Source of the DNA: a virus
Lineage: Duplodnaviria; Caudoviricetes
DNA length: 57,456 nt
Reading direction: 5' to 3' (one strand)
IMG/VR virus record: IMGVR_UViG_3300036823_000129
Location: 1 to 57,456 of that record
The translations under genes and the position numbers were made by a program. The stretch's first letter is position 1, and the number at the start of each line of letters is the position of its first letter. Below the pieces are notes generated by a model. It was not told the origin of the DNA, ran no database searches, and was given only the letters and a program-made list of their open reading frames with translations. This document shows, piece after piece, positions 1-57,456 of the stretch.

Positions 1-235
1 AAGGTCGGGACTGCCTCACGCCGCGCGAGCGGCCCCGAGAGGCCAGCCCACCGTAGCGAATAGCCGTCGAAAGCCTCCCGGAGTCCAGACAGGCTGTCCA
101 GAAAACCCCGATCTTGCAGGGATTTCTGCCGGATTTAGAGTTAATCTCTAAACGCGGATAGGTGTCGGAAATCAGTCTTCTTGCCGACTATGCGCGGGGT
201 TCCGTGGCGGGCTGAAATGACCGACTGCTATCCGC
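1..235. repeat. Direct repeat block A, copy 1 (partner 56339-56573)
   Basis: Bases 1-188 match 56339-56526 with 2 mismatches. A diverged spacer of identical length follows, then an identical CCGACTGCTATCCGC. Confidence 0.97.
134..235. promoter_or_regulatory. Candidate recombinase binding/crossover site (palindrome plus inverted boxes)
   Basis: TTTAGAG-TTAAT-CTCTAAA at 134-152. GCGGATAG-gt-GTCGG at 154-168 is inverted to CCGAC-tg-CTATCCGC at 221-235. The same arrangement lies just upstream of the short tyrosine recombinase in copy 2. Confidence 0.55.
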
Positions 236-449
236 ACGAAAGAGGGCGCTCGGGCTCGGGCGACATGAGCCACACCTGGACGACTGGGTACAGGTTGTCG
301 AAACCAGGGCCAGATCGGTGACCGGCCTTCGTATCGATGATCTGCTCGTCGTCGGCGACGTCGATCACCACCGAGTCCCAGGTCATTCCGTAGCCCTGAG
401 GGAATCCCTCGGTGCCGACGAACTCGACCATCCTGACGCGGTACTTCAT
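228..449 (-). CDS. Small hypothetical protein (cargo gene 2 of module copy 1)
   Basis: ATG at 449 overlaps the upstream TGA (MKYRVRMVEF...). The TAG stop lies inside the CTATCCGC box. Confidence 0.7.
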   Translation of the reverse strand: MKYRVRMVEFVGTEGFPQGYGMTWDSVVIDVADDEQIIDTKAGHRSGPGFDNLYPVVQVWLMSPEPERPLSCG

Positions 450-616
450 GCGGCGGAGTCGTCGTCTTCGGAGATCGCTTCGGCACGGATCACGCGCCAA
501 CCCTCCCGTTCGATCTGGGCCTTCGCGGCTTCGATCGATTCGGCCTCGCGGACGGTCACGAGCCACGCTCCATCTAGTTCGCCGCCGACCTTGTCGATCG
601 TAAGCAGGACTCGCAC
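446..616 (-). CDS. 56-aa hypothetical protein (cargo gene 1 of module copy 1)
   Basis: Read by hand: VRVLLTIDKVGGELDGAWLVTVRE...DDDSAA*, with an ATGA overlap to the next gene. Confidence 0.6.
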   Translation of the reverse strand: MRVLLTIDKVGGELDGAWLVTVREAESIEAAKAQIEREGWRVIRAEAISEDDDSAA

Positions 617-626
617 AGCTATCGCT

Positions 627-845
627 TCACGCTGGCGCGGCGCCGAGCTCGTCCCGTCCGATCGGGCCGTGATGGCTGAAGACCCTCGTGATTTCGCCGT
701 CGCGGAGCTCGAACTCGATCCGCCAGTTCCCGTCGGCTGACTGGCCGCCCGTGATGAATCTCGCGACCTCGCTCATCAGGCTCCGGACGAGCGTGTTCAG
801 TGCCGCAGGGTCATGCTCGCGATCGGCCGCATCCATCGCTTGCAC
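627..845 (-). CDS. Conserved 72-aa hypothetical protein, copy 1
   Basis: Nearly identical protein at 57068-57283 with clustered synonymous changes, which supports coding status. Confidence 0.85.
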   Translation of the reverse strand: MQAMDAADREHDPAALNTLVRSLMSEVARFITGGQSADGNWRIEFELRDGEITRVFSHHGPIGRDELGAAPA

Positions 846-885
846 ATTGTGCAGGACACTACGGCTACTTGCAGATTTTTAGAGC
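643..885. repeat. Direct repeat block B, copy 1 (partner 57081-57323)
   Basis: High identity at offset 56438. Homology ends right after TTTAGAGC. Includes the palindrome TGCACA-T-TGTGCA (841-853) over the start codon. Confidence 0.97.
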
Positions 886-1265
886 TTCACCGTCGGCTTC
901 CACGGTGACTTCGGAGCGAACGTGACGGTCGCGGCACCCGAGCTCCCGTCGGTGCTCGCCATCCGCCAGGTGCACCGGTACCGCAAGAAACCCGCGAACC
1001 CCCGGCACGTGATCACCGCGTCCCAGTTCGCACTCTTCCCACCCGACATCCGGATCCGGAGCGCCATCGCCGCCGCGGTCTTCCCACACACCGACGCGCT
1101 ATGAGCAGCGCACGCCCTCGGGTCGACGGTCATTCCGTGACAGAACCCAGCCGCAACCGTGCCGGGAAGACACGACGCCGACGATGTTGTCGGAGGCGCC
1201 GCGGCAGCGATCGCCGGCACAATCAGGGCGATCAGCAGAGCGCAAAGCGTGATCGAGCGCTTCAT
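879..1265 (-). CDS. Secreted Cys-rich protein downstream of the repressor
   Basis: GGAGG RBS, signal-peptide-like MKRSITLCALLIALIVPAIAAA, several cysteines. Confidence 0.75.
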   Translation of the reverse strand: MKRSITLCALLIALIVPAIAAAAPPTTSSASCLPGTVAAGFCHGMTVDPRACAAHSASVCGKTAAAMALRIRMSGGKSANWDAVITCRGFAGFLRYRCTWRMASTDGSSGAATVTFAPKSPWKPTVKL

Positions 1266-1345
1266 TCCCCCTCCTTTGTGGACAGTTGCGAGGTCATGCT
1301 CAGCGTGAAAGACTCGCCATGCCAATTGTTGGGGAACGGGAGGCG

Positions 1346-1522
1346 ATGGACGATGCAACGCTTGCGGCGCTGATCGAATTGCTCGCTGCGGTGCGCGCTG
1401 CCGTCACTGTCCTTGGGCGCGTCGAGTTTGCCCTTGCTCTCCTAGTGGGTGAGTCTGATCAAGTGCCTTCTCGCCCTCGTGCCTCGCGGCATTTACGGCT
1501 AATTCCAACTCCTCCGCAGTGA
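1346..1522 (+). CDS. Possible small protein overlapping the repressor 3' end in antisense
   Basis: GGGAGG RBS before the ATG; MDDATLAALIELL...RHLRLIP. Confidence 0.35.
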   Translation: MDDATLAALIELLAAVRAAVTVLGRVEFALALLVGESDQVPSRPRASRHLRLIPTPPQ

Positions 1523-1850
1523 CGGTCGATGCGCGTCTCTCTTGTGCGTTCACCAGTTCGGCGAGAACATCCTCGATGTCATCCAGCCGATCATGGACAG
1601 CGCGAAGATCGATCTTTTGGGATGCTGGCAGAGTTGCCCGCGGGACGCCCATGATCTTCGCGATCAGTTTCGCGTGCTCTTCGCGGATGCGTTCCCGCTG
1701 AAGGTATTTGCGCCAGGACTCGCGGTCCTTCTCAGGTGCCTGATCGGCTAAAGCCTTGGCGAGTGCGCGAATGCTGTCGGGCTTCCCCGGGCTCGCATCC
1801 TGAAACAGACGAGCGAGCGCCGTTGACCAGTTGATCTTCTCCCGTGCCAC
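1404..1850 (-). CDS. Putative immunity repressor (HTH-like N-terminus, coiled-coil C-terminus)
   Basis: Divergent from the Cro-like gene; helical SIRALAKAL...AKLIAKIMGV pattern. The GTG start at 1850 is inferred. Confidence 0.6.
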   Translation of the reverse strand: MAREKINWSTALARLFQDASPGKPDSIRALAKALADQAPEKDRESWRKYLQRERIREEHAKLIAKIMGVPRATLPASQKIDLRAVHDRLDDIEDVLAELVNAQERRASTVTAEELELAVNAARHEGEKALDQTHPLGEQGQTRRAQGQ

Positions 1851-1945
1851 AGGGGCAGAGTTTCCCGACGAATAGGGAGATTCCGAAAGGTGACAGAAGT
1901 ATTTGGCCCCGGGGTCTTGCTTTTCTGTCCCAGGGGTGGTAGTTT
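1845..1945. promoter_or_regulatory. Genetic switch: rightward promoter and three candidate operators
   Basis: TTGCTT (1917-1922), 17 bp spacer, TAGTTT (1940-1945), 8 nt before the ATG (leaderless). Related 13-mers TGCCACAGGGGCA (1845), TGGCCCCGGGGTC (1904) and TGTCCCAGGGGTG (1926). Confidence 0.65.
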
Positions 1946-1953
1946 GCCGCCCC

Positions 1954-2196
1954 ATGGCAACCGGAACGCGCGAGACGTACGCCGAATGGCTCGAAAAGCA
2001 GATGCAAGAGCGGGGATTGAGTCGCCGAGCGCTTGCCAAGATCTGGCGTCCGGACGACATCGAGTCGGCACGTAGATCGATCCGTCGTTATCTCGGTGGG
2101 ATGTTTCCTCAGGAGCGTGTTCGGCGCGAGATCGCCGATGCTCTTGGGGTCGCCGAGCTCGGTCCGGCTGGCGCTGACGATGCGGAGGAGGACTGA
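1954..2196 (+). CDS. Cro-like XRE helix-turn-helix protein
   Basis: WLEKQMQERGLSRRALAK...IRRYLGG..P...IADALGV is an XRE-type pattern; first gene of the rightward arm. Confidence 0.8.
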   Translation: MATGTRETYAEWLEKQMQERGLSRRALAKIWRPDDIESARRSIRRYLGGMFPQERVRREIADALGVAELGPAGADDAEED

Positions 2197-2394
2197 CATG
2201 TTGTCCGTCCTCGAAGATCGCGTTGCCGAGATAGCTGGTCTCCTCAGTGCTCTTCGTGAGGAGCGTGCTTTGTCGTGACGTCCCTCGGGCTCCGCCTCCA
2301 CGTTCGTCGGCGCCGTTCGCTCGCTGAACGGATCGGCGCGTACCGGGTCCGCTGGCCGCTTCGGCCGTTCCCCGGGAAACGGATCTAGCCAGCG

Positions 2395-2607
2395 ATGGCC
2401 CCGGTCTCGCACCATGCAGCGCCAGCTCCTTTGTTCGTGGTCGGCGACCGCGTGCGCCATATCGACGCCAACCTCACCGGGACAGTCGACATGGTCACCC
2501 CGGAGTGGGTGCGCGTGAACTGGGATCACCTCGGACTCGCATACGCGCAGCTCGGCCAGATGTGCGACTACAGGAAGAGCAGCGAGTTGGAGCACGTCGC
2601 GGAATGA
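2395..2607 (+). CDS. Small SH3-like hypothetical protein
   Basis: FVVGDRVRH...GTV...VRVNWD pattern; coupled to the next gene. Confidence 0.6.
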   Translation: MAPVSHHAAPAPLFVVGDRVRHIDANLTGTVDMVTPEWVRVNWDHLGLAYAQLGQMCDYRKSSELEHVAE

Positions 2608-3068
2608 GCCAGTGCGATGCCATCCTTGCCGTGCTCGCCGACGGTCGCCCGCACGCCTACCGCGAGATCCATGACCGCGTCGGTTTCTGCCGCCTGAACA
2701 GCCGCGTCGCAGAGCTCCGCGCTCGCGGACACCGGATCGAGTGCAACAAGACCGGCGGCGACTTCGTATACCAGCTCCAGGCCGGGGAGGTGAGCGAGCT
2801 CGAGCGCGTAGCGGAACCCATCGTCACCGGCCTGCCGGTCGCAGGGACAGACCTCGGCGCAACCGGGCAACCCGGCTCGGGCTCGCTGACCTCCACGCTC
2901 GTCGAGCCGTTGGACGAGACCGATCCTTCCGGGCGCGTTCTCGATAACGCTCCTCTGGGGTCGGTCTCGTCGAGCGGCGGCGAAACCGACGACTGGGGCC
3001 GGACGGACGGCGCCGCTCAACTCTCGCTTCTCCCGGATCCCGTCCGTCGTGAGAGGTGGGCAGCTTGA
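2604..3068 (+). CDS. Winged-helix DNA-binding protein with a disordered tail
   Basis: MSQCDAILAVL...RLNSRVAELRARGHRIE...YQL. Confidence 0.7.
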   Translation: MSQCDAILAVLADGRPHAYREIHDRVGFCRLNSRVAELRARGHRIECNKTGGDFVYQLQAGEVSELERVAEPIVTGLPVAGTDLGATGQPGSGSLTSTLVEPLDETDPSGRVLDNAPLGSVSSSGGETDDWGRTDGAAQLSLLPDPVRRERWAA

Positions 3069-3316
3069 TCGTCGTTGTCGCTTCGGAGATCTCCACGCGC
3101 GACGAGCAGCTCCTCGCGAGCCCCGACGGGCAGGCCACGCTCGCCCGGATCGACGATGCGGTCGGTGAGTTCTTCGCTGCCGGCGTCGACCGCGACAAGC
3201 ACGTCCGCCAAATCACCCTGATCTGCCTGAACGGCAGGAACCAGAACAAACGACCGGCCCCAACAGCACCCACCTCGCCAGAGATCGAAGCTGTCAGGGC
3301 CAGACAGGAGCAATGA
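3056..3316 (+). CDS. Hypothetical protein
   Basis: ORF fills the operon gap with overlapping junctions; start uncertain (TTG at 3065 is possible). Confidence 0.5.
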   Translation: MGSLIVVVASEISTRDEQLLASPDGQATLARIDDAVGEFFAAGVDRDKHVRQITLICLNGRNQNKRPAPTAPTSPEIEAVRARQEQ

Positions 3317-3488
3317 TGCCACGCCGTAACGCTGACGGCCGCAAGCCGCAGCTCCCCAAGGCCGCCTCAACCCACGTGAGGACACCCTCGCGCAGGGCGC
3401 ACACCTACGCCGGGCTTCGGGCGCAGGCGGAGCGGTACTACGCCGACCAGGCGTTCCGTGAAGCGATGCCGTGGTCGGAGCTGCCGGC

Positions 3489-4736
3489 ATGAGGGTCATC
3501 ACTCTCACCGCCGAGAACGTCAAGCGGCTCAAGGCAGTCGAGATCACGCCCGACGGGAACGTCGTCGTGATCGCCGGCCGGAACGCCCAGGGGAAGAGCT
3601 CAGTCCTCGACGCGCTCTGGATGACCCTCGCCGGCGCCGGAGGCTCGAAAGACACGAGCAAGCCGATCCGTGAAGGACAGGAGAAGGCGGTCGCGACGGT
3701 CGACCTCGGGGACATCAAGGTCACACGCCGCTGGAGCGCCTCCGGCACCACACTCGAGGTCGCGTCGAAGGACGGTGCGAAGTACCCGTCGCCGCAGACG
3801 ATGCTCGACAGCCTGATCGGACGGCTCTCGTTCGACCCGCTCGAGTTCGCGCAGCAGGACTCGAGAGCCCAGCTCGCGACGCTGCTCAGCGTGGTGGAGC
3901 TGCCGTTCGTGCCGGCCGAGCTCGACGAGCGTCGGCGTGCTGCGTTCGATCGCCGCACCGAGGTGAACCGGACAGCGAAGCAGCTCGCCGCGCAGATCAC
4001 CGGGCTCGGCCAGGTGCCCGACGAGACCCCGGAGGAGGAGATCTCTGCGGGCGCGCTCCTCGAAGAGCTCGAAGCGGCACGGGACTCGAACGAGACGCGC
4101 CGTCAGGCACAGGAGGACGTAACCGACCGGAAGAGCCAGGTCGAGCTCGCCGAGGCCGAACTGCACCGGGCACAGCGCTCGCTCGCCGAGGCGAAGACGA
4201 GGTTCGAGAGCGCGCAGGAGCGCCTGGAGAAGGCGCCGGCGTTCATCGACACGGCCCCGATCGTCCAGCGGATGGAGCAGCGCGACGAGGTCAACCGGAA
4301 CGTCCGGATCCTCACGACCCGCCGCGAGCTCGAGACCACCCACAAGGCCGCCGAGCAGACCGCGGCGAAGCTGACCGGGGAGCTCGAGAAGATCGACCGG
4401 GAGAAGGCCGACGGGCTCGCCGCCGCGAACATGCCGCTCGAAGGGCTGTCGTTCGACGAGACCGGCGTGCTCTACCACGGCGTGCCGTTCAGCCAGGCAT
4501 CCGCGGCGGAGCGGCTCCGTGTCGGGATCGCGATCGCGATGGCCGTGAACCCGAAGATCCGGGTGATCCGGATCACGGACGGGTCGCTCCTCGACTCAGA
4601 AAATCTCCGGTTGATCGAGGAGATGTGCGACGAGCACGACTTCCAGTGTTGGCTGGAAAAAGTCGACGAGACCGGGACCGTGGGCGTGGTCATCGAAGAC
4701 GGCCAAGTCGTTCAGACCGAGAGCGAGGCGGCGTGA
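3489..4736 (+). CDS. SbcC/RecN-like AAA ATPase with coiled coil
   Basis: Walker A GRNAQGKSS, long coiled coil, signature-like ASAAE, ITDGSLLD. Confidence 0.85.
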   Translation: MRVITLTAENVKRLKAVEITPDGNVVVIAGRNAQGKSSVLDALWMTLAGAGGSKDTSKPIREGQEKAVATVDLGDIKVTRRWSASGTTLEVASKDGAKYPSPQTMLDSLIGRLSFDPLEFAQQDSRAQLATLLSVVELPFVPAELDERRRAAFDRRTEVNRTAKQLAAQITGLGQVPDETPEEEISAGALLEELEAARDSNETRRQAQEDVTDRKSQVELAEAELHRAQRSLAEAKTRFESAQERLEKAPAFIDTAPIVQRMEQRDEVNRNVRILTTRRELETTHKAAEQTAAKLTGELEKIDREKADGLAAANMPLEGLSFDETGVLYHGVPFSQASAAERLRVGIAIAMAVNPKIRVIRITDGSLLDSENLRLIEEMCDEHDFQCWLEKVDETGTVGVVIEDGQVVQTESEAA

Positions 4737-5074
4737 CCTTCTCGTTCTTCCTCAAGGAGGTTCTTCCCGAGGCGGTCGCGCTCGCGGTCTTCCTGATGGT
4801 CATCCGCCGGCAGATCCGGCTCGACAAGCTCGCGAAGCGTCGCGCCGACCTGCACCGGAAACGGCAGATCTACAAGGACGCCCGGCGCACCCAGGACATC
4901 GCGTGGGAGAACGAGCTCCGCCGGGCCCGCGCGCACGCCGCCATCGCGGACGTTCAGGGGCTCGAGCTCGCCGACATCCTCCGCACCGGCAGCACCGGTC
5001 TCGGCCGTGAGGTCGGCGATGCGATGCTTCCCGCGACCGTCGGCGTTCCGGTTACGAGAGGCGGTGCGGCGTGA
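4733..5074 (+). CDS. Hypothetical membrane-anchored protein
   Basis: GTGA-coupled on both sides; N-terminal hydrophobic stretch. Confidence 0.55.
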   Translation: MTFSFFLKEVLPEAVALAVFLMVIRRQIRLDKLAKRRADLHRKRQIYKDARRTQDIAWENELRRARAHAAIADVQGLELADILRTGSTGLGREVGDAMLPATVGVPVTRGGAA

Positions 5075-5382
5075 CCGTCGTCGCGCCTGTCCGGAGCCGC
5101 GAGCAGCAGCTGTCCGCATTGCGCCGCGCGAACGAGATCCGCGTGAAGCGGTCCGCGCTGAAGCGGTCACTGACCTGCCGTGGCGACGCGATCGCGGTGC
5201 TGATCAACCCGCCTGAGTACGCCGCAACGATGAAGGTCAAGGATCTTCTCGTCGCGATACCGACAGTTGGGAGCGTGAAGGCGACCCGGATCATGAACCA
5301 CGTCCGGATCAGCTACGGCAAGACGGTCGGCGGGATGAGCGCGCGGCAGCGCGGCGAGCTCGCCCGGGAGCTCGGTCAGTGA
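5071..5382 (+). CDS. mihF: Actinobacterial-type integration host factor homolog
   Basis: ALRRANEIRVKRSALK...MKVKDLL.AIP.VG.VKA..IM....I...KTVGGMSARQR matches the mIHF H2TH pattern. Confidence 0.85.
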   Translation: MTVVAPVRSREQQLSALRRANEIRVKRSALKRSLTCRGDAIAVLINPPEYAATMKVKDLLVAIPTVGSVKATRIMNHVRISYGKTVGGMSARQRGELARELGQ

Positions 5383-5729
5383 TGCCGGGCGACTGGTTCG
5401 ACATTTACCATGTTCGCTCGTCGAAGAACCTCGCGCGGATGCTCGAGGGCGAGGTCGTGGCCCTGACCGGTACCGACGAACGGATCCATGACGCCGACCT
5501 GCACGTCGAGAAAGTCCTCACCGTCGCGGTCGGGATCGACTCCTCCGGCATGTTCGCGTCGATCGAGGTCGAGGGCTCGATCGGGCCGTACCTGCCTGGC
5601 GCGAACGAGTGGTCGCGGTGGAACCTCCACGCGAATGGCACCGTCACCGACCACAACGACCAGTTCATCGGGTGGCACGCGCTGAAGTCGATGCCCGGCC
5701 GTGACCTCGTCGAGGGGATCCGGTCGTGA
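5379..5729 (+). CDS. Hypothetical protein
   Basis: Overlap-coupled on both sides. Confidence 0.6.
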   Translation: MMPGDWFDIYHVRSSKNLARMLEGEVVALTGTDERIHDADLHVEKVLTVAVGIDSSGMFASIEVEGSIGPYLPGANEWSRWNLHANGTVTDHNDQFIGWHALKSMPGRDLVEGIRS

Positions 5730-6898
5730 GCACCGACCTCGTGAAGAGCGACGGACGGGGCGGCGCAACGCGTCCCCCGATCGGACTGCTGCTCTCGATC
5801 GGTGACACGACCACCAGTCGTGGCGGCAAGGAGATCCCCACCAGGATCGACTACTTCCGCCCGAAGGAGGGGCAGCTCACGCAATACGCGGCCGCCGTCG
5901 CCAAATTCAATGATGTCTACGGGCCCGAGCCGAAGCAGCTCGACGATGTCTACTTCCTCTCGAACAACATCGGCGACATCCTCACCATCCGGCTGATGGC
6001 GTGGGGGAGCTCCGGGCCGCGGCTCGTGGGCGACACGAACTTCGCGACGCTCCCGCCGGACGAGTGGGAGGAACGCGCCAACGCGTTCGACGACGACATC
6101 ACCTACTACCCGCTCTCGCCGGCCGACGTTAAGCCCGAGATCCGCGACACATGGAACGGCGAGCCGATCCGGGGGCGCCTGAGCGGCCCGAAAGATCCGA
6201 GCATCAAGAAGCTCGCGATCAACATCGAGTGCACCCTGAACTTCTGCCTCCCCGAGGTGATGGGGTTCGGCACCGTCGCGCAGATCACGACGAAGGGGCG
6301 CCGCTCGACCCGGAACCTCGTCTCCGCGATCAACAACCAGCACCAGGCGTTCCACGGTCAGCTCGTCGGGATCCCGTTCCGTCTCTCGAACCGTCCCGCT
6401 CGCGGCCGGCATTTCGACCCGAAGGACAGGACGTACAAGATGACGACGTTCCCCGAGATCGTGCTCGACACGCCGTTCACGCAGCGGGAGCTGCTCGACG
6501 CGATCCGGGAGCGCCGCGAAGCGCTCGGCGTCGGGATCGAGCAGCCCGCATTGGGCTCCGCGGAGGGTCGTGCGTTTACCGAGGCGCTCGCGCTCCCGGC
6601 CGGCGCCGCGACCGACGGTGAGGATGTACAGCTGCGCGATGAGCCGTCGGCGGTCGACCGTGTCGACGATGCCTTGCTGAACCGGATCGCACAGCTGCAG
6701 GAGCAGGTCGGCGACGGCGCGATGATCACGCTGCGCGGCGTGTTCGGTGTCGAGGATCCCCGCGAGCTCGACCCGGCCGCTGCCGCTCAGTACGAGCAGA
6801 TCCTGACGAGGTCGATCGAGGCTGAGCCGGTCGAGGACGCCGAGATCGTCGATGACGACGACGACACCGGGATCGTGTTCGGGGAGCCGCGCGCATGA
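5726..6898 (+). CDS. Gp3-like / recombination-directionality-factor-like protein, possibly an annealase
   Basis: IDYFRP motif, L.F.LPEV.G.G......T.G..S..NL, GIPFRL; lies next to an exonuclease. Confidence 0.65.
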   Translation: MSTDLVKSDGRGGATRPPIGLLLSIGDTTTSRGGKEIPTRIDYFRPKEGQLTQYAAAVAKFNDVYGPEPKQLDDVYFLSNNIGDILTIRLMAWGSSGPRLVGDTNFATLPPDEWEERANAFDDDITYYPLSPADVKPEIRDTWNGEPIRGRLSGPKDPSIKKLAINIECTLNFCLPEVMGFGTVAQITTKGRRSTRNLVSAINNQHQAFHGQLVGIPFRLSNRPARGRHFDPKDRTYKMTTFPEIVLDTPFTQRELLDAIRERREALGVGIEQPALGSAEGRAFTEALALPAGAATDGEDVQLRDEPSAVDRVDDALLNRIAQLQEQVGDGAMITLRGVFGVEDPRELDPAAAAQYEQILTRSIEAEPVEDAEIVDDDDDTGIVFGEPRA

Positions 6899-7386
6899 GC
6901 GCCACTGCCGAGCAGTTCCGGTTCCGTGGCGCACCGCCGCTCGCACGGCTTGCTGCGCACGTCATCTTCCTCCCGAATGGCTGCTGGGGATGGACGGCGA
7001 GTCTCAAGGCCAGCGGTTACGGAAGCTTCTGGCTCAACGGCAAATGCGTCCTCGCTCACTGTGCGAGCTATCAGCTTCTCGTCGGACCAATCCCAACGGG
7101 ATTCGAACTCGACCACCTCTGCCACACGAACGACCCTGTCTGCATGGGCGGCATCGAGTGCCCCCATCGCCGCTGCGTCAACCCGGCACATCTCGAGCCG
7201 GTCACGCATCTCGAGAACGTCCTCCGCGGAGAGAGCGTCATGGCCGCGCGCGCAGCTCAGACGCACTGCATCCACGGGCACGAACTCACTGAGGAGAACG
7301 TCTATCTGAAGAAGAACGGAAACCGTGAATGCCGGGCGTGCTGGCCTCGGCACCGGGCTGAGCGCCGGGCAATGGCGGCGGCATGA
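6895..7386 (+). CDS. HNH homing endonuclease
   Basis: CWGW...GYG...AH...ELDHLC...CVNPAHLEPVT..EN, then THCIHGH...RECRAC. Confidence 0.9.
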   Translation: MSATAEQFRFRGAPPLARLAAHVIFLPNGCWGWTASLKASGYGSFWLNGKCVLAHCASYQLLVGPIPTGFELDHLCHTNDPVCMGGIECPHRRCVNPAHLEPVTHLENVLRGESVMAARAAQTHCIHGHELTEENVYLKKNGNRECRACWPRHRAERRAMAAA

Positions 7387-8396
7387 CGGCGATCGTGGAC
7401 GAGAAGCGCCGTCTGCGCGGTGCGACGAGATGGTCGATGGCGGCACGCTGCTCAAGAATGGCTTCGTACGGCCTGTTGGGCGAGACGCCCGAGGAGCCGA
7501 CCGAGCGGACGAAACTCCTGTGGATCCGAGGCAAGCTCGACGAGGGCTGGTTCATCGACCACATCCTCGCTCCGCGTGTCGGCGGCGAGAACGTCACCCG
7601 GGAGAAGGCCGTGCCGTGGCCTGTCGACCAGCTCCCCGTCGGCGAGCTCCACGAGGACGCGTTCGTCTCGACGGAGGGGATGCCGTACGAGATCAAGTCC
7701 CACGCCGACGGCTCTCTGATGGACAGCGACTACCTGCAGCTGAAGGGCGCGCTCCACTACGACCAGGACGTCGTCGCCCCGGCCGGGAAGCCGAAGGTCG
7801 GGGCGCTCGTCGTCATCGACCGCGACCTCCAGTGGCAAGCGATCCCGGTGTACCTCACCGACGACGCGATTGAGGAGGTTGAGCAGCGCGCCGCCGACGT
7901 GATCCGTGCCGGCAAGACCGGTGAGCTCCCCGACCGTGTCTGTGAGAAGCCCGGTGACGCGCGCGGGCATCTGTGCCCGTTCGCGGAGAAGTGCTTCGCT
8001 GGATGGTCACCGCCCGATCCCGTTCACTTGGACGGGGACATCGGGCTGCTCGCGATCGAGCTGATGCACGCGCAGACCGCCGAGCGGGCGAAGCGGAAAG
8101 AGGCTGCGGCGATCGAGGAGGAGCGGAAGGCGATCGCGGAGCGGCTCGCCGAGTGGAACCTCGTGCCGGGACTGGAGTACCGCGGCGCCGGCGTGCGGTT
8201 GAAGCGGACGAAGGTCGACGACAGCGAGAAGGTCAGTCTGTCGCAGCTGAAGAAGGCCGGTGCGTTCACGCCGGAGCTCGAGGTTGCGTTGCGGCCGTTC
8301 ATCAACGCGTCGGGCGGCCACGACCGGTGGTCGGTCAAGCCGGACGCTGACGCTGGGCTGACCGCGGATGACTTCGGTGAAGAGGCGCCGTTCTGA
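7383..8396 (+). CDS. PD-(D/E)XK / Cas4-like exonuclease
   Basis: HED...YEIKS...YLQL..., a Cys cluster (CSR...VC...LCPFAEKC) and an acidic tail ending in PF. Confidence 0.8.
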   Translation: MTAIVDEKRRLRGATRWSMAARCSRMASYGLLGETPEEPTERTKLLWIRGKLDEGWFIDHILAPRVGGENVTREKAVPWPVDQLPVGELHEDAFVSTEGMPYEIKSHADGSLMDSDYLQLKGALHYDQDVVAPAGKPKVGALVVIDRDLQWQAIPVYLTDDAIEEVEQRAADVIRAGKTGELPDRVCEKPGDARGHLCPFAEKCFAGWSPPDPVHLDGDIGLLAIELMHAQTAERAKRKEAAAIEEERKAIAERLAEWNLVPGLEYRGAGVRLKRTKVDDSEKVSLSQLKKAGAFTPELEVALRPFINASGGHDRWSVKPDADAGLTADDFGEEAPF

Positions 8397-8668
8397 TGGC
8401 GGCCGTCGCTGTCCGGTTCCTCTACACCGAGCTCGCCGCGGAGATCGACCTTCCTGCCGCCGACACGGTGGAGGAGCAGATCACGCATTTGCAGGAGCGG
8501 CGGGCGTTCCAGCTCGAGACGCTGTCGGCGCGTGATCCTCAGGAGCTGCCGTCGGCGAGTCTGCTTCGGCTTCGTGCGACGCGGTGGGATGAGGTGTCGA
8601 AGTGCGAGGCGGCGTTGACGATGCTGGGCGCGCCGTTCGAGTCGCCTGTGGAAGAGGGACCGTCGTGA
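8396..8668 (+). CDS. Hypothetical protein
   Basis: TGATG coupling with the upstream gene. Confidence 0.55.
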   Translation: MAAVAVRFLYTELAAEIDLPAADTVEEQITHLQERRAFQLETLSARDPQELPSASLLRLRATRWDEVSKCEAALTMLGAPFESPVEEGPS

Positions 8669-8786
8669 TCTGGGTGCTCGTCGGGTGCTTCGCCGCGGTG
8701 GTTGCGGTGGCGTATGTCGTGGCGGCCGTGAACAGTCGGATCTACCGGGCTCGCTCGCGCCGGTTCTTTGAAAGGGCCGGACGCTG

Positions 8787-9620
8787 ATGGGCAGTAGCTC
8801 GCTGTTTGCGCCCCGTTGTGCCGGCTGCAATGTGCGGCCACCGTGGGAACATCGCTGCCACGGTCAGGGCTGCCCTTGCGAGGACTGTGAGGGCCGTTCG
8901 TGCGAATGCCCTGAGTGTCTGTCGGATCGCACGGTCGCGGCGCTCTTCGTCATCCCGAACGGCGTCTATAGCGGCCTGCTGGACGTCGAGTGCTGGGACG
9001 AGGCTCGCGATGCTCGGCTCTACGCCGGGCCTCATCCCGTCGTCGCTCATCCGCCCTGCGCTCGCTGGTCGCGCCTGGCCGGCTTCGTCGAGTACGTCCA
9101 CGGCTACAAACGCGGCGATGACGGCGGGTGCTTCGCGGCCGCCCTGGCATCTGTTCGGGCCTTCGGCGGGGTGCTCGAGCATCCCGCCTACTCGAAGGCG
9201 TGGGATCACTTCAACCTGCCCGAGCCGCTCGATCGCTTCGGCTGGACGGGAGGCCTTTGTGGCGGCTTCTCGGCCTACGTCGAGCAGGGCCGCTACGGCG
9301 AGTTGCCCGTGAAGAAGGCGACGTGGCTCTACGCTTACGGAGTCGAGCTCCCGGAGCTTCGCTGGGGGTATCTCTCGGATCGGGCCAGCGACGCTGCGAA
9401 CCAGAACGCGCACGGCGACATGGACGGGTGGCGCGACTCGTGGCGGCCGGCGCTCAAGCGCGGCTGGCGGATCAACGAGCACCGCGACGGCGAGGTCGCT
9501 GCGGTCTCGGCGGTCGACGGCCGGATGCGAGGGGCGAAGGCGAGCACGACGCCGGTCGAGTTTCGTGATGTGCTGCTCGCGATCGCCCGCACCGCGAAGG
9601 TCGTCGAGGTCGCAGCATGA
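8787..9620 (+). CDS. Divergent DNA cytosine methyltransferase-like protein
   Basis: VAALFV, RDARLYAGPHPVVAHPPC (PC motif), GVLEHP (ENP-like), KATWLY, TPVEF; Cys-rich N-terminus. Confidence 0.65.
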   Translation: MGSSSLFAPRCAGCNVRPPWEHRCHGQGCPCEDCEGRSCECPECLSDRTVAALFVIPNGVYSGLLDVECWDEARDARLYAGPHPVVAHPPCARWSRLAGFVEYVHGYKRGDDGGCFAAALASVRAFGGVLEHPAYSKAWDHFNLPEPLDRFGWTGGLCGGFSAYVEQGRYGELPVKKATWLYAYGVELPELRWGYLSDRASDAANQNAHGDMDGWRDSWRPALKRGWRINEHRDGEVAAVSAVDGRMRGAKASTTPVEFRDVLLAIARTAKVVEVAA

Positions 9621-9663
9621 ACCGGCCGCAAACCAAGCTTCGTAGCCCGAAAGGAAACCAGGC

Positions 9664-10719
9664 GTGAGCACCGTCGAAACGACCGACTTGACGCGGAACG
9701 CGTTCGTGGAGATGCTCGCCGAACTCGGAGGGCCCGACGCGCTCCGCTACCAGTTCATGGCATCCGGCGAATACCGAGCCCACCCGATCGGCCAACTCGC
9801 GGGCCGCTACCTCGACGCCCTCACGTTCGAAGAGTACAGCCAGAGCACCATCACGAACCGCACCCAGACGCTCTCGTGGCTCACGTTCGACCATCCGACG
9901 CTTGAGCCAGCAGACATCACGTACGAGTTGCTCGTCGAGTTCCTGATGACCCATTGGAAAGACGCCGCGCCGAACACGAAGGCTCAGCACGTATCGAGCC
10001 TCAAGAACTTCTTCGAGTGGGCCTACGAGCACGACCACATCCCCTCGAACCCCGCCAAGAAGCTCAAGCCGCCACGGAAGCCAGAGACCGAGCGCCGCTC
10101 ACACTCGCACGACATCATCAAACGGCTCGTGCTCGCGCAGCCGCAGCGCCGCGACCGCGTCGCGATCCTGACGATGTACTGGTGCGCGCTCCGACGCAAC
10201 GAGCTCCGCCAGGTGCAGTTCCGCCACATCGACCTTGGCCGGCGCGTCCTCACGGTGTTCGGGAAAGGCGGCCGGGTGAACGAGCAGAACATCCCGGAGC
10301 CGTTGGCGCTCGAGCTCGAGCGGCTCATCCTCGACCGTCAGGCCGACCCGGACGAGTTCCTCCTCTACCCGCAGAAGGTCGGCCGTCGCGGCGGCTGGCC
10401 CACCTACGCCCAGGACATCATCTGGGAGAACCGTTTCGCGCCGTTGACGCAGCCAGGGATAGACAAATGGTGGCAGCGCTGCCGGGCCCGCGCCGGGCTC
10501 GGAGAGGGCGACTCGAAGGTACTGATGCACGAGCTCCGCCACACCGCCGGCACGCACGCCCAGGAGGCCGGACACGACCTCCTCGCGACCCAGGAGCTTC
10601 TCCGCCACCGCTCGGCGGCGACGACCGAACGAACGTACATCCACATCGACCGCCGGCAGGCCGTCGCACGAGTGCAACGGCAGATGACCGACCCGATGGC
10701 CGACACGGAGAACGAATAA
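9664..10719 (+). CDS. int: Tyrosine integrase (full length, with N-terminal core-binding domain)
   Basis: ALRRNE, GKGG, HELRHT, LRH, TY catalytic residues; AAGGA RBS. Confidence 0.92.
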   Translation: MSTVETTDLTRNAFVEMLAELGGPDALRYQFMASGEYRAHPIGQLAGRYLDALTFEEYSQSTITNRTQTLSWLTFDHPTLEPADITYELLVEFLMTHWKDAAPNTKAQHVSSLKNFFEWAYEHDHIPSNPAKKLKPPRKPETERRSHSHDIIKRLVLAQPQRRDRVAILTMYWCALRRNELRQVQFRHIDLGRRVLTVFGKGGRVNEQNIPEPLALELERLILDRQADPDEFLLYPQKVGRRGGWPTYAQDIIWENRFAPLTQPGIDKWWQRCRARAGLGEGDSKVLMHELRHTAGTHAQEAGHDLLATQELLRHRSAATTERTYIHIDRRQAVARVQRQMTDPMADTENE

Positions 10720-10870
10720 ACCGTGTTTGGCTCCCCGACAGGGTTTGTCCCCCAGCATGGACGCACATTGGCGATAGCACGTACTTCGGAACGTGCCCGT
10801 GAGCAGGATTTTTCCGCTCATGGTTCGCTGAGATCGCGTCTCGGCTGGGATTGTGACACAGCCGAGGCCG
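10720..10870. promoter_or_regulatory. Candidate attP region with hairpin cluster
   Basis: Non-coding gap after int. The minus strand reads AAACCCTGTCGGGGAGCCA (resembles a tRNA 3' end). Three hairpins follow, including GCACGT-aCTTCGGa-ACGTGC. Confidence 0.45.
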
Positions 10871-10874
10871 ATTC

Positions 10875-11315
10875 TTGACCCCTCAGTCCCGGACACCATT
10901 CGAGGACACGAGCGTGCCCGTCGTGCGCTCGCAGGAGCAGATCCGGAAGCTTCTCCGCGATGCTGGCGCCGAGGGCGTCCAGTTCACCGAGGAGTGGGGG
11001 ATGCTCCCGGTCTTCCACGTTCGGTTCGTCTGGCCGCTCGGCGAGAACAAGCAGGCCGTCCGGTTGCAATGCTCACCGCTGCCTGAGGATCACGGCGGGA
11101 AGTGGAAGTCCGTTGAGCAGCGCGAAAGGCAGGCGTGGCGTGGGCTCGCGCACTACCTCGAAGGGACGATCAAGGCCGCCACGTTCGGGCTCGTGAAGTT
11201 CGAGGACATCTTCCTCAGCTTCATGGAGCTCGAGCCGATGGGCCGCACCCTCGGCGAGGTCGTCATCCCGCAGATCGCTTCCGGCCAACTGGCCCTGAAC
11301 GCGGGTGCTCCGTGA
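10875..11315 (+). CDS. Conserved phage hypothetical protein
   Basis: TSVPVVRSQEQIRKLL...RERQAWR..F pattern. Confidence 0.7.
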   Translation: MTPQSRTPFEDTSVPVVRSQEQIRKLLRDAGAEGVQFTEEWGMLPVFHVRFVWPLGENKQAVRLQCSPLPEDHGGKWKSVEQRERQAWRGLAHYLEGTIKAATFGLVKFEDIFLSFMELEPMGRTLGEVVIPQIASGQLALNAGAP

Positions 11316-11428
11316 GATAGCCCCGGCCGTATCCCCCGAAGCACCGCTGGGCGCCAGCCGAGCGATGCCGAGCCGCACCACGGGCTCGAGGCCCTGTCAT
11401 CAACGGAAGGAACGGAGCTCTGACCCGG

Positions 11429-11926
11429 ATGTTGACCGCGATCGTCATCCTCACTGTCCTCTCGCTCGCGTCGATCGCGAGCTCTTCGGCGCATCCGCGC
11501 CGCGGCCACCACCGCGGCCCGCACCACTCACCGAGGTTCCTGATCGTGCAGCGGCTCCAGGCCGGCCTCGCCGGCACACCGCTCGAGCCGTACTCCTACG
11601 CGATCGAGAAAGCCGGCCACCAATGGAACGTGTCGCCGTTCCTGATCGCAGCTATCAGCGGCGACGAATCAACGTTCGGCGAGTACGCCTGTCAGGGCAA
11701 CGCATGGGGAATTGCATCGTGCGGAATCACGTTCCCGGACTTCGCCACCGGAGCGATGTACGAGGCCCACTTGCTCCGCACCGGGTACCTGAGCCACGGC
11801 GCCCGGTCCGTCTGGGACATCGCCCGGAGCTACTGCCCGAACTGCTCGGAGTGGCCCGGGAACGTCGCCGGGTTCCTGCAGCGGTTCGACGCGTCCCTGT
11901 ACCAGCTCACCTACCCAACCACCTGA
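11429..11926 (+). CDS. Secreted lysozyme-like (glucosaminidase-type) protein
   Basis: Signal peptide; LIAAISGDESTFG, NAWG, IARSYCP. Confidence 0.75.
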   Translation: MLTAIVILTVLSLASIASSSAHPRRGHHRGPHHSPRFLIVQRLQAGLAGTPLEPYSYAIEKAGHQWNVSPFLIAAISGDESTFGEYACQGNAWGIASCGITFPDFATGAMYEAHLLRTGYLSHGARSVWDIARSYCPNCSEWPGNVAGFLQRFDASLYQLTYPTT

Positions 11927-11936
11927 GAGGAGATCC

Positions 11937-12470
11937 GTGAAGATCGACCTGAAGCGCTTCAAGATCGAGAAGGCAGCCCGCAAGGACGGACACCTTCCCA
12001 CGCTGAACGGCGTTTATTTCGATCCCGAGGACGCGGTGCTCGTCGCCGGCGATGGCTACGGGCTCGCCGTCGTTCCGATCCGCGAGGTCGGACTCGACGA
12101 CGACGCCGGCATGATCCCCGCCGAAGCGATCCAGCTCGCCCGCGCCAGCCAGGGAAAGAGCCCCGATGCGGAGCTGTCCGCGAACGGGAACGTGACGGTC
12201 GGCCTCCGCGGGAAGCCGGTCGAGTTCGCCCGGGAGTCCTCCGAAGGGTTCCCCGACTGGAGCGAGCAGATGAAGACGAGCGGGCGCCCGGTCGCGACAT
12301 TCATCCTGAGCCCGAAGACGCTGCAGAACGTCGCTGACGCGCTCGGGTCAGGACTCGTGAAGCTCGAGCTGCACTCCGGGGGGAAGGCAAAGGTGTCGCC
12401 GGTCTATTGGGACGACGAGTACCCGATGCCGCGCGGCGTGATCATGACGCAGACGGTCGAAGCCGCATGA
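11937..12470 (+). CDS. Truncated beta-sliding-clamp-like protein
   Basis: LNGVYFD...LVAGDGYGLAV and FPDW resemble the DnaN central domain; only 177 aa. Confidence 0.6.
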   Translation: MKIDLKRFKIEKAARKDGHLPTLNGVYFDPEDAVLVAGDGYGLAVVPIREVGLDDDAGMIPAEAIQLARASQGKSPDAELSANGNVTVGLRGKPVEFARESSEGFPDWSEQMKTSGRPVATFILSPKTLQNVADALGSGLVKLELHSGGKAKVSPVYWDDEYPMPRGVIMTQTVEAA

Positions 12471-13009
12471 GCGAGGTGGCCGCGATCGTCGAAGAGTGGC
12501 GAGCCGTCGTCGGCTTCGAAGGTCTCTACGAGGTCAGTTCGCTCGGGCTCGTCCGTCGCGTCGGGAACGCCGCCAAGTCCGGGAACGGACGTGGAGGTGG
12601 CGCGCGCCTCGGGCGGGTACTCGCGTTGACCCCACACAACGGCGGCTACGTCCACGTCCAGCTCTGGAAGGACGGCACTCCGACGACACGTCTTGTCCAT
12701 CTGGTCGTTGCGGCGGCCTTCCTCGGTCCGTGCCCTGACGGCCTAGAGGTTAACCACGAGGACGGTGACAAAAGCAACTGCGCCGTCACGAACCTCGAAT
12801 ACCTCACGCGTCCCGAGAACCTTCGCCATGCCTACCGGACGGGCCTGCGGAAGGTCAGCATCGAGCAAGCAGTCCGGGCGCGCCGAAAGCCTCGCGTTCT
12901 TATCGCATGCGCCTGCGGCTGCGGCACTCAGATCGAAACGCTCGACCGCAAGGGACGCGATCGGAAGTTCGTCAGCGGCCACAACACCAGAAAGGAGGTG
13001 CTCGTTTGA
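12467..13009 (+). CDS. NUMOD4-HNH homing endonuclease
   Basis: EEWRAVVGFEGLYEVSSLGLVR, VHLVVA.AF, VNHEDGDKSN...NLEY...EN. Confidence 0.9.
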   Translation: MSEVAAIVEEWRAVVGFEGLYEVSSLGLVRRVGNAAKSGNGRGGGARLGRVLALTPHNGGYVHVQLWKDGTPTTRLVHLVVAAAFLGPCPDGLEVNHEDGDKSNCAVTNLEYLTRPENLRHAYRTGLRKVSIEQAVRARRKPRVLIACACGCGTQIETLDRKGRDRKFVSGHNTRKEVLV

Positions 13010-13407
13010 GCGAGCACGCCGAATATGAAGGCTGGGCGATATTGGAATTGCTTGGGCATCGCAGGCTCGCCGGGTATGTGACCGTGGTCGAGCTCGCCGG
13101 GCAGCCGATGTTCCGCCTCGACGTGCCCGGTCAGGTCTATGCGGGCGAGGAGACGGGGCAGGCGACTCAGTTCGTCGGGCCTGGGTCGCTCTACGCGTTG
13201 ACGCCGACGACGGAGGAGATGGCGCGGGCGGTCGCGGCGAGGAATCGCCCGGCGCCGGTCCACGCGTGGGAGCTGCCGAGGCCCGCGCTGCCGCCGGCGC
13301 CCGAGCCCGCTGGGATCGATGCTCCTGGTGATCTCGGCGGTCTTGACGACACGGTCTACGCCGAGCCCGACCACGCCGAGCTCGACCCGGAAGCGATCCC
13401 GTTCTGA
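13006..13407 (+). CDS. Conserved phage protein with an acidic IPF tail
   Basis: WAILELLGHRRLAG...RLDVP...SLYALTPTTEE; AGGAGG RBS. Confidence 0.75.
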   Translation: MSEHAEYEGWAILELLGHRRLAGYVTVVELAGQPMFRLDVPGQVYAGEETGQATQFVGPGSLYALTPTTEEMARAVAARNRPAPVHAWELPRPALPPAPEPAGIDAPGDLGGLDDTVYAEPDHAELDPEAIPF

Positions 13408-13757
13408 TGCGTCGCGGCCCGCTGCTCCCCGCGAACTTCACCCATGACGACCTGATCGCGGCCGGGCTCACCGAAGGCGACTGCGACGAGGTGCTCGCGT
13501 TCCGTGAGTTCCTCCACGTCGCCGGGCCCGTGCCCTCGAAAGACGAACGCGACGCCGGCGCGACCGTCGCTGTGCCGGAGCCGTGGTACTCCTACGCGCT
13601 CGGCACGCTCACCGGCAGACAGGCGCTCGAGGCGGCCGCGCACGCCGAAGACGACGGGCCCGCCTGTGTGTCGTGCGGCTGCACCGAGAACCGCGCCTGC
13701 GAGGGCGGCTGCAGCTGGGTCTCGCTGAACCCCCCGATCTGCTCGGCGTGCCTATGA
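13407..13757 (+). CDS. Hypothetical protein with a Cys-rich C-terminus
   Basis: CVSCGCTENRACEGGCSWV...CSAC. Confidence 0.65.
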   Translation: MRRGPLLPANFTHDDLIAAGLTEGDCDEVLAFREFLHVAGPVPSKDERDAGATVAVPEPWYSYALGTLTGRQALEAAAHAEDDGPACVSCGCTENRACEGGCSWVSLNPPICSACL

Positions 13758-14239
13758 ACACACCGATGAAAGCCCTCTCGCTCACGCAGCCATGGGCGAG
13801 CCTGGTGGCGGCCGGGGCGAAGCGGTTCGAGACACGCTCGTGGTCGACCGGCTACACGGGTCCGCTCGCGATCCACGCCGCGAAGGGGCTCTCCTCGATC
13901 GGCGGGAAACGCGGCCTCCTCGAGGTGTGCGACCTGCCGTTCTTCCGGCAGACGCTCGCGCTCACCGGCACCGTCGCGGCGGATCTGCCGCTCGGGCAGA
14001 TCGTCGCCGTGTGCACGCTCGCGCAGAGCGCGAAGACCGAAGACGTACGCGCCTACCTCGAAGGCGTCGACGAACCGGCCGAGATCGCGTTCGGCGACTA
14101 CAGCCCGGGCCGTTACGCGTTCGAGCTCGTCGACGTGCAGGCAGTCGCACCGATCGCCGCCGTGGGGGCGCTCGGGCTCTGGGACGTTCCGCGGGAGGTC
14201 GAGGCGCTCATCGGCCGGATGGTCGGGGCGGCGGCCTGA
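13754..14239 (+). CDS. ASCH domain protein
   Basis: MKALSLTQPWASLV..G.K.FETRSW...GPLAIHAAK...GALGLW. Confidence 0.9.
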   Translation: MNTPMKALSLTQPWASLVAAGAKRFETRSWSTGYTGPLAIHAAKGLSSIGGKRGLLEVCDLPFFRQTLALTGTVAADLPLGQIVAVCTLAQSAKTEDVRAYLEGVDEPAEIAFGDYSPGRYAFELVDVQAVAPIAAVGALGLWDVPREVEALIGRMVGAAA

Positions 14240-14430
14240 TGCCGTACGTCCCGAGATCGAAACAGCAGGTGATGAAGGGCCGAGACAACCGCCACCACGG
14301 CCAGGTGTTCGGTGAGGTCACGTTGAGGTGTGGCCACCAGGCGCATGGCGAGCCGCGGCTCTCGAATCCGGACAAGTGGTTCTGCGGGGAGTGCCGGTCG
14401 TACGAGCTCGCACGGAAGAGGGCCGCGTGA
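14239..14430 (+). CDS. Small zinc-ribbon protein
   Basis: LRCGH...FCGEC; coupled on both sides. Confidence 0.55.
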   Translation: MPYVPRSKQQVMKGRDNRHHGQVFGEVTLRCGHQAHGEPRLSNPDKWFCGECRSYELARKRAA

Positions 14431-16463
14431 CGGCCACGTTCGCCGAGGACACCCAGCTCGCGATCAAGCAGCTGCAGCGCTCATGCCCGGCGTGCGCAGG
14501 CCTGGGGGTCCTCGAGGCGACCGACATCTTCTGCGGCGCCGGCGGGTCGTCGCTCGGACTCGAGAACGTTCGCTGTCACGCCTGCGGCCGCTCGCTGATC
14601 GTCGTAACGCAGGCGCTGAACCACTGGGACCTCGCCGTCGAGGCGCACAACTACAACTTCCCGTTCGCCGACCACGACGTCCACGACGTCCAGGGCATCC
14701 ACCCGAAACGGTTCCGGAGAACACCGCTGCTCTGGGCGTCCCCTGGCTGCGGTTACCACGCGTTCTGCCGTGGGCCCAAGGAATCGACGGAGGAGGCGCT
14801 CCGCTCGCGCGCGACCTTCAACGACATCATCCGCTGGACGGAATACCACCGCTACGACGCCGTGATCGTCGAGAACGTGATCGAGGCGCGGCTCTGGTGC
14901 GACGACGCTACCCACGGCGAGAAGTGCAACTGCGGCTCGCATTTCGACTGGTGGCGCGCCCAGATGGAGCTTCTCGGTTACGAGAGCCAGATCGTCTTCT
15001 TCAACTCGCAGTTCGCGCTCCCGACGCCGCAGTCACGCGACCGGATGTACGTCGTGTTCTGGCGCAACGGGATCCGCGCGCCCCTGCTCGACTTCGCGCC
15101 GATCTCGTGGTGCTCGACGTGCGAGACGGTTGTCCGTGGCCGCCAGGTGTGGAAGCAGGCGGGGAAGCGGACAGTGCGGGCGCAGCCTGGGAAGTTCGAG
15201 TGGGGCCGCTACGGCGCGCAGTACCTCTACCGCTGCCCCGAGTGCGCCGACCCGGTCGCGCCGGCGGTCACGGGCGCCCGCACGATCCTCGACTTCGATC
15301 TGCCGGCGGAAAGGATCGGCGACCGGAAGAAGCCGCTGAAGCCGAACACCTACGAGCGGATCCGTGGCGGCCTCATCGACCTCGGCGCGCTCAAGCCGAT
15401 CGTGGTTCAGGTCGGCGGTCATCTCTACGAGCGCCGCCGCGGAGTGCGGGTGTGGAGCGTCGAGGCTCCACTGAAGACCGTTCACGGCACGAGCGACAAA
15501 GCGGTGGTGTTCCGGTACGGCGGTCAGTCGCCAGCGCCCCGCGCAGTCGGCGAGCCGATGAACACGATTACCGCCCATGACCGGCAGATCGGGCTTTGCG
15601 TTCCTGCCGGCGGGCAGCGCGCCGACGCGAAGTCGCTCGGCGAACCGACTCACACGGTGATCGGGAACGACCGGCTCGGCGTCGTGATCCAGAACATGGC
15701 GAACAACGGCGCGCGGCCGCTCGAGCAGCCCACGCCCCCAGTAACCACGGGCGGCAACCACATGCTCGTGCTGCAGAAGTCGAGCAACGGCATCGGCCGC
15801 ACCGAAGGCGAGCCCGTCCCGGCCATCACCGCGTCGAGCGGCGAGCACATGCTCGTCCAGGTCAACCGCGGATCGAAGGGCAAGTCGCGCGACCGGAACG
15901 TCCAGGTGCTCGGCGAACCGACCCGCACGATCGCCGGGCATGGCGAGCTCGCGCTCGTCTCGCTCCGCAACCACGGATCGGCTCGGCCGCTCGACGAACC
16001 CGCGCACACACTCGCCGCGAGCGGCCAGCATCACGGCCTCCTTGTCTACAACGGCTCGCCCGGGTTCGTGCGGTCCCTCGACGACGCCGCGGGCACGGTC
16101 ACCGGCCGCGACAAGCAGAGCCTCCTCGTGCCCTACTACACGAACGGGCGCGCCCGTGGCGTCGACGAGCCGATGGGCGCCATCACGACCCGCGACCGGG
16201 AGGCGCTCGTCGTCACCGACGCCGACATCAACGAGTGCCTGTTCCGGATGCTGCAGTGGCCCGAGCTCCTCCGTGCGCAGCAGATGCACATGCACGGCGA
16301 CGGGCGCGAGTACGAACTGACCGCGAAACGGCGCGGGCCAACCGGCCGGATGCGGGAGCTCTCGAACGAGCAACGCGTGAAGATGATCGGCAACGCGGTC
16401 TCGTCACCGGTCGCGACGATGCTCGGCGCCGCTCTCGTCGACGTTCTGGCGAGGGCCGCATGA
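14427..16463 (+). CDS. C5 cytosine DNA methyltransferase with a long repetitive target-recognition region
   Basis: DIFCGAGGSS, WASPGC, VENV, PQSRDR, IGNAV; about nine EP.xT-like repeats. Confidence 0.92.
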   Translation: MTATFAEDTQLAIKQLQRSCPACAGLGVLEATDIFCGAGGSSLGLENVRCHACGRSLIVVTQALNHWDLAVEAHNYNFPFADHDVHDVQGIHPKRFRRTPLLWASPGCGYHAFCRGPKESTEEALRSRATFNDIIRWTEYHRYDAVIVENVIEARLWCDDATHGEKCNCGSHFDWWRAQMELLGYESQIVFFNSQFALPTPQSRDRMYVVFWRNGIRAPLLDFAPISWCSTCETVVRGRQVWKQAGKRTVRAQPGKFEWGRYGAQYLYRCPECADPVAPAVTGARTILDFDLPAERIGDRKKPLKPNTYERIRGGLIDLGALKPIVVQVGGHLYERRRGVRVWSVEAPLKTVHGTSDKAVVFRYGGQSPAPRAVGEPMNTITAHDRQIGLCVPAGGQRADAKSLGEPTHTVIGNDRLGVVIQNMANNGARPLEQPTPPVTTGGNHMLVLQKSSNGIGRTEGEPVPAITASSGEHMLVQVNRGSKGKSRDRNVQVLGEPTRTIAGHGELALVSLRNHGSARPLDEPAHTLAASGQHHGLLVYNGSPGFVRSLDDAAGTVTGRDKQSLLVPYYTNGRARGVDEPMGAITTRDREALVVTDADINECLFRMLQWPELLRAQQMHMHGDGREYELTAKRRGPTGRMRELSNEQRVKMIGNAVSSPVATMLGAALVDVLARAA

Positions 16464-16816
16464 TCTGGCCCTTCAAGAAGCAGCACGCGCCCGCCGCCCC
16501 GGAACCGCAGGTCGAGGAGCAGACGACCGACCCGCCCAATCCCCGGCAGCAGCTCGACGCGATCGCGACAGGCATCGTCCACATGCTCAACCCGCACGCG
16601 TTCCGCGTCACGCACGGCGCCCCAGAGGGGCCGCTCACCCAGCCGAACGCCCGCACCGCAGTCGAACGCGAAGCGAACTGCACGAGCCAGCCATGGGAGT
16701 GGGCGAGCCACGTCTACCTCACCGCCCACGGTGAGCTCCGGTGGCGCTGCTGCGCGAACCTCTTCACCGACGACCACTCGCCGTACTGCGGAATGCCCGA
16801 GGGGAAGCAGCTGTGA
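16460..16816 (+). CDS. Hypothetical protein
   Basis: MIWPFKK start with ATGA overlap. Confidence 0.55.
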   Translation: MIWPFKKQHAPAAPEPQVEEQTTDPPNPRQQLDAIATGIVHMLNPHAFRVTHGAPEGPLTQPNARTAVEREANCTSQPWEWASHVYLTAHGELRWRCCANLFTDDHSPYCGMPEGKQL

Positions 16817-17292
16817 TCTGGCGCTCGACGATCGAGACCGACATCGTCGCGAACGAGCTCGCCGACCGGCACTACAGCCGCCAGACCCCCGGGTGCGGAC
16901 AGGTCGGGCCGCCCGGCTCGAGGATCGTCCTCGTCAGCATCTGCGGTCGCGCGCTGTGGATCAGCCAGTACACCCGCTATCCGGACGACGGCCTCGACGC
17001 CTACCGCTGCTCCATCTTCCGGAACGAAGGCGCGGGGCTCTCCTCGACGCTGATCGCCGCGGCGATGGAGGTCACCGAGGAGAACTGGGGGCCAGCGCCT
17101 GACGGGTGGGTGACCTGGGTCGACGTTCGGCGGATCCGGTCAACGAACCCGGGCTATTGCTTCCTCGCGGCTGGCTGGAGCCGCGACGACGGGTGGTCGC
17201 CCGCGCGGGGGCGCCGCGGCCGCGTTCGGCTTCGCGCCGTTGCGAAACGGGGGGGGGCTTCAGCAGAAGCAGCTTGCCCTTGGAGCCGCGGC
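16813..17292 (+). CDS. Mom/GNAT-like putative DNA-modification domain, in frame with dam as sequenced
   Basis: LADRHYSR, PPG, CSIFRNEG..LSS.LI, NPGYCF.AAGW. The family link is inference. Confidence 0.55.
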
Positions 17293-18285
17293 ATGAAAGC
17301 GACATCGACCTCGCGCAGCCCGATCCCATGGTTCGGCGGGAAACAGAAGCTCGCCGACCAGATCATCGCGCTCTTCCCCGCCCACGACAGCTATGTCGAG
17401 GTGTTCGGCGGAGGCGCAAGCGTTTTGCTCTCGAAGCCGCCGGCGACACTCGAGATCTACAACGACCTCGACGACGGCCTCGTCACGTTCTTCCGGGCGC
17501 TCCGCGACCAGCCAGACGAGCTCGTCCCGATGCTCGAGCTCAGCCCCTACTCGAGGTCCGAGTGGCAGCGGTGCCGGGAGACGTGGCGGGAGGAGGGGAT
17601 CACGGACGTCGAGCGCGCGCGGCGGTGGTTCGTCGTCGCCACGCAGAGCTTCGGCGCGATGACCGCCCGCGGCCGCGAAGGCTGGGACGAATCCGGCGTT
17701 CGGATCCCCGAGCCCGCATGGCGCCGCGAGCTCCGTGCCGGCGGCGGCCCCGCAGGATGGAAAGACGACCGGGGCCCGAACGGCGAGCGCCACCACGGCC
17801 GCGGCTGGGGCGGGGAACGGCTCGGCCGTATGTACCTCTCGAGGGCCGCGTCGAACGCGAACCGGATCGACCACATCTGGCGGTTCGTCGAGCGGCTCCG
17901 CGTCGTCCAGATCGAGAATCTCGACTGGCGCGCCTGCCTCGAACGGTACGACCACGCGGACGCGGTCTTCTACCTCGACCCGCCCTACGTCCCCGCGACG
18001 CGACGCGCGGGCGGCTACGAGCACGAGCTCGGCCCCGAAGACCACGAGGAGCTCGTCGAACGCGTCCTCGCGTTGACGGGTGTCGTTGTGATCTCCGGCT
18101 ACGACCACGAGCTGTACGCGCCGCTCGTCGACGTCGGCGGGTTCACCCGGCACGAGTACGGGGTGTGGTCGAGCGCCGGTCGGAAGCAGAGCGGCGACAA
18201 GCGCGACCGTCGCGTCGAGGTCGTATGGGCATCCCCGCACGCTGCGATGCCGACGCTCTTCACGGCCGCGGCGGGTGTCGCGTGA
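17293..18285 (+). CDS. dam: Dam-family N6-adenine DNA methyltransferase
   Basis: WFGGK, YVEVFGGGASV, YND, FYLDPPY, ISGY; has its own GGAG RBS. Confidence 0.92.
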   Translation: MKATSTSRSPIPWFGGKQKLADQIIALFPAHDSYVEVFGGGASVLLSKPPATLEIYNDLDDGLVTFFRALRDQPDELVPMLELSPYSRSEWQRCRETWREEGITDVERARRWFVVATQSFGAMTARGREGWDESGVRIPEPAWRRELRAGGGPAGWKDDRGPNGERHHGRGWGGERLGRMYLSRAASNANRIDHIWRFVERLRVVQIENLDWRACLERYDHADAVFYLDPPYVPATRRAGGYEHELGPEDHEELVERVLALTGVVVISGYDHELYAPLVDVGGFTRHEYGVWSSAGRKQSGDKRDRRVEVVWASPHAAMPTLFTAAAGVA

Positions 18286-18290
18286 CGACG

Positions 18291-18473
18291 CTACGCGGGC
18301 TTCACGACGAGGCACCCATCGACGTCGTCGCCGTCCTCCGCGACCGTCACCGCGACCACAACGAGGCTGCTGTGGCCCTGGTGGATCCGGTCTCCGGGCG
18401 TCCACGTCGGCGTCGCAGCCCGGAACGTCCCGAGATCCTCACCCGTCTCGCTGAGCAATCGGAACGTCGGCAC
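18291..18473 (-). CDS. 60-aa antisense-inserted small protein
   Basis: Protein-like FRL....GEDLGTF......W.PGD.I; TAGCCT -10 box 8 nt upstream (leaderless). Confidence 0.6.
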   Translation of the reverse strand: MPTFRLLSETGEDLGTFRAATPTWTPGDRIHQGHSSLVVVAVTVAEDGDDVDGCLVVKPA

Positions 18474-18490
18474 GACGCGGGAGGCTACCG

Positions 18491-18904
18491 GTGACCGCCA
18501 CGTTGTTCCCGACAGTCGAGCTGCTCGAGCACCAGTTCACCGAGCAGGTCATCGGCACGAAGAACAAACCCGGCATCGCCCGCCAGGTCGGGTTCCGGGT
18601 CTACCACACCTACCGCTCGAAACGGTCGGAGCCCGGGTGGCCTGATTGGGCGCTCGTCCGTGAGCGCTTCATCACGCTCGAGCTGAAGACGAGCTCGGGG
18701 AAGGTCAGCGACGCGCAGAAAGCATGGGGGCGCGACCTGATCTCCGGCGGCGTCGAGTTCTACATCCCTCGGCCCGCTGACCTCGACCTCCTCGCGCTCA
18801 TCCTCTCCTCCCGGGAGAACGCCGGCACCGGGCTGCTCTCAACGGTTGAGGCGCAGGCGGCACGGGAGTTGCTGCATGCGAAAACCGTGGAGGCGATCGC
18901 TTGA
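18491..18904 (+). CDS. VRR-NUC domain nuclease
   Basis: PGWPDW......ELKT..GKVSDAQKAW. Confidence 0.85.
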   Translation: MTATLFPTVELLEHQFTEQVIGTKNKPGIARQVGFRVYHTYRSKRSEPGWPDWALVRERFITLELKTSSGKVSDAQKAWGRDLISGGVEFYIPRPADLDLLALILSSRENAGTGLLSTVEAQAARELLHAKTVEAIA

Positions 18905-19353
18905 CCATCCTCGCCATCGCGCTCGCCGCGCTGCTCGCATGGGCCCTACTCCACATCGCCCTGACCACGGAGGAGGACGAGCTCGTGATCGCGGGCGCCG
19001 CGCTCACCGGCAGCCACCAAGTCGCGTTCTCGATCCATGTCCTCGAGCACGCCGTCGACCAGGCCCAGGCGCGCTACCCCGGCGACGACATCACCGGCGC
19101 AGCGATCGCCGCCGACGTCGCCAACGCGCTCGAGGAAGGACGCAACGGCAACCAGCTCACGGAAAGAGGCCGGTCGCTCCGAGGCGCCAAAGACGGATCG
19201 CAGCTCGCGTGGACACGAGCGGGCGAACGGATCTACGTGTGGAAGCCAGACGGTCCGCACAGGCTGATCGTGATCACCGCGCTCCCGCCCGTCGAGACCG
19301 CGCCGGTGGAGACGGCTGTCGCGCGGGCGTTGCGAAGGGCGATGGTCGCGTGA
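18901..19353 (+). CDS. Hypothetical protein with an N-terminal membrane anchor
   Basis: Hydrophobic N-terminus; coupled on both sides. Confidence 0.55.
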   Translation: MTILAIALAALLAWALLHIALTTEEDELVIAGAALTGSHQVAFSIHVLEHAVDQAQARYPGDDITGAAIAADVANALEEGRNGNQLTERGRSLRGAKDGSQLAWTRAGERIYVWKPDGPHRLIVITALPPVETAPVETAVARALRRAMVA

Positions 19354-19631
19354 AAGAGCTCACCCTTTTCGATCCGCCAGCCGCGATTCCGCGGTCGCTC
19401 ACGGATCACCAGGCCGAAGCGTTCGAGCACGTCCGGGAGGCCGGCCACGACGGCATCCGCGCGGACGAGCTCGGGCGCCTCATCGGATCCGCGCCTTTGC
19501 ACTGCCGCCAGAACGGGCTCTCGCTCCTGCAGGCATTGAAGAAGAAGGGGTGGGTGCGGCAGACGAAAGGCGGCGTGTACGTCGCGATCGAGCTCCCCAC
19601 CGGCGACGACTTCGGCGAGATCCCGTTCTGA
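19350..19631 (+). CDS. Winged-helix protein with a DDFGEIPF tail
   Basis: LTDHQ...ADELG...LQALKKKGWV. Confidence 0.65.
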   Translation: MKELTLFDPPAAIPRSLTDHQAEAFEHVREAGHDGIRADELGRLIGSAPLHCRQNGLSLLQALKKKGWVRQTKGGVYVAIELPTGDDFGEIPF

Positions 19632-19677
19632 CCATCCCGACTTTCACCCGCACGACCAACCCAACAAAGGAGAGACC

Positions 19678-20007
19678 GTGAACAAGCTCTACCGGCAAGG
19701 CGACGTCCTCATCATCCCCGTCGCATCCATCCCCCACGCGACCGACGCGGTCAAGCGTGAGAACGGCCTCGTGATCCTCGCCCACGGCGAGATCACCGGC
19801 CACCACCACGCGATCGCCGACCAGAAGGTCGAGCTCGTCACAAGCCAGGAGGCAGACGAGCTCCGCACGTGGCTCTCGATCACCACCGACGAGCCCGTCG
19901 CTCTCACCCACCAGGAGCACGACACGATCATGCTCCCGCCCGGAAGCTATGAGGTGCGGAGGCAAAGGGAATACGCCCCTGACGCTCCGCGCAACGTCCA
20001 GGACTGA
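19678..20007 (+). CDS. Conserved His-rich partner of the DUF6745-like protein
   Basis: RQGDVLI, LAHGEITGHHH, HQEH..I.LPPG.Y.VRRQREY; AAGGAG RBS. Confidence 0.8.
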   Translation: MNKLYRQGDVLIIPVASIPHATDAVKRENGLVILAHGEITGHHHAIADQKVELVTSQEADELRTWLSITTDEPVALTHQEHDTIMLPPGSYEVRRQREYAPDAPRNVQD

Positions 20008-20012
20008 TCCCG

Positions 20013-20486
20013 ATGCCAGCGAGCAAGTCTGGGGTCTGGGTAAGGCCTCGTCACGGAACGATCACCGGCTACAAGAACTACCGCTGCCGCTGCGCGCCTT
20101 GCAAAGCGGCGAACGCTGCGTCGCATCGCCGGTGGGCGGCGAAGAACCGGCCGCACACGCGGAGCAAGGCACGCGATTACTACCGCGCGCATCCGGACCG
20201 TCGTCGCGTTCAGACGCTTCGGCGGTATGGGATCACCGCTGAACAGTTCGAAGGGATGCTGGAGGCACAGGAAGGTGCCTGCGCGATCTGCCACGCAGAA
20301 GAGGTCGTTCTGCAGGTCGATCACGATCACTCCTGCTGTCCTGGTCAGCGCTCGTGTGGCGGATGTATTCGCGGTCTGCTGTGCGCGAAGTGCAACACGG
20401 CGGTCGCGTTCTTCGACGACGATCCCGAGCGGCTCCGTCGGACGATCAGCTACCTGACGATCTCCGCTCTTGAGGCGGCGATCTGA
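20013..20486 (+). CDS. Endonuclease VII-family nuclease
   Basis: YGIT...Q.G.CAIC...VDHDH..C....CIRGLLCAKCN. Confidence 0.9.
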   Translation: MPASKSGVWVRPRHGTITGYKNYRCRCAPCKAANAASHRRWAAKNRPHTRSKARDYYRAHPDRRRVQTLRRYGITAEQFEGMLEAQEGACAICHAEEVVLQVDHDHSCCPGQRSCGGCIRGLLCAKCNTAVAFFDDDPERLRRTISYLTISALEAAI

Positions 20487-21427
20487 TGACGAAGAAGAAG
20501 ATCGCTCAGCTCACAAGCGAGCAGGAGGCGGCGCTCCACGAGAGCGTCGCCTCCTGGCTCCAGACCGGCCGGAGCACCGAACGGTGTGACAGGGAGGCCT
20601 GCGAGGCGGCATGGACGGGCATGTACGCGAAGCTCGGCGAGCGGCGGCCGATGGTGCTCTGGTTCGACAGCCCCCTCGCGTGCATTCTGGCATGGGGGAT
20701 CCTGTCGCAGCTCGGCTCGCAGCTCGGCTCGCAGCTCCGCTCGCAGCTCGGCTCGCAGCTCGGGGTCCGCTGGGGCGGCGGCTGGTGGTCGTGGTACCCG
20801 GCGTTCTACTCCTGGCCCGAAGTGCACCTGGCCGACCAGGGCTTCGAATACGACAAGGAGGCATCGGAACGGCTCGGTCTGTGGCGGCAGGACGCCGAGA
20901 ACGCCCACTGGTGGTTCCCGTACAAGCCGCTGATCCTCGCCAGCGACCGCCCCACCACCCTCCAGGTCGACGAGGAAGGGCGGCTGCACAGCCAGACCGG
21001 GCCCGCGCTTCAGTACGCCGACGGGTACAGCCTCTACGCCTCCCACGGGGTTCGCCTCGATGACCGTCGGATCATCGAGGCGCCCGAGACGTTGACCTCC
21101 GCGGAGATCCTCGGCGAGCAGAACGTCGAGGTCCGTCGTGTGATGATCGAACAGTTCGGGATCGACCGGCTGATGTCGGAGGCGGCCGCGGTGCTCGTCG
21201 ACGCCGACGTCGACACGCACGGCCGGCCACGCGAGCTTCGGCGGCTGCCGATGCCAGGCGACGAGGACGTGCTCGTCATCCAGGTCGTCAATTCGAGCCC
21301 CGAGCCGGACGGGCACTTCAAGGACTACTGGCTACGGGTGCCGCCAACAGTCAGCACGTGCGTGGAGGCGGTCGCGTGGACGTTCGATATGACCGAGAGC
21401 GACTACCGGGTGGCGATCGAGACGTGA
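20486..21427 (+). CDS. DUF6745-like protein
   Basis: WWFPY......SDRP....D.EGRLH...GPALQYADG; NVEVRRVM; NSSPEPDG..K.YWLRVPP......AVAWTF. Confidence 0.8.
   Translation: MTKKKIAQLTSEQEAALHESVASWLQTGRSTERCDREACEAAWTGMYAKLGERRPMVLWFDSPLACILAWGILSQLGSQLGSQLRSQLGSQLGVRWGGGWWSWYPAFYSWPEVHLADQGFEYDKEASERLGLWRQDAENAHWWFPYKPLILASDRPTTLQVDEEGRLHSQTGPALQYADGYSLYASHGVRLDDRRIIEAPETLTSAEILGEQNVEVRRVMIEQFGIDRLMSEAAAVLVDADVDTHGRPRELRRLPMPGDEDVLVIQVVNSSPEPDGHFKDYWLRVPPTVSTCVEAVAWTFDMTESDYRVAIET
20705..20764 (+). repeat. 12-bp tandem repeat x5 encoding SQLG/SQLR
   Basis: TCGCAGCTCGGC units seen directly. Confidence 0.95.
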
Positions 21428-22320
21428 GCGTGGCGATCGCCGGCGGCACGAAAATAGAGTGGTGCGACTTCACGTTCTCGCCCTGGTGGGGATGCGAACG
21501 CGTCTCGCCGGCGTGCGCGCACTGCTACGCCGCCGACTGGGCGAGATTCCGCGGGAAGGTCGACGACCTCTGGACAAAGACCGGGGAGCACCGGTTCCAG
21601 TTCATGAGCGACGCCCGGTGGCGGGAGCCGCTGAAGTGGGCCCGCAACGCACCCGAGGCCCTCGGCAGGCGACCACGGGTCTTCTGCGCGTCGATGGCCG
21701 ACGTGTTCGAGGAGCGCCCCGAGCTCGACGAGCACCGCGACCGGCTCTTCGACCTCATCTGCGCCACCCCGGAGCTCGACTGGCTGATCCTCACGAAACG
21801 CCCCGAGTTCGCGCACGAATGGCTCCGCGGGTTCTACTGGCGCACGCTCACCGACCCGTTCGTGAAGGTGCCGCTCCGGAACGTCTGGATGGGCGTGTCG
21901 ATCGAGAACAGCCGCTACACGTGGCGAGCCGACGTCCTCCGGGATCTCCCCGCCGCAGTGAAGTTCATCAGCGCCGAGCCGCTGCTCGGATCGCTCTTCG
22001 AGGACGCACGCTCACCCCGCCCGGCTGAGACGCCGACGCTCGACGAGCGCCGACGCGTTCGCGCACCCCTCAACCTGACCGGGATCGACTGGGTCATCGC
22101 CGGCGGCGAATCCGGGCCACGCTCCCGCCGCACCGACCCCACCTGGATCCGCGAGATCCTCGAAGCCGTCGACGAACAGAAAATCTGCCACGACCACCAA
22201 GTCTCGCTCTTCGTGAAGCAGTTGGGTGCCCGTCTAGCGAAGGAGCTTGGTCAGCGAGGCAAAGGGGACGATCCCTCTGGCTGGCCTGAGGATCTCCGTG
22301 TGCGGGAGTTCCCGCGGTGA
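21424..22320 (+). CDS. Phage Gp37/Gp68 (DUF5131) radical-SAM-like protein
   Basis: TKIEW.D.T..PWWGC.RVSPACAHCYA, VFCASMADVFE, LTKRP, FISAEPLL, WVIAGGESG, FVKQLG. Confidence 0.92.
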   Translation: MSVAIAGGTKIEWCDFTFSPWWGCERVSPACAHCYAADWARFRGKVDDLWTKTGEHRFQFMSDARWREPLKWARNAPEALGRRPRVFCASMADVFEERPELDEHRDRLFDLICATPELDWLILTKRPEFAHEWLRGFYWRTLTDPFVKVPLRNVWMGVSIENSRYTWRADVLRDLPAAVKFISAEPLLGSLFEDARSPRPAETPTLDERRRVRAPLNLTGIDWVIAGGESGPRSRRTDPTWIREILEAVDEQKICHDHQVSLFVKQLGARLAKELGQRGKGDDPSGWPEDLRVREFPR

Positions 22321-22760
22321 CGGCGTCCCTGAGAGTTCAGAGCGATGGCCGCGTCGCGGAGATCCTGTCGCGCTGCGATCTCCTCGGGGGTCATCCGCCG
22401 GCCGTTCACGGACGGCAACTTCACGAATCGCTGGACGAGTGCCGCCTGCTCAGCCTTCACCTGCAGGTACGGCTTGAGTGTTGCGCTAGCCGCGGCGGCC
22501 TGGGCGTTGGAGACCTGCCACATGTAGGCCGGGAGATTGTGCTCACGCGTGTTGTACTCGTAGACGCGCACTCGGCCACCGAACCGATCGGCGAGCAGTG
22601 TCGGAACCTGCGGTGTCACCTGGCTGAGTCCCATGATCGCGACGAAGTAGGTGACCTCCGAGCCGTCGGACACTCGCCGTTTGTATCGAGAAGAGATCGA
22701 GATGTACCCGTCGCAGTCGATGCAGCCGGCGAGATAGGGAAGCAACTGTCGATCGTTCAA
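22251..22760 (-). CDS. Single-motif LAGLIDADG homing endonuclease, antisense in the early arm
   Basis: YLAGCIDCDGYI, FGG, LKPYLQVK.EQA; TAAGAT -10 box 7 nt before the TTG. Confidence 0.85.
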   Translation of the reverse strand: MNDRQLLPYLAGCIDCDGYISISSRYKRRVSDGSEVTYFVAIMGLSQVTPQVPTLLADRFGGRVRVYEYNTREHNLPAYMWQVSNAQAAAASATLKPYLQVKAEQAALVQRFVKLPSVNGRRMTPEEIAARQDLRDAAIALNSQGRRHRGNSRTRRSSGQPEGSSPLPR

Positions 22761-22813
22761 GCCGCGAATCTTACCGTGTGGCTGCAGCTAGGCACGCTTC
22801 CCAGGAGCGCCGC

Positions 22814-22990
22814 ATGAACGAGCTACGGCAGCTCGACGCGAACCTCGGGCACTGCGAGTTCCAATCCATCCGCGGCGATGACGGGCTCTGGCGCGCCCAC
22901 TGCAAAACCTGCCCCTGGATCGGAGAGCCACAGCCTCACCCGCTCGACTGCGGCGAGGACTCAATCCGCCACTCGAAAGAGACCGCCTGA
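22814..22990 (+). CDS. Small zinc-finger-like protein
   Basis: AGGAG RBS; WRAHCKTCPW...H. Confidence 0.55.
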   Translation: MNELRQLDANLGHCEFQSIRGDDGLWRAHCKTCPWIGEPQPHPLDCGEDSIRHSKETA

Positions 22991-23898
22991 TGGCGTATCG
23001 CGAGATCCACGACGACGTGCCGCTCTCCCGCACGCTGAACCAGCTCAGCCACTTCGAAGAACGCCTCTACTGGCGGATGCTCTCCCAGACCGACGCGTGG
23101 GGGCGTCTCTCCGGCGAGCTGCGGAAGATCCGTCTGCGCGCGATCCCCGAGCTCGCAGTCACCGATGACGACCTCGACCGGGCTCTCCGGCGTCTCGTCA
23201 CGGTGGAACGCGTCGACGTCTACATCGAGTCCGGGGTGACGGTCTCTCAGATCGTGGACTTCGACGACCGCCAGCACGTCGCCAAGCTCAAACGGGCGCC
23301 CTCGAGGTTCCCGACCCGCACGACCGCATCAACATCGCCGTACGACCTGCCGCTCTCGCTCCCTCTCCCCGAAACCGGGCCTGAGGCTTGCGACCTGCCG
23401 CTCTCGAACGTCGAACCGATCCATAAACACCCTGCAAAATCACCGATCGACAGAGAGAAGACAGAGAGAGAAGACAGAAGAGAGATTGATCTACCGACAG
23501 CGGTGTCTAGGGAACCCGCGCGAGGCCTGTCGGTTTCAGAAACGATTCGAGGCTCGCTCGAACATTGCGGCCGATCCGTGATCAGCGATGCCGACATCCC
23601 CGCGAGACTTACCGTCCCGGCTTTCGCTGACCTGCCTGCGAGCGCGATCGGCGGATTCGACGCGCATGATCCGAGGTCGATCGCAGCTCGGCTCCGTGAC
23701 GCCGACGACGGGACGGTGAACGTGCTCGCGAAGCTTCGGTCGCGGCTGCCGCCGGCGGCGTTCCTGGCGGCGATGGAGTCGCTCGAGGAGCGCCGCGGGA
23801 AGCAGCCGCCGCTACGTTCCGACGTGCGATATGTGGTCGGGGCATTGAAGACGATGCTGCGCGAGGGCACCTACCAACAGGGCGGAGCGGCGGCTTGA
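22990..23898 (+). CDS. Putative replication initiator
   Basis: N-terminal LY..ML..TD.WGRL.G....I pattern, a low-complexity EK/ER linker and a helical C-terminus (YVVGALK). Confidence 0.7.
   Translation: MAYREIHDDVPLSRTLNQLSHFEERLYWRMLSQTDAWGRLSGELRKIRLRAIPELAVTDDDLDRALRRLVTVERVDVYIESGVTVSQIVDFDDRQHVAKLKRAPSRFPTRTTASTSPYDLPLSLPLPETGPEACDLPLSNVEPIHKHPAKSPIDREKTEREDRREIDLPTAVSREPARGLSVSETIRGSLEHCGRSVISDADIPARLTVPAFADLPASAIGGFDAHDPRSIAARLRDADDGTVNVLAKLRSRLPPAAFLAAMESLEERRGKQPPLRSDVRYVVGALKTMLREGTYQQGGAAA
23343..23486. repeat. Candidate intragenic origin repeats
   Basis: 16-bp direct repeat CGACCTGCCGCTCTCG at 23343 and 23391, then a purine-skewed run with three GACAGA units. Confidence 0.5.
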
Positions 23899-24356
23899 CG
23901 ACCGCGGGACGATCGACCGGCAGCGTGTACGTGTGCTGGTCCCCGATCTGGGATCCTAGGTTCGTGAAGATCGGGTTCAGCGCCGACGTGGGCAGCCGGA
24001 TGAAGGCGCTGCGCGCGAACCAGATGCTCGTTCTTGACGGTGGCGGAGGGGTGGAGACTCATCTGCACGCGGCTCTTCGAGATCGTCGAGTTCGGCACGA
24101 GCATTTCGAGGTCGGTCCGGAAACGCTTTGGCTCTTGTCGCTGATGCGTGAACGACAACGCGAAGCCGGCCTGGCTGCCTTCGCTTCGAATTACGCCGGC
24201 TTCTTCGATCGGCTGGGGATCGATTTACGCGGCCAATACCCGTGGCAATCCAGCCTCTGGTCGCTCGGCGAGGACGCGCGAACCGATCGTCCGGCGGTCG
24301 CTCTTCGCGCGGACATCGAGCGGATCCTCGGCCCGTACGTGACGACCTACCTGTGA
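23895..24356 (+). CDS. GIY-YIG / T5orf172-like protein
   Basis: VYV......VKIGFS.DV..R...L...ETHLH........EHF. Confidence 0.75.
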   Translation: MTTAGRSTGSVYVCWSPIWDPRFVKIGFSADVGSRMKALRANQMLVLDGGGGVETHLHAALRDRRVRHEHFEVGPETLWLLSLMRERQREAGLAAFASNYAGFFDRLGIDLRGQYPWQSSLWSLGEDARTDRPAVALRADIERILGPYVTTYL

Positions 24357-24521
24357 TCTTCCAGTGAAGGCCTGCCGGGTGTGCGGTCGGAAGGCTGAGC
24401 GTCTCGTGCGCGCCACGACGGGACGCTCTCGGGTCCTGCTCGGGGAGGAGCTCGCGTGCCGGGACCACGAGGAGGCGGTTCGCCTCGACCTGCTCCGGGT
24501 ACTCACGCGCCGGAGGGTGTC

Positions 24522-24689
24522 GTGACGATCGTCGGGAAGACCTACCTCGAGCGCGGGGAGCCGGTGACGGTGCTGATCCGTTGGCGCCCGGGCTCGCCGA
24601 AGGGCACGCCGCGGAATGTGCTGATCCGGCGCGCCGACGGGACGCTCGTAGTCCGACCCTTTCGCGGGCTCCGGAAGCCTTCGTCCTAG
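24522..24689 (+). CDS. Small conserved phage protein
   Basis: GKTYLERGEPVTVL...PRNVLIRRADG..VVRPFRGLR. Confidence 0.65.
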   Translation: MTIVGKTYLERGEPVTVLIRWRPGSPKGTPRNVLIRRADGTLVVRPFRGLRKPSS

Positions 24690-24960
24690 CGACGGGCCTC
24701 GCTGCCAGGGGTTCTCGTCGAGAACGTCCCGGTGGCTGGTAGGCGTCGTGTCCGGCCGACGCGACGGCTAGAAATGCAGTTCGCGCTGCTCCCGTGTCGG
24801 GGTTGGGCGTCATCAGGAGAAGTGCGGGACCGCCCGGTGGGCGCCGGGCGTCCCGCTGAGATCGGGCGATTCTCGAATACTGTCCGGCCCCATCCGTACG
24901 CTCGCGTGCTCCTGATCAACGCGGCCGGCGAAGACGCCCATCTGGTTCGGCCAACCGACA

Positions 24961-25325
24961 CATCTTCCGGTTGTTGTCGTGCCACGGGACCCTAACTTCG
25001 AGGATCAGCGACCACGGCACAGGCACCGGCGGTCTGTTGTTCCAGCCGCCGCCGTTGACGTAGAACTTGCCGCCGACGAAAGCTGCATGGTCGGCGAGAG
25101 AGATGTGCGCTTGGATATCCATTTCAGACGAGCTCCGTTCTGCCGTTCAAACTCGAGCTGCTCGACGCCGACTGCAACGCCGTCGAGGTCGGCTCCGGGG
25201 CTTCCGTCGCCGCGACGACGATCGGTGGCTCCGTGAACCCGCTCCAGCTGGTGATTGTGATCTCGATCATCCCGAACGATTCGACGGTTCCGTCGAGGAC
25301 CCTCCCTCCGGATCCTACGACGTGA
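24961..25325. pseudogene. DUF6941-like gene split across strands
   Basis: Minus strand MDIQ...LADHA....GKFYVNGGGW...VPWHDNNRK; plus strand from 25140 LPFKLELLDADCNAV. Confidence 0.55.
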
Positions 25326-25384
25326 TCGGCCGCGACGCGAGCTACTTGCGCGGCGAGACGATTTGATGCACGCGCTACATACCG

Positions 25385-25413
25385 TTGACATGATATAGCA
25401 CTACTGCTATATT
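25385..25413 (+). promoter_or_regulatory. Sigma70-type leaderless promoter with overlapping operator
   Basis: TTGACA, 17 bp spacer, TATATT, 6 nt before the ATG; palindrome ATATAGCA-ctac-TGCTATAT at 25393-25412. Confidence 0.9.
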
Positions 25414-25419
25414 ATCGGC

Positions 25420-25782
25420 ATGTGGGAAGTCGAAGTCACCGACGAATTCCGGGACTGGTACGAGGATCTCGACGAGGACAGCCAGGCGCCGATCATCGCG
25501 GCTGTCAAACAACTAGAGCAGCGAGGGCCGTCACTCCCTCGCCCGATCGCCGCAGAGGTCGTCGGCTCCCGCATCCACAACCTGAAAGAGCTTCGGCCGC
25601 TCGGAACAAGCATTCGGATCCTGTTCGTGTTCGACCCGCGCCGCTCCGCGATCCTGCTGATCGGCGTCGACAAGGCCGAGCAGGGCTGGAACGAGTGGTA
25701 CGACCGGGTCGGGATCCCGGCGGCCGAGCGGCTGTATGACGACTACCTCGCCGAGTTGCGACGGGAGGGACTAATCGAATAG
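25420..25782 (+). CDS. higB: RelE/HigB-like (phage Gp49-type) toxin
   Basis: WEVE.TDEF..W..L, GP.L.RP, NLKELR...IRILF.FDPRRSAILLIG.DK. Confidence 0.88.
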   Translation: MWEVEVTDEFRDWYEDLDEDSQAPIIAAVKQLEQRGPSLPRPIAAEVVGSRIHNLKELRPLGTSIRILFVFDPRRSAILLIGVDKAEQGWNEWYDRVGIPAAERLYDDYLAELRREGLIE

Positions 25783-25826
25783 GGCGGGTTCGGGGCAAAT
25801 CCGGCTAAGGGAAAAAAGGGGATCAC

Positions 25827-26150
25827 ATGAGCGGACACACGAAATTTGGGGATCTGAAGCACAAGCCGAGCCGCGAGAAGATCGCGGCGGCTGACAGGGA
25901 GCTTGAGCGGGCATTGACGCTCGCGGAGCTTCGCCGTGCGCGGGAGATGACGCAGACGCAGCTCGCGTCTGCGCTCGAGATGAAGCAGGGCGGCGTGTCG
26001 CGGATCGAGCATCAAACCGATCTGTACGTGTCGACGTTGCGGAGCTTCATCGAGGCTCTCGGCGGGCAGCTCGAGGTGACGGCGGTGTTCCCGGACGGTC
26101 TCGTACCGATCAGGGACTTCGCTGACCTCGACGAACCCGTGCCGGCGTGA
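25827..26150 (+). CDS. higA: XRE-family antitoxin (HigA-like)
   Basis: LAELRRAREMTQTQLA...Q..VSRIE...DLYVSTLRSFIEALGG.L...AVFPD. Confidence 0.88.
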   Translation: MSGHTKFGDLKHKPSREKIAAADRELERALTLAELRRAREMTQTQLASALEMKQGGVSRIEHQTDLYVSTLRSFIEALGGQLEVTAVFPDGLVPIRDFADLDEPVPA

Positions 26151-26593
26151 CCGTCACAGCTGAGGATGCGGCCGAGCTCCGAGCGGCTGTCGAGAAGTGC
26201 CGGGAATCGAGGGCGGAGCGCGACGCAGCCAAGCAAGAGCTTTACGCCTATCTGCGGAGCGCCCGCTCGGTCGCGACGGTGCGCGAGCTCGCCGAGGCAT
26301 CCGGTCTGAGCTTCCAGCGGGTGCACCAGATCGTCGGGACGGGCACCGGCGCGTCGCCGGCAACGCATCTCTACTTCGCCGAGCACGGGAACCTGATCAA
26401 GATCGGTGTCACCTCGAATGTCGAACAGCGGATGAAGGAGCTGAAGACGACGCTTCTGCTCGCGGTTGAGCATCCCGAGCCGACGAAGCTCGAGGGGCAG
26501 CTCCACGGCTCGCTCGCCGCGCACCGCGTCCGTGGCGAATGGTTCAGCGCCCACGGCGAAGTGCTCGCCGCGATGGATACGCTCCGACCGTGA
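26147..26593 (+). CDS. HTH plus GIY-YIG/T5orf172-like protein
   Basis: VRELAEASGLSFQRVHQI; LYF......IKIG.T.NVEQR...L...E..LH.......GEWF. Confidence 0.75.
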   Translation: MTVTAEDAAELRAAVEKCRESRAERDAAKQELYAYLRSARSVATVRELAEASGLSFQRVHQIVGTGTGASPATHLYFAEHGNLIKIGVTSNVEQRMKELKTTLLLAVEHPEPTKLEGQLHGSLAAHRVRGEWFSAHGEVLAAMDTLRP

Positions 26594-26904
26594 CGACCAC
26601 GTTCACCGTCCAGCCGTTCGCCGACGCCGACCAGGACGTCAGCGCGGACGAGCTCGACGCGATCCTCACGACCCTCGAGAACGACCCGGGTGTGCACGCG
26701 CCCGCCATGTCGTACGACTCCGAGCACAGGCGCGTCGGCGCGATCTTCCAGGTCGACTTCACGACCGAGCGCGACGCGACGATCGACACCGCAACCCGGA
26801 TCGCCGTCACCGCGTTCGAGCTTGCGCTCGCCAGCGCACGCCTCGACGCCGAAGCGGTCGGCGTGTCGATCGTGGCGGGAGACGACCCCGACCTGCTCCC
26901 GTAG
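26590..26904 (+). CDS. Acidic hypothetical protein
   Basis: GTGA-coupled in the toxin-antitoxin operon. Confidence 0.6.
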   Translation: MTTTFTVQPFADADQDVSADELDAILTTLENDPGVHAPAMSYDSEHRRVGAIFQVDFTTERDATIDTATRIAVTAFELALASARLDAEAVGVSIVAGDDPDLLP

Positions 26905-26914
26905 CTACGCGCGG

Positions 26915-27112
26915 GTGAAGGTCGAGCTAGTCCGCGTTTCGGTCGACGGTGTCGACTTGACGCCGTACGTCACGAGCCTCGACCTCAGGCCGGCCACGAT
27001 CGATCTTTCCGGGGACCGCTCGTGCGGCTGCTCCAGCTTCGCCGACGATACTGGCGAATGGTGGATCGCGCTCTGCGTCGAGCACGAGACCGATATCGCC
27101 AACGGAGCCTGA
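26915..27112 (+). CDS. Small protein resembling the tail-tube N-terminus
   Basis: VSVDGVDLTPYVTSLDL versus tail tube LEIAGVDLSDHVTSIDI. Confidence 0.5.
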   Translation: MKVELVRVSVDGVDLTPYVTSLDLRPATIDLSGDRSCGCSSFADDTGEWWIALCVEHETDIANGA

Positions 27113-27122
27113 GACCTGGCGG

Positions 27123-27374
27123 CTAGCTCTTCGATCCGAACAGCTTCGCGGCGAGCGCGGCGAGCTGCGGCTTCAGCGCTGCGTAAGCACCCACGAGAGC
27201 CGTCACGATCAACGCGGGCGCTGCCGACTTCACGGCAGACAGGCCGCCCTCGGCGAGGACATGCTCACCGTTGAAATACAGGGTCGTCGCGAACGTTCCG
27301 CCGAACACGACGGCGAGATGCTCACCGACTTTTCCGGCCGGTGTCTTCAGGAACTTCTTCAGCTTGGCGAGCAT
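27123..27374 (-). CDS. Holin-like membrane protein
   Basis: Two hydrophobic segments, GGGAG RBS, at the end of the lysis cassette. Confidence 0.65.
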   Translation of the reverse strand: MLAKLKKFLKTPAGKVGEHLAVVFGGTFATTLYFNGEHVLAEGGLSAVKSAAPALIVTALVGAYAALKPQLAALAAKLFGSKS

Positions 27375-27447
27375 GCGGGTTTCTCCCTTCGAGGGATGGA
27401 TGAGGTGGTGGTAGTGCCTGTGGAACCAGGGGCCGAGGAGCAGCCGG

Positions 27448-27828
27448 TCACGCATCCGGACGCCCGGCGGTGATGTGGAGCTGGAGCTGCTCGAGCGCCA
27501 TCTGGACGGTCTCGAGGGCGGTGCCGATCGCTTCGGCCTGCGCGATCAGTGCGTCACCGTCGGCCTCGTCGTTCCGGGCGAGCTGCAGCAGGGTGCCGAG
27601 GGCCTCGTTCAGCTTCCGGTCCGCCTGCTCGTTTTGGTAGCCGATCGTGAACTGTGTGGCGTAGCTGATGAAGGTGCAGAACGCGAGGTACCAGAAGATC
27701 GCGCTGGTCTCTGACCATCCGAGGAGCCACGGGATGGTTGCCCACGCGAACGTCGTCGAGACGGCTTGCATGATCCCGGTCGGGTGCGCGAGCCATCTCG
27801 CGACGAGCCCGGAGAGCCGGGAGTTCAC
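27448..27828 (-). CDS. Membrane protein (DUF1003-like) in the lysis cassette
   Basis: Two transmembrane segments followed by QNEQAD and a coiled coil. Confidence 0.6.
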   Translation of the reverse strand: MNSRLSGLVARWLAHPTGIMQAVSTTFAWATIPWLLGWSETSAIFWYLAFCTFISYATQFTIGYQNEQADRKLNEALGTLLQLARNDEADGDALIAQAEAIGTALETVQMALEQLQLHITAGRPDA

Positions 27829-28193
27829 GAGACGTGATGCCCTGTCGCTCGCAGGATCAGGTCGACGACAACGGCCGCGATGACTGTCGCTGTGATCGTC
27901 GCGAGGACGATCGCGCCGGCCGGCCATTGCCTTGCGAGCCCGGTGATCCTGTCCGCGTTCCGTGTCTCGGACTGCGCGATCGCGGTCGCGGTCGATTGCT
28001 TCAGGTCGATGGTCTGGTCGTCCATCTGTTTCTTGAGGACGCCGGGGAGGCCTTCGACGATCTCGGCGAGATGGCGGACCTGCTTGCGGGTTTCGCGTTG
28101 GGATCGTTTGATCGTCTCGTTGCTGCTGGCGAGGTTCTTCGTGACGCGCTCGAGCTCCGCGACGCGTTCCTCGATCGACGGGTCGGCGCTCAT
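27825..28193 (-). CDS. Coiled-coil protein with a C-terminal transmembrane helix (lysis-associated)
   Basis: Heptad pattern followed by AGAIVLATITATVIAAVVV. Confidence 0.65.
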   Translation of the reverse strand: MSADPSIEERVAELERVTKNLASSNETIKRSQRETRKQVRHLAEIVEGLPGVLKKQMDDQTIDLKQSTATAIAQSETRNADRITGLARQWPAGAIVLATITATVIAAVVVDLILRATGHHVS

Positions 28194-29005
28194 GCGGGGA
28201 GCCTTATGACGACCTGGGTGGGGGCGCCGTGCGCGGCCTGCCAGGCGTTCTGGGCACTCAGGGTTGAGTAGGAGGGCCCGGCGCCGGTCGGGCCGCCGTT
28301 GTTGATCACGCGCCAGTCGCCGGCGGCGAGTTTCGCGCGGAGGATGGTGATGTGCGCGCCGGCGGGGTACGCGGGCCCGGTGAAGATGACGCCGTCACCT
28401 GGTTGGGCGTCGGTGAGGGTGGTGCGGGTGAGCTCGAGGAGCGCGCCGGTTGCGCCGTCGGGGTTCGGGATCTGGATCCCGGCATGCCACGCGCACCCGT
28501 AGTAATGCCCTGAGCAGTCGGAGGTGAGCTTTCCGTGCTGCGCGACGACGGCGGCCCAGTTCTGCCCTGTGGTGTCGATCGGCGCGACCCGGAACCAGTC
28601 CCGCTCGCCCGGCTGCTCGCCGATCGCCTCGCTGTATCCGAGGAGGTTGGCGTGGACGATGGTGAGGTCGGCGATCTGGAGGAACCGGTTGTGGGGTGCG
28701 GCGGCGATCGCGAGCGCTGCTTGTTCTTTCTTCAGGAGCCGGATCCCGTCGGCGTCGAACAGCTCGAGCGCGGCCATCCGGGCGAATGTGTTGGGCCCGA
28801 TGATCCCGTCGGCGGTGAGGCCTTGGGCGTGCTGGAACTTCTCGACGAGCGCTACGGCCTGGGCGCCCATTGTCGGGGTGATCGTGACGCCGTTTTTCTG
28901 GCCGTGGTTCCATTTGACGAGCGCGCGTTTGTCGGCCTCGACGTCGGGGCCGTGGTCTCCTTGGTGGAGGACGCGCACGAATGGCGCCGTTGCGATGGCG
29001 GTCAT
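28190..29005 (-). CDS. Endolysin: peptidoglycan-binding domain plus NlpC/P60-like peptidase
   Basis: L..GD.GPDV, FQ..QGLTADGIIGPNT; SDCSG, QPGD, HI; AAGGAGG RBS. Confidence 0.85.
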   Translation of the reverse strand: MTAIATAPFVRVLHQGDHGPDVEADKRALVKWNHGQKNGVTITPTMGAQAVALVEKFQHAQGLTADGIIGPNTFARMAALELFDADGIRLLKKEQAALAIAAAPHNRFLQIADLTIVHANLLGYSEAIGEQPGERDWFRVAPIDTTGQNWAAVVAQHGKLTSDCSGHYYGCAWHAGIQIPNPDGATGALLELTRTTLTDAQPGDGVIFTGPAYPAGAHITILRAKLAAGDWRVINNGGPTGAGPSYSTLSAQNAWQAAHGAPTQVVIRLPA

Positions 29006-29072
29006 TTGTGCCTCCTTGAAAGGGATGGTGTTGGGCGGTTCACGGGCCGAGCTCGGGGCTCGGACTAGGGGG

Positions 29073-30134
29073 TTACGTTGTGGCGGCCGTTGGTTCGACG
29101 AGCTGCGGTTCGATGATCCGCGCGGGGCGCCGGCCGCGGCGAAGGAACGGCTGCTCAACGAGGTGATACGAGATCGCGGCGGCAGCGAACGAGATTGCGA
29201 CGATGGCCCACTTCTGCTGCGTCGTTGTTTCGAGTCCGTTGCCCCAGAACCAAATGAGGATCGGCCAGTGCCAGAGGTAGAGCGAATAAGAGATCCGTCC
29301 GACGTAGACGACCGGCGCGAATGACAACGCGGCGGCGAGTCGTGACTCCTCGTCAAGTGCGCCCACGAGGACGATGACGGCGAGCAGCGCGATCAGGGTT
29401 GTGTCGAGGCGGAATGTCCAGTGTCCGGTTGGCGCGAAGATGAGCCCGAGAACCGCGAGCGCGGCAAGCGGAGCGAACGGTCGCGCGCGTCGCGCCCAGA
29501 GCGGCCGACGCTCCGCTGTCAGGAGAACTGCCGCGAGTGATCCTGCGATCAGCCCGACGCACCGAGCATCGGGGCCGTATCCGAGATCGGAAGCGGAAGC
29601 TCCCAGAAGGTCACGGATCGAGACGGCGACGAGGGCGACGCAAAGCACGATTGCAGCGAGGCCCAAGCGGCGCTTCATGACCAGCAGGAGAGCGATCGGC
29701 CAGACGAGATAGAACTGCTCCTCGGTTCCGAGCGACCAGAGATTGCGGAGACCGAACGATAGGTCGACGTGCGTCCAGGCGATCGCCGCGTTGGTCGTGA
29801 AGGTTGCGGCCGCGAGTTCGCTCAGCCCGACTGACAAACGGTGCTCTGCCGCGCCGATGACGCCGTAAACCACGAGGAGGGTGACGAGCGCAGGGAGGAT
29901 CCGACGTGCCCGCGCGACATAGAAGCCCCGCATGTTCGGGTAGTGGCTCTCTAGCAGCAACGTGGTTATGAGGAAGCCACTGAGGACGAAGAACAAATCA
30001 ACGCCGAATTGTCCGTCAGTGGGTTTGTCGAAGACGTGGTAGCCGACGACTGCGACGATCGCGACGGCGCGGATCCCGGCGAGCGGACGGCGGTAGCCAA
30101 GCGATTCCACTGTCACACGATACGACCGTTTCAA
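29073..30134 (-). CDS. Acyltransferase-3 (OafA-like) membrane O-acyltransferase
   Basis: GIRAVAI..V..YH, GVDLFFVLSGFLIT, RARRILP, LWSLG.EEQFYL.WP, GRISYSLYLWHWP, SYHLVEQP. Confidence 0.93.
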   Translation of the reverse strand: MKRSYRVTVESLGYRRPLAGIRAVAIVAVVGYHVFDKPTDGQFGVDLFFVLSGFLITTLLLESHYPNMRGFYVARARRILPALVTLLVVYGVIGAAEHRLSVGLSELAAATFTTNAAIAWTHVDLSFGLRNLWSLGTEEQFYLVWPIALLLVMKRRLGLAAIVLCVALVAVSIRDLLGASASDLGYGPDARCVGLIAGSLAAVLLTAERRPLWARRARPFAPLAALAVLGLIFAPTGHWTFRLDTTLIALLAVIVLVGALDEESRLAAALSFAPVVYVGRISYSLYLWHWPILIWFWGNGLETTTQQKWAIVAISFAAAAISYHLVEQPFLRRGRRPARIIEPQLVEPTAATT

Positions 30135-30817
30135 GCTCTTTGTGACATGGGCGCCGTGCGCGGAAGGATCCAGACTCCTGTGCGGTCACCAGGGCACGGC
30201 GCGTCGCGCGGGATTGTTCCGGCGTAGATATCGTCGATGACTGTGCTGGATTGGCTGCATCCGAAGCCGACGAGGCCTGAGCCGATGTATGTGGCGTCCG
30301 TGTCGGTGTAGCTGAGGACTTCGTTCCATCCGCTGCCCTGGTTGATCCAGAGGTCGATGGTGAAGCATCGGATCCGCATCCCGATCTTGTCGCCGCTATT
30401 CACCGTTTGTGTCGCTGACGCGATCACGACTGCGGTACCGCCGACGGACTTTTGAATCTGCCACGCTGATGCGCTGCCCGAGGTGAATCCTCCGACCGTG
30501 AGACGGTAGAGCTGGTCGTGATCTGATTGCACCCGCACGCAGAGGTCAGCCTGGTTGTCGTTGCCGCCGCTGATCGAGCCGCTCGTCGTTTTGACTGTGA
30601 CGTAGACCTCGCAGTCGGGCCCGAACTTCTGTGGTGTCCAAAACGTCTCTTCCTCGTTGATGTGGGGGTTGACGAGCGTGTTCGTTACGGCGTCGCCGAC
30701 TCTCTCGAGGACGCCGGCGAGGCCGCCGACAGGCGACCAGTTACCGCCCTCAGAGAGGGGGTTCTCGTCGGGACCGGTGAAGCTAGATAGAAGGGCTGCG
30801 TAGTCGCCGAAAGCCAT
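30131..30817 (-). CDS. Beta-sandwich (lectin-like) minor tail protein
   Basis: Beta-rich, S/T/G-rich, G.VG......DD ending; lies in the tail module. Confidence 0.6.
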   Translation of the reverse strand: MAFGDYAALLSSFTGPDENPLSEGGNWSPVGGLAGVLERVGDAVTNTLVNPHINEEETFWTPQKFGPDCEVYVTVKTTSGSISGGNDNQADLCVRVQSDHDQLYRLTVGGFTSGSASAWQIQKSVGGTAVVIASATQTVNSGDKIGMRIRCFTIDLWINQGSGWNEVLSYTDTDATYIGSGLVGFGCSQSSTVIDDIYAGTIPRDAPCPGDRTGVWILPRTAPMSQRA

Positions 30818-31683
30818 CAGGTTCCGAGGTAGTGGCCGAGCTCCACGAAGAGCGCGTCTGGCGGCATGGGTTTCTTGTCGCTAAGGCTGTTTGCGGCGTT
30901 GGAGAGGGCGCGGAGCGGTTCGACTCGGCTCGGGCGCTCCCTCCAGGCGCGTAGGAGCTCGTCGGCGCCCTCATCGAAGCTCACGTAGGTCGATAGCAGG
31001 CAGCCGAGCTGGTAGCGGCTGTAGAAGAGCTCCTCGTCCCAGCCGCCCATCCTGAGCCGGCGCCGGTACATCTCGATCGCCCGTTCCCACTGACCTGTCT
31101 CGCGAAGGGTCTGTGCGAGATAGAAGACCGAGCGGCTATCGGTCGGGTCACGTTCGACGGCCTGGTCGAGGAGCTGTAGGTAGGTGTCGGAGCGGCCTTC
31201 GCGTGTGCCTCCGTCGGCGCGGTGGGTGATCTTGAGGCTGGCGGTCGCTTCTTGGCGGAAGGGGCCGTCATGCTCGAGGTATTCGTGAACGGGCCCGATG
31301 TAGCGCCACCGGCCGTCATTTCGGATCAGCCGCGGCAGTTGGTGAATGGTTTCGCCGGTCCGGATGGTGACCATGTAGGCGTCGACGTCACCGGCGAGGT
31401 CTGGGATGTCCCCTTCGACCGTGTCGTCGGCGTCGATGATCAGCAGCCAGTCTCCACGCGAGGCGTTGAGCGCGCGGTTGCGGTTCGTGGCGAAGTCTGC
31501 CCAGTCGTGACGCTCGATCCGGCCGGGTAGATCGCCGAGCACGTACTTGGCGATCTTGCGCGTTCGGTCGGTCGAGCCGGTATCGCAGATCGTCCAGGAG
31601 TCGATAAGTGGCTTTGCCGACTGTAGGCAGCGCTCGATCACGTCGGCCTCGTTCTTGACGATCATGCAGAGTCCGACCGTCAC
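30817..31683 (-). CDS. GT2 glycosyltransferase with TPR-like repeats
   Basis: LCMIVKNE, DTGSTD, DFA.NRN.AL, IDADD, VHE; R..FYLAQT. Confidence 0.92.
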   Translation of the reverse strand: MTVGLCMIVKNEADVIERCLQSAKPLIDSWTICDTGSTDRTRKIAKYVLGDLPGRIERHDWADFATNRNRALNASRGDWLLIIDADDTVEGDIPDLAGDVDAYMVTIRTGETIHQLPRLIRNDGRWRYIGPVHEYLEHDGPFRQEATASLKITHRADGGTREGRSDTYLQLLDQAVERDPTDSRSVFYLAQTLRETGQWERAIEMYRRRLRMGGWDEELFYSRYQLGCLLSTYVSFDEGADELLRAWRERPSRVEPLRALSNAANSLSDKKPMPPDALFVELGHYLGT

Positions 31684-32465
31684 AGGCCAGCCTGGTAATG
31701 GGCAAGCACCCGAGTCGCTGAGAGAGCGTTGCCGTTGTAAATGGCGACCTCGTCGATCGCGCCACTGAACCAGGTGTTGTCGGTTCGGTTTCGCGCGATA
31801 TACGTCCAGTCGAAGCTGGTGAAGCCACTGTTTGCGGTGTCGGTGGCGGTCGCAACTGAGACGCCGTCAACGTAGATCGTCCAGACCTTGCCGGTCGTCC
31901 TCGTAACGGCGATGTGATGTCGTTTGAGGTCGTTGTATTTCGGGGTGCTGGCGGGAGCGACGAGCCCGACGTTGCCGTTGCAGCGCATTACGATCTGCGC
32001 CGTCCCTGTTGCGCTTATCAGGATGTGGAGGATCTGGGGTGAGCCGCCTGTGCTGTTCCGAGCACACCAAAGGGATTGGCCGCCCGAGGCTGTCAGGCCG
32101 GGCCCGAGCATGAACCAGGCGTCGAACGACCACGCGGTTGTTGCTGTCGCGATCGAGGGAACGCTCGCGGTAAGGACGTCCTGCGTGCTCCCGTTGAAGA
32201 CAACAGCTGTGTTCGGATCGTTACCGAGCAACGAGGGGTAGCCGAGCGCCGGTGTGCCCTCATACGTGCCGGTGTTGCTGTTGCCTGAAGCATCGGCAGC
32301 GGAAGTACCGGTCAACTCCCCGAGCCTGTAGTAGGCGGTGGGGCTATCGGCGAGAACAGCGGCTTTGTAGGCCTCGATCGGGACGGAAGGCACCTGTGCT
32401 CGTGATGGCCGGAAGATCGAGGAGACCTGTCCGCTGACCCACATCTTTTTCTGGCTTGCGAGCAT
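31680..32465 (-). CDS. LamG/concanavalin-like tail protein
   Basis: AVLADSP.AYYRLGE, HHIAVT, IYVDG, F.GAIDEVAIY..ALS...V.AHY. Confidence 0.88.
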   Translation of the reverse strand: MLASQKKMWVSGQVSSIFRPSRAQVPSVPIEAYKAAVLADSPTAYYRLGELTGTSAADASGNSNTGTYEGTPALGYPSLLGNDPNTAVVFNGSTQDVLTASVPSIATATTAWSFDAWFMLGPGLTASGGQSLWCARNSTGGSPQILHILISATGTAQIVMRCNGNVGLVAPASTPKYNDLKRHHIAVTRTTGKVWTIYVDGVSVATATDTANSGFTSFDWTYIARNRTDNTWFSGAIDEVAIYNGNALSATRVLAHYQAGL

Positions 32466-32818
32466 CAGCTGATCCGGTTTGCGTAGCCCCAGATCACGAC
32501 GACGTTCGCGGCGTCGGCCGCGGCCTTTACGACCAGCGAGTTGCGAAGGATGAGGTCAGCGACAACGAGAGTGAGCCCAGCCTGGACGGGGATGGTCTGG
32601 ACGATCAAGTCGTCCGGGCTTGTCGATCCTCCCCAGCCGAGCGTGAGAATTCTGACCGCCGTGTCGCTGTTGTATGCGAACAGCGTGATGTTGTCGGGAA
32701 GGGTTGCGTCGCTTGTCGCGGCGTGGATCGTGGTTCCTGATCCAATGCTGGTCGCCGCGACCTTGATCCCGCGGCCATCGGTCGAGCCGCTCAGGACGAT
32801 CTTGCTGTACGCGCTCAT
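32465..32818 (-). CDS. Small virion structural protein
   Basis: Beta-rich, coupled within the tail module. Confidence 0.65.
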
Positions 32819-33582
32819 GCGTAGACCTCCACGCTGTTGATTAGGCTGGAGTCGTCGGGGTTGGCGACACCACTTCCGCCTGCCGCGCCGGTCGCGCCCG
32901 TGGCGCCTGTCGCACCTGAACCTGTGGCGCCTGTCGCTCCCGTAGCGCCCGTCGGACCGGTGCCTCCGGTTCCACCAGTCGCACCCGTAGCACCGGTCGC
33001 GCCTGCTCCGGTGCCTCCCGTAGCGCCCGTCGCGCCCGTGGCTCCGGTTCCACCAGTCCCTCCTGTGGCTCCGGTGTGCCCAGTGGCCCCAGTGCCGCCG
33101 GTCCCTCCGGTGCCGCCGGTCGCTCCGGTGATGCCAACCACCTCCGCCTTGAACGTCACGATTCCTGTCCCGGGGTCAAAGACGAGCGTTCCGATCCCGT
33201 CCCCGTCGCTCCCATTCGATGTGGGGAGGCGACTTGTCCCTGTCGCCGCGACAGTGCAAAGAGCGGCCGGAACTACCGTTACCTCCGACCCAGGCCCTGG
33301 GCTTGTCTCGCCGCCGGTCACCCCGCCGCGGAACTCCGTCAATCCATCGCCGCGAAGACGCACCGCGAACGGCTCCGCGCCGCTCCCGATGTTCGTCCAC
33401 GGCGACGTGAAGGGAGGCGGCCCGGGCGTCTGCCCGGTCGCGTAAGGCGAAGGGTTCGCCGCAAGGAGATCATCGACATCATCCACGCCCTCCGTTCCGA
33501 ACGTCACCCAGGGGCCGTCGATCGGGTCCGAACTCCCCGCCTGGTGGGTGTCGTTGTGTCTGCTTGGGAACCAGCGCGGCAT
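32815..33582 (-). CDS. Collagen-like minor tail/fibre protein
   Basis: Long G-x-T run (GAT/GGT) at about 32880-33130. Confidence 0.85.
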
Positions 33583-34982
33583 CAGTCACCGCTCCAAGGG
33601 CCCGTCGCGAACAACGCCGCCGGCGACAGATCCAACGTCAACGTCAAATCAGGTAGCAGCCCCGCCGCATTGAACGAATACGAGATCCCCTCCACGAAAA
33701 ACGACACCGCATCGAAGCCGCCACCACCGATATGCGTCGTGTTCACGATCACCACGTCCCCGAGCTCGACGTTGCAGAGGAAGTTCCAGTGCGCCTCCCC
33801 ATTCGGCTTTGACGGGTCGATCTGCTTGAAGGTCGCCTGCTGGATCGCTGTCAAAGGAGCCGACGCGCACGTCACAAGCCACTGCCCGTAGGCAGCGCAC
33901 TCGTCGTTCGCGTTGTTCCCGGTCAGGATCCCGTCGGCGACATACAGGCCGGTCGCGCTCGCCGCGCTCGACGACTGGGGCCCGTACTTCCCGATCGACG
34001 TCGGGTTGTAGATCAGCTGCCCCTGCCGGAAGATCCCGCCGCCCAGGTCAACCGGTGCCCCGGAGCCCGCGATCTCGGAGTTCAGGATCCCCTGCGGCGT
34101 GAAGAGCGCACTGTTGACGACCTTCGAGATCGGCCGGCCAACCGTGAACGGGTCGCGGTAGAGCAGCGCGAACCCGCTGTTCCCGGCCACCGCCGGGCCG
34201 TCGCCGACATGCCACACGTTGACGAAGTCACCGTAATCGGACGGGTGGAACCGTGAGAGCCGCCCCAGGAACCGATAGATCCCCTCTTTCGTTATGAAGT
34301 GGTTCGCGACGTTCGGGAACTCCGCGTTCGCGGCGTCCTGCAACGCGCCCAGGAACGTGTAGCCGGGTGAATAAACACTCGGCTGCATGTGCACGTTGCC
34401 GCTGAACACCGCGGCGAGATCCGCCGGGAACGAGCTGAGGCCGGCGGTGATCGCGTAGTCGTTCAGGAGCGCGTTGATGCGGTCGTTGACGGCCTGGTAG
34501 GCGTAGGTGGTGTTGCCGCTCGAGTTCTGGGTGCTGGCGCCGCTGTCGGTGTCGTCGAAGTCGAGTCCCGGCGGGATCTCCGCGTTCGCGAACAGCGAGA
34601 ACAGGTCGAGCGCGGGGATCTGGACGCGGTTGGTGCGGGTGCCCTGGTCGTAGATGTTCGGCTGAACATCCTGGGTGAGGCCGCGGTAGATCGTCACCGG
34701 GTTGCCGGTGAACTGGTTCACGAGCCTGACCCGCAGCGGGGCGTTCGGGTCGAGGATCCCGAAAGGCCCGTCGACGCTCGTGGGGTCGAGCGCACCGACC
34801 TTGTCGACCGCCGTGACGGTCGCCTGCCCGGCCTGCGTCTGATCGGTGAAGTAGTTCCGTCCCCGCTGGGTCGTCACCGCTGGGATCGCGACCCCGTCGA
34901 CGGAGTCGAGAGCAACCCAGTCCGGGGACGCGTCAAGAGCGGCCGCGCCGTACGCAGCCTCGACAGTCACGACGTCCGTCAA
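33582..34982 (-). CDS. Minor tail (baseplate hub-like) protein
   Basis: Directly follows the tape measure gene; TQRGR......AG.AT, VEGI.... Confidence 0.75.
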
Positions 34983-34983
34983 C

Positions 34984-37900
34984 TCAGGGCGCCATCAGAG
35001 CGCGCCCACCGAACGGGCCGCTCGAGCTAGCCGCCATCGCATGCGAGGTGTGCTGGATCTTCTGGATCACCTTCGTCACGATCTCGTCGGCGTTCGAGCC
35101 GGTGACGTGGAAGACGTACTGCGATGTGCCTGGCACCGAGAGCCCCTGCACGCCCATTCCGGTGGGGAGACGGCCGCCGTGCGCCATCAGCTGCGCGATC
35201 CGCATCTCGTCGGCCTTCTTCGCGCCGGCCGGGACGTGGAGCATCGCGGCGATCTTCGATGCGCTCAACGTCTTCGCATATCCCCGCGTGACGCCCTGCC
35301 CCAGAACCTGGTTCTGCTGCGCGATGTCGTCGTAGATCGCGATCTGCCCCTGCAGGCTCAGCGTGTGCGCCTTCAGGAGCTTCTCATCCCATTTCTTGAT
35401 CGCGAGAGCGGCCTGGACGTCCTGTTCGCTCGTGGCGCCCTGATCACTCGACGAGGCCTGCGCGGCGGCGAGCTGCAGAGGCAGCGGAACCTGCGGGTTG
35501 TTGCGGAGGTTGTTGAGCTGTCCGCGCGCGGTCGCGGCGTGTTGCCGCGCGTCGTTCCTCTGGGTCGGCGTGAGCTCCTTGTTCGCGGCTTCGCTCTCGT
35601 AGCCGGCGATCAGGTTCCTGAGTGCGGCCTCCTGCCCGGCGACGTTCCCCTTCGACGCTTTCGCCTGCGCGACCCGTGCTTTGAGGCCGGAGATGATCGT
35701 GGATTCGTAGGTGAGGGCGTCCTTCAGTGCGGCGGCGTTCTCGCCCTTCTTCGCCGCGACCGCCTCGGCGGCGTACCGGGCACGCTCGGCCGCCGTCAGC
35801 TTCGAGTCCTTCGCCTCGTCCTTGAAGAACGTGATCTCGGCGTCCCTGGCTTTCGAGTCGGCCGTGGAGGGCTTCCCGTCATGGCCGGTGCCGCCGGCAG
35901 CGGAGACGGCGGTGATCAGCGACTCCGCATGAGTTGAGACACCGGACGCGTACTCCCGTTGGGCCTTCGCCGCGGCCGCCTTCTTCTTGTTGCTCGCCGA
36001 CGTGGTTTTGGTCGTCGCGGACTTGATCGAGGCCTCGGTCGCCGAGCGGTCTGTCCCGTATTGCTGCAGCAGCGAGAGGTACTTCGTCTTCGTGATCTTC
36101 CCGTCCGCGAACGCTTTCTGGGCGTCGGCGAGCTGCTTGTCATCCATCGCGAGCTTCTCCTTGAGCAGCGCGACGTTGTTCGGGTCGAGATACAGCCCGG
36201 CCTGGATCTGCTCCGCCTTCGTGAGCTTCGGCGCGGCCGCCGTCGTGGCCGTCGGCGACGTTTTCCCGCCATAGCCCTTCATCTTCTCGAGCTGGCCGTT
36301 CAGCTCGTTGATCTGCTTCGGCGTCCAGCCGGCCGAGAACGCCTGCAGGTCTTCGGCCGTCACGTTCGGGTTCAGGTTCAGCGACGAGATCTTCTGGTCG
36401 GCGACCTGGAGGTAGTCGGCGTTGCTCGCGAAGTACGGCTTCAGCTTCACGATCTGCGCGAGCGTGATCCCCGAGATGACGTCGACGTCGTCCGAGGTCA
36501 GGTTGTGCCGGTTCATTCCGCCCGCGGTCGCTTTCTTCCTGAGCGCGTTGTATTCGGTGGTGCTGGTCGGGCCGGTCGGGATGATGCTGTCGCCGGTGAT
36601 CGCCGCGCCGAGCTTCGCGGCGCCGAGCGCCGCCTGCGTGTCGACTCCGCCGAGGCCGGGGATCCCCGCGAGCGCGTTACCGACGGTGTTCCCGAACACC
36701 TTGTCGAGGACGCCCTTGCCGGCGCTGCTCTTCGGGACGATGTCGAGGATCAGCGTCGCGACGAACGCCTTCGCGGCCAGGCCCAGCAACCCCGCCCTCA
36801 GCCCCGCGACCTTCCCCTCAGCCGTGACCGCGCTCGCTCCGAGCCCCGCGACCTCAGCGTCGGTCTTGGCGAGCGCCGGACCGGCTCTCACGGGGATCGT
36901 CGTGAACGCTGTCCCGATGCTCTTCACCGCCCGGGTGGCCGCGGCGGCGCCGAGGATCACGGGGCCACCGACGGCGAGCAGCCCGACGACGATCCCGATG
37001 TCCTGCTTCACCGGGCCGGGAAGACCGGAGAACGCGCCGGCGATCTCGGTGACGCCGTTCGCGACCTTCGTGACCGTCGGAAGGATCGCGTTGCCCAGCC
37101 CGATGAGGATCGCCTCCATCTCCGCGATGTCACGGTGGAACGACGCCGCGGCGGTGTGCTGCTGCTCAGCCTCGCTCGACGTCAGTTTCCCGGTGCTCGC
37201 GATCACCTGGTTGACCTTCTGCGCGTACCCCGAGACGGGCGCGTCAAGTGACTGGACGAGCGTGATGATCGCCGAGCTCTGCCGTGACCGCCCGAACGCA
37301 GACGCCAAGTCCTGCTCGCCCTGCACCTTCCCGACGCTGTCGACGCCCTCCTTCAGCCGTTGAAGCGCGAGGAGCAGCCCATTCGGTTTCTGCAGATCGA
37401 TCGCGAGCTCGTTCGCGCCGATCCCCATCGCCGCCAACGCCTTCTGAGCGACAGGGGCGGGATCTGACATCAGCTTCAGCGTCGCGCCGAGCCTCGTGGC
37501 TGCCTGCTGCGCCGGCACGCCGCGGTCGACGAGCACATCGAGGGCGGCGCCGACCTCGGTCAGGCTCACACCGACGAGCTTCGCGTTACTCAGGAGCCCG
37601 GTGCCGAGCGCGTCGGTCAGGTCTTGCATCGTCATCGCGCCGCCGCCGACGATCGCGTTCAGGGTGCCCATCGCCTGCTGGTAATCCTGGGCGCCCTTGA
37701 CGTTCGACACGATCGCGCCACCGAGTGCGTTCGCGGTGTCGGTCAGGTTCGCCTGCCCGAGCGCCGCCGCGTTCGACGCGACCTTCAACGCGTTGATCGC
37801 CGCGGTACCGCGCAGCCCGCGGGACTCGAGGTAGTAGAGCGCGTTCGCGAGCTCAAGCGGGCCCTGCTGCGCCCCGCCCTTCGCGAGCGCGAGGACAGCG

Positions 37901-38328
37901 CCGTTCATCTTCTGCACCTCGGTCGCTGACGCGCCCGCCTGCGTCTGGATCCGAAGCATCGCCGACTGGAAATCGGTGCCGAGCTTCACCGCCGCGAACC
38001 CGGCGAGCAGCACCGGCGCCGTCACGAACGTCGTCAGGGTCCGCCCGATCTGCGACGCAGCCTCGAGCTGCGACGCCTTCAACGAGTCGATCGTCTTCTG
38101 GTACCGCAGCGTCGCGTTCGCCGCACCCAACGTGCCGGCGCCGTACCTGTCCATGGAAAGCGCGAGCTTGTCCTGGGCCGACGCGAGCTCGAGCGTCGAA
38201 ACCGACATCCCCTTGAACGCCGACAGGTATGTCTTCGCGAAGTCCTCGGTCGCGCCCGCGGCCCGGCCGAGAGCAGCCTCGAGCGGCGCGGAGTTCCCGA
38301 TGATGTCAACGCCGGCACGGAGGGTCAT
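34984..38328 (-). CDS. Tape measure protein (TP901-like core)
   Basis: 1114 aa, Ala-rich, DFQSAM..., ELANALYYL.S.G; GGAGG RBS. Confidence 0.92.
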   Translation of the reverse strand: MTLRAGVDIIGNSAPLEAALGRAAGATEDFAKTYLSAFKGMSVSTLELASAQDKLALSMDRYGAGTLGAANATLRYQKTIDSLKASQLEAASQIGRTLTTFVTAPVLLAGFAAVKLGTDFQSAMLRIQTQAGASATEVQKMNGAVLALAKGGAQQGPLELANALYYLESRGLRGTAAINALKVASNAAALGQANLTDTANALGGAIVSNVKGAQDYQQAMGTLNAIVGGGAMTMQDLTDALGTGLLSNAKLVGVSLTEVGAALDVLVDRGVPAQQAATRLGATLKLMSDPAPVAQKALAAMGIGANELAIDLQKPNGLLLALQRLKEGVDSVGKVQGEQDLASAFGRSRQSSAIITLVQSLDAPVSGYAQKVNQVIASTGKLTSSEAEQQHTAAASFHRDIAEMEAILIGLGNAILPTVTKVANGVTEIAGAFSGLPGPVKQDIGIVVGLLAVGGPVILGAAAATRAVKSIGTAFTTIPVRAGPALAKTDAEVAGLGASAVTAEGKVAGLRAGLLGLAAKAFVATLILDIVPKSSAGKGVLDKVFGNTVGNALAGIPGLGGVDTQAALGAAKLGAAITGDSIIPTGPTSTTEYNALRKKATAGGMNRHNLTSDDVDVISGITLAQIVKLKPYFASNADYLQVADQKISSLNLNPNVTAEDLQAFSAGWTPKQINELNGQLEKMKGYGGKTSPTATTAAAPKLTKAEQIQAGLYLDPNNVALLKEKLAMDDKQLADAQKAFADGKITKTKYLSLLQQYGTDRSATEASIKSATTKTTSASNKKKAAAAKAQREYASGVSTHAESLITAVSAAGGTGHDGKPSTADSKARDAEITFFKDEAKDSKLTAAERARYAAEAVAAKKGENAAALKDALTYESTIISGLKARVAQAKASKGNVAGQEAALRNLIAGYESEAANKELTPTQRNDARQHAATARGQLNNLRNNPQVPLPLQLAAAQASSSDQGATSEQDVQAALAIKKWDEKLLKAHTLSLQGQIAIYDDIAQQNQVLGQGVTRGYAKTLSASKIAAMLHVPAGAKKADEMRIAQLMAHGGRLPTGMGVQGLSVPGTSQYVFHVTGSNADEIVTKVIQKIQHTSHAMAASSSGPFGGRALMAP

Positions 38329-38360
38329 ACCGACCTCCAGACCTGCGAAAATCCGAGGCT

Positions 38361-38828
38361 GTGGCAGCTAATCCAGACCGACTGATCAAGGGGCTTCCGG
38401 CCACGGAGTATTTCGCTCGTTACCGCGAAGAGCACCGCGAGGAGATACGCGCCAAAGGCCGCGAGCGTCAGCTCAAGAAGAACCGCCAGGCCGGCATGTT
38501 CGAGAGCGGCTCTCCCGAACACAGAGAGCGGATGCGCCAGTGTCGTAAGGCAAAGGGCGAAGAGCACGGCAACTGGAAGGGCGACGACGTCGGATATGAC
38601 GCCCTTCACGACTGGGTTAAACGGAACAAGCCGCGTACCGGAATCTGCGAGGCCTGCGGTAAAAAGCCGAGGACGTGGACGCATCTTGCGAACGTGTCGG
38701 GCGAGTACCGCCGCGATGTCGCCGACTTCATTGAGTTGTGTGCGTCCTGTCATAAGAAGCGCGACCTGGCCGAGACGCGAGGGGCGAGAGAGCGGTTCGA
38801 GCGGCGGGTAGCGACCACGCCCGTCTAG
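38361..38828 (+). CDS. HNH-like endonuclease inserted antisense between chaperone and tape measure genes
   Basis: GEEHGNWKGD...Y.ALHDWV...CEACG....HLAN......LCASCHKK.D. Confidence 0.8.
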   Translation: MAANPDRLIKGLPATEYFARYREEHREEIRAKGRERQLKKNRQAGMFESGSPEHRERMRQCRKAKGEEHGNWKGDDVGYDALHDWVKRNKPRTGICEACGKKPRTWTHLANVSGEYRRDVADFIELCASCHKKRDLAETRGARERFERRVATTPV

Positions 38829-39333
38829 GCCTCTTTCGCCATCGCGCGGAGCAGGTCGACCGCGCCCATCAGCTGGTAGGGGGTCAGGTCGCCTATGTCT
38901 GCGGGCCTGAGGTGGCAGATGTGTCCGAGCCCTGCTGACCAGTACGACTCGGGTCGCTCTCCGGGCTGCCCGACGAGCTGCTCGAAGTCGCGCCAGAACC
39001 CTCGGGTGAGTCGGCGCTGCTTTCGGGCAGCTCTGAGGCTGGGGGGCCGGCATCAGCGTCCTCTTCATCACCGGCGAAGACGAGGGCGATCGACCCGTGC
39101 GGCGCGTCCCAGAGCTCGTCGACGTTCACGTCCTTGTCGGCCCGCCGGAGCGCAAGCAGCGCGTACGACACCCAGAGGGCAGGGTCTTTCGCGAGGAACG
39201 CGTCGAGGAGCTCCCCGTACCGCAATCCGGTGAGGAGCTTGATCTCGTGGTACTCGCGGTTCGTGATCGATGACGGCTCGAGCTCGTAGACGCCGTCGAC
39301 CTTCTTGCCGACACCGGTGATGCTGATCTCCAC
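38825..39333 (-). CDS. Tail assembly chaperone pair with a predicted -1 frameshift
   Basis: Short form VEISITG... stops at 38893. Slipping at C CCC CCA (39040-39046) gives ...FWRDFEQLVG...DLTPYQL...AKEA* at 38825. Confidence 0.75.
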
Positions 39334-39344
39334 TGGCTTGCCTC

Positions 39345-39647
39345 CTAGGTTCCGTGGCTGGCGACGATCGCAGCGATCCGGCCTTCGAGCCCGGCGACAG
39401 CGCCTTCGAGCTTCGCGTCGCGTGCCGGCAACATCGCGTGGGTGACCATCAGCGCCCCGAAGTCGGGCCGCTTCCCGGTCGTTTTCCGGAGCGCCTGCTC
39501 GACCCGGACGAGCCCGCCGGCGCGGACGCGCTCCTGGAACCCGGCGGCGCTGGCCGTGCTGTACCGCCAGAACCGCCGGGTTGCGTCGTCGCGGACCTCG
39601 CCGCCGACGAGCAGGAGCTCCTCTTTGACCGCCGCGGCGCACTCCAC
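39345..39647 (-). CDS. Neck/tail completion protein (HK97 gp10-like)
   Basis: Position and basic composition. The frame stays open to a CTG at 39710 overlapping the tail-tube stop, so the start is uncertain. Confidence 0.55.
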   Translation of the reverse strand: MECAAAVKEELLLVGGEVRDDATRRFWRYSTASAAGFQERVRAGGLVRVEQALRKTTGKRPDFGALMVTHAMLPARDAKLEGAVAGLEGRIAAIVASHGT

Positions 39648-39706
39648 TCCGATCGTCTCGAACGTCCTCGCGAGGTTGAGGAGCGGCGTGATGTTCGCGG
39701 GCCCGA

Positions 39707-40120
39707 TCAGGTCGTGACCCGGTCGACGAGACCGATCACCTTGAACGTGGTCTGGCTCTTCGAGAGCGCGCCGACCTGGCCGTTGACCGGGTCGTAGTTG
39801 AAGAGCTTCGCGGTCATGCGGTAGCTCGGGTTCTCGTCCGAGACCGCCCCCTGGAAGTTCTGGTAGGTGATCTCGAACTCGTCCTCGTCGCGGTAGAGCG
39901 GGAAGAGGGTGTCGGTGACGGAGCCGCTGTCCTCGTCGTTCATGAACTCGACGACGCAGCCCTCGTCTGCGAGGCCGTGGACCCAGTCGTGGCCGCCGCC
40001 GGCGTTCAGGCCGGTCGCGTCGATCTGGTCCTTCGTGAGCGGGATGTCGATCGACGTGACGTGATCGGACAGATCGACGCCGGCGATCTCGAGGACGCCT
40101 TCCTTGACTACGAACTTCAT
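39707..40120 (-). CDS. Major tail tube protein
   Basis: GVDLSDHVTS, GL.D, S..NPSY, G.VG.L; AAGGAG RBS. Confidence 0.85.
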   Translation of the reverse strand: MKFVVKEGVLEIAGVDLSDHVTSIDIPLTKDQIDATGLNAGGGHDWVHGLADEGCVVEFMNDEDSGSVTDTLFPLYRDEDEFEITYQNFQGAVSDENPSYRMTAKLFNYDPVNGQVGALSKSQTTFKVIGLVDRVTT

Positions 40121-40150
40121 CTGAGTGTCTCCTTCGGGTTAGCGGGCACG

Positions 40151-40171
40151 AAAAAGCCCGCTTGCGCGGGC
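40151..40171 (-). terminator. Intrinsic terminator upstream of the tail tube gene
   Basis: GCCCGC-GCAA-GCGGGC-TTTTT. Confidence 0.85.
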
Positions 40172-40202
40172 CGGGAACTTGCGGTCATGGCGGCAGGTGG
40201 TT

Positions 40203-40622
40203 TCAGACGTAGACCTTCACGAGCCATTCGGCGCCGATGACCTCGCCTGACCCGTCGGGGCTCTTGTAGACGCGGTAGCCGGACGAGCTCGTGACGATCA
40301 GGTCGGCGCATTTCCCGCCGAGGCGGCTGTCGGACTCGATCGCCGCTTTCACGCTGCTCGGGCCGTCGCTCGCGATGTACTCGTCGAGCGTCGTCTGCGC
40401 GCCGATGTCGGTTGTGCGGGACACGAACACCTGCACCGTCATCTCGACGGTCTCGAGACCGTCGCTGAGCGCGCCGTGGTACTCGATCGGGCCCGGGATG
40501 ACGTGCGCGGCCGGCGGTGTCGGCGACGCGAGCATCACGGGCGACACCTGAATCGTTTTGCCGAGCGCGTTCTGGAGGTTCGCGGCGATCGCTTTCCGGA
40601 TCCCGACGAAGTCAGCGGCCAT
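40203..40622 (-). CDS. Tail terminator-like protein
   Basis: IRKAIAANL, PPAA, Q..LDEY....G..SVKAAIESD..LGG. Confidence 0.75.
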   Translation of the reverse strand: MAADFVGIRKAIAANLQNALGKTIQVSPVMLASPTPPAAHVIPGPIEYHGALSDGLETVEMTVQVFVSRTTDIGAQTTLDEYIASDGPSSVKAAIESDSRLGGKCADLIVTSSSGYRVYKSPDGSGEVIGAEWLVKVYV

Positions 40623-41620
40623 CAGGCGAAGTAGACGTCTCTCGTGTAGCGGGCCAGGAGCTTGCAGACGTCGGGGTCGGTCATCGAGAGCCGCATCCCG
40701 CCGCTCTCGTTCCCGAGCCCGACGATCGCCCACGGCGCCTCCCGTTTACGGAGCACCAGGCGGGGCGCGAGGATCATCACGGCCTCCTGCACCTTCGCCG
40801 GCACCTCGGGCCACCCGAACCGTCCGGTGACCCGCACTGCCTGCGGGATCCGGTACGGCCACCAGAACTTCCCGATCACGTAGGGGCCGCCGTAGCCGCC
40901 GTACCCGGGGAACCTGCCGAGCGAAGGCACCCGCTGCCGCACAGTGATCCGTTCCCACGGTTGCGCCTTCAACGGGGCGTTCGGCGGGTCGAGCAGGATG
41001 TCGGTCGGGTACGACCAGATGTTGGTGTAGTCGCCGTAGCCGGTCGGGTCGGTCGCGAACTCGGTGAGCTCGATCAGGTCGTCGATCTCGATCACGCCAT
41101 GCCGGGACGCCGTGTAGTACCGGACGCTCGTCGCGTCGGGATCCTTGCCGAAGTACCGGTGGGTCTCGTCATCGACGAGCCTGGAAGCGGCGCTGATCGA
41201 GAGAACGAGATCCTCGTCGGCGAACGACTGCGAGACCAGCGACCGGGATTTCTTGACGGCGTCGAGGGTGACGTAGTCGATCAGGTCGAGCCCGAGCGCC
41301 GGTGGCTCCTGGAGAACGGTGAGCGCCCCGGTGGCGAGCGTGACGACATGCCCGTCGGCCAGTGTCGCGGTGAGCGCGTAGAGCCAGTTCGGCTCGATCA
41401 GCGCCGCGGTGTCGTCGGCGGTCAGCTCCACCTGGGCTTCGGTCGCTGACACGACAGTCCCGGCCTTCTCGAACGTGGTGCCGGTCGGGTTGAGCAGGCG
41501 AAGCAGGATCGCTCCGGCGGTGATGTCGGGCCATGCGGTGCCAGCCCAGTCGAGCGCGCGGCTGTCCGCGGCAAGGTAGTCGTCCCCAGACACGACCTCC
41601 ACGGTGTCGCCGTCGGTCAC
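40622..41620 (-). CDS. Head-tail adaptor with an extra N-terminal Ig/BppU-like domain
   Basis: C-terminal YVTLD.VK...AASR.VD....RYF...GWP.VP..V..A; N-terminal GDD...V.LTA.DT...Y...G.LTV. Confidence 0.75.
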   Translation of the reverse strand: MTDGDTVEVVSGDDYLAADSRALDWAGTAWPDITAGAILLRLLNPTGTTFEKAGTVVSATEAQVELTADDTAALIEPNWLYALTATLADGHVVTLATGALTVLQEPPALGLDLIDYVTLDAVKKSRSLVSQSFADEDLVLSISAASRLVDDETHRYFGKDPDATSVRYYTASRHGVIEIDDLIELTEFATDPTGYGDYTNIWSYPTDILLDPPNAPLKAQPWERITVRQRVPSLGRFPGYGGYGGPYVIGKFWWPYRIPQAVRVTGRFGWPEVPAKVQEAVMILAPRLVLRKREAPWAIVGLGNESGGMRLSMTDPDVCKLLARYTRDVYFA

Positions 41621-41645
41621 TACGGGCGGGCCTCGGTCACGCCGG

Positions 41646-41870
41646 TTAGGCCTTCGCCTTCGTTCCGCGCCTCGCCGGGACGACGTCGTCGGAGCCAGGG
41701 ACGGCGGTCACGAACGCCGACGCCGGCGCGAACAGCCCCTCACGGCCACGCACGAGAGGATCGTCCGCCTGGATCAGCATCCCCTTCGTGATCAGCCGTG
41801 TTTTCCCGCCTCCGACGTTCACGATCGCCGACGAGCGCGCCATCAGGATCTCGGTGTCGTTGATCTTCAC
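41646..41870 (-). CDS. Small post-capsid protein
   Basis: AAAGGAG RBS; DPLV.GRE.LF motif. Confidence 0.7.
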   Translation of the reverse strand: MKINDTEILMARSSAIVNVGGGKTRLITKGMLIQADDPLVRGREGLFAPASAFVTAVPGSDDVVPARRGTKAKA

Positions 41871-41890
41871 TCTTGTTGCTCCTTTCGTTC

Positions 41891-41949
41891 GAGCCGCCGG
41901 GCGCCGCGAGGGGCACAGGAAAGGCGCCTCGCGGCGCCCGGGTTGGCTC
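41891..41949. terminator. Strong GC hairpin after the capsid gene
   Basis: CCGGGCGCCGCGAGG / CCTCGCGGCGCCCGG 15-bp perfect stem. Confidence 0.75.
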
Positions 41950-41970
41950 AGTCGGTTAGATGCTCAGGTC

Positions 41971-44871
41971 TTAGGTGTGCTGGACCTGGAGCACCCGGAA
42001 CGCGTTCGCCGTCAGGACCTGCGACGAGTTCCGCCAGTAGGCGTACAGGCCGCGGGAGCCGAGCGGGTAGCCCGTCCCGGTGTCGAACAGGTGTGGGATG
42101 AACTCGACGCTCATCCCGATCCGGTCGACGACGAGGAACTGCTCGAAGTCGCCGAGCACCGCGATGTACTCGCCGCCCGTCGAGGTGAGCTTCGACATGG
42201 CCGACGCGCGCCATGCCGGGTAGCCGAGCAGCTGGAAGCCGGTGTTGCCGCCGTCACCGCGGCCGCTTCCCTGCTGCACCGGGATGAAGATGTTGAAGGT
42301 GTCGTCCGTGACCGACCGGACGGCGTTGTAGAACGCGCGGTTCGCGACGAAGCACGAGTTCGGCTCGAAGCGGTCGGCGACCGCGTTCTCGAGCAGATAG
42401 AGGTCGTCGCGGGCGAACGCGTTCACGGACGCCGTCTCGACGATGATCGAGCCGCCGACCGCCTCGAGCGCGGTCAGGAGCCCCTCGGGCTCGTGCGAGC
42501 CGTGGCCGGCACCGAAGAAGAACTTCTGTGCTTCGAGGACGTCCTTGGCGTCGGCGAACAGCTTCGACAGCTCGGCCTCGACGCCGATCCAGTCCTGGCT
42601 GACCTCGATCGAGAGCGGCACGAACGCCTGCGCCTTCTCGACCTCGAGGACCGGCTGGGCGAGCGTCGGGCTGTTGTCGCTCGCCGGCGTGAGCTCGGGC
42701 CCGTAGGACGCGACGACACCGTCCGACGTCGTGACGCCGAGCCACTGGTGCCCGGTGATCTGCGCCTGACGCGAGATCTGCCGGATCGGGTTGACCGCGC
42801 CGTTCGACGCGAGGATGACGGTCGGGTCGAGCGTGTACGGGATCGCGTAGCCGCCGTCGCTGGGCGTGCCGATCGTCAGGGCGTACATGTCGAGCGCCTG
42901 CTTCTCGGTGCCGTTGATCGGGAGCCCGCGGACGGCCTTGCTCCACGCGCGGCGGTACTGGTCGGAGCCGGTCGCGAGCATGTGCCGCGCGAACGATCCG
43001 TCCTGGGTGTCGTTCGCGAGGAGCTTCAGCACGTGCGCCTTCGCCTTGCCCTCGTTGATGTTCTCGTTCGGGATCTGGGCGATCTCGAGCGCGCGCTTCG
43101 CCCCGTCCTTGAACAGGGAGCCGAGCTCGTCGATGCTCCGGGCCCGGGAGCGGTACCCGGCGATGTCCCAGACGTTCTCGTTCGCCTCGGGCGAGCGGGT
43201 GCTGAACGACCCGATCTCGACGCGGCTCGCGGCCGGTGCGGCGGCACCCTTCTCCTGCAGCATCGCCTTCCGCTCGCGCATCTCCGTGACGGTGGCCTTG
43301 AGGTTCTGCCACTCCTCCTGGAGGTCGTCGAACTCGCTCTTGGCGTCGGCCGGCATCAGCTCACCGGCGAACGTCGCGTCGAGTTCCTCCTGGCGCGCGC
43401 GGATCTCGTCCTGACGCGCGACCAGCTCTTCGATCGTCTTCACGTTCTTCTCCTTGTCGTTGGTCGCGTTCGCCGGCGGCGTCGCGGTTGCTTCCAGCTC
43501 CAGATCAAGCGCGGAGCCCTTCTTTGCGTCGAAGTCGTCGAGGTGGCGTTGCAGGTGCGCCTTCACGCCGTCCTTGTCGCCCTCGGGGATGTCGCTGTCG
43601 TCGAGACGGGCGAGCCCGTCACGGACAGCGGAGATCACCGCTGGGCCTTCGACCTTCGTGTGATGCGGGAACTTCCAGTCGCTCTTCGCGTCCGGGAGCC
43701 CGTCGTCGTCGGTGTCGTTGTCGTCGGTCGAATCGGCGAACCACGCGAACACCGACTTCCACTCGGCCTGCTTGCCGTCGGGGAGCGCCTTCTCCACCTC
43801 ACCGGCATCCCAGGGCTCGTCGATGACCTCGGTCGAGTGCGGCGCGATCGCCCCGGCGAGCACCCCGACCGTCGTGGCGGGCGGCATCACGATCACCGGG
43901 CCCTGACCCTCGCCGAACGACGTGACATCGACCTCCGCGAACGTCCCGAGTCCCGGAACGAGCGCCGCCATCGGCAGCGCGAGCTCGGCACTGCGACGCC
44001 GCGAGACGCCCGGCGCTGCCTTCCCGCCCGAGAGCTTCCCGATCGTGTCCGCCAACGTCCCGACGCTGTCGGCCATCCCGGCCTTCACCGCCTCGGCGGC
44101 GTTCACCATCCGGCCCTGCCCGAACCCGTCGATCACGTCCTGCTGCGACACCCCGCGTCCCTTCGCGACCGCCGCGGTGAACATGCCGTAGAACTCGTCG
44201 ACGTTCGCCTGAGCGGCCTCGAGCGCCTCCTCGGAGAGCGGCCCGAACGGCGACCCCTCCGTCTTGTACTTCCCCGCGGAGATCAGCGTCGTCTTGACGC
44301 CCATCTGCTCCTGCATCCCCGACACGTCCTGGTGCGCCGAGTACACGCCGATCGAACCGACCGCACCCGACGGCGTCACGACGACCTCGTCGCAGCACGC
44401 CGCGATCCAGTACGCCGCGCTCGCGGCCTCCGTGTTCGCGACCGCCACGATCGGCTTGCCCTTCCCCCGCATCGCGAGGATCGCCGCGCCGGTCTCCGGA
44501 ACCATGTCCGTCGAACCACCAGGGCTGTCGATGTCCAACACGACCGCGGTGATCTGCGGGTTCTGCATCATCGCCTGCAGGTCACCGAGGAACGAATCGA
44601 GGGCGCAGCCCCCGGAGATCTCGCTCATCAGCCCGGCCTTCGGCGTGATCACGCCCTGAACGGGCAGCACGCCGACCGCGCCCTGCGTCGGCACCACGGT
44701 TTCCCGCTGCCGCCGGGCGGCTTCGAGCTCGGCCCGGATCTCGTCCGGGGTCAGTCTGACTCCTTCGACTCTACGATGAACGATCTCGACGATCGTTGCC
44801 AGCCGTTCCGGCCGCATCGCCCAAGGCGTGTTGAGCACGAGGTTAACCACGTGCCGGTATGGCCTATCCAC
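41971..44871 (-). CDS. S49 maturation protease fused to HK97-fold major capsid protein
   Basis: LDIDSPGG, AASAAYWIA, GSIGV; then DGGYAIP, NPIRQ, LGDF..F.VVDR, AFRVL. AAAGGAGG RBS before GTG 44871. Confidence 0.93.
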   Translation of the reverse strand: MDRPYRHVVNLVLNTPWAMRPERLATIVEIVHRRVEGVRLTPDEIRAELEAARRQRETVVPTQGAVGVLPVQGVITPKAGLMSEISGGCALDSFLGDLQAMMQNPQITAVVLDIDSPGGSTDMVPETGAAILAMRGKGKPIVAVANTEAASAAYWIAACCDEVVVTPSGAVGSIGVYSAHQDVSGMQEQMGVKTTLISAGKYKTEGSPFGPLSEEALEAAQANVDEFYGMFTAAVAKGRGVSQQDVIDGFGQGRMVNAAEAVKAGMADSVGTLADTIGKLSGGKAAPGVSRRRSAELALPMAALVPGLGTFAEVDVTSFGEGQGPVIVMPPATTVGVLAGAIAPHSTEVIDEPWDAGEVEKALPDGKQAEWKSVFAWFADSTDDNDTDDDGLPDAKSDWKFPHHTKVEGPAVISAVRDGLARLDDSDIPEGDKDGVKAHLQRHLDDFDAKKGSALDLELEATATPPANATNDKEKNVKTIEELVARQDEIRARQEELDATFAGELMPADAKSEFDDLQEEWQNLKATVTEMRERKAMLQEKGAAAPAASRVEIGSFSTRSPEANENVWDIAGYRSRARSIDELGSLFKDGAKRALEIAQIPNENINEGKAKAHVLKLLANDTQDGSFARHMLATGSDQYRRAWSKAVRGLPINGTEKQALDMYALTIGTPSDGGYAIPYTLDPTVILASNGAVNPIRQISRQAQITGHQWLGVTTSDGVVASYGPELTPASDNSPTLAQPVLEVEKAQAFVPLSIEVSQDWIGVEAELSKLFADAKDVLEAQKFFFGAGHGSHEPEGLLTALEAVGGSIIVETASVNAFARDDLYLLENAVADRFEPNSCFVANRAFYNAVRSVTDDTFNIFIPVQQGSGRGDGGNTGFQLLGYPAWRASAMSKLTSTGGEYIAVLGDFEQFLVVDRIGMSVEFIPHLFDTGTGYPLGSRGLYAYWRNSSQVLTANAFRVLQVQHT

Positions 44872-44890
44872 AGAACCTCCTTTGGGCATG

Positions 44891-44912
44891 AAAAAGGCCG
44901 CTCTCGGCGGCC
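44891..44912 (-). terminator. Intrinsic terminator upstream of the protease-capsid gene
   Basis: GGCCGC-CGAGA-GCGGCC-TTTTT. Confidence 0.85.
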
Positions 44913-44940
44913 CCAGTGGTAGTGCGGTGAGAACCAGGTT

Positions 44941-46317
44941 TCACTCCGGCTCGTCCCCAACGACGATCTCCGGGTCAGGCGAGCCGCCCTTTATCTGCGT
45001 CGGCTGCAGCTGCACCGACGGCAGCCCCGAGTGCTCGAGCAACGTGAGATCGCCCTGGTTCACCGCCTCGATGATCGACTCCGGTGTGAAGCCGCCCATG
45101 ATCAGGGTGTTGATCGTCTTCGCGTTCACACCGAACACGTTCGCGGCGTCAAGGACGTCGGCCTGAAGCGCCGGGATCTCGCTGTCGCTGTACCAGAGCT
45201 CCGACACGCCGCTGGCGTCCGTCGCGGGCATGTCGATAATCCGCTCCGCGGAGCCGCAGAAGTTCTGCCAGTTCGGCCGGACCGTCAGGTTCGAGAACCG
45301 CCGCATCGCCGACTGATAAACCTTGTCGCTAAGCGCCGTCCCGTTCATCGACTCGGCGAGCCCGATCACCTCCGGCGGCACACCTGCGGCGGCCGCGAGC
45401 CTCGTCTCGCCGTAAGCCTGGATCGCCCGGAAATCGATCTGCTTCAGATCAGCCCCGACAATCGTCGCGCTCGCGCCAGCCCCGAGGAACAGCGACTTGT
45501 AGGCGTTCCGGGTGCCCTCGCTCTGCTCCCCGAAGATCTCCCTCCACCGCGCGAACTTCTCCGGGTCCGTCTCCGGCATCGTCACGAGCATCGACGGGGT
45601 CGCGCCGTGCTCGAAGAACTTCAGCTTGTGCGCCTGCGCAGCCTTGTCACCGAGGATCTCGGTGATGACCGGCTCGAGCCAGGAGCAGCCGCGCCACGGC
45701 GCGATCGGATCCGGGATCGGCATGTAATGCATGACCTCCTCCGGCAACAGGTACTCCGGGTCCTCGCCGGCCGCCGCGCCACCGGGCTGGTAGATGTAAC
45801 CGACCGGCTGAGCGTCGATGTCGTAGCCCTGCACCTCGTCGTCGGTGTTCGATCCGAGGATGATCGTCGTCCAGTCCGGCCTCAGCCGCCGCACACCGGT
45901 CGCCCGCCGCGCCCCGAAGAAGTTCCCGCAGATCGACACGTCCATCTCGGCGAGCGCCAACAGATCAGCAGTGGTGCCGCCCGACCACGGCGTCTCGAGT
46001 GGGGCGAGCGCAGTCGTGCCGAACAGATCGCCCGGCTTCCCGTTCAGCCGCCTGCGGAACTGGAACCGCGCCTGCGCGAACAGCGCCTGCCGGGCCGTGA
46101 TCAGCGCGAAAACGATGCCATTCTGCTTGTACGCCATCTGCGCGATCCCGAGATAGTTCGGCGTGATCCGCTGCTGGTTCCCAACCAACGTCTGGTTGAG
46201 CGGCGCACCGTAGATCTGGTTGCCGTAGCTGAAGTACTCGACCCACTCGCCGAACGGGAGCGGCATCCCGGCCGTGGCGCTCGTCTTCCCCCCGGCGATA
46301 CGTCCGACGACGCTCAC
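44941..46317 (-). CDS. HK97-family portal protein
   Basis: GNFF, LRPD, EVMH...PDP...RG.S, FFEHGATP, AAGVPP..IG. Confidence 0.9.
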   Translation of the reverse strand: MSVVGRIAGGKTSATAGMPLPFGEWVEYFSYGNQIYGAPLNQTLVGNQQRITPNYLGIAQMAYKQNGIVFALITARQALFAQARFQFRRRLNGKPGDLFGTTALAPLETPWSGGTTADLLALAEMDVSICGNFFGARRATGVRRLRPDWTTIILGSNTDDEVQGYDIDAQPVGYIYQPGGAAAGEDPEYLLPEEVMHYMPIPDPIAPWRGCSWLEPVITEILGDKAAQAHKLKFFEHGATPSMLVTMPETDPEKFARWREIFGEQSEGTRNAYKSLFLGAGASATIVGADLKQIDFRAIQAYGETRLAAAAGVPPEVIGLAESMNGTALSDKVYQSAMRRFSNLTVRPNWQNFCGSAERIIDMPATDASGVSELWYSDSEIPALQADVLDAANVFGVNAKTINTLIMGGFTPESIIEAVNQGDLTLLEHSGLPSVQLQPTQIKGGSPDPEIVVGDEPE

Positions 46318-46538
46318 GACTTCCGCTCCGCCAGGAACACGACCGCGCTCACCGCGGCGCCGGCGACGATCACGCCCGCCGGCCGATAGATCATCCCCGT
46401 GCCGCCCGCGACGAGCAGCAAGCCGCCAAGGAACAGCACATCCGGCGCGAGCTTCCATGCCCAACGGCGGCCGCGCGCGAGTACCGGCGTGGTCTTCGAA
46501 CGCAGGAGCGCCAGGACAGCGAGGAGCCGCACGCTCAT
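46314..46538 (-). CDS. Small membrane protein between terminase and portal
   Basis: Two hydrophobic helices around IYRPAG; coupled on both sides. Confidence 0.7.
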   Translation of the reverse strand: MSVRLLAVLALLRSKTTPVLARGRRWAWKLAPDVLFLGGLLLVAGGTGMIYRPAGVIVAGAAVSAVVFLAERKS

Positions 46539-48028
46539 ACCCATGCCGCCAGCATTGAGGACTCGTCCTTCCCGAACTCCTCGCTCGCGACCGAGTTCAC
46601 CATCGCGCCGGCGACGAGCGCATCGATCACACGCGCTTCCTGATCGCCACCCTGCCGTGTCGAGCTCGGACGGTCAAACCGCGCGCCGCCCCCCGACAAC
46701 CCTCGCGCGATCGCGTTCAGCACATGCCGCGTCAAACCGAGATCCCCGGAATGGCGCAACCAGCCCTCACGGAGCGCCTCCATGAACCGCTCGTAATCGA
46801 GCGCCGCCATCGCGTTCCCCTGCGACCGGTCGACGACGCGGCAGCCGAGCTCGTCCTCGGCCCACCGCGCGAGCTGCTCCGCACGGGTCATGTCCATCAC
46901 GAGCGTGTGGATCGGATTCCTGGCGTGCACAGTCATCAGGGCCTTCTCGACGAGATGCGGGTCGAGCGACGTTCCGTCCCGCGGCGGCGTCAGCACCTCG
47001 GCCGGCCCGAACAGCCGATACTCGAGATCGCGCATCCACAGCGGCACAAGCGACGTCGTATCCCACTTCCATCCGACATCGAGGCCGGCCCACACCGGCT
47101 CATCCTCAGGAATCGGATCCGCGCTGAATGCGGCCGCCCATTCGATCTCCTGCACCGCGGCCGAGTCTGCGCGGGTCGCGAGGTTGCACGTGAACCGGCG
47201 CCAATGCGGCAACGTCATCGTCGCCGTTCCGCGCTTCTCCGCGAGATCGTCGACCGTGATCCCCGTGAACGGATTCGCGAGCTTCACGACGTCCATGTCC
47301 TCGACGTCGCCGTCCTCGGGCACCGCGTACTCGTGGAACGAGATCCCGTTCGAGCGGCATCGCGTGAATCCGGGCCGTCGCTCAACCACGGGGACGGTCT
47401 GCCGGATCAGCTCGCGCGTCGTCTCGAACTCGCCGCCCGGCTCGCCGGCGGTCGAGATCGTCGAGAGCTGCCCGCCGCGCTTCCCGAGCTTCCCGCGCCA
47501 TGTCCGGTAGAGCCGCAGGTCCTTGTGCCGGTGGAGCTCGTCGAGGAACGCGTCGGTCGGGATCACGCCGTCACCGGTGCCGGCGTCGGCGGCGAAGACC
47601 TGCATCCGGCCGCCCGTCTCCGTGTTCTTGATCCGCCGGTAGCCCTCCTGGCACTTGATGAACTTCTTCAGCCGCTCCGACCTGATCACGAATCCCTCGG
47701 CCTGGCGGTAGCCGATCTCGGCCTGGTCGCGTGACGACGCGGCCCATGGCACCGCGGCGAGCGGGCGGAACTCGACGATGTAGACGACCAGGCCGCCGAG
47801 GTTCGTTGTCTTCGCGTTCCCCTCGGGCACCAAAAGCCAGTTCTCGGGTACCCCGGCGAAGTAATCCTGCAGGTAGAGGAGGAAGTACGGCTCGACGATC
47901 CACGGCTCGCCGTTGTCGAGCTCGAGCTCGGCCGCCCACGTCTCGAAATGCTCGACGGTGAACGGATGCTGCTCGGTCGCGTCGGCGCGCGGCCGGCGCT
48001 TACGCGAAGTCGCCGGCGCGATCGTCAC
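46535..48028 (-). CDS. terL: Terminase large subunit
   Basis: Variant Walker A VPEGNAKTT, AASSRDQA, FLDELH, ISTAG, ANP, GLDVG...D, IDALVA..M. Confidence 0.92.
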   Translation of the reverse strand: MTIAPATSRKRRPRADATEQHPFTVEHFETWAAELELDNGEPWIVEPYFLLYLQDYFAGVPENWLLVPEGNAKTTNLGGLVVYIVEFRPLAAVPWAASSRDQAEIGYRQAEGFVIRSERLKKFIKCQEGYRRIKNTETGGRMQVFAADAGTGDGVIPTDAFLDELHRHKDLRLYRTWRGKLGKRGGQLSTISTAGEPGGEFETTRELIRQTVPVVERRPGFTRCRSNGISFHEYAVPEDGDVEDMDVVKLANPFTGITVDDLAEKRGTATMTLPHWRRFTCNLATRADSAAVQEIEWAAAFSADPIPEDEPVWAGLDVGWKWDTTSLVPLWMRDLEYRLFGPAEVLTPPRDGTSLDPHLVEKALMTVHARNPIHTLVMDMTRAEQLARWAEDELGCRVVDRSQGNAMAALDYERFMEALREGWLRHSGDLGLTRHVLNAIARGLSGGGARFDRPSSTRQGGDQEARVIDALVAGAMVNSVASEEFGKDESSMLAAWV

Positions 48029-48318
48029 GCAGGCCTTCCCTGCTGAACCGCCTGGCCGGCGCGCGCATTGCAGCTCCGATGCTCAGGCCTGCGCTCGCCG
48101 CCGGCGCCACCTTTGACGACGTCGACGACGTGGCCGGCGACGAACGGATCGTCCTCGCGCGGCCCCTCGCCGCACCGCCAACACGCGGTGGCCGACTTGG
48201 CAACGGCTCTTGCGTCGCGGTGCTCGCGTGTGTCATAGTCGCGGCGCCTCGGATGCTTCGAGCAGCGATTCCCTGAGGCAGCGATCGCACCGCACACCGA
48301 GCAGGCCCGGACGGTCAA
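48025..48318 (-). CDS. Terminase-associated HNH endonuclease
   Basis: CSVCG..RC..H, CWRCG...GHV....GG......HRSCN. Confidence 0.8.
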   Translation of the reverse strand: MTVRACSVCGAIAASGNRCSKHPRRRDYDTREHRDARAVAKSATACWRCGEGPREDDPFVAGHVVDVVKGGAGGERRPEHRSCNARAGQAVQQGRPA

Positions 48319-48566
48319 TCGGCACCATCCGAAATTTTTCTCGCGGCGATGGCGCGGAATGAAACGGCATCGCTCGATGCCATAGGTCGACCCGCCCCCC
48401 CTAGGTGCAGCTGCTGCTCCACGGCCTGCTCGAGGCCTTCCTGCTCAAGCTCGGCGGCGAGGGCTGCAACCTGGTCACGGTCGTGGTGGAGCATGGTGGC
48501 GCGGCTCGGGAGCTTCCGCAGCCAGCGGCTGTAGGCGAGCCGCTCGGCGATGGTCAAGCTGCCCAC
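48315..48566 (-). CDS. Hypothetical protein
   Basis: ORF overlaps both neighbours; its 3' part runs through the candidate cos site. Confidence 0.45.
   Translation of the reverse strand: MGSLTIAERLAYSRWLRKLPSRATMLHHDRDQVAALAAELEQEGLEQAVEQQLHLGGAGRPMASSDAVSFRAIAARKISDGAD
48328..48405 (-). other. Candidate cos/packaging site
   Basis: A G-rich run GGGGGGCGGGTCG followed by CGCCGCGAGAAAAATTTCGG next to HNH/terL, resembling cos regions of HK97-like phages. Confidence 0.4.
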
Positions 48567-49231
48567 CGTTCGAGCTGGTGGCGGCGGCGGGCCATGTAGT
48601 ACTCGGTTGCCTGGCGCTTCCGCTGTTTGTCTCGGGCGTCGTGGTCGTGGACAAGCTGGAGGTGGCTGCTCAGATCGATCGCTTCCTCGAGCGGCACATA
48701 GGCGGGGTCTCCGTGGAGCCAGCGGCCGTCGCTTGTGCGGTAGCCGTTGTGGGCGCGCTCGAGGGTGATGCCGGTGTCTGCTCGGTAGATGCGCCTGATC
48801 GGGCTCGCGGTGATGTTCGTGACCTCGATGCCGGCGCGGCGGATCTGTAGGCGCGCGACGTCGAGTTTGGTGCGGGCGAGCGCGCGGCGGATCTCGTTGC
48901 TGTTGCCGTGTTCGATGTATTCGTCGGCGTCGACGACGAGGATCCAGTCGGTTCGGCGGCCGGCTGCTTCGTGCATGAGTGCGGCGCGTTTCCCGACCTG
49001 TGTGGGCCAGATGATTCCGCCGGTGATGAGGACGTCGATGCCGACCTCGCGTGCGGCGTCCTCGATCGCCTGGGCCTGGTCGGGGTTGCTGAAGCTGGCG
49101 CCGTTGGGGAAGTGCTGCCAGGCGCCGTCGTAGGCGATGAGATTGTCGGCGATGCCGCCGAGCGAGGTGATGAGCCGCGCGAGGGTTTCGGGTGTTTCGT
49201 CGTACCAGGCGAGCGCGGCCGTGATGATCAT
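48554..49231 (-). CDS. GT-A fold glycosyltransferase-like protein
   Basis: WYDE, LIAYDGAW, Q..KR, DWILVVDADEYI. Confidence 0.75.
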   Translation of the reverse strand: MIITAALAWYDETPETLARLITSLGGIADNLIAYDGAWQHFPNGASFSNPDQAQAIEDAAREVGIDVLITGGIIWPTQVGKRAALMHEAAGRRTDWILVVDADEYIEHGNSNEIRRALARTKLDVARLQIRRAGIEVTNITASPIRRIYRADTGITLERAHNGYRTSDGRWLHGDPAYVPLEEAIDLSSHLQLVHDHDARDKQRKRQATEYYMARRRHQLERWAA

Positions 49232-49779
49232 GTTCCGACCGCCGTCTTCGCAGGGTCGATGACGCGGAACTCCCAGCCGTCGACGAATCCGAGGTGGCCG
49301 AGCTCGCGCTGCGGATGCGGATCCCACCTGATCTCCCGGCCGAACATCACGACCAGGTGCAGCCCAGGCGAGAGACCGCCATCGCAGTAGGGGCAGGCGA
49401 TCGAGGGGTCGTGCCGGATCGACGGCCCGGATTCCGGATACGTGAGGTCTGTCCTCGCGGTGCCCTTGCAATGGCTGCACCGTGTCTTGAATCGCGGTGA
49501 GCGGACACTCGCGAGCCACCAGATGTCGCCGGGCCATCCGTTGAGCACCGTCGGGTCGTCTTCGTCGAGGCTGACGTACGCGTTGCCGAGGCGAAGATTC
49601 CGGGCGGCGAGCCACTCGGCCCAGAGCTGCCACCAGTTCTCGTGCTCGACGAAATGCGGGACTTCGAGGAGCGGCAGCTCGAACAGCGACGCGACGCAGG
49701 CGCGCATGCAGTCGCCGGCCACGACCGTGTCGCCGTGCTCGTCGATCACGGAAAGCTGCCACTGCTCGACTGGCGTCAA
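49228..49779 (-). CDS. Papain-like Cys-His-Asp protein with an inserted zinc finger
   Basis: GDCMRACVASL.E....VPHF, HLVV, WDPHP; CSHCKG/CPYCDG insertion. Confidence 0.6.
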   Translation of the reverse strand: MTPVEQWQLSVIDEHGDTVVAGDCMRACVASLFELPLLEVPHFVEHENWWQLWAEWLAARNLRLGNAYVSLDEDDPTVLNGWPGDIWWLASVRSPRFKTRCSHCKGTARTDLTYPESGPSIRHDPSIACPYCDGGLSPGLHLVVMFGREIRWDPHPQRELGHLGFVDGWEFRVIDPAKTAVGT

Positions 49780-50438
49780 CGTGTCCCCTTTCTGAGGAGC
49801 TCGATCGCGGATGGGTTCGGGCTGTCGGCGGGCCAACCGAAGTACTCGACCCTCAACCCACGATCGAGGAACGGTGTTTCGTCGAGGTAGGAGCGTCCGC
49901 TCGGCCCTGACAACCAGACGTTCGCGCCGACCTCGGCGGTCATCTCGGCGAGCTGCTCCGAGATCGTCGGCATGTCGTCGCGGTCGTCTGTGACGAGCGG
50001 GCCCGAGCCGATGCCTGCTTCGAGGTCTGACTGACGCACCTCGGCGGTGTCGATCTCGAGCCGGCCGAGCAGGATCCGGTTCAAGGCGATGTTCAGCGCG
50101 GCAAGCCGACGGAACGGACGATGCAGCTCGATCGTGAACGCCTCAGCGAACTCGCGGCCGAAGCGGAGCTCGAGCGTCTTCGCGAGCTTCGTGCGCGCTC
50201 GAAAGGTCGCATCCGCGATCCTGACTGTCTGGATCGGCGCGTACCGGTCGCGGTTGTCGTAGGGCACGACGAGGGGTGTGCCGTCGGCGAGCTGCTGCCG
50301 GTTGACCCATCCGTGCCTGACCATCTGGAAGCGGTCGCAGACGATGAAGACGTCGGCTGCACGGATCTTCTCGGTGACGCTGATCGGGTAGAGCAGGTTG
50401 GGCTGGTGGCCGGTCGCGATGACGTCGCCGACGGTCAT
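49776..50438 (-). CDS. WbqC-family protein
   Basis: HQPNLL......KI.AADVFI.CD..Q.....WVNR, WLSGPSGRSYLD, SAIELL. Confidence 0.88.
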   Translation of the reverse strand: MTVGDVIATGHQPNLLYPISVTEKIRAADVFIVCDRFQMVRHGWVNRQQLADGTPLVVPYDNRDRYAPIQTVRIADATFRARTKLAKTLELRFGREFAEAFTIELHRPFRRLAALNIALNRILLGRLEIDTAEVRQSDLEAGIGSGPLVTDDRDDMPTISEQLAEMTAEVGANVWLSGPSGRSYLDETPFLDRGLRVEYFGWPADSPNPSAIELLRKGTR

Positions 50439-50797
50439 GTCGTTGAGTCCGGGAGGCGTTCGAAGACACCGTGGTCGATGTAGCCGTGCCAGCACCGTTC
50501 GTTGCGGCTGCCGATGAGGATCGAGTTCGATGAGCCGTCGTTGCGGCGGACGCTGATCGTTCCGTCGTCTTCTTCGCGGACCGTGTGCGCTTCGAGGTTG
50601 CCGAGCCCGTAAGGGCCGAATCCTTCGTCGCTCCATGGGACGGCGACCATCCAGTGCTGGCCTGTGAGGTTGGAAGCGTGCTCAGTGATTTCGCGGGGTG
50701 CGCTCCCGTCGCGGGTGAGCACTTTCCAGTAGTCGCCGGCGTGGATCTCGGCCGGGAGGTCGCCGTGCGGGGTATCGGGTCTCCGACGTCCGATCAT
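50435..50797 (-). CDS. DUF6527-like protein
   Basis: H.V.E..DGTISV...SILI.....WHGYIDHG.F. Confidence 0.6.
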   Translation of the reverse strand: MIGRRRPDTPHGDLPAEIHAGDYWKVLTRDGSAPREITEHASNLTGQHWMVAVPWSDEGFGPYGLGNLEAHTVREEDDGTISVRRNDGSSNSILIGSRNERCWHGYIDHGVFERLPDSTT

Positions 50798-51345
50798 CGG
50801 CGCATCACGAGGAGGAGGTCGTTCGAGCGGTAGCGCTCAACCGTGAAGCTTCTCGCCTCGCCGGCCGCGAACGTGGCGAGATCGGCGGGCTCGTACCGGA
50901 TGCACCGCGGATCGGTGCCGTGGTAGACGCTGACCGCCATCACACGTTCGCAGCCGTCCCAGAGACCGCGGAGCGTCTGGAACGTGAGCGCTTTCGACCA
51001 GTTGTCGGCGAGGTTGAATGTCCCGATGACCGCGACGAGGTCGAACATCCGGCCGGGCTTGACGTGGTGGAACTTCCGGTCGGGATGGGCTGCCTGGGCG
51101 CGGTTCACCATCGCGTGCGCCCAATCGCAGCCGTGGTAGGCGACGTCGTCTTCGACCCAGTCGGCGAGATCTCCGAGTCCGCAGCCGAAGTCGAGCAGCG
51201 TGTCGCCGCTTTTCGGGTCGAGTGCTTTCATGACCGCGTCGAATCGGTCGGTTTGGCCGGATGCTGTCCAGCCGACGGCTTCGAGGGGTGGCTTCGCGGC
51301 CCGGGAGCTCCACGCTGCCGGGGTGTTCGCGATCGCCTCGCTCAT
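50794..51345 (-). CDS. Class I SAM-dependent methyltransferase
   Basis: VGW....Q..RF, LLDFGCGLGD, YHGCD, FDLV..IGTFN. Confidence 0.88.
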   Translation of the reverse strand: MSEAIANTPAAWSSRAAKPPLEAVGWTASGQTDRFDAVMKALDPKSGDTLLDFGCGLGDLADWVEDDVAYHGCDWAHAMVNRAQAAHPDRKFHHVKPGRMFDLVAVIGTFNLADNWSKALTFQTLRGLWDGCERVMAVSVYHGTDPRCIRYEPADLATFAAGEARSFTVERYRSNDLLLVMRR

Positions 51346-52079
51346 TCCGGCGCCTCGTAGTAGATGCGCTTCGCTGCGATCCGGTCGGTTGTCGCCTCGA
51401 CGGAATGCCGGATCTCGATGCCCTGCACGATCGGGAGGATCGAGAGACGCTTGTTCGGGAGCTTCGTCTCGATCGACCGGAGCGCGGCCAGGGCGGCGAG
51501 CTCGAGCGGCGACATCTCGTCGGCGGCCGCGGCGAGCGCCTCGACCAGGTAGACGTGGATCGGTTTGCCGTTCTCGCGGTAGTGGCCTGGAGAGAGGCAG
51601 GTCAGCGTTGGCGACCAGCGGAACCAACGGAGCATCGGCACCGATGCGCGCACGTCGCGGTCAAGCCAGGGGGTTCGGATGGCTAGGTCGTTCGGCTTGT
51701 CGTTGTGAAGGACGATGCAGCCATGCCCAGCCGGGCAGGCCTCCTCGTCGATCGTCCCTTCCAATCGTTCGTCGGCGTCGAGGAGGATGAGGTGGTCACC
51801 TGGGCCTCCGAACGTGAGCAGGTAGTCACGTTTGGACTTATCGCCAGCCCAGAACGGATACTCGGGCTCGACATACTCGGCGCCGGCGGCCCGAGCTGCT
51901 TCGCAAGTTCCGTCGGTCGAGAGGTGCGTGGCCGCGTTCCCGAAGAGCGTCCCGTCGGGGTTGCCCCAGGCGCCGTCGACGACGACGACGCGGTCGCAGC
52001 CGGCCGCGTAGAGCGACTCGATCGCGCCAGTGATCGCGTCCTCTTCATTGAACGCCTGAATCGTGCCGATCACGCTCAC
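51342..52079 (-). CDS. GT-A fold glycosyltransferase-like protein
   Basis: AFNEE..I...IESL, VVVVDGAW, STDGT, KRD, LILLDADE; paralogous to 48554-49231. Confidence 0.82.
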   Translation of the reverse strand: MSVIGTIQAFNEEDAITGAIESLYAAGCDRVVVVDGAWGNPDGTLFGNAATHLSTDGTCEAARAAGAEYVEPEYPFWAGDKSKRDYLLTFGGPGDHLILLDADERLEGTIDEEACPAGHGCIVLHNDKPNDLAIRTPWLDRDVRASVPMLRWFRWSPTLTCLSPGHYRENGKPIHVYLVEALAAAADEMSPLELAALAALRSIETKLPNKRLSILPIVQGIEIRHSVEATTDRIAAKRIYYEAPE

Positions 52080-52294
52080 GAGATCACGACCATCTTCGTC
52101 CCGATCAGATCCGGGGTGACCTCGACCTCGGAGCCATCCACGCGCCGAACGGTGAAGATGCGGTTCCCATCATCGATACCGCCCCAGATCGGATCCTCTC
52201 CGTAGCGGACGTCGATCACCTCAGCCTCGAAGCGTGGATCGTTGCCGCGGAAGACCGCGACGCGTTCACCCACGAGATGGCGACTTACACCCAT
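52076..52294 (-). CDS. Small hypothetical protein
   Basis: Fills the operon gap with overlapping junctions. Confidence 0.55.
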   Translation of the reverse strand: MGVSRHLVGERVAVFRGNDPRFEAEVIDVRYGEDPIWGGIDDGNRIFTVRRVDGSEVEVTPDLIGTKMVVIS

Positions 52295-52797
52295 GTGAGC
52301 GCCCTCGAGCGGCAGATCGTCGGGAGCGCCTCAACCGTCGCCTCGACACCATCGTGCAGCCAGACAGGGCTACCAACCGGAAGCCGCCGCGTCGCCTCGA
52401 CGATCTCGGTCGTCGAGAGGTCGTAATCGCCGAAGCTCGGTTGCAGGTGGCACACGTGGCCCATCGCCTCGGCGATCCGGACGACGTTGCCGTCGTCCCA
52501 CCGCACGAACGGCGGCCGAAAGTCCTTGGGCCAAACACCGGTGAGGCCGAGGATCAGCGCGTCGGTCATCGCGATCTCCGTGGCGATCTCGACCGGGTTC
52601 AGCTCGACGAGCGGACGGTGCGACCACCCGTGGTTCCCGAGCGTGTGGCCCTCCACGAGGATCCGGCCGAGGAGCCGCTCCTGCCCCGCGATTCGGTCAC
52701 CAACGACGAAAAACGTGGCGCGTGTGTGGCGCTCCTTGAGGATGTCGAGGATCCGCGGCGTGGTGCTCGCGTCGGGCCCATCGTCGAACGCGATCAT
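52285..52797 (-). CDS. Polysaccharide deacetylase (NodB/CE4)
   Basis: FDDGP, ATFFVVG, GNHGWSH, FRPPF, LHDG. Confidence 0.93.
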   Translation of the reverse strand: MIAFDDGPDASTTPRILDILKERHTRATFFVVGDRIAGQERLLGRILVEGHTLGNHGWSHRPLVELNPVEIATEIAMTDALILGLTGVWPKDFRPPFVRWDDGNVVRIAEAMGHVCHLQPSFGDYDLSTTEIVEATRRLPVGSPVWLHDGVEATVEALPTICRSRALTWV

Positions 52798-53558
52798 CTG
52801 GCGCTCCGGTAGACGCGCTGCATTTCGTCGACGAACTCGGCCGGGTAGACCTCGGCGAGGTCAGACCACACCGTGGCGCTCTCGTGAGTGCCGTAGTGGA
52901 GCGAGCAGCCGGCGTAGTCGTTGAGCTGCCCGGCGCGGCTCTTGAAATCGACGAGCTGGAGCGGGTGAAGGTCGAGGTACTCGAGGCGCGGCCGGACGCC
53001 GGCGGCCATGAGCTTCCGCTGCATCGAGGTGTCCATCGCGCGGTCGCGGTCATCCTCGGCCGGGCGGCACCCGACCTTCGCGAGCATCGAGACCGGGATC
53101 GTGCGAACACCATCACCGCCGCGGTAGGTGATGTTCAGGTGCGCGAGCCGGCGGCCGTCCTCGCTCACGACGGTCGAGAGCCGTGAGCATCCGATCTCGC
53201 CTTCCCGTGGGAGCCGCGCCGCGATGAGGGCCGGGTCGACGATGTCGTCGGAGCCGAACGGCACGACGTAGTCGGCGTCGAGCTCGTTCACGGCATGCTC
53301 GATCCCGTCGTTCCATTTCCGTCCGAGCGGCTGGTTCGTCTGCGAGACATGCGCGAAGCCGAGCTCGCGGGCGAGCCGCTCGAACCTGGGTTCGTTCGAG
53401 ATGAGCACCGCGGTCGCGCCGATCGTGGCGGCGAGCTGTTCGCAGGTCCGGCTGAGCTGGCGAAGGCAAGCGGCCGCGATCTTGTGACGGCCATGGCACG
53501 GAACGACGAACACGAGCCGGCTACCCACGAGGCTCCTTGCCTTCGACGTGAAGGACAC
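52794..53558 (-). CDS. GT2-like glycosyltransferase
   Basis: VVPCHGR, NQPLGRKWNDG, YVVPFGSDD, VDFKS. Confidence 0.75.
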   Translation of the reverse strand: MSFTSKARSLVGSRLVFVVPCHGRHKIAAACLRQLSRTCEQLAATIGATAVLISNEPRFERLARELGFAHVSQTNQPLGRKWNDGIEHAVNELDADYVVPFGSDDIVDPALIAARLPREGEIGCSRLSTVVSEDGRRLAHLNITYRGGDGVRTIPVSMLAKVGCRPAEDDRDRAMDTSMQRKLMAAGVRPRLEYLDLHPLQLVDFKSRAGQLNDYAGCSLHYGTHESATVWSDLAEVYPAEFVDEMQRVYRSAR

Positions 53559-53682
53559 GCCAGCTGTTCAGCTGCTTCAACGCGGCGTCGCTTGCCTGCC
53601 GATCGTTCGCAGCGGTCTTGACATCGACGACCTTCTGCTTCCCCGAGCCGTCCTGGCAAGTGACCCGATACCCGGTCTTCAC
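53521..53682 (-). CDS. Small hypothetical protein
   Basis: GTGA-coupled; VKTGYRVTCQDG... Confidence 0.5.
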   Translation of the reverse strand: MKTGYRVTCQDGSGKQKVVDVKTAANDRQASDAALKQLNSWRVLHVEGKEPRG

Positions 53683-53933
53683 GCCGCGACGGCCCGACGG
53701 TGACGGCCGCACGTGCAGCCCGGCTCGCATCGTTTCCGCCTCCAGTCGCTCGGCCGCTGGACGGACTCGAGGTCGTGGGATCGGAGGACGCGTTCGGCGT
53801 GCCGGGCGCGTTCGATCAGCCTGGGACGCAACTGGATGAGCAGCTCTCGCCGCTCCGCCGGTGTGATATTCAGCCCCAAGAAATGCGGAAGCCCGCGCTC
53901 GGCGGGCTCGAAGGTCTTGCTCTGGGGGCGCAC
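53679..53933 (-). CDS. Hypothetical protein, likely first gene of the late transcript
   Basis: Follows a TG-c-TACTCT extended -10 (53976-53984); C-terminal CEPGCTCGRH. Confidence 0.55.
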   Translation of the reverse strand: MRPQSKTFEPAERGLPHFLGLNITPAERRELLIQLRPRLIERARHAERVLRSHDLESVQRPSDWRRKRCEPGCTCGRHRRAVAA

Positions 53934-53989
53934 CTCGCCTACCGGGGGCGGGCGGGCGTGCCCAACAACACGACGAGAGTAGCACGGCC

Positions 53990-54274
53990 TTATCCGAGCC
54001 TTCTTCGTTCACGTCGGCGCTCTCGCGCGATGGTCTCTTTCTCCGGGGCGGTGCCGTCGATCGCGCCGCCAAAACCGGTAACGGGTATGCCTCTTAGCCG
54101 GCGTTCGTCGCCGGGTGGAGCGTTCGGGTTCACGGGGAGCTCACCACCGGTTTCGACGGTGATCCGGGCGAGCTCGGCCTCCATTCGCTGGTTCTCTTGC
54201 GCGTGTTTGGCCCAGAGGATGAGGCGTTGGTCGCCGGCGGGGGGATCGTCGACGCGCGGATTCGGGCGCCTCAC
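53990..54274 (-). CDS. Hypothetical protein
   Basis: Coupled to the LuxR-type gene. Confidence 0.55.
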   Translation of the reverse strand: MRRPNPRVDDPPAGDQRLILWAKHAQENQRMEAELARITVETGGELPVNPNAPPGDERRLRGIPVTGFGGAIDGTAPEKETIARERRRERRRLG

Positions 54275-54537
54275 GCGAGCTCGTCGACGTCGAACGCGTC
54301 CTTCAGCCGCCGGCGGGCGCGGGCCATCAGGTCACGGACGTTCTTCGGATCGGTGTCGAGCGCCCTGGCGATCTTCCGGATCGGCCAGCCTCGCGCGACG
54401 AGCTGCAGCACTTCGATCTGCCGGGGTGTGCACCGCGCCTCGATCAGCGCGGCGAGTTCCGGCGACACCCCTTCCCACCTGCTCACGCGGACACCGTCGC
54501 CCGGCAGATGAACCAGAGACAGCCGAGGCGTTCGCAA
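54271..54537 (-). CDS. LuxR/sigma-region-4-type HTH regulator (candidate late activator)
   Basis: TPRQIEVLQLVARGW.IRKIARAL......VR....RARRRL. Confidence 0.82.
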   Translation of the reverse strand: MRTPRLSLVHLPGDGVRVSRWEGVSPELAALIEARCTPRQIEVLQLVARGWPIRKIARALDTDPKNVRDLMARARRRLKDAFDVDELA

Positions 54538-54550
54538 CGGCGGCAGATCC

Positions 54551-54787
54551 TCATCCTCCGGTCACCGCGAGCCTGCCCGAGCGCGCCGCCGCGTCGAAGA
54601 CGGGCTTGGCCGCATCGACGAGCGTCGCGGCGATGTGGCATACCTCGATCCGGCCCATGCGCGCGATCACGAGATGGCCGCCGCCGAGCGCTGGCCGAAC
54701 GATCACTGTCCACCCGGCTCGGCGCAGCACCCAGAGGAGCGTTTCTCCCCAGACATCTGACTGGCCGAGACGCTCGAGCTCGCCCAC
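54551..54787 (-). CDS. Hypothetical protein
   Basis: Collinear in the minus-strand operon. Confidence 0.5.
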   Translation of the reverse strand: MGELERLGQSDVWGETLLWVLRRAGWTVIVRPALGGGHLVIARMGRIEVCHIAATLVDAAKPVFDAAARSGRLAVTGG

Positions 54788-54788
54788 G

Positions 54789-55124
54789 TCACCGGTCGCC
54801 CGGCGGCGTCACTTGCCAGCCGTGGTCGATCAGGGCGTGCGCGAACGAGGCTTGTGTTTCGTCGTCGAGTCGGAGGGCCTCAACGGTGGCATCGACGCAG
54901 AAGAGCTCGATGTTCGCCCGGCTGAGCTCCCCGACCATCATCGTGACGGTCATGCTCCGGACAGAGCGGCGGACGTCGAGCCAGCTGCCGTCGTCCTTCC
55001 GGAGGAAGAAGATCCCGACGTTCCGAACGATGTTCTCGCTCGACTCGATCCGAACAAGGTTCCGCTTCCGATTCGCTGGAGCCGCCGTCGGCGCGGGCCG
55101 CCGCGCCCGGAACCAGCGTTTCAC
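54789..55124 (-). CDS. Hypothetical protein
   Basis: GTGA-coupled, protein-like composition. Confidence 0.55.
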   Translation of the reverse strand: MKRWFRARRPAPTAAPANRKRNLVRIESSENIVRNVGIFFLRKDDGSWLDVRRSVRSMTVTMMVGELSRANIELFCVDATVEALRLDDETQASFAHALIDHGWQVTPPGDR

Positions 55125-55414
55125 TTCGAGTCCAGGATCGTCGCCGACCGGATCATCCTCGACCGATCGTCGAACGCATCCCACGCCTTCTGCCGGCGCT
55201 TCTTCATCTCCCGCTGCAGCCGCTCGATCTGCGGTTTCAGATCCTCGGCGATCGTCTGCAACTCACGATCGAGAACGGTGCGGGCCTGGCGGAGCGCGAC
55301 GCGCTGCTCCGACGTCGCCCGCCGGGCGGGACGAGCTTTCTTCTCGGCGGCTTCCTTTTGCCGCGGCGCCTGGTTTCGCTGCGACCGCGCGCGGGAATCG
55401 AAATGACTGGGCAA
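55121..55414 (-). CDS. Basic coiled-coil protein
   Basis: GGAGGT RBS before TTG 55414. Confidence 0.6.
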   Translation of the reverse strand: MPSHFDSRARSQRNQAPRQKEAAEKKARPARRATSEQRVALRQARTVLDRELQTIAEDLKPQIERLQREMKKRRQKAWDAFDDRSRMIRSATILDSK

Positions 55415-55483
55415 GGCGCACCTCCAGATGAGACGGGACCTCATTTGGTGTGCGCCACCCTGCTCGCGGCAGGCCCGAAGCGC

Positions 55484-55756
55484 TCAAGCGGATCGTATCC
55501 GCTGCTCGTTGACAGCGTCTACGACCGCCGGCTCCAGAACATCCCAACCACCCGGACCCCAACTGGGATGTCGGCCGGCTCGACCTTCTCGCACATGAAG
55601 TGAAAGATCTCTGGCCGGCCGGTCTCCTCGACACCAGTCACGTGGTAGCCAGATCCGGCGTCGGTCACGAGGTACATCCCGAGCTCCGGTTGCTCGTTGC
55701 CGCTCCAGGTGAACCGACGCAGCCACACAACGGATCCGGACTGGCTTTCCGCGCAC
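55484..55756 (-). CDS. Hypothetical protein
   Basis: Abuts the recombinase stop codon; GAGGT RBS. Confidence 0.6.
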   Translation of the reverse strand: MRGKPVRIRCVAASVHLERQRATGARDVPRDRRRIWLPRDWCRGDRPARDLSLHVREGRAGRHPSWGPGGWDVLEPAVVDAVNEQRIRSA

Positions 55757-56320
55757 CTATTTCCAACCTCGCATCTCACGAGCGAGGTCGGCCGGGTTCG
55801 CGTGCAGATACCGCTGCGTCGTCGCGAGGCTCGCATGCCCCATCAGGAATCTGACCTTCTCGATGTCGAGGCGACGATCGGTGAGCCAGTAGTTGGCCGC
55901 GGTGTGACGGAGGATGTGCGGGTGGAGGTCTTCGATTCCGGCGCGGACGCCGTAGCGCTTCACGGTTTCCCGGAGCTGCGATGTCGCGACGAGCTTCCCG
56001 GTTCGGGTCGTGAAGAACCCGGGCCCAGCCCATCTTTCGGCGCGCCACGCTCGGAGGTAGGGCTCGAGCGCGGGTTCGATCGGGACGACCCGTTCCTTGT
56101 CGCCCTTGCCGTGGACGCGGATGAGGAACTGCTCGAGGTCGACGTCGCGGGGTTTGATCGTGACGACCTCTCCGGCGCGTAGGCCGGCGTAGAGCATCGT
56201 CGCGATCATCGCCCGGTCGCGCCGCGGTGTTTTCCACCTGGGCTCGGGCGCGGCCATCAGCTTGCGGCGCTCGTCGGGCGTGAGGGAGCGGGGGAGACGC
56301 TGCGGCTTGCGCTTCGCCAT
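55757..56320 (-). CDS. Short catalytic-domain-only tyrosine recombinase (187 aa)
   Basis: YAGLRAGE, HGKGDKER, HPHILRHT, MGH, TTQRY; no N-terminal core-binding domain. Confidence 0.93.
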   Translation of the reverse strand: MAKRKPQRLPRSLTPDERRKLMAAPEPRWKTPRRDRAMIATMLYAGLRAGEVVTIKPRDVDLEQFLIRVHGKGDKERVVPIEPALEPYLRAWRAERWAGPGFFTTRTGKLVATSQLRETVKRYGVRAGIEDLHPHILRHTAANYWLTDRRLDIEKVRFLMGHASLATTQRYLHANPADLAREMRGWK

Positions 56321-56338
56321 CGGCAGTCCTTGGAGAGG

Positions 56339-56573
56339 AAGGTCGGGACTGCCTCACGCCGCGCGAGCGGCCCCGAGAGGCCAGCCCACCGTAGCGAATA
56401 GCCGTCGAAAGCCTCCCGGAGTCCAGACAGGCTGTCCAGAAAACCCCTATCTTGCAGGGATTTCGGCCGGATTTAGAGTTAATCTCTAAACGCGGATAGG
56501 TGTCGGAAATCAGTCTTCTTGCCGACCATCCGCCTGGTTCCCGGGTGCGCCGAAAAGACCGACTGCTATCCGC
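56339..56573. repeat. Direct repeat block A, copy 2
   Basis: Matches 1-235 at offset 56338. Confidence 0.97.
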
Positions 56574-56760
56574 GCGAAACGCTGGCTTTGCGCTTGAGCG
56601 TGATCTGCACGGTCCCGTTCCCGTAGAACTGCATCGCGGCGATCTCCATTCGGCCGTCGGTGATGACCATGTAGTCGTCCTTGATCACCTTCGACTCTGT
56701 CTCGCCGGTCGCGATGTCTTCGCACGTGACGCGCGTGCCCTCGGTCGCCAGCTCGTTCAT
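56566..56760 (-). CDS. Small hypothetical protein (cargo gene 2 of module copy 2)
   Basis: MNELATEGTRVTC..., ATGA-coupled; the TAG stop lies inside the CTATCCGC box. Confidence 0.7.
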   Translation of the reverse strand: MNELATEGTRVTCEDIATGETESKVIKDDYMVITDGRMEIAAMQFYGNGTVQITLKRKASVSRG

Positions 56761-57071
56761 GCTGGCGGATTCGTCATGACGACCTCGACGATCGACAGCA
56801 ACCGATCCCGGGTCTTTCTCACGTCCTCGAGCGCATCCCTCGTCGCATCCGAAGTCTGCGTCGTCTCGCCGAGCGCGCGCGCGATCGCGTCCCACTCATC
56901 GAACGACAATCGGATCAGCGGCTTAATCTCGCCGCCAGGATCAGCGCCTTCGTAGATCACCTGGCCGTTCGGATCGAGCCCGACGGCCACGGCGAAGCTC
57001 TCGGCTGGCCCCGTCGCCATCCTGATTTCATAGCCGCGAGTGAACGGGTTGACCTCGACGGTCGCTCTCAC
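56757..57071 (-). CDS. Hypothetical protein (cargo gene 1 of module copy 2)
   Basis: GTGA-coupled to the conserved 71-aa gene. Confidence 0.7.
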   Translation of the reverse strand: MRATVEVNPFTRGYEIRMATGPAESFAVAVGLDPNGQVIYEGADPGGEIKPLIRLSFDEWDAIARALGETTQTSDATRDALEDVRKTRDRLLSIVEVVMTNPPA

Positions 57072-57283
57072 GCCGGCGCCCCGAGCTCGTCGCGTCCGAT
57101 CGGGCCGTGATGCGAGAACACGCGGGTGATCTCGCCGTCGCGGAGCTCGAACTCGATCCGCCAGTTCCCGTCGGCTGACTGGCCGCCCGTGATGAATCTC
57201 GCGACCTCGCTCATCAGGCTCCGGACGAGCGTGTTCAGCGCCGCAGGGTCATGCTCGCAATCGGCCGCATCCATCGCTTGCAC
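57068..57283 (-). CDS. Conserved 71-aa hypothetical protein, copy 2
   Basis: Near-identical to 627-845. Confidence 0.85.
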   Translation of the reverse strand: MQAMDAADCEHDPAALNTLVRSLMSEVARFITGGQSADGNWRIEFELRDGEITRVFSHHGPIGRDELGAPA

Positions 57284-57323
57284 ATTGTGCAGGACACTAC
57301 GGCTACTTGCAGATGTTTAGAGC
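57081..57323. repeat. Direct repeat block B, copy 2
   Basis: Matches 643-885. Confidence 0.97.
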
Positions 57324-57456
57324 ACCAGCCGCACCCTGTTCAGCGTTCGTCTCCGATCAGGAGGAAATGCAAGAGGGCTTCGTCGTGCCGAGCGTGTTCG
57401 CGAAGAGCGACCGCACGACAGCGGTCGAGTCAGAAGCAATTCCGCCATGAACTGTG

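Follow-up and report, generated by a model that had tools for sequence, protein, structure and literature searches.

Genes and Features of the Locus

The window analysed in this study (57,456 nucleotides) is an entire metagenomic virus record, and the homology between its two ends opens at base 1. The locus of interest occupies both ends. On the minus strand, the slot reads in the order conserved gene B (72 aa), variable cargo, a conserved non-coding region in which an inverted repeat and a palindrome lie, and the gene of a small Xer-like recombinase. The features are as follows:

1–188: non-coding DNA of outer block A, lying upstream of the small recombinase gene via the proposed circle join at 56338; 99% identical to 56339–56526
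106–121, minus strand (that of the small genes): terminator-like hairpin followed by TTTTCT, from a consensus scan (3 sites in the region against 1.5 expected)
134–152: AT-rich perfect palindrome TTTAGAG-TTAAT-CTCTAAA
154–168, plus strand: left arm of the inverted repeat, GCGGATAGgtGTCGG, which pairs with 221–235 in the folds of both versions and both strands
189–241: diverged inner flank (11 of 53 positions differ) with the invariant right arm and the final four codons of the cargo gene
221–235, minus strand: right arm of the inverted repeat, GCGGATAGcaGTCGG, providing the TAG that ends the last cargo gene of each version
228–449, minus strand: cargo version 1, second gene, 73 aa, from a small family of 66–101-aa proteins
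446–616, minus strand: cargo version 1, first gene, 56 aa, with a 4-nt overlap between its stop and the start of the second gene
627–845, minus strand: gene B, conserved, 72 aa; its final third (627–693) is diverged inner flank
878–884, plus strand: third TTTAGAG box, holding the TAA stop of the 128-aa gene; the copies diverge directly after it, at 886
879–1265, minus strand: 128-aa protein with an N-terminal hydrophobic signal-like segment, upstream of gene B
55757–56320, minus strand: small tyrosine recombinase, 187 aa, catalytic domain only, Xer-like according to domain and family models
56339–56579: second copy of block A, version 2 allele, from the repeat comparison
56566–56760, minus strand: cargo version 2, second gene, 64 aa, an open frame with a coding signature in its codons
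56757–57071, minus strand: cargo version 2, first gene, 104 aa, whose GTG start overlaps the gene B stop (GTGA)
57068–57283, minus strand: second copy of gene B, 71 aa, from translation and alignment
57324–57456: tail of 133 nt without a match to anything after 885

Comparison of the Two Copies

The original prediction held that the blocks at one end of the window recur at the other, and the repeat comparison confirmed it. Block A (1–241) corresponds to 56339–56579 with 95% identity (E = 1.7e-106), and block B (622–885) corresponds to 57062–57323 with 93% identity (E = 5e-111); the part of block B without gaps (640–885 and 57078–57323) is 95% identical. The stretch 1–188 differs from its second copy at two positions, 110 and 127. 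On the block B side, about 12 of 67 bases differ in the inner flank (627–693), and 3 differ in 694–885. The identity along the locus is 99%, 79%, none, about 80% and 98%. The copies part again at 886/57324, immediately past the TTTAGAGC box, and in the second copy the 128-aa gene is replaced by other sequence past 57323. Such graded identity, with 99% in the outer parts, about 80% beside the cargo and then none, points to homologous recombination in the conserved flanks, which is the exchange mechanism that we infer.

The DNA between the blocks had been described as unrelated. In agreement with this, BLASTP at E ≤ 100 could align neither the 56-aa protein with the 104-aa protein nor the 73-aa protein with the 64-aa protein. 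The unrelated DNA runs from the gene B stop to a point four codons ahead of the last cargo gene's stop. The last cargo genes do end at the equivalent nucleotide, as had been noticed, and the TAG lies inside GCGGATAG in both versions (228–230 and 56566–56568). For any frame entering this AT-rich box, the chance that its stop falls there is about one in three.

The two gene B copies differ by 13 substitutions, of which 12 fall in synonymous codon pairs and one is R9C, and by one Ala-codon indel. The clustering of synonymous changes in this gene, an earlier observation, was recovered, with eight of them at 675–693. Judged from its codons, gene B is under purifying selection.

Cargo Proteins

All four cargo frames are open and carry the high-GC3, low-GC2 signature of real genes (GC3 0.74–0.91). 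PADLOC, Pfam, PHROGs and NCBIfam gave no significant match for the four cargo proteins or gene B. The sole listed family match was that of the 64-aa protein to Pfam BsNagA_N (E = 0.036), which at 14.2 bits against a cut-off of 27.4 is far below threshold. The 73-aa protein has a confident predicted model with three beta strands. For its family, no PDB sequence, PHROG or fold (E ≤ 0.001) was matched, and relatives were not found in the viral and genome contigs. The search with the 104-aa protein returned the protein itself alone. The Atlas yielded no usable match for the 64-aa and 72-aa proteins, and their models are poor (pLDDT about 0.5). The 72-aa gene B protein had no match in viral_contigs and found itself alone among 5.8 billion proteins; a profile built from three gene B sequences had no match in viral_contigs or genome_contigs. 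The cargo appears to consist of accessory (moron-like) genes.

Small Tyrosine Recombinase

The 187-aa protein matched PF00589 (Phage_integrase) over residues 12–176 (E = 3.1e-31, 108.9 bits against a cut-off of 27.1). Among 24 aligned family members, R48, K72, H135, R138 and H139 are invariant, and H162 and Y171 occur in at least 90%; we take these seven columns to fill the catalytic R-K-H-R-H/W-Y roles. The XerC model (136.6 bits, cut-off 335) and the XerD model (117.1 bits, cut-off 330) were both matched below the equivalog level. The match was limited to model positions 96–283, indicating that the N-terminal domain is absent. The nearest relatives are 75–82% identical and lie on contigs of 1.6, 8.6 and 36.8 kb. 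The best matches in 301 genomes of the order of the MAG (5 of them unpublished) reached about 40% identity, in frames of about 300 aa or more. The integron-integrase models TIGR02249 (60 bits, cut-off 265) and NF011946 (35 bits, cut-off 435) were each matched in two partial stretches, and by these models the recombinase is not an integron integrase. Its gene lies on the same strand as the cargo and downstream of it.

FimB/FimE-type invertases share with the recombinase a length of about 190–200 aa, a catalytic domain alone and an inverted repeat beside the gene. The invertase model NF007371 matched end to end (E = 1e-10), but with 41.6 bits against a cut-off of 222. Unlike in invertons, the segment between the arms is just 53 nt long here, and the two versions are not mutual inversions. 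No strand-changing joint was found among those listed for run X1, as assembled contigs, which drop rare forms. The idea of version 2 as an inversion of version 1 was discarded, since the two share the same first 21 nt within the repeat, and so was a silent-cassette or shufflon model, each arm having half the depth of the flanks.

Inverted Repeat, Palindrome and Terminator-like Site

Each genome unit has one inverted repeat. Its right arm (221–235) shows no difference between the versions, against 10 in the adjoining 32 nt, in a stretch that is 21–31% diverged. The predicted hairpin has 8 + 5 pairs and a 53-nt loop and folds in both versions and both strands (z −2.05 to −3.13). No compensatory changes between the versions were seen in its interior. 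Cargo 1 is flanked by an imperfect direct copy of the box that agrees in 12 of 15 columns (a post hoc comparison, with p roughly 0.01 from the background rate). The invariant arm and this direct repeat are not predicted by plain homologous recombination. The inverted-repeat pattern was found nowhere else in the viral and genome collections.

The palindrome at 134–152 may serve as a binding site for a protein or as a core-type site for a recombinase. Its TTTAGAG motif has 6 matches against 0.75 expected, all of them at the palindrome, at 878–884 and in the second copies; three of the six are wrap-around duplicates. The 19-nt palindrome was present in 18 genome contigs. One of these is the MAG contig and the other seventeen belong to unrelated taxa, most of them low in GC, so no attB attachment site was found.

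Relatives of the Slot

In the distant metagenomic relative L109 the order is the same: gene B comes first, then a single unrelated gene of 69 aa, a non-coding region and a small recombinase. The recombinases of L109 and the window share 47% identity and their gene B products 48% over 46 aa (E = 5e-14), and L109 carries a hairpin, GTCGC-N7-GCGAC, at the equivalent place. The data include just three versions of the slot, two in the window and one in L109, with the same flanks around unrelated cargo, as in accessory-gene hotspots. With a third unrelated cargo in the same order, the slot is an old hotspot of this kind. L108 has a closer recombinase (57% identity); its neighbourhood differs and is without gene B. 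The metagenome recombinase scan was dominated by ordinary Xer genes, and among the 80 loci kept of 559, L108 and L109 alone exceeded 43% identity. A 27-mer of block A was absent from viral_contigs and metagenome_contigs, and in genome_contigs it occurred in the MAG contig equal to the window and in no other. Gene B or any cargo gene was present at 0 of 52 loci of terminase relatives (identity up to 63%).

Assembly of the Genome

Run X1, the sole public run containing the window and possibly its source sample, was examined as assembled contigs. The Logan contig rec1 (9250 nt, depth 12.4) spans 1–188 without variant letters and reaches 9062 nt to the left of base 1. The version 1 arm (159–723) forms the contig rec2 (565 nt, depth 6.3). 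A second arm contig (depth 5.8) carries the exact version 2 letters at 189–210 and 675–693 and substitutes for 242–642. The contig rec3 (5190 nt, depth 12.2) spans 694–5883 without a break, including 885/886. The depths of the two cargo arms, 6.3 and 5.8, sum to the flank depth of 12.2–12.4, and the main contigs do not branch at base 1 or at 885/886. The test for an assembly bubble that had been proposed for this locus thus gave, at the level of the X1 contigs, a two-haplotype bubble with arms at about half the flank depth. In an independent assembly, the MEGAHIT contig from a Gaiellaceae MAG equals the window from 57456 down to 35266 (99.98–100%) and has the same final base, so both assemblies end at 57456.

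The homology from base 1, the leftward extension of rec1 and the half-depth arms indicate that each genome holds one cargo and that the contig wraps around via a two-haplotype bubble. The window quite probably represents such a wrap-around of a circular or circularly permuted siphovirus genome of about 56.3 kb, with two alleles coexisting at one accessory-gene slot and exchanged by homologous recombination. The earlier suggestion that related phages were joined by assembly, exposing a variable slot, is supported by this evidence. The assembler would have circled the temperate siphovirus genome of about 56,338 bp once and then run 1.1 kb into the other coexisting allele, and closure of the circle would pass through the recombinase region. 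The gene set looks complete and is co-linear across the join. The terminase, portal, protease-capsid fusion, tape measure and endolysin genes are on the minus strand, and the DNA-metabolism genes, two methyltransferases and a full-length integrase are on the plus strand.

IMG/VR labels the record linear, and CheckV gives a completeness of 54%. The catalogue calls circularity from identical ends, whereas the end repeat here is 93–95% identical, encloses unrelated cargo and stops 133 nt short of the right end. Because the overlap differs from the exact k-mer repeat used for that call, both the linear label and the low completeness are accounted for. The genome ends would overlap imperfectly because two alleles coexist. 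The main value of the analysis is a correction: the record is most likely a complete genome of about 56.3 kb, and the apparent duplication of the module arose in assembly.

Five extra SNPs (110, 127, 801, 821 and 877) and the 133-nt divergent tail mark the second copy in the window. All are absent from the X1 main contigs, which indicates input from at least one further variant, the third, or from a second sample. The tail (57324–57456) is probably the start of a rarer third variant. Other variant contigs of X1 occur at other ratios (3.7/15.9 at 2605–2773; 3.3 against 11.8 at 5854–5977), and show a microdiverse, recombining population.

The genome has a GC content of 66.7%. One tRNA was called (Thr, 3874–3964); it sits within a well-supported ORF and is probably false. 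Rfam gave no match in the window. The phage was binned with the MAG of the Gaiellaceae, an uncultured soil actinobacterial lineage.

Alternative Explanations

One reading places both versions on a single molecule, which would be either two prophages in tandem or a linear genome whose long terminal repeats are imperfect. Both versions do stand on one assembled contig, and the second assembly shares its right end. However, each cargo arm is covered at half the depth of the unique genome, the main contigs run unbranched through base 1 and 885/886, and the homology is truncated exactly at the contig start. Replication renews the terminal repeats of phage genomes and keeps them identical, whereas those here are 95% identical. 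We consider a single molecule extremely improbable, and the tandem arrangement entertained in the original prediction was rejected by the depths. Another reading gives the recombinase an active part: it would swap or insert small cassettes downstream of gene B in an integron-like manner, at the GCGGATAG...CTATCCGC inverted repeat or at the TTTAGAG palindrome. In its favour, the recombinase gene adjoins the slot in both the window and L109, with its catalytic residues intact, and the right repeat arm is unchanged amid diverged DNA. All three cargo versions stop within, or at most 1 nt before, a common GCAGTCG motif that is followed by a hairpin. The box-like direct copy bordering cargo 1 and the second divergence, which starts at 886 directly after the TTTAGAGC box, fit this reading as well. 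Against it, TIGR02249 matched far below its cut-off, and the recombinase gene is co-directional with the cargo and downstream of it, rather than pointing away from an attI-type site. A cassette array is lacking, as is a second site for cargo 2 or L109. Next to the cargo the DNA is homologous but diverged, with no sharp identical joint, and the nearer recombinase relative L108 has no gene B in its neighbourhood. The X1 contigs, which drop rare forms, list no excised, empty or inverted form, and the repeat pattern is confined to this locus across the viral and genome collections. We regard this reading as very unlikely, and capture or exchange of cargo by the tyrosine recombinase at the GCGGATAG box, as first proposed, found no support: the integron model scored 60 bits against 265, an array is lacking, the flanks are diverged, and a shared stop in the box has a chance of about one in three. 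It is very unlikely that catalytic-domain-only Xer-like recombinases (187–220 aa, from soil actinobacterial phages) use the GCGGATAGcaGTCGG ... CCGACacCTATCCGC hairpin box or the TTTAGAG palindrome and capture promoterless cassettes behind gene B; if they did, the locus would be a minimal phage-borne, single-slot analogue of the integron.

The inverted repeat may instead be a terminator or processing hairpin of an operon of gene B and cargo, with the palindrome as an operator. This is a real possibility, though we hold it somewhat short of likely, and it is compatible with the wrap-around of a polymorphic genome. The hairpin folds in both versions and strands and begins at the stop codon of the last cargo gene, the L109 hairpin is at the equivalent place, and the terminator-like site with its T run follows at 121–106. 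High-GC frames continue until they meet AT-rich DNA, and the 128-aa gene likewise stops in a CTCTAAA box. The common stop codon would then be a by-product of a box that is AT-rich and functional, which would also account for the conservation of the box. The long loop (53 nt), the interior without compensatory changes and the modest z-scores speak against a hairpin of this kind.

Comparison with Known Systems

The wrap-around resembles strain-variant bubbles at the closure of circular genomes in metagenome assemblies in that the repeat is cut by the contig start, the arms have about half the flank depth and two assemblers break at the same base. It differs in that the overlap is no exact k-mer repeat and a 133-nt tail of a further variant is attached.

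In tailed phages, mosaic joints lie at gene boundaries, and lambdoid phages have short conserved boundary sequences. The locus, with unrelated DNA from the gene B stop to nearly the end of the last cargo gene and conserved sequence on both sides, shows no substantive difference from this ordinary pattern. Like phage accessory-gene hotspots, it has conserved flanks around unrelated cargo that is swapped among near-identical genomes in a neighbourhood of lysogeny and recombinase genes. Unlike them, its cargo is tiny (56–104 aa) and matched no known defence family in PADLOC, Pfam, PHROGs or NCBIfam, and the host lineage is uncultured Gaiellaceae.

With integron cassettes it shares a tyrosine recombinase gene adjoining promoterless small genes, and an imperfect inverted repeat at the 3′-end of the cargo with conserved arms, a variable interior and a stop codon in the first arm. 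In contrast to integrons, the recombinase is without an N-terminal domain, fails the integrase models and lies co-directionally downstream, and there is a single site and no array. The core consensus of attC is GTTRRRY, and no match to it was noticed on reading the sequence by eye. The locus is ordinary phage mosaicism, and a cassette system is not demonstrated by these data.

Origin and Possible Role of the Slot

Each phage genome would carry one cargo, either the first (56 + 73 aa) or the second (104 + 64 aa). Both alleles would persist in the population, and homologous recombination in the near-identical outer flanks would shift them between backgrounds. The original replacements may be old mosaic joints at gene boundaries. 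The synteny itself is old, being common to a relative (L109) whose recombinase is just 47% identical. The family of recombinases lacking the N-terminal domain, together with the adjoining conserved structured DNA, falls short of a new system as yet. What is left in biological terms is a polymorphic slot, well delimited, that houses tiny orphan genes, with an allele frequency of about 1:1 in a Gaiellaceae phage population. Such slots hold genes for phage defence, counter-defence or superinfection exclusion, and the five small proteins are therefore candidates for these functions.

Repeated Blocks and Cargo Genes

The window is the whole of one IMG/VR virus record (57,456 nt), which carries a linear label and a CheckV completeness of 54. 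Positions 1-241 recur at 56339-56579 (block A; 95% identity, E 1.7e-106), and positions 622-885 recur at 57062-57323 (block B; 93% identity, E 5e-111; in ungapped form 640-885 and 57078-57323, 95%). Two overlapping cargo ORFs lie between the blocks in each copy.

Cargo ORFs of the two versions
446-616, minus strand, cargo 1 ORF of 56 aa, overlaps 228-449
228-449, minus strand, cargo 1 ORF of 73 aa, overlaps 446-616
56757-57071, minus strand, cargo 2 ORF of 104 aa, overlaps 56566-56760
56566-56760, minus strand, cargo 2 ORF of 64 aa, overlaps 56757-57071

BLASTP of the cargo 1 ORFs against the cargo 2 ORFs showed no similarity. All four look like real genes, because their GC3 is high (0.74-0.91) and their GC2 low (0.41-0.49) in a genome of 66.7% GC. 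The TAG of GCGGATAG is the stop of the last cargo gene in both copies, at equivalent bases. The conserved gene beside the cargo (gene B, 72 aa in copy 1 and 71 aa in copy 2) differs between the copies by 12 nucleotides that fall in synonymous codon pairs, by a single replacement (R9C) and by an indel of one Ala codon. The repeat blocks, unrelated cargo, common stop and synonymous changes described in the original prediction were all borne out.

Probable Wrap-Around Assembly of a Circular Unit

Four lines of evidence show that the two copies are two alleles of one locus, put on one contig by wrap-around assembly. The homology between the copies starts at base 1 of the record, as it should where the start of the contig runs through the repeat; otherwise this would be a coincidence. 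The soil metagenome X1, the sole public run with the sequence and possibly the source sample, was available as contigs and compared over window positions 1-8000. Its 9250-nt contig (depth 12.4) covers 1-188 without difference and then runs 9062 nt leftward past base 1, and its 5190-nt contig (depth 12.2) covers 694-5883 unbroken. Between them, a 565-nt contig (depth 6.3) spans 159-723 as the version 1 arm, and a further contig (depth 5.8) matches version 2 letter for letter at 189-210 and at 675-693, with other sequence in place of 242-642. The depths of the two arms sum to the flank depth, so a genome carries one cargo or the other, in a ratio of about 1:1 across the population. A MEGAHIT contig in a Gaiellaceae MAG matches the window from 57456 to 35266 (99.98-100%) and ends at the identical base, which marks a break in the assembly graph and no biological terminus. 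The genes make up a complete temperate siphovirus set, transcribed co-linearly across the proposed join.

Main genes of the phage
46535-48028, minus strand, terminase
minus strand, portal
minus strand, protease-major-head fusion
34984-38328, minus strand, tape measure
minus strand, endolysin
plus strand, DNA-metabolism genes
plus strand, two methyltransferases
9664-10719, plus strand, full-length integrase

With cargo 1 the unit is 56,338 bp long, and cargo 2 makes it about 100 bp longer. One molecule with both copies, the tandem reading of the original prediction, predicts unique DNA at one-arm depth and a branch at 885/886; the X1 contigs show neither, and this reading was rejected. The other alternative offered there, related phages joined by assembly with a variable slot exposed, agrees with the homology from base 1, the arms at half the flank depth and the same-base break of the MEGAHIT contig. 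The assembly pattern is a familiar one, seen where a circular genome from a microdiverse population closes imperfectly. The observation holds, and its interpretation is an ordinary one, namely a wrap-around through a two-allele accessory-gene slot.

The sole host hint is G001:C82, a Gaiellaceae MAG contig of 22191 nt that is a 22-kb phage piece. The remainder of the phage was absent from this MAG, so the contig may reflect composition-based binning and not a prophage.

Further Variants in the Population

In the outer flanks, copy 2 differs from copy 1 by five SNPs (110, 127, 801, 821 and 877), and its tail (57324-57456, 133 nt) diverges directly after the TTTAGAGC box, with the counterpart joint at 886. 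These SNPs and the tail were absent from the X1 main contigs, and the window must draw on a further source, either a third and rarer variant or a second sample. The tail holds the end of a different upstream gene, and therefore a second variable position lies on the far side of the 72-aa gene. At this second mosaic joint, the related metagenome contig L109 carries a further, different gene upstream of gene B, for a 124-aa membrane protein. Minor variant contigs of X1 were seen at 2605-2773 (depth 3.7), 3967-4188 (depth 2.2) and 5854-5977 (depth 3.3) beside a main path of about 12. These ratios are unlike the 1:1 cargo polymorphism, so the population holds more than two haplotypes.

Slot Anatomy and Mode of Exchange

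The slot is ordered as follows.

Slot order on the minus strand
879-1265, minus strand, 128-aa protein with a signal-like N-terminus
627-845, minus strand, conserved gene B
minus strand, cargo
minus strand, non-coding region of 235 nt
55757-56320, minus strand, 187-aa recombinase, preceded by AAGGA

Differences between the two alleles
1-188: 2
189-241: 11/53
242-626: unrelated
627-693: about 12/67
694-885: 3

The diverged inner flanks would mean that the cargo arrived flanked on either side by 50-70 nt of older homologous sequence, and recent crossovers may have fallen in the outer flanks. Graded identity of this kind apparently points to homologous recombination between diverged relatives and not to site-specific joining, where a sharp boundary would be expected. 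Joints of older date fall at gene ends (the gene B stop, and four codons ahead of the last cargo gene's stop), the usual phage-mosaic pattern.

The conserved DNA beside the cargo holds three structured elements.

Elements of the non-coding region
154-168 and 221-235, inverted repeat, arms of 8 + 5 bp, 53 nt enclosed
134-152, perfect palindrome TTTAGAG-TTAAT-CTCTAAA
121-106, terminator-like hairpin with a T run

The inverted repeat forms a fold in each version, whichever strand is taken (z -2.05 to -3.13). Between the alleles its right arm does not vary, 10 of the 32 adjacent nucleotides differ, and no compensatory pattern was seen in the interior of the repeat. Outside the palindrome, TTTAGAG is confined to 878-884, within which the 128-aa gene has its stop, and to the duplicate copies; the six matches (0.75 expected) amount to three per genome unit. 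On the most economical reading, the inverted repeat is a predicted terminator or processing hairpin of a small operon and the palindrome a predicted protein-binding site. On this reading, stops lie inside both boxes because ORFs of a high-GC genome run on until AT-rich functional DNA.

One alternative in the original prediction was cassette exchange or capture by the small tyrosine recombinase. We consider such integron-like capture at the box very improbable, even though each of the three cargo versions stops at GCAGTCG or 1 nt short of it, with a hairpin next, and an imperfect direct copy of the box (12/15 columns) lies ahead of cargo 1, in the 10-nt spacer that separates it from the stop of gene B. 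Matches of this quality number about 16-23 per window on both strands, so one at the spacer is roughly a 1-in-100 event, noticed post hoc. The graded flanks speak against capture, as does the recombinase itself, which matched the integron-integrase models only piecewise (60 bits against a cut-off of 265). The locus fails every tested defining feature of an integron. It is like an attC-bearing cassette in two points only, the structured, conserved-arm repeat at the cargo 3′-end and the stop codon within the first arm. Homologous exchange between diverged relatives is the preferred reading.

The PF00589 match of the 187-aa recombinase is confined to the catalytic domain, and the protein has no N-terminal domain. 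The XerC, XerA and XerD models were closest, with scores far under their cut-offs, and a Fim-type invertase model matched end to end (E 1e-10), also under its cut-off. The family comprises 25 proteins of 126-257 aa at E ≤ 1e-30, query included, and the catalytic residues are kept in the 24 aligned proteins. A match was found in 251 of 301 genomes of the MAG's order (the sample includes five unpublished genomes, on which we make no separate claim). The best, the MAG itself aside, share about 40% identity and lie in frames of at least about 300 aa; they are ordinary Xer-type genes. A second tyrosine integrase (9664-10719, plus strand; 351 aa) is full-length, matches a PHROG integrase (E 1.4e-42) and is Xer-like by NCBIfam. 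With two tyrosine recombinases in the phage, the integrase role need not fall to the smaller of them.

A Third Version of the Slot

The recombinase had 559 matches in metagenome contigs; among the 80 loci kept from these, only L108 and L109 exceeded 43% identity. L109 (1733 nt; recombinase 47% identical) has the slot order of the window: 124-aa membrane protein, gene B homolog (48% identity over 46 aa, E 5e-14), unrelated 69-aa gene, non-coding region and recombinase. The overlap between the GTG of the 69-aa gene and the stop of gene B is exactly that of version 2. L108 (recombinase 57% identical) has another neighborhood without gene B, and a gene B profile found no further copy among the ORFs of 177 fetched loci. 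The cargo catalogue of related contigs called for by the original prediction thus gave a third unrelated cargo in the same order in L109 and no such slot in L108. The slot is therefore old, has held at least three unrelated cargos and is not bound to every member of the recombinase family.

The L109 recombinase frame (1000-1612) is open and alignable from about 1037, with no ATG, GTG or TTG before 1157, which may reflect an unusual start, a sequencing error or decay of the gene. Upstream of the recombinase genes, L108 (2400-2460) and L109 (925-985) have in common CATATAGCA ... CTGTCTGAG/CACTCTGAG ... AATCC, which may be a joint putative promoter or operator; the window has only CTGTCTG and AATCCCTGC in common with them.

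Cargo Function

Searches of Pfam, PHROG, NCBIfam and PADLOC with gene B and the four cargo proteins gave nothing significant, with one far-sub-threshold Pfam match for the 64-aa protein. Gene B and the 104-aa protein matched only themselves in a collection of 5.8 billion proteins. A search of 1.84 billion representatives with the 73-aa protein gave 16 relatives at E ≤ 0.001, 14 of them 66-101 aa long and two much longer and matched in several stretches. The conserved core of this family stops near residue 67 and is followed by variable tails. The confident model of the 73-aa protein (pLDDT 94.1) has three long strands and had no match in PDB and BFVD at E ≤ 0.001. Among known systems, the nearest in biology to this locus are variable hotspots for accessory genes in temperate phages.

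Other Features of the Genome

A 218-aa minus-strand ORF and a 97-aa plus-strand HTH-like ORF (1404-2196) share positions 1903-2060, and the GC3 of each is low (0.63-0.64). The latter weakly matches a repressor PHROG (E 7.8e-4), and these lysogeny-switch gene calls are uncertain. ARAGORN called a 91-nt tRNA-Thr (CGT) at 3874-3964, within a 421-aa ORF (3471-4736; PHROG E 2.5e-100), and this is probably a false call. At 32876-33106 a 48-nt unit occurs ten times in register with a periodicity of 9 nt (starts spaced 9, 18, 33, 36 and 42 nt apart), which looks like a triplet-repeat stretch (collagen-like or Pro/Ala/Val-rich) in a minus-strand tail-region gene. A single 972-aa ORF (41971-44889, minus strand) joins the head-maturation protease (residues 10-292) and the major head protein (residues 480-968).

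Follow-up and report, generated by a model that had tools for sequence, protein, structure and literature searches.

Introduction

Virion glycosylation in mycobacteriophages, including Che8, Rita and others, was reportedly described by Freeman et al. in 2023. According to the account in PMC11256854 (citing Freeman 2023), the capsid glycans of Che8 and Rita form a shield, and the Cluster J glycosyltransferases are placed between capsid and connector genes in PMC3706429. Phage DNA sugar hypermodification clusters combine a C5-MTase or ThyS with 5mYOX/TET and a GT, often with ParB, and their products include HexNAc-containing glycans, as stated in bioRxiv 10.1101/2023.12.21.572611. In the synthesis of bacillithiol (BshA/BshB/BshC, with NmbA for the N-methyl form) and mycothiol (MshA/MshB/MshC), GlcNAc transfer is followed by de-N-acetylation, ligation of an amino acid to the amine, and optional N-methylation. 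Nod-factor core synthesis employs NodC (GT2), NodB (CE4 de-N-acetylase), NodS (N-methyltransferase) and NodA (N-acyltransferase). Here we compare with these systems a gene cluster of an uncultured soil phage; our best reading of it is tailored glycosylation of the phage's own virion proteins, to which we give about an even chance of being correct.

Results

The window, i.e., the whole stretch of 57,456 nucleotides that was analysed, may be incomplete (CheckV completeness estimate, 54%), and the phage probably infects an actinobacterium of the Thermoleophilia rather than Mycobacterium. Using ORF calls and an independent GC3-based caller, we placed every cluster gene on the minus strand; for g1, the start is a GTG behind an AAGGAG site, and the longest ORF extends to 53558. 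The cluster (48554-53558) consists of nine genes, g1-g9, which lead through the small ORF g10 and an HNH gene to TerL (Table 1). The earlier note had described an overlapping chain running into HNH-terL, and indeed all 12 successive junctions from the ORF upstream of g1 to TerL are start/stop overlaps of 4 to 10 nt. At ten of them the overlap is ATGA, GTGA or TTGA; the longer ones are found at the upstream ORF/g1 (8 nt) and g2/g3 (10 nt) junctions. The g10 protein, with no credible family match in Pfam or NCBIfam, has a TTGA overlap at either side of its gene, and the overlaps of the HNH gene are TTGA and GTGA.

Table 1. Positions of the cluster genes and other features in the window
Feature	Position	Strand	Description
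g1	52794..53528	-	GT-A (GT2-like) glycosyltransferase, 244 aa; fold-based
g2	52285..52797	-	predicted minimal cytoplasmic CE4 (NodB-type) de-N-acetylase, 170 aa
g3	52076..52294	-	72-aa protein, function unknown
g4	51342..52079	-	probable GT-A glycosyltransferase, 245 aa; weakly supported
g5	50794..51345	-	predicted class I SAM-dependent methyltransferase, 183 aa; conserved WbqC partner
g6	50435..50797	-	120-aa phage protein, possibly BubE/DUF6527-like
g7	49776..50438	-	WbqC-family protein, 220 aa; predicted BshC-like, class I aaRS-fold adenylate-forming ligase
g8	49228..49779	-	183-aa phage protein; phrog_5845 E 2e-17
g9	48554..49231	-	GT-A glycosyltransferase, 225 aa; phrog_7009 E 7e-17
g10	48315..48557	-	80-aa protein, function unknown; connects cluster with HNH
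HNH endonuclease	48025..48318	-	97 aa; phrog_338 E 1e-4
Large terminase subunit (TerL)	46535..48028	-	497 aa; phrog_9 E 4.5e-52; PF03354
GT2-TPR glycosyltransferase, GmaR/SunS-like	30817..31683	-	288 aa; PF00535 plus TPR
Acyl_transf_3 O-acetylase-like protein	29073..30110	-	membrane protein; adjoins GT2-TPR
Integrase	9664..10719		

No 19-residue stretch in g1-g10 exceeds 1.35 on the Kyte-Doolittle scale and neither a membrane segment nor a signal-like N-terminus was found in these proteins; thus, none of them appears membrane-bound or secreted, in agreement with the lack of signal peptides noted before. Pfam scans and hydrophobicity also revealed no flippase and no polyprenyl-phosphate transferase in the cluster. 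These results argue against the possibility that the enzymes alter a host glycopolymer or lipid-linked glycan (e.g., in receptor masking or superinfection exclusion) and not the virion, as do the coupling to packaging genes, the position of the relatives' genes between capsid and adaptor genes, and a location that is neither near the integrase nor a moron position. Conversely, the phage is temperate, as indicated by its integrase; the membrane O-acetylase-like protein is encoded on the same strand as the adjoining GT2-TPR; the CE4 enzymes nearest to g2 act on peptidoglycan GlcNAc; and WbqC is, by its Pfam family name, a protein of O-antigen loci. On balance, modification of the host envelope is unlikely.

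The structure and profile searches suggested in the earlier note were carried out, and its list of enzymes (a GT-A fold in g1, CE4, a class I SAM methyltransferase, WbqC and the g9 glycosyltransferase) was confirmed. For g1, the Pfam GT2 match is sub-threshold (E 0.047); however, the AF2 model (pLDDT 94.6) matches GT-A/GT2 enzymes of the PDB with a Foldseek probability of 1.00 (6p61, E 7e-9), with SpsA, TarP, GlfT2 and chondroitin synthases among the other matches, and the family profile matches 3bcv, a putative glycosyltransferase (E 6e-5). Residues G92 and D94 are invariant, and the predicted fold confirms g1 as a GT-A glycosyltransferase. Neither the g1 family nor WbqC has a match among 50,697 cultured phage records. 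A second glycosyltransferase is confirmed in g9, which shares ~31% identity with the glycosyltransferases of 52 Cluster J mycobacteriophage records, LittleE gp21 among them; the GT-A label of g4 is weak. The latter has no match in Pfam, PHROG or NCBIfam and is tentatively labelled GT-A only because of its resemblance to g9 (29% identity over 83 residues, E 1e-5, with a common hhDADE stretch).

Another glycosyltransferase, GT2-TPR, is encoded outside the cluster; in relatives, it is part of this gene set. Its best PDB sequence matches, GmaR (22ao, E 1.6e-17) and SunS (7msp, E 3e-10), are solved enzymes that glycosylate proteins or peptides. Three comparison sets were used: 35 related loci, 14 close loci among viruses, and 19 distant viral loci. 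GT2-TPR is carried by the window and by 7/14 close loci; homologues with 35-38% identity adjoin the methyltransferase-WbqC pair or a head-tail adaptor gene in five (L009, L011, L013, L014, L015), and a similar one in L016 is cut by the locus end. It was not found in the whole records of five relatives.

The g2 protein matches CE4 (PF01522, E 3e-26) and, in NCBIfam, PgdA (1e-24) and NodB (6e-23), both under the equivalog cut-offs (for NodB, 81 bits against 240). It aligns to Streptococcus pneumoniae PgdA (2c1g, E 8e-22) with four motif stretches kept (FDDGP, HGWSH, RPPF and WLHD), and its assignment as a complete CE4 de-N-acetylase is confirmed at the sequence level. No CE4 homologue of g2 was detected in any of the 35 related loci. 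A recognisable deacetylase of any kind is present in the whole records of two of ten close relatives, a PIG-L-like gene replacing the CE4 position in two close relatives, and none was recognised in the complete 43-kb genome G007, suggesting that the deacetylation step is not universal in the clade. In the distant loci, PIG-L is among the eight ORFs nearest to WbqC in 10/19 cases and directly abuts it in seven.

Pfam methyltransferase matches of g5 are sub-threshold; a search of the PDB with the family profile retrieves class I SAM methyltransferases (best E 1.3e-8), and the GxGxG motif shows no variation, which confirms g5, as judged from these profiles, as a class I SAM methyltransferase. The g7 protein scores 68.5 bits against PF08889 (cut-off 21.3). 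In VIA-align, its AF2 model (pLDDT 91.9) is most similar to BshC 4wbd (Z 12.1, rmsd 3.6, 206/220 residues aligned), followed by LysRS-I (Z 11.3) and then TyrRS, GluRS, GlnRS, CysRS, MshC (Z 6.7) and PanC. Foldseek against the PDB gives BshC 4wbd with a probability of 0.95 (E 0.019, TM 0.43) and no match at E 0.001 or better, and by sequence g7 matches no PDB chain, BshC included. A new observation is that the structures most similar to the model of this WbqC protein are BshC and class I aminoacyl-tRNA synthetases. It should be noted that the BshC-catalysed reaction itself has, according to PMC5790435, never been reconstituted, and that the link of WbqC to glycyl transfer cited in the earlier note was not traced in the literature searched.

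Because of this resemblance, the gene set appears to mirror the logic of bacillithiol, mycothiol and Nod-factor synthesis, i.e., add HexNAc, deacetylate, N-acylate, methylate. The pathway proposed earlier, with N-aminoacylation as its third step, is supported independently by the g7 model, and also by the deacetylases near WbqC in distant loci; its deacetylase step is at odds with the scarcity of such genes in related loci and close relatives. A soluble product, such as a bacillithiol/mycothiol-like aminoacyl-glucosaminide or a Nod-factor-like oligosaccharide serving as an infection metabolite or signal, would share this logic: the cytoplasmic CE4 with GT2 and SAM methyltransferase recalls NodC/NodB/NodS, in line with the NodB model match. 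The order glycosyltransferase, deacetylase, BshC-like ligase, methyltransferase is also that of N-methyl-bacillithiol as presented in PMC5790435 and PMC6282198. However, each phage has three to five glycosyltransferases, which suggests that an oligosaccharide is built on a macromolecule; the repeat domain of GT2-TPR is of a protein-binding type and its relatives glycosylate proteins; and a metabolite role leaves the constant structural-gene placement unexplained. All this makes a small-molecule product very unlikely.

A neighbourhood survey, also suggested in the earlier note, revealed a conserved core of methyltransferase, WbqC and glycosyltransferase, to which CE4, g3, g6 and g8 do not belong. 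In all 14 close loci, a g5-type methyltransferase gene lies at most 2 kb upstream of WbqC (the two abut in nine) and at least one glycosyltransferase is present. Homologues of g1 occur in 11/14 close loci, those of g9 in L007, L008, L010 and L016, and a 43% identical homologue of g4 in L004. The module is found alongside three unrelated capsid families, and 12/14 close loci lie among TerL, portal, capsid, connector/adaptor or tail genes; in L004 it follows replication genes.

The coupling to HNH-TerL would also fit DNA hypermodification, in which an amino sugar is attached to a modified phage base before or during packaging and then tailored. Two methyltransferases, a 678-aa C5 cytosine enzyme and a Dam-like one, are encoded in the window, a C5 DNA methyltransferase gene abuts WbqC in L007, and TAGT and ParB_N occur in 2/19 and 1/19 distant WbqC loci, respectively; GT-A folds are also known among the phage DNA glycosyltransferases described in print, in some cases beside terminase (bioRxiv 10.1101/2023.12.21.572611). 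Nevertheless, a ThyS-like hydroxymethylase and ParB_N are absent from the window and from the records of four relatives (one complete, one ~90% complete), in searches whose positive controls worked. TAGT and Tet_JBP have no match in Pfam scans of the window proteins, and a six-frame search for Tet_JBP, run without a positive control, was blank. In the same preprint, ~65% of GT-containing phage contigs have no base-modifying neighbour, and an action on DNA is judged less likely for them. Together with the similarity of GT2-TPR to protein and peptide glycosyltransferases, this makes DNA a quite unlikely target.

The g3, g6 and g8 proteins have no homologue in any of the 35 related loci, suggesting that they are probably outside the pathway and represent unrelated insertions. 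For g3, no family match was obtained in Pfam, PHROG or NCBIfam; this gene was missing from the gene list of the earlier note. The DUF6527-like label of g6 is a lead from Atlas features (score 0.93 to clusters of which 11-35% carry PF20137), with no Pfam match even at E 5. The papain-like Cys-His-Asp description of g8 stands for the residues, Cys24, His141 and Asp153 being invariant in 14/14 aligned homologues while the zinc ribbon is variable; its fold may be papain/C39-like, a weak lead, with relatives in phages of Arthrobacter, Pseudomonas and Yersinia, including a protein annotated as a C39 peptidase.

Discussion

Most likely, the cluster forms a cytoplasmic module, expressed late, by which a glycan is built and tailored on virion proteins. 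The virion target, already favoured in the earlier note, is supported because 12/14 close loci sit among structural and packaging genes and because the window encodes a GmaR/SunS-like GT2-TPR; the similarity of g9 to Cluster J enzymes encoded between capsid and connector genes also speaks for it. Against it, the capsid and tail-tube C-termini of the window and relatives have no obvious Ser/Thr-rich tails. We infer the target, the substrates and the following order of steps: (i) a GT-A enzyme, GT2-TPR or g1, would use a nucleotide sugar to attach HexNAc to Ser/Thr residues in a protein of the capsid or tail; (ii) the CE4 enzyme g2 would remove the N-acetyl group; (iii) g7, with its predicted BshC-like class I aaRS fold, would activate a carboxylate with ATP, most likely that of an amino acid, and ligate it to the freed amine; (iv) g5, the constant partner of g7, would methylate the product; (v) g1, g4 and g9 would add further sugars.

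As in DNA hypermodification clusters, GT-A enzymes related to cell-envelope glycosyltransferases are involved, sometimes near terminase (bioRxiv 10.1101/2023.12.21.572611), whereas ThyS-like, ParB_N and TAGT genes were not found here and the relatives' module lies between capsid and adaptor genes. The order of chemistry resembles that of bacillithiol and mycothiol, and the PIG-L deacetylases beside WbqC in many viral loci are of the BshB/MshB family. However, the glycosyltransferases are GT-A and not GT4/GT-B, with several extra ones, the deacetylase in the window is of the CE4 rather than the PIG-L type, g7 is a PF08889 member, and a macromolecule is the probable acceptor. In Nod-factor synthesis, too, a signal-less cytoplasmic CE4 works alongside a GT2-type enzyme and a SAM methyltransferase, and the freed amine is then N-acylated; here, g2 scores far under the NodB equivalog cut-off, and there is no NodA homologue, so that acylation would fall to the WbqC/BshC-like ligase.

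The annotated LittleE island and the Cluster J account in PMC3706429 mention no deacetylase or WbqC, and the mycobacteriophage systems differ in their host. Conversely, in both cases actinobacterial siphophages carry soluble GT-A enzymes and SAM methyltransferases within their structural genes or next to them. If our reading is true, this phage particle carries a tailored sugar coat, so far shown only for mycobacterial phages and in simpler form.

Results

Gene assignments within the cluster

The minus-strand cluster is filled by nine genes (g1-g9), followed by an 80-aa ORF (g10), an HNH gene and the terminase gene TerL. Start/stop overlaps of 4-10 nt were found at all 12 successive junctions from a small ORF upstream of g1 to TerL, which bears out the operon that had been noticed from the sequence alone, and a GC3-based gene caller agreed on the starts of g5, g7, g8 and g9. 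No hydrophobic segment was detected in g1-g10, consistent with the earlier statement that none of the proteins shows a signal peptide.

Firm and weak assignments are distinguished in the table. For g1, Foldseek matches to many GT-A enzymes (E 7e-9 and weaker) indicate the GT-A fold, and an acidic DxD-type motif follows strand 4 (G92 and D94 invariant among 14 family members); the Pfam GT2 score is under the cut-off. The g2 protein scores 92.2 bits against PF01522 (gathering cut-off 23.1) and is a member of this family; its motifs FDDGP, HGWSH, RPPF and WLHD line up with the matching stretches of PgdA entry 2c1g, and the first motif Asp pairs with the residue altered in the PgdA mutant entry 2c1i. 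Asp-Asp, His-x-x-x-His, Arg-Pro-Pro and Leu/Trp-x-His are the catalytic and metal-binding motifs of CE4 enzymes. In g5, the SAM-binding motif residues D52, G54, C55, G56 and G58 are invariant and agree with the family match, the single-sequence Pfam score being under the cut-off (27.7 versus 30), and the PF08889 result for g7 was repeated by a six-frame search.

For g4, there was no match in Pfam, PHROG or NCBIfam. The g6 lead consists of Atlas features at 0.93 to clusters, 11-35% of them with PF20137, and a structural row with TM 0.59; hmmscan of g6 against Pfam gave nothing at E 5. No Pfam match was obtained for g8, and its C39 leads are limited to one phage annotation and an entry ranked 30 in the Atlas list. 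Searches of the g8 and g1 sequences against PDB chains returned nothing useful. The families of g6 and g8 are both found widely among phages and have no relation to the glycan module; any connection of a g8 peptidase and an E2-like g6 protein with ubiquitin-like antiphage systems is pure speculation.

Features with coordinates, assignments and supporting detail; coordinates are those of the window unless a related locus is named
Feature	Coordinates (strand)	Assignment	Detail
Near-repeat of window ends	1-885 and 56339-57323		mosaic; ~240 + ~265 bases ~94% identical, middle divergent
Tyrosine recombinase	9664-10719	full-length	351 aa
Two DNA methyltransferase genes	14427-18285 (+)	C5 cytosine, then Dam-type	678 aa, only its two ends match methylase models; next gene 490 aa with N-terminal phrog_24928 domain
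Toxin gene and next gene	25420-26150 (+)	Gp49/HigB-like toxin, then HTH antitoxin-like	
Gene array	27123-57283 (-)		single, long
Group at end of tail genes	29073-31683 (-)	next three rows	just before endolysin
Acyl_transf_3 protein	29073-30110 (-)	O-acetylase-like	membrane
Unknown protein	30131-30817 (-)		228 aa
GT2-TPR	30817-31683 (-)	GmaR/SunS-like glycosyltransferase	
Laminin_G_3 tail protein	31680-32465		beside the GT2-TPR/acyltransferase group
Protease-capsid	41971-44871 (-)	head-maturation protease and major capsid	one 966-aa ORF; residues 3-286 (phrog_53) and 474-962 (phrog_10)
Cluster g1-g9	48554-53558 (-)		
g1		GT-A glycosyltransferase, firm	AF2 pLDDT 94.6; Foldseek probability 1.00 to SpsA, TarP, GlfT2, chondroitin synthases
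g2		CE4 de-N-acetylase, firm	PF01522 E 3e-26; motif stretches align with pneumococcal PgdA
g4		GT-A, weak	pairwise similarity to g9 (E 1e-5) is the one piece of evidence
g5		class I SAM methyltransferase, firm	family profile against PDB E 1.3e-8; GxGxG invariant
g6		BubE/DUF6527-like, weak	Atlas lead only
g7		WbqC, firm	PF08889 68.5 bits, cut-off 21.3
g8		papain-like, putative fold, weak	Cys24, His141, Asp153 invariant in 14/14 homologues
g9		glycosyltransferase, firm	phrog_7009 E 7e-17
HTH protein	54271-54537 (-)	sigma-70 region 4 / LuxR-type	88 aa, few genes upstream of cluster
Second tyrosine recombinase	55757-56320	catalytic domain only	187 aa, just upstream of late genes
Fused glycosyltransferases, L009	5146-6714	two g1-type enzymes	522-aa ORF
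Extended GT2-TPR, L013	5942-7489	GT2-TPR with second GT-A-like C-terminal domain	515 aa; acidic motif, judged by eye
WbqC locus, L034	5982-11465		
WbqC locus, L037	4515-10188		

Predicted structural similarity of WbqC to BshC

In an exhaustive VIA-align comparison, the AF2 model of the WbqC protein g7 (pLDDT 91.9, 26 sequences in the alignment) was nearest to BshC of B. subtilis (4wbd_A; Z 12.1, rmsd 3.6 Å, 206 of 220 residues aligned), followed by class I LysRS (Z 11.3), by TyrRS, GluRS and GlnRS (Z 8-9) and, at lower ranks, by CysRS, pantothenate synthetase and MshC (Z 6.7-7.7). All nine chains with Z of at least 8 have the Rossmann-type nucleotidyl-transferase fold, which is the fold that the model predicts for g7. 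Foldseek placed BshC third (probability 0.95, E only 0.019) and gave no PDB match at E 0.001; the WbqC profile found nothing at E 1 among PDB sequences. Two groups of residues are invariant, His11-Gln12-x-Asn14 following strand 1 and, past the last strand, a Gly-rich loop (176-187), and in the model they appear to occupy the positions of HIGH and KMSKS, the ATP-binding signatures of class I synthetases.

Relatives and the conserved core

The WbqC family comprises 10,870 representative clusters in a profile search, and 68 near-length homologues were found in a collection of 5.8 billion proteins. Scanning IMG/VR viral contigs with a single WbqC sequence detected no relatives; an alignment-based scan detected 35 viral loci, none of which contains homologues of g2 (CE4), g3, g6, g8 or g10. 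The DNA of positions 48000-54000 matched no cultured phage. Neither the WbqC nor the g1 protein matched any of 50,697 cultured phage records, and the tailoring pair is absent from all the records so searched. Among the matches listed for the WbqC literature, the titles and opening lines of abstracts describe neither this pair in phages nor any work on phages or biochemistry.

Fourteen of the viral loci (L003-L016, G+C 60-70%) are close relatives; it should be noted that L012 duplicates L011, and L014 is a near-duplicate of L013. In all 14, the strand that encodes WbqC also encodes a g5-type methyltransferase, at most 2 kb upstream of WbqC (adjoining it in nine), and each locus has at least one glycosyltransferase: g1-type enzymes occur in 11, often as two copies, GT2-TPR in seven, and g9- or g4-type enzymes in five. 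Twelve loci are placed among TerL, portal, protease, capsid, head-tail adaptor or tail genes, with the module usually directly behind the capsid gene and ahead of the adaptor, and the capsid genes beside it represent three unrelated families. The module of L004 is behind replication genes at the contig end, and the surroundings of L007 are mixed. The gene content and positions of these relatives point to a conserved, mobile core, made of the methyltransferase-WbqC pair and GT-A enzymes, that would move within the structural gene block.

Rosetta stone analysis identified no WbqC fusions among the close relatives. Long WbqC forms, six from 150 listed profile-search proteins and two from viral loci (one sequence shared), were rejected as informative fusions, as they contain only tandem WbqC or unassigned extensions. 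Two composite glycosyltransferase ORFs, of L009 and L013, are included in the table.

The proposed deacetylase step

In addition, we scanned 19 distant viral loci, mostly of low G+C, using up to eight ORFs nearest WbqC and a threshold of E 1e-5 or better; we left out L027 and L030, judging from the gene maps that both are near-duplicates of L025. PIG-L de-N-acetylase is found in 10 of the 19 and adjoins WbqC in seven; methyltransferases are found in six, TAGT in two and ParB_N in one, and nucleotide-sugar genes are common. Two large low-G+C phages have WbqC among radical SAM/B12 enzymes (L037) and among NeuB-type nonulosonate synthases together with PIG-L (L034); therefore, several different types of sugar pathway have recruited WbqC.

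In L005 and L007, two of the close relatives, the module includes a PIG-L-like gene where the window has the unrelated CE4, and this non-homologous replacement argues for the deacetylase being a real functional slot. When the whole records of 10 close relatives were searched, only two proved to have a recognisable deacetylase, and the complete 43-kb genome G007 has none; a CE4 match in G002, at 17 bits and on the strand opposite a glycosyltransferase gene, was judged spurious. These counts indicate that deacetylation would be either not obligatory or otherwise supplied in much of the close clade.

The earlier note had proposed a full pathway in which HexNAc is added, de-N-acetylated, N-aminoacylated and methylated. 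The logic of this pathway gains strength from the BshC-like fold and from the repeated pairing of a deacetylase with WbqC, whereas the membership of g6 and g8 is unsupported. As for the link of WbqC to glycyl transfer, no supporting paper was found among the matches listed for the O-antigen literature.

Possible targets of the proposed modification

Glycosylation of virion proteins with a tailored amino sugar is our preferred reading, one that we hold to be about equally likely to prove right or wrong. By gene position, the phage glycosyltransferases would be expressed with structural genes, as in Che8 and Corndog, given the overlapping junctions into HNH-TerL and the 12 of 14 related loci in the structural block. 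We also count for this target the separate GT2-TPR enzyme, for which the best matches among solved structures are GmaR (E 1.6e-17) and two peptide glycosyltransferases, SunS and 7msk. GmaR O-GlcNAcylates Listeria flagellin. GT2-TPR homologues are directly ahead of the methyltransferase-WbqC pair in L013-L015 and ahead of the adaptor gene in L009 and L011, a placement that is likewise suggestive. By analogy, virion proteins are also suggested by the kinship of g9 with the glycosyltransferases of Cluster J mycobacteriophages, described as having an island of 8-10 glycosyltransferase and methyltransferase genes between capsid and connector genes (PMC3706429), and by the capsid glycans reported for related mycobacteriophages (PMC11256854, citing Freeman 2023). 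Inspection of the capsid and tail-tube proteins for Ser/Thr-rich C-terminal tails revealed nothing clear.

Given the Acyl_transf_3 protein encoded near GT2-TPR, the phage may also O-acetylate an envelope or a glycan. That the enzymes act on the host envelope we consider unlikely.

Sugar hypermodification of DNA is a slightly weaker candidate again. Published DNA-glycosylating phage enzymes are reported to include GT-A folds and may neighbour terminase genes (bioRxiv 10.1101/2023.12.21.572611), and the window encodes a large C5 methyltransferase. However, six-frame searches of five records (the window, G003, ~90% complete, the complete G007 and two further relatives) detected neither the base-activating ThyS-like enzyme (PF00303) nor ParB_N (PF02195) in any of them, with positive controls matched in both cases, and Pfam scans of the window's proteins gave no TAGT or Tet_JBP match. 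In these searches, neither the ThyS-like base-activating enzyme nor the ParB-like partner or TAGT-type glycosyltransferase of hypermodification clusters was found. In the six-frame search for the other type of base-activating enzyme, 5mYOX/TET (Tet_JBP, PF12851), there was no match in the five records, and none in the positive controls either. In the same preprint, glycosyltransferase contigs that have no base-modifying neighbour (~65%) are judged less likely to act on DNA (bioRxiv 10.1101/2023.12.21.572611).

Gene layout and probable host

The window, a virus record of IMG/VR, is 57,456 bases long and classed as linear, with a G+C of ~67% and an estimated CheckV completeness of ~54%. This estimate is at odds with the near-repeat of its ends, by which the contig may wrap a complete ~56 kb genome or join two strain variants. 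The minus-strand array runs from small regulators through g1-g9 to HNH, TerL, portal and the fused protease-capsid gene, then to connector/tail genes (the major tail protein at 39707-40120), GT2-TPR with the membrane acyltransferase, and endolysin; the plus-strand half contains the integrase, recombination/replication genes and two DNA methyltransferases. The HTH protein encoded upstream of the cluster is a candidate late-gene activator. No sigma-70-like promoter or terminator was found on the coding strand of 46000-57456, in a scan that is uninformative for this organism. Among listed sequencing data sets, a single DNA set, perhaps that of the source sample, and no RNA set contains the stretch.

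Over its final 15.7 kb the window matches, at 100% identity, a contig assigned by binning to a Gaiellaceae MAG, and a Solirubrobacterales MAG carries a WbqC 55% identical to g7; a scan of genome contigs with the closer WbqC alignment produced two loci in all, of which one is DNA of the window itself within a MAG. A Thermoleophilia actinobacterium is therefore the probable host, MAG binning being weak evidence.

Discussion

To our knowledge, phage virion glycosylation has been recognised only recently and only with the plain glycosyltransferase and methyltransferase sets of mycobacteriophages, where it shields particles from antibodies. We tentatively propose, as a possibility that we rate well short of even, that phages of soil Thermoleophilia cover the capsid or tail with a glucosamine glycan that is both aminoacylated and methylated, that a portable methyltransferase-WbqC-glycosyltransferase cassette has moved between unrelated head-gene modules, and that WbqC proteins are BshC-like amino acid:amino-sugar ligases. 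If true, it would add a post-translational modification that has yet to be described in a virus and would carry virion glycosylation to a distant, uncultured actinobacterial lineage. A cassette that de-acetylates and re-acylates an amino sugar would give the particle a surface of different charge and chemistry, with possible consequences for how the phage adsorbs, how stable it is in soil and how host defences recognise it. The tailoring pair may also serve more than one target. The ligase role, if true, would be the first biochemical assignment of the WbqC family; the link to the BshC fold offers a testable function for this widespread uncharacterised family, present also in O-antigen loci.

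BshC is described as the enzyme that, on genetic grounds, adds cysteine in bacillithiol synthesis; a glycosyltransferase and a deacetylase act before it, GlcN-malate is its substrate, and its reaction was never reconstituted (PMC5790435). WbqC ligases would, if confirmed, be a tractable model for this reaction. N-methylated bacillithiol, made by an additional methyltransferase, is also reported (PMC6282198). With the BshC-like fold of g7, the window's set therefore repeats a known chemical order, namely glycosyltransferase, de-N-acetylase, BshC-like protein and methyltransferase, although the protein families differ. That the enzymes make a soluble product is improbable, more so than either action on the envelope or action on DNA. 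A second parallel is Nod-factor synthesis, which employs a GT2 enzyme, a cytoplasmic CE4, an N-methyltransferase and N-acylation; g2 matches the NodB model at E 6e-23, under the cut-off of that model. In kind, the preferred system, modification of virion proteins, is a phage glycosylation island, and the tailoring pair is what differs.
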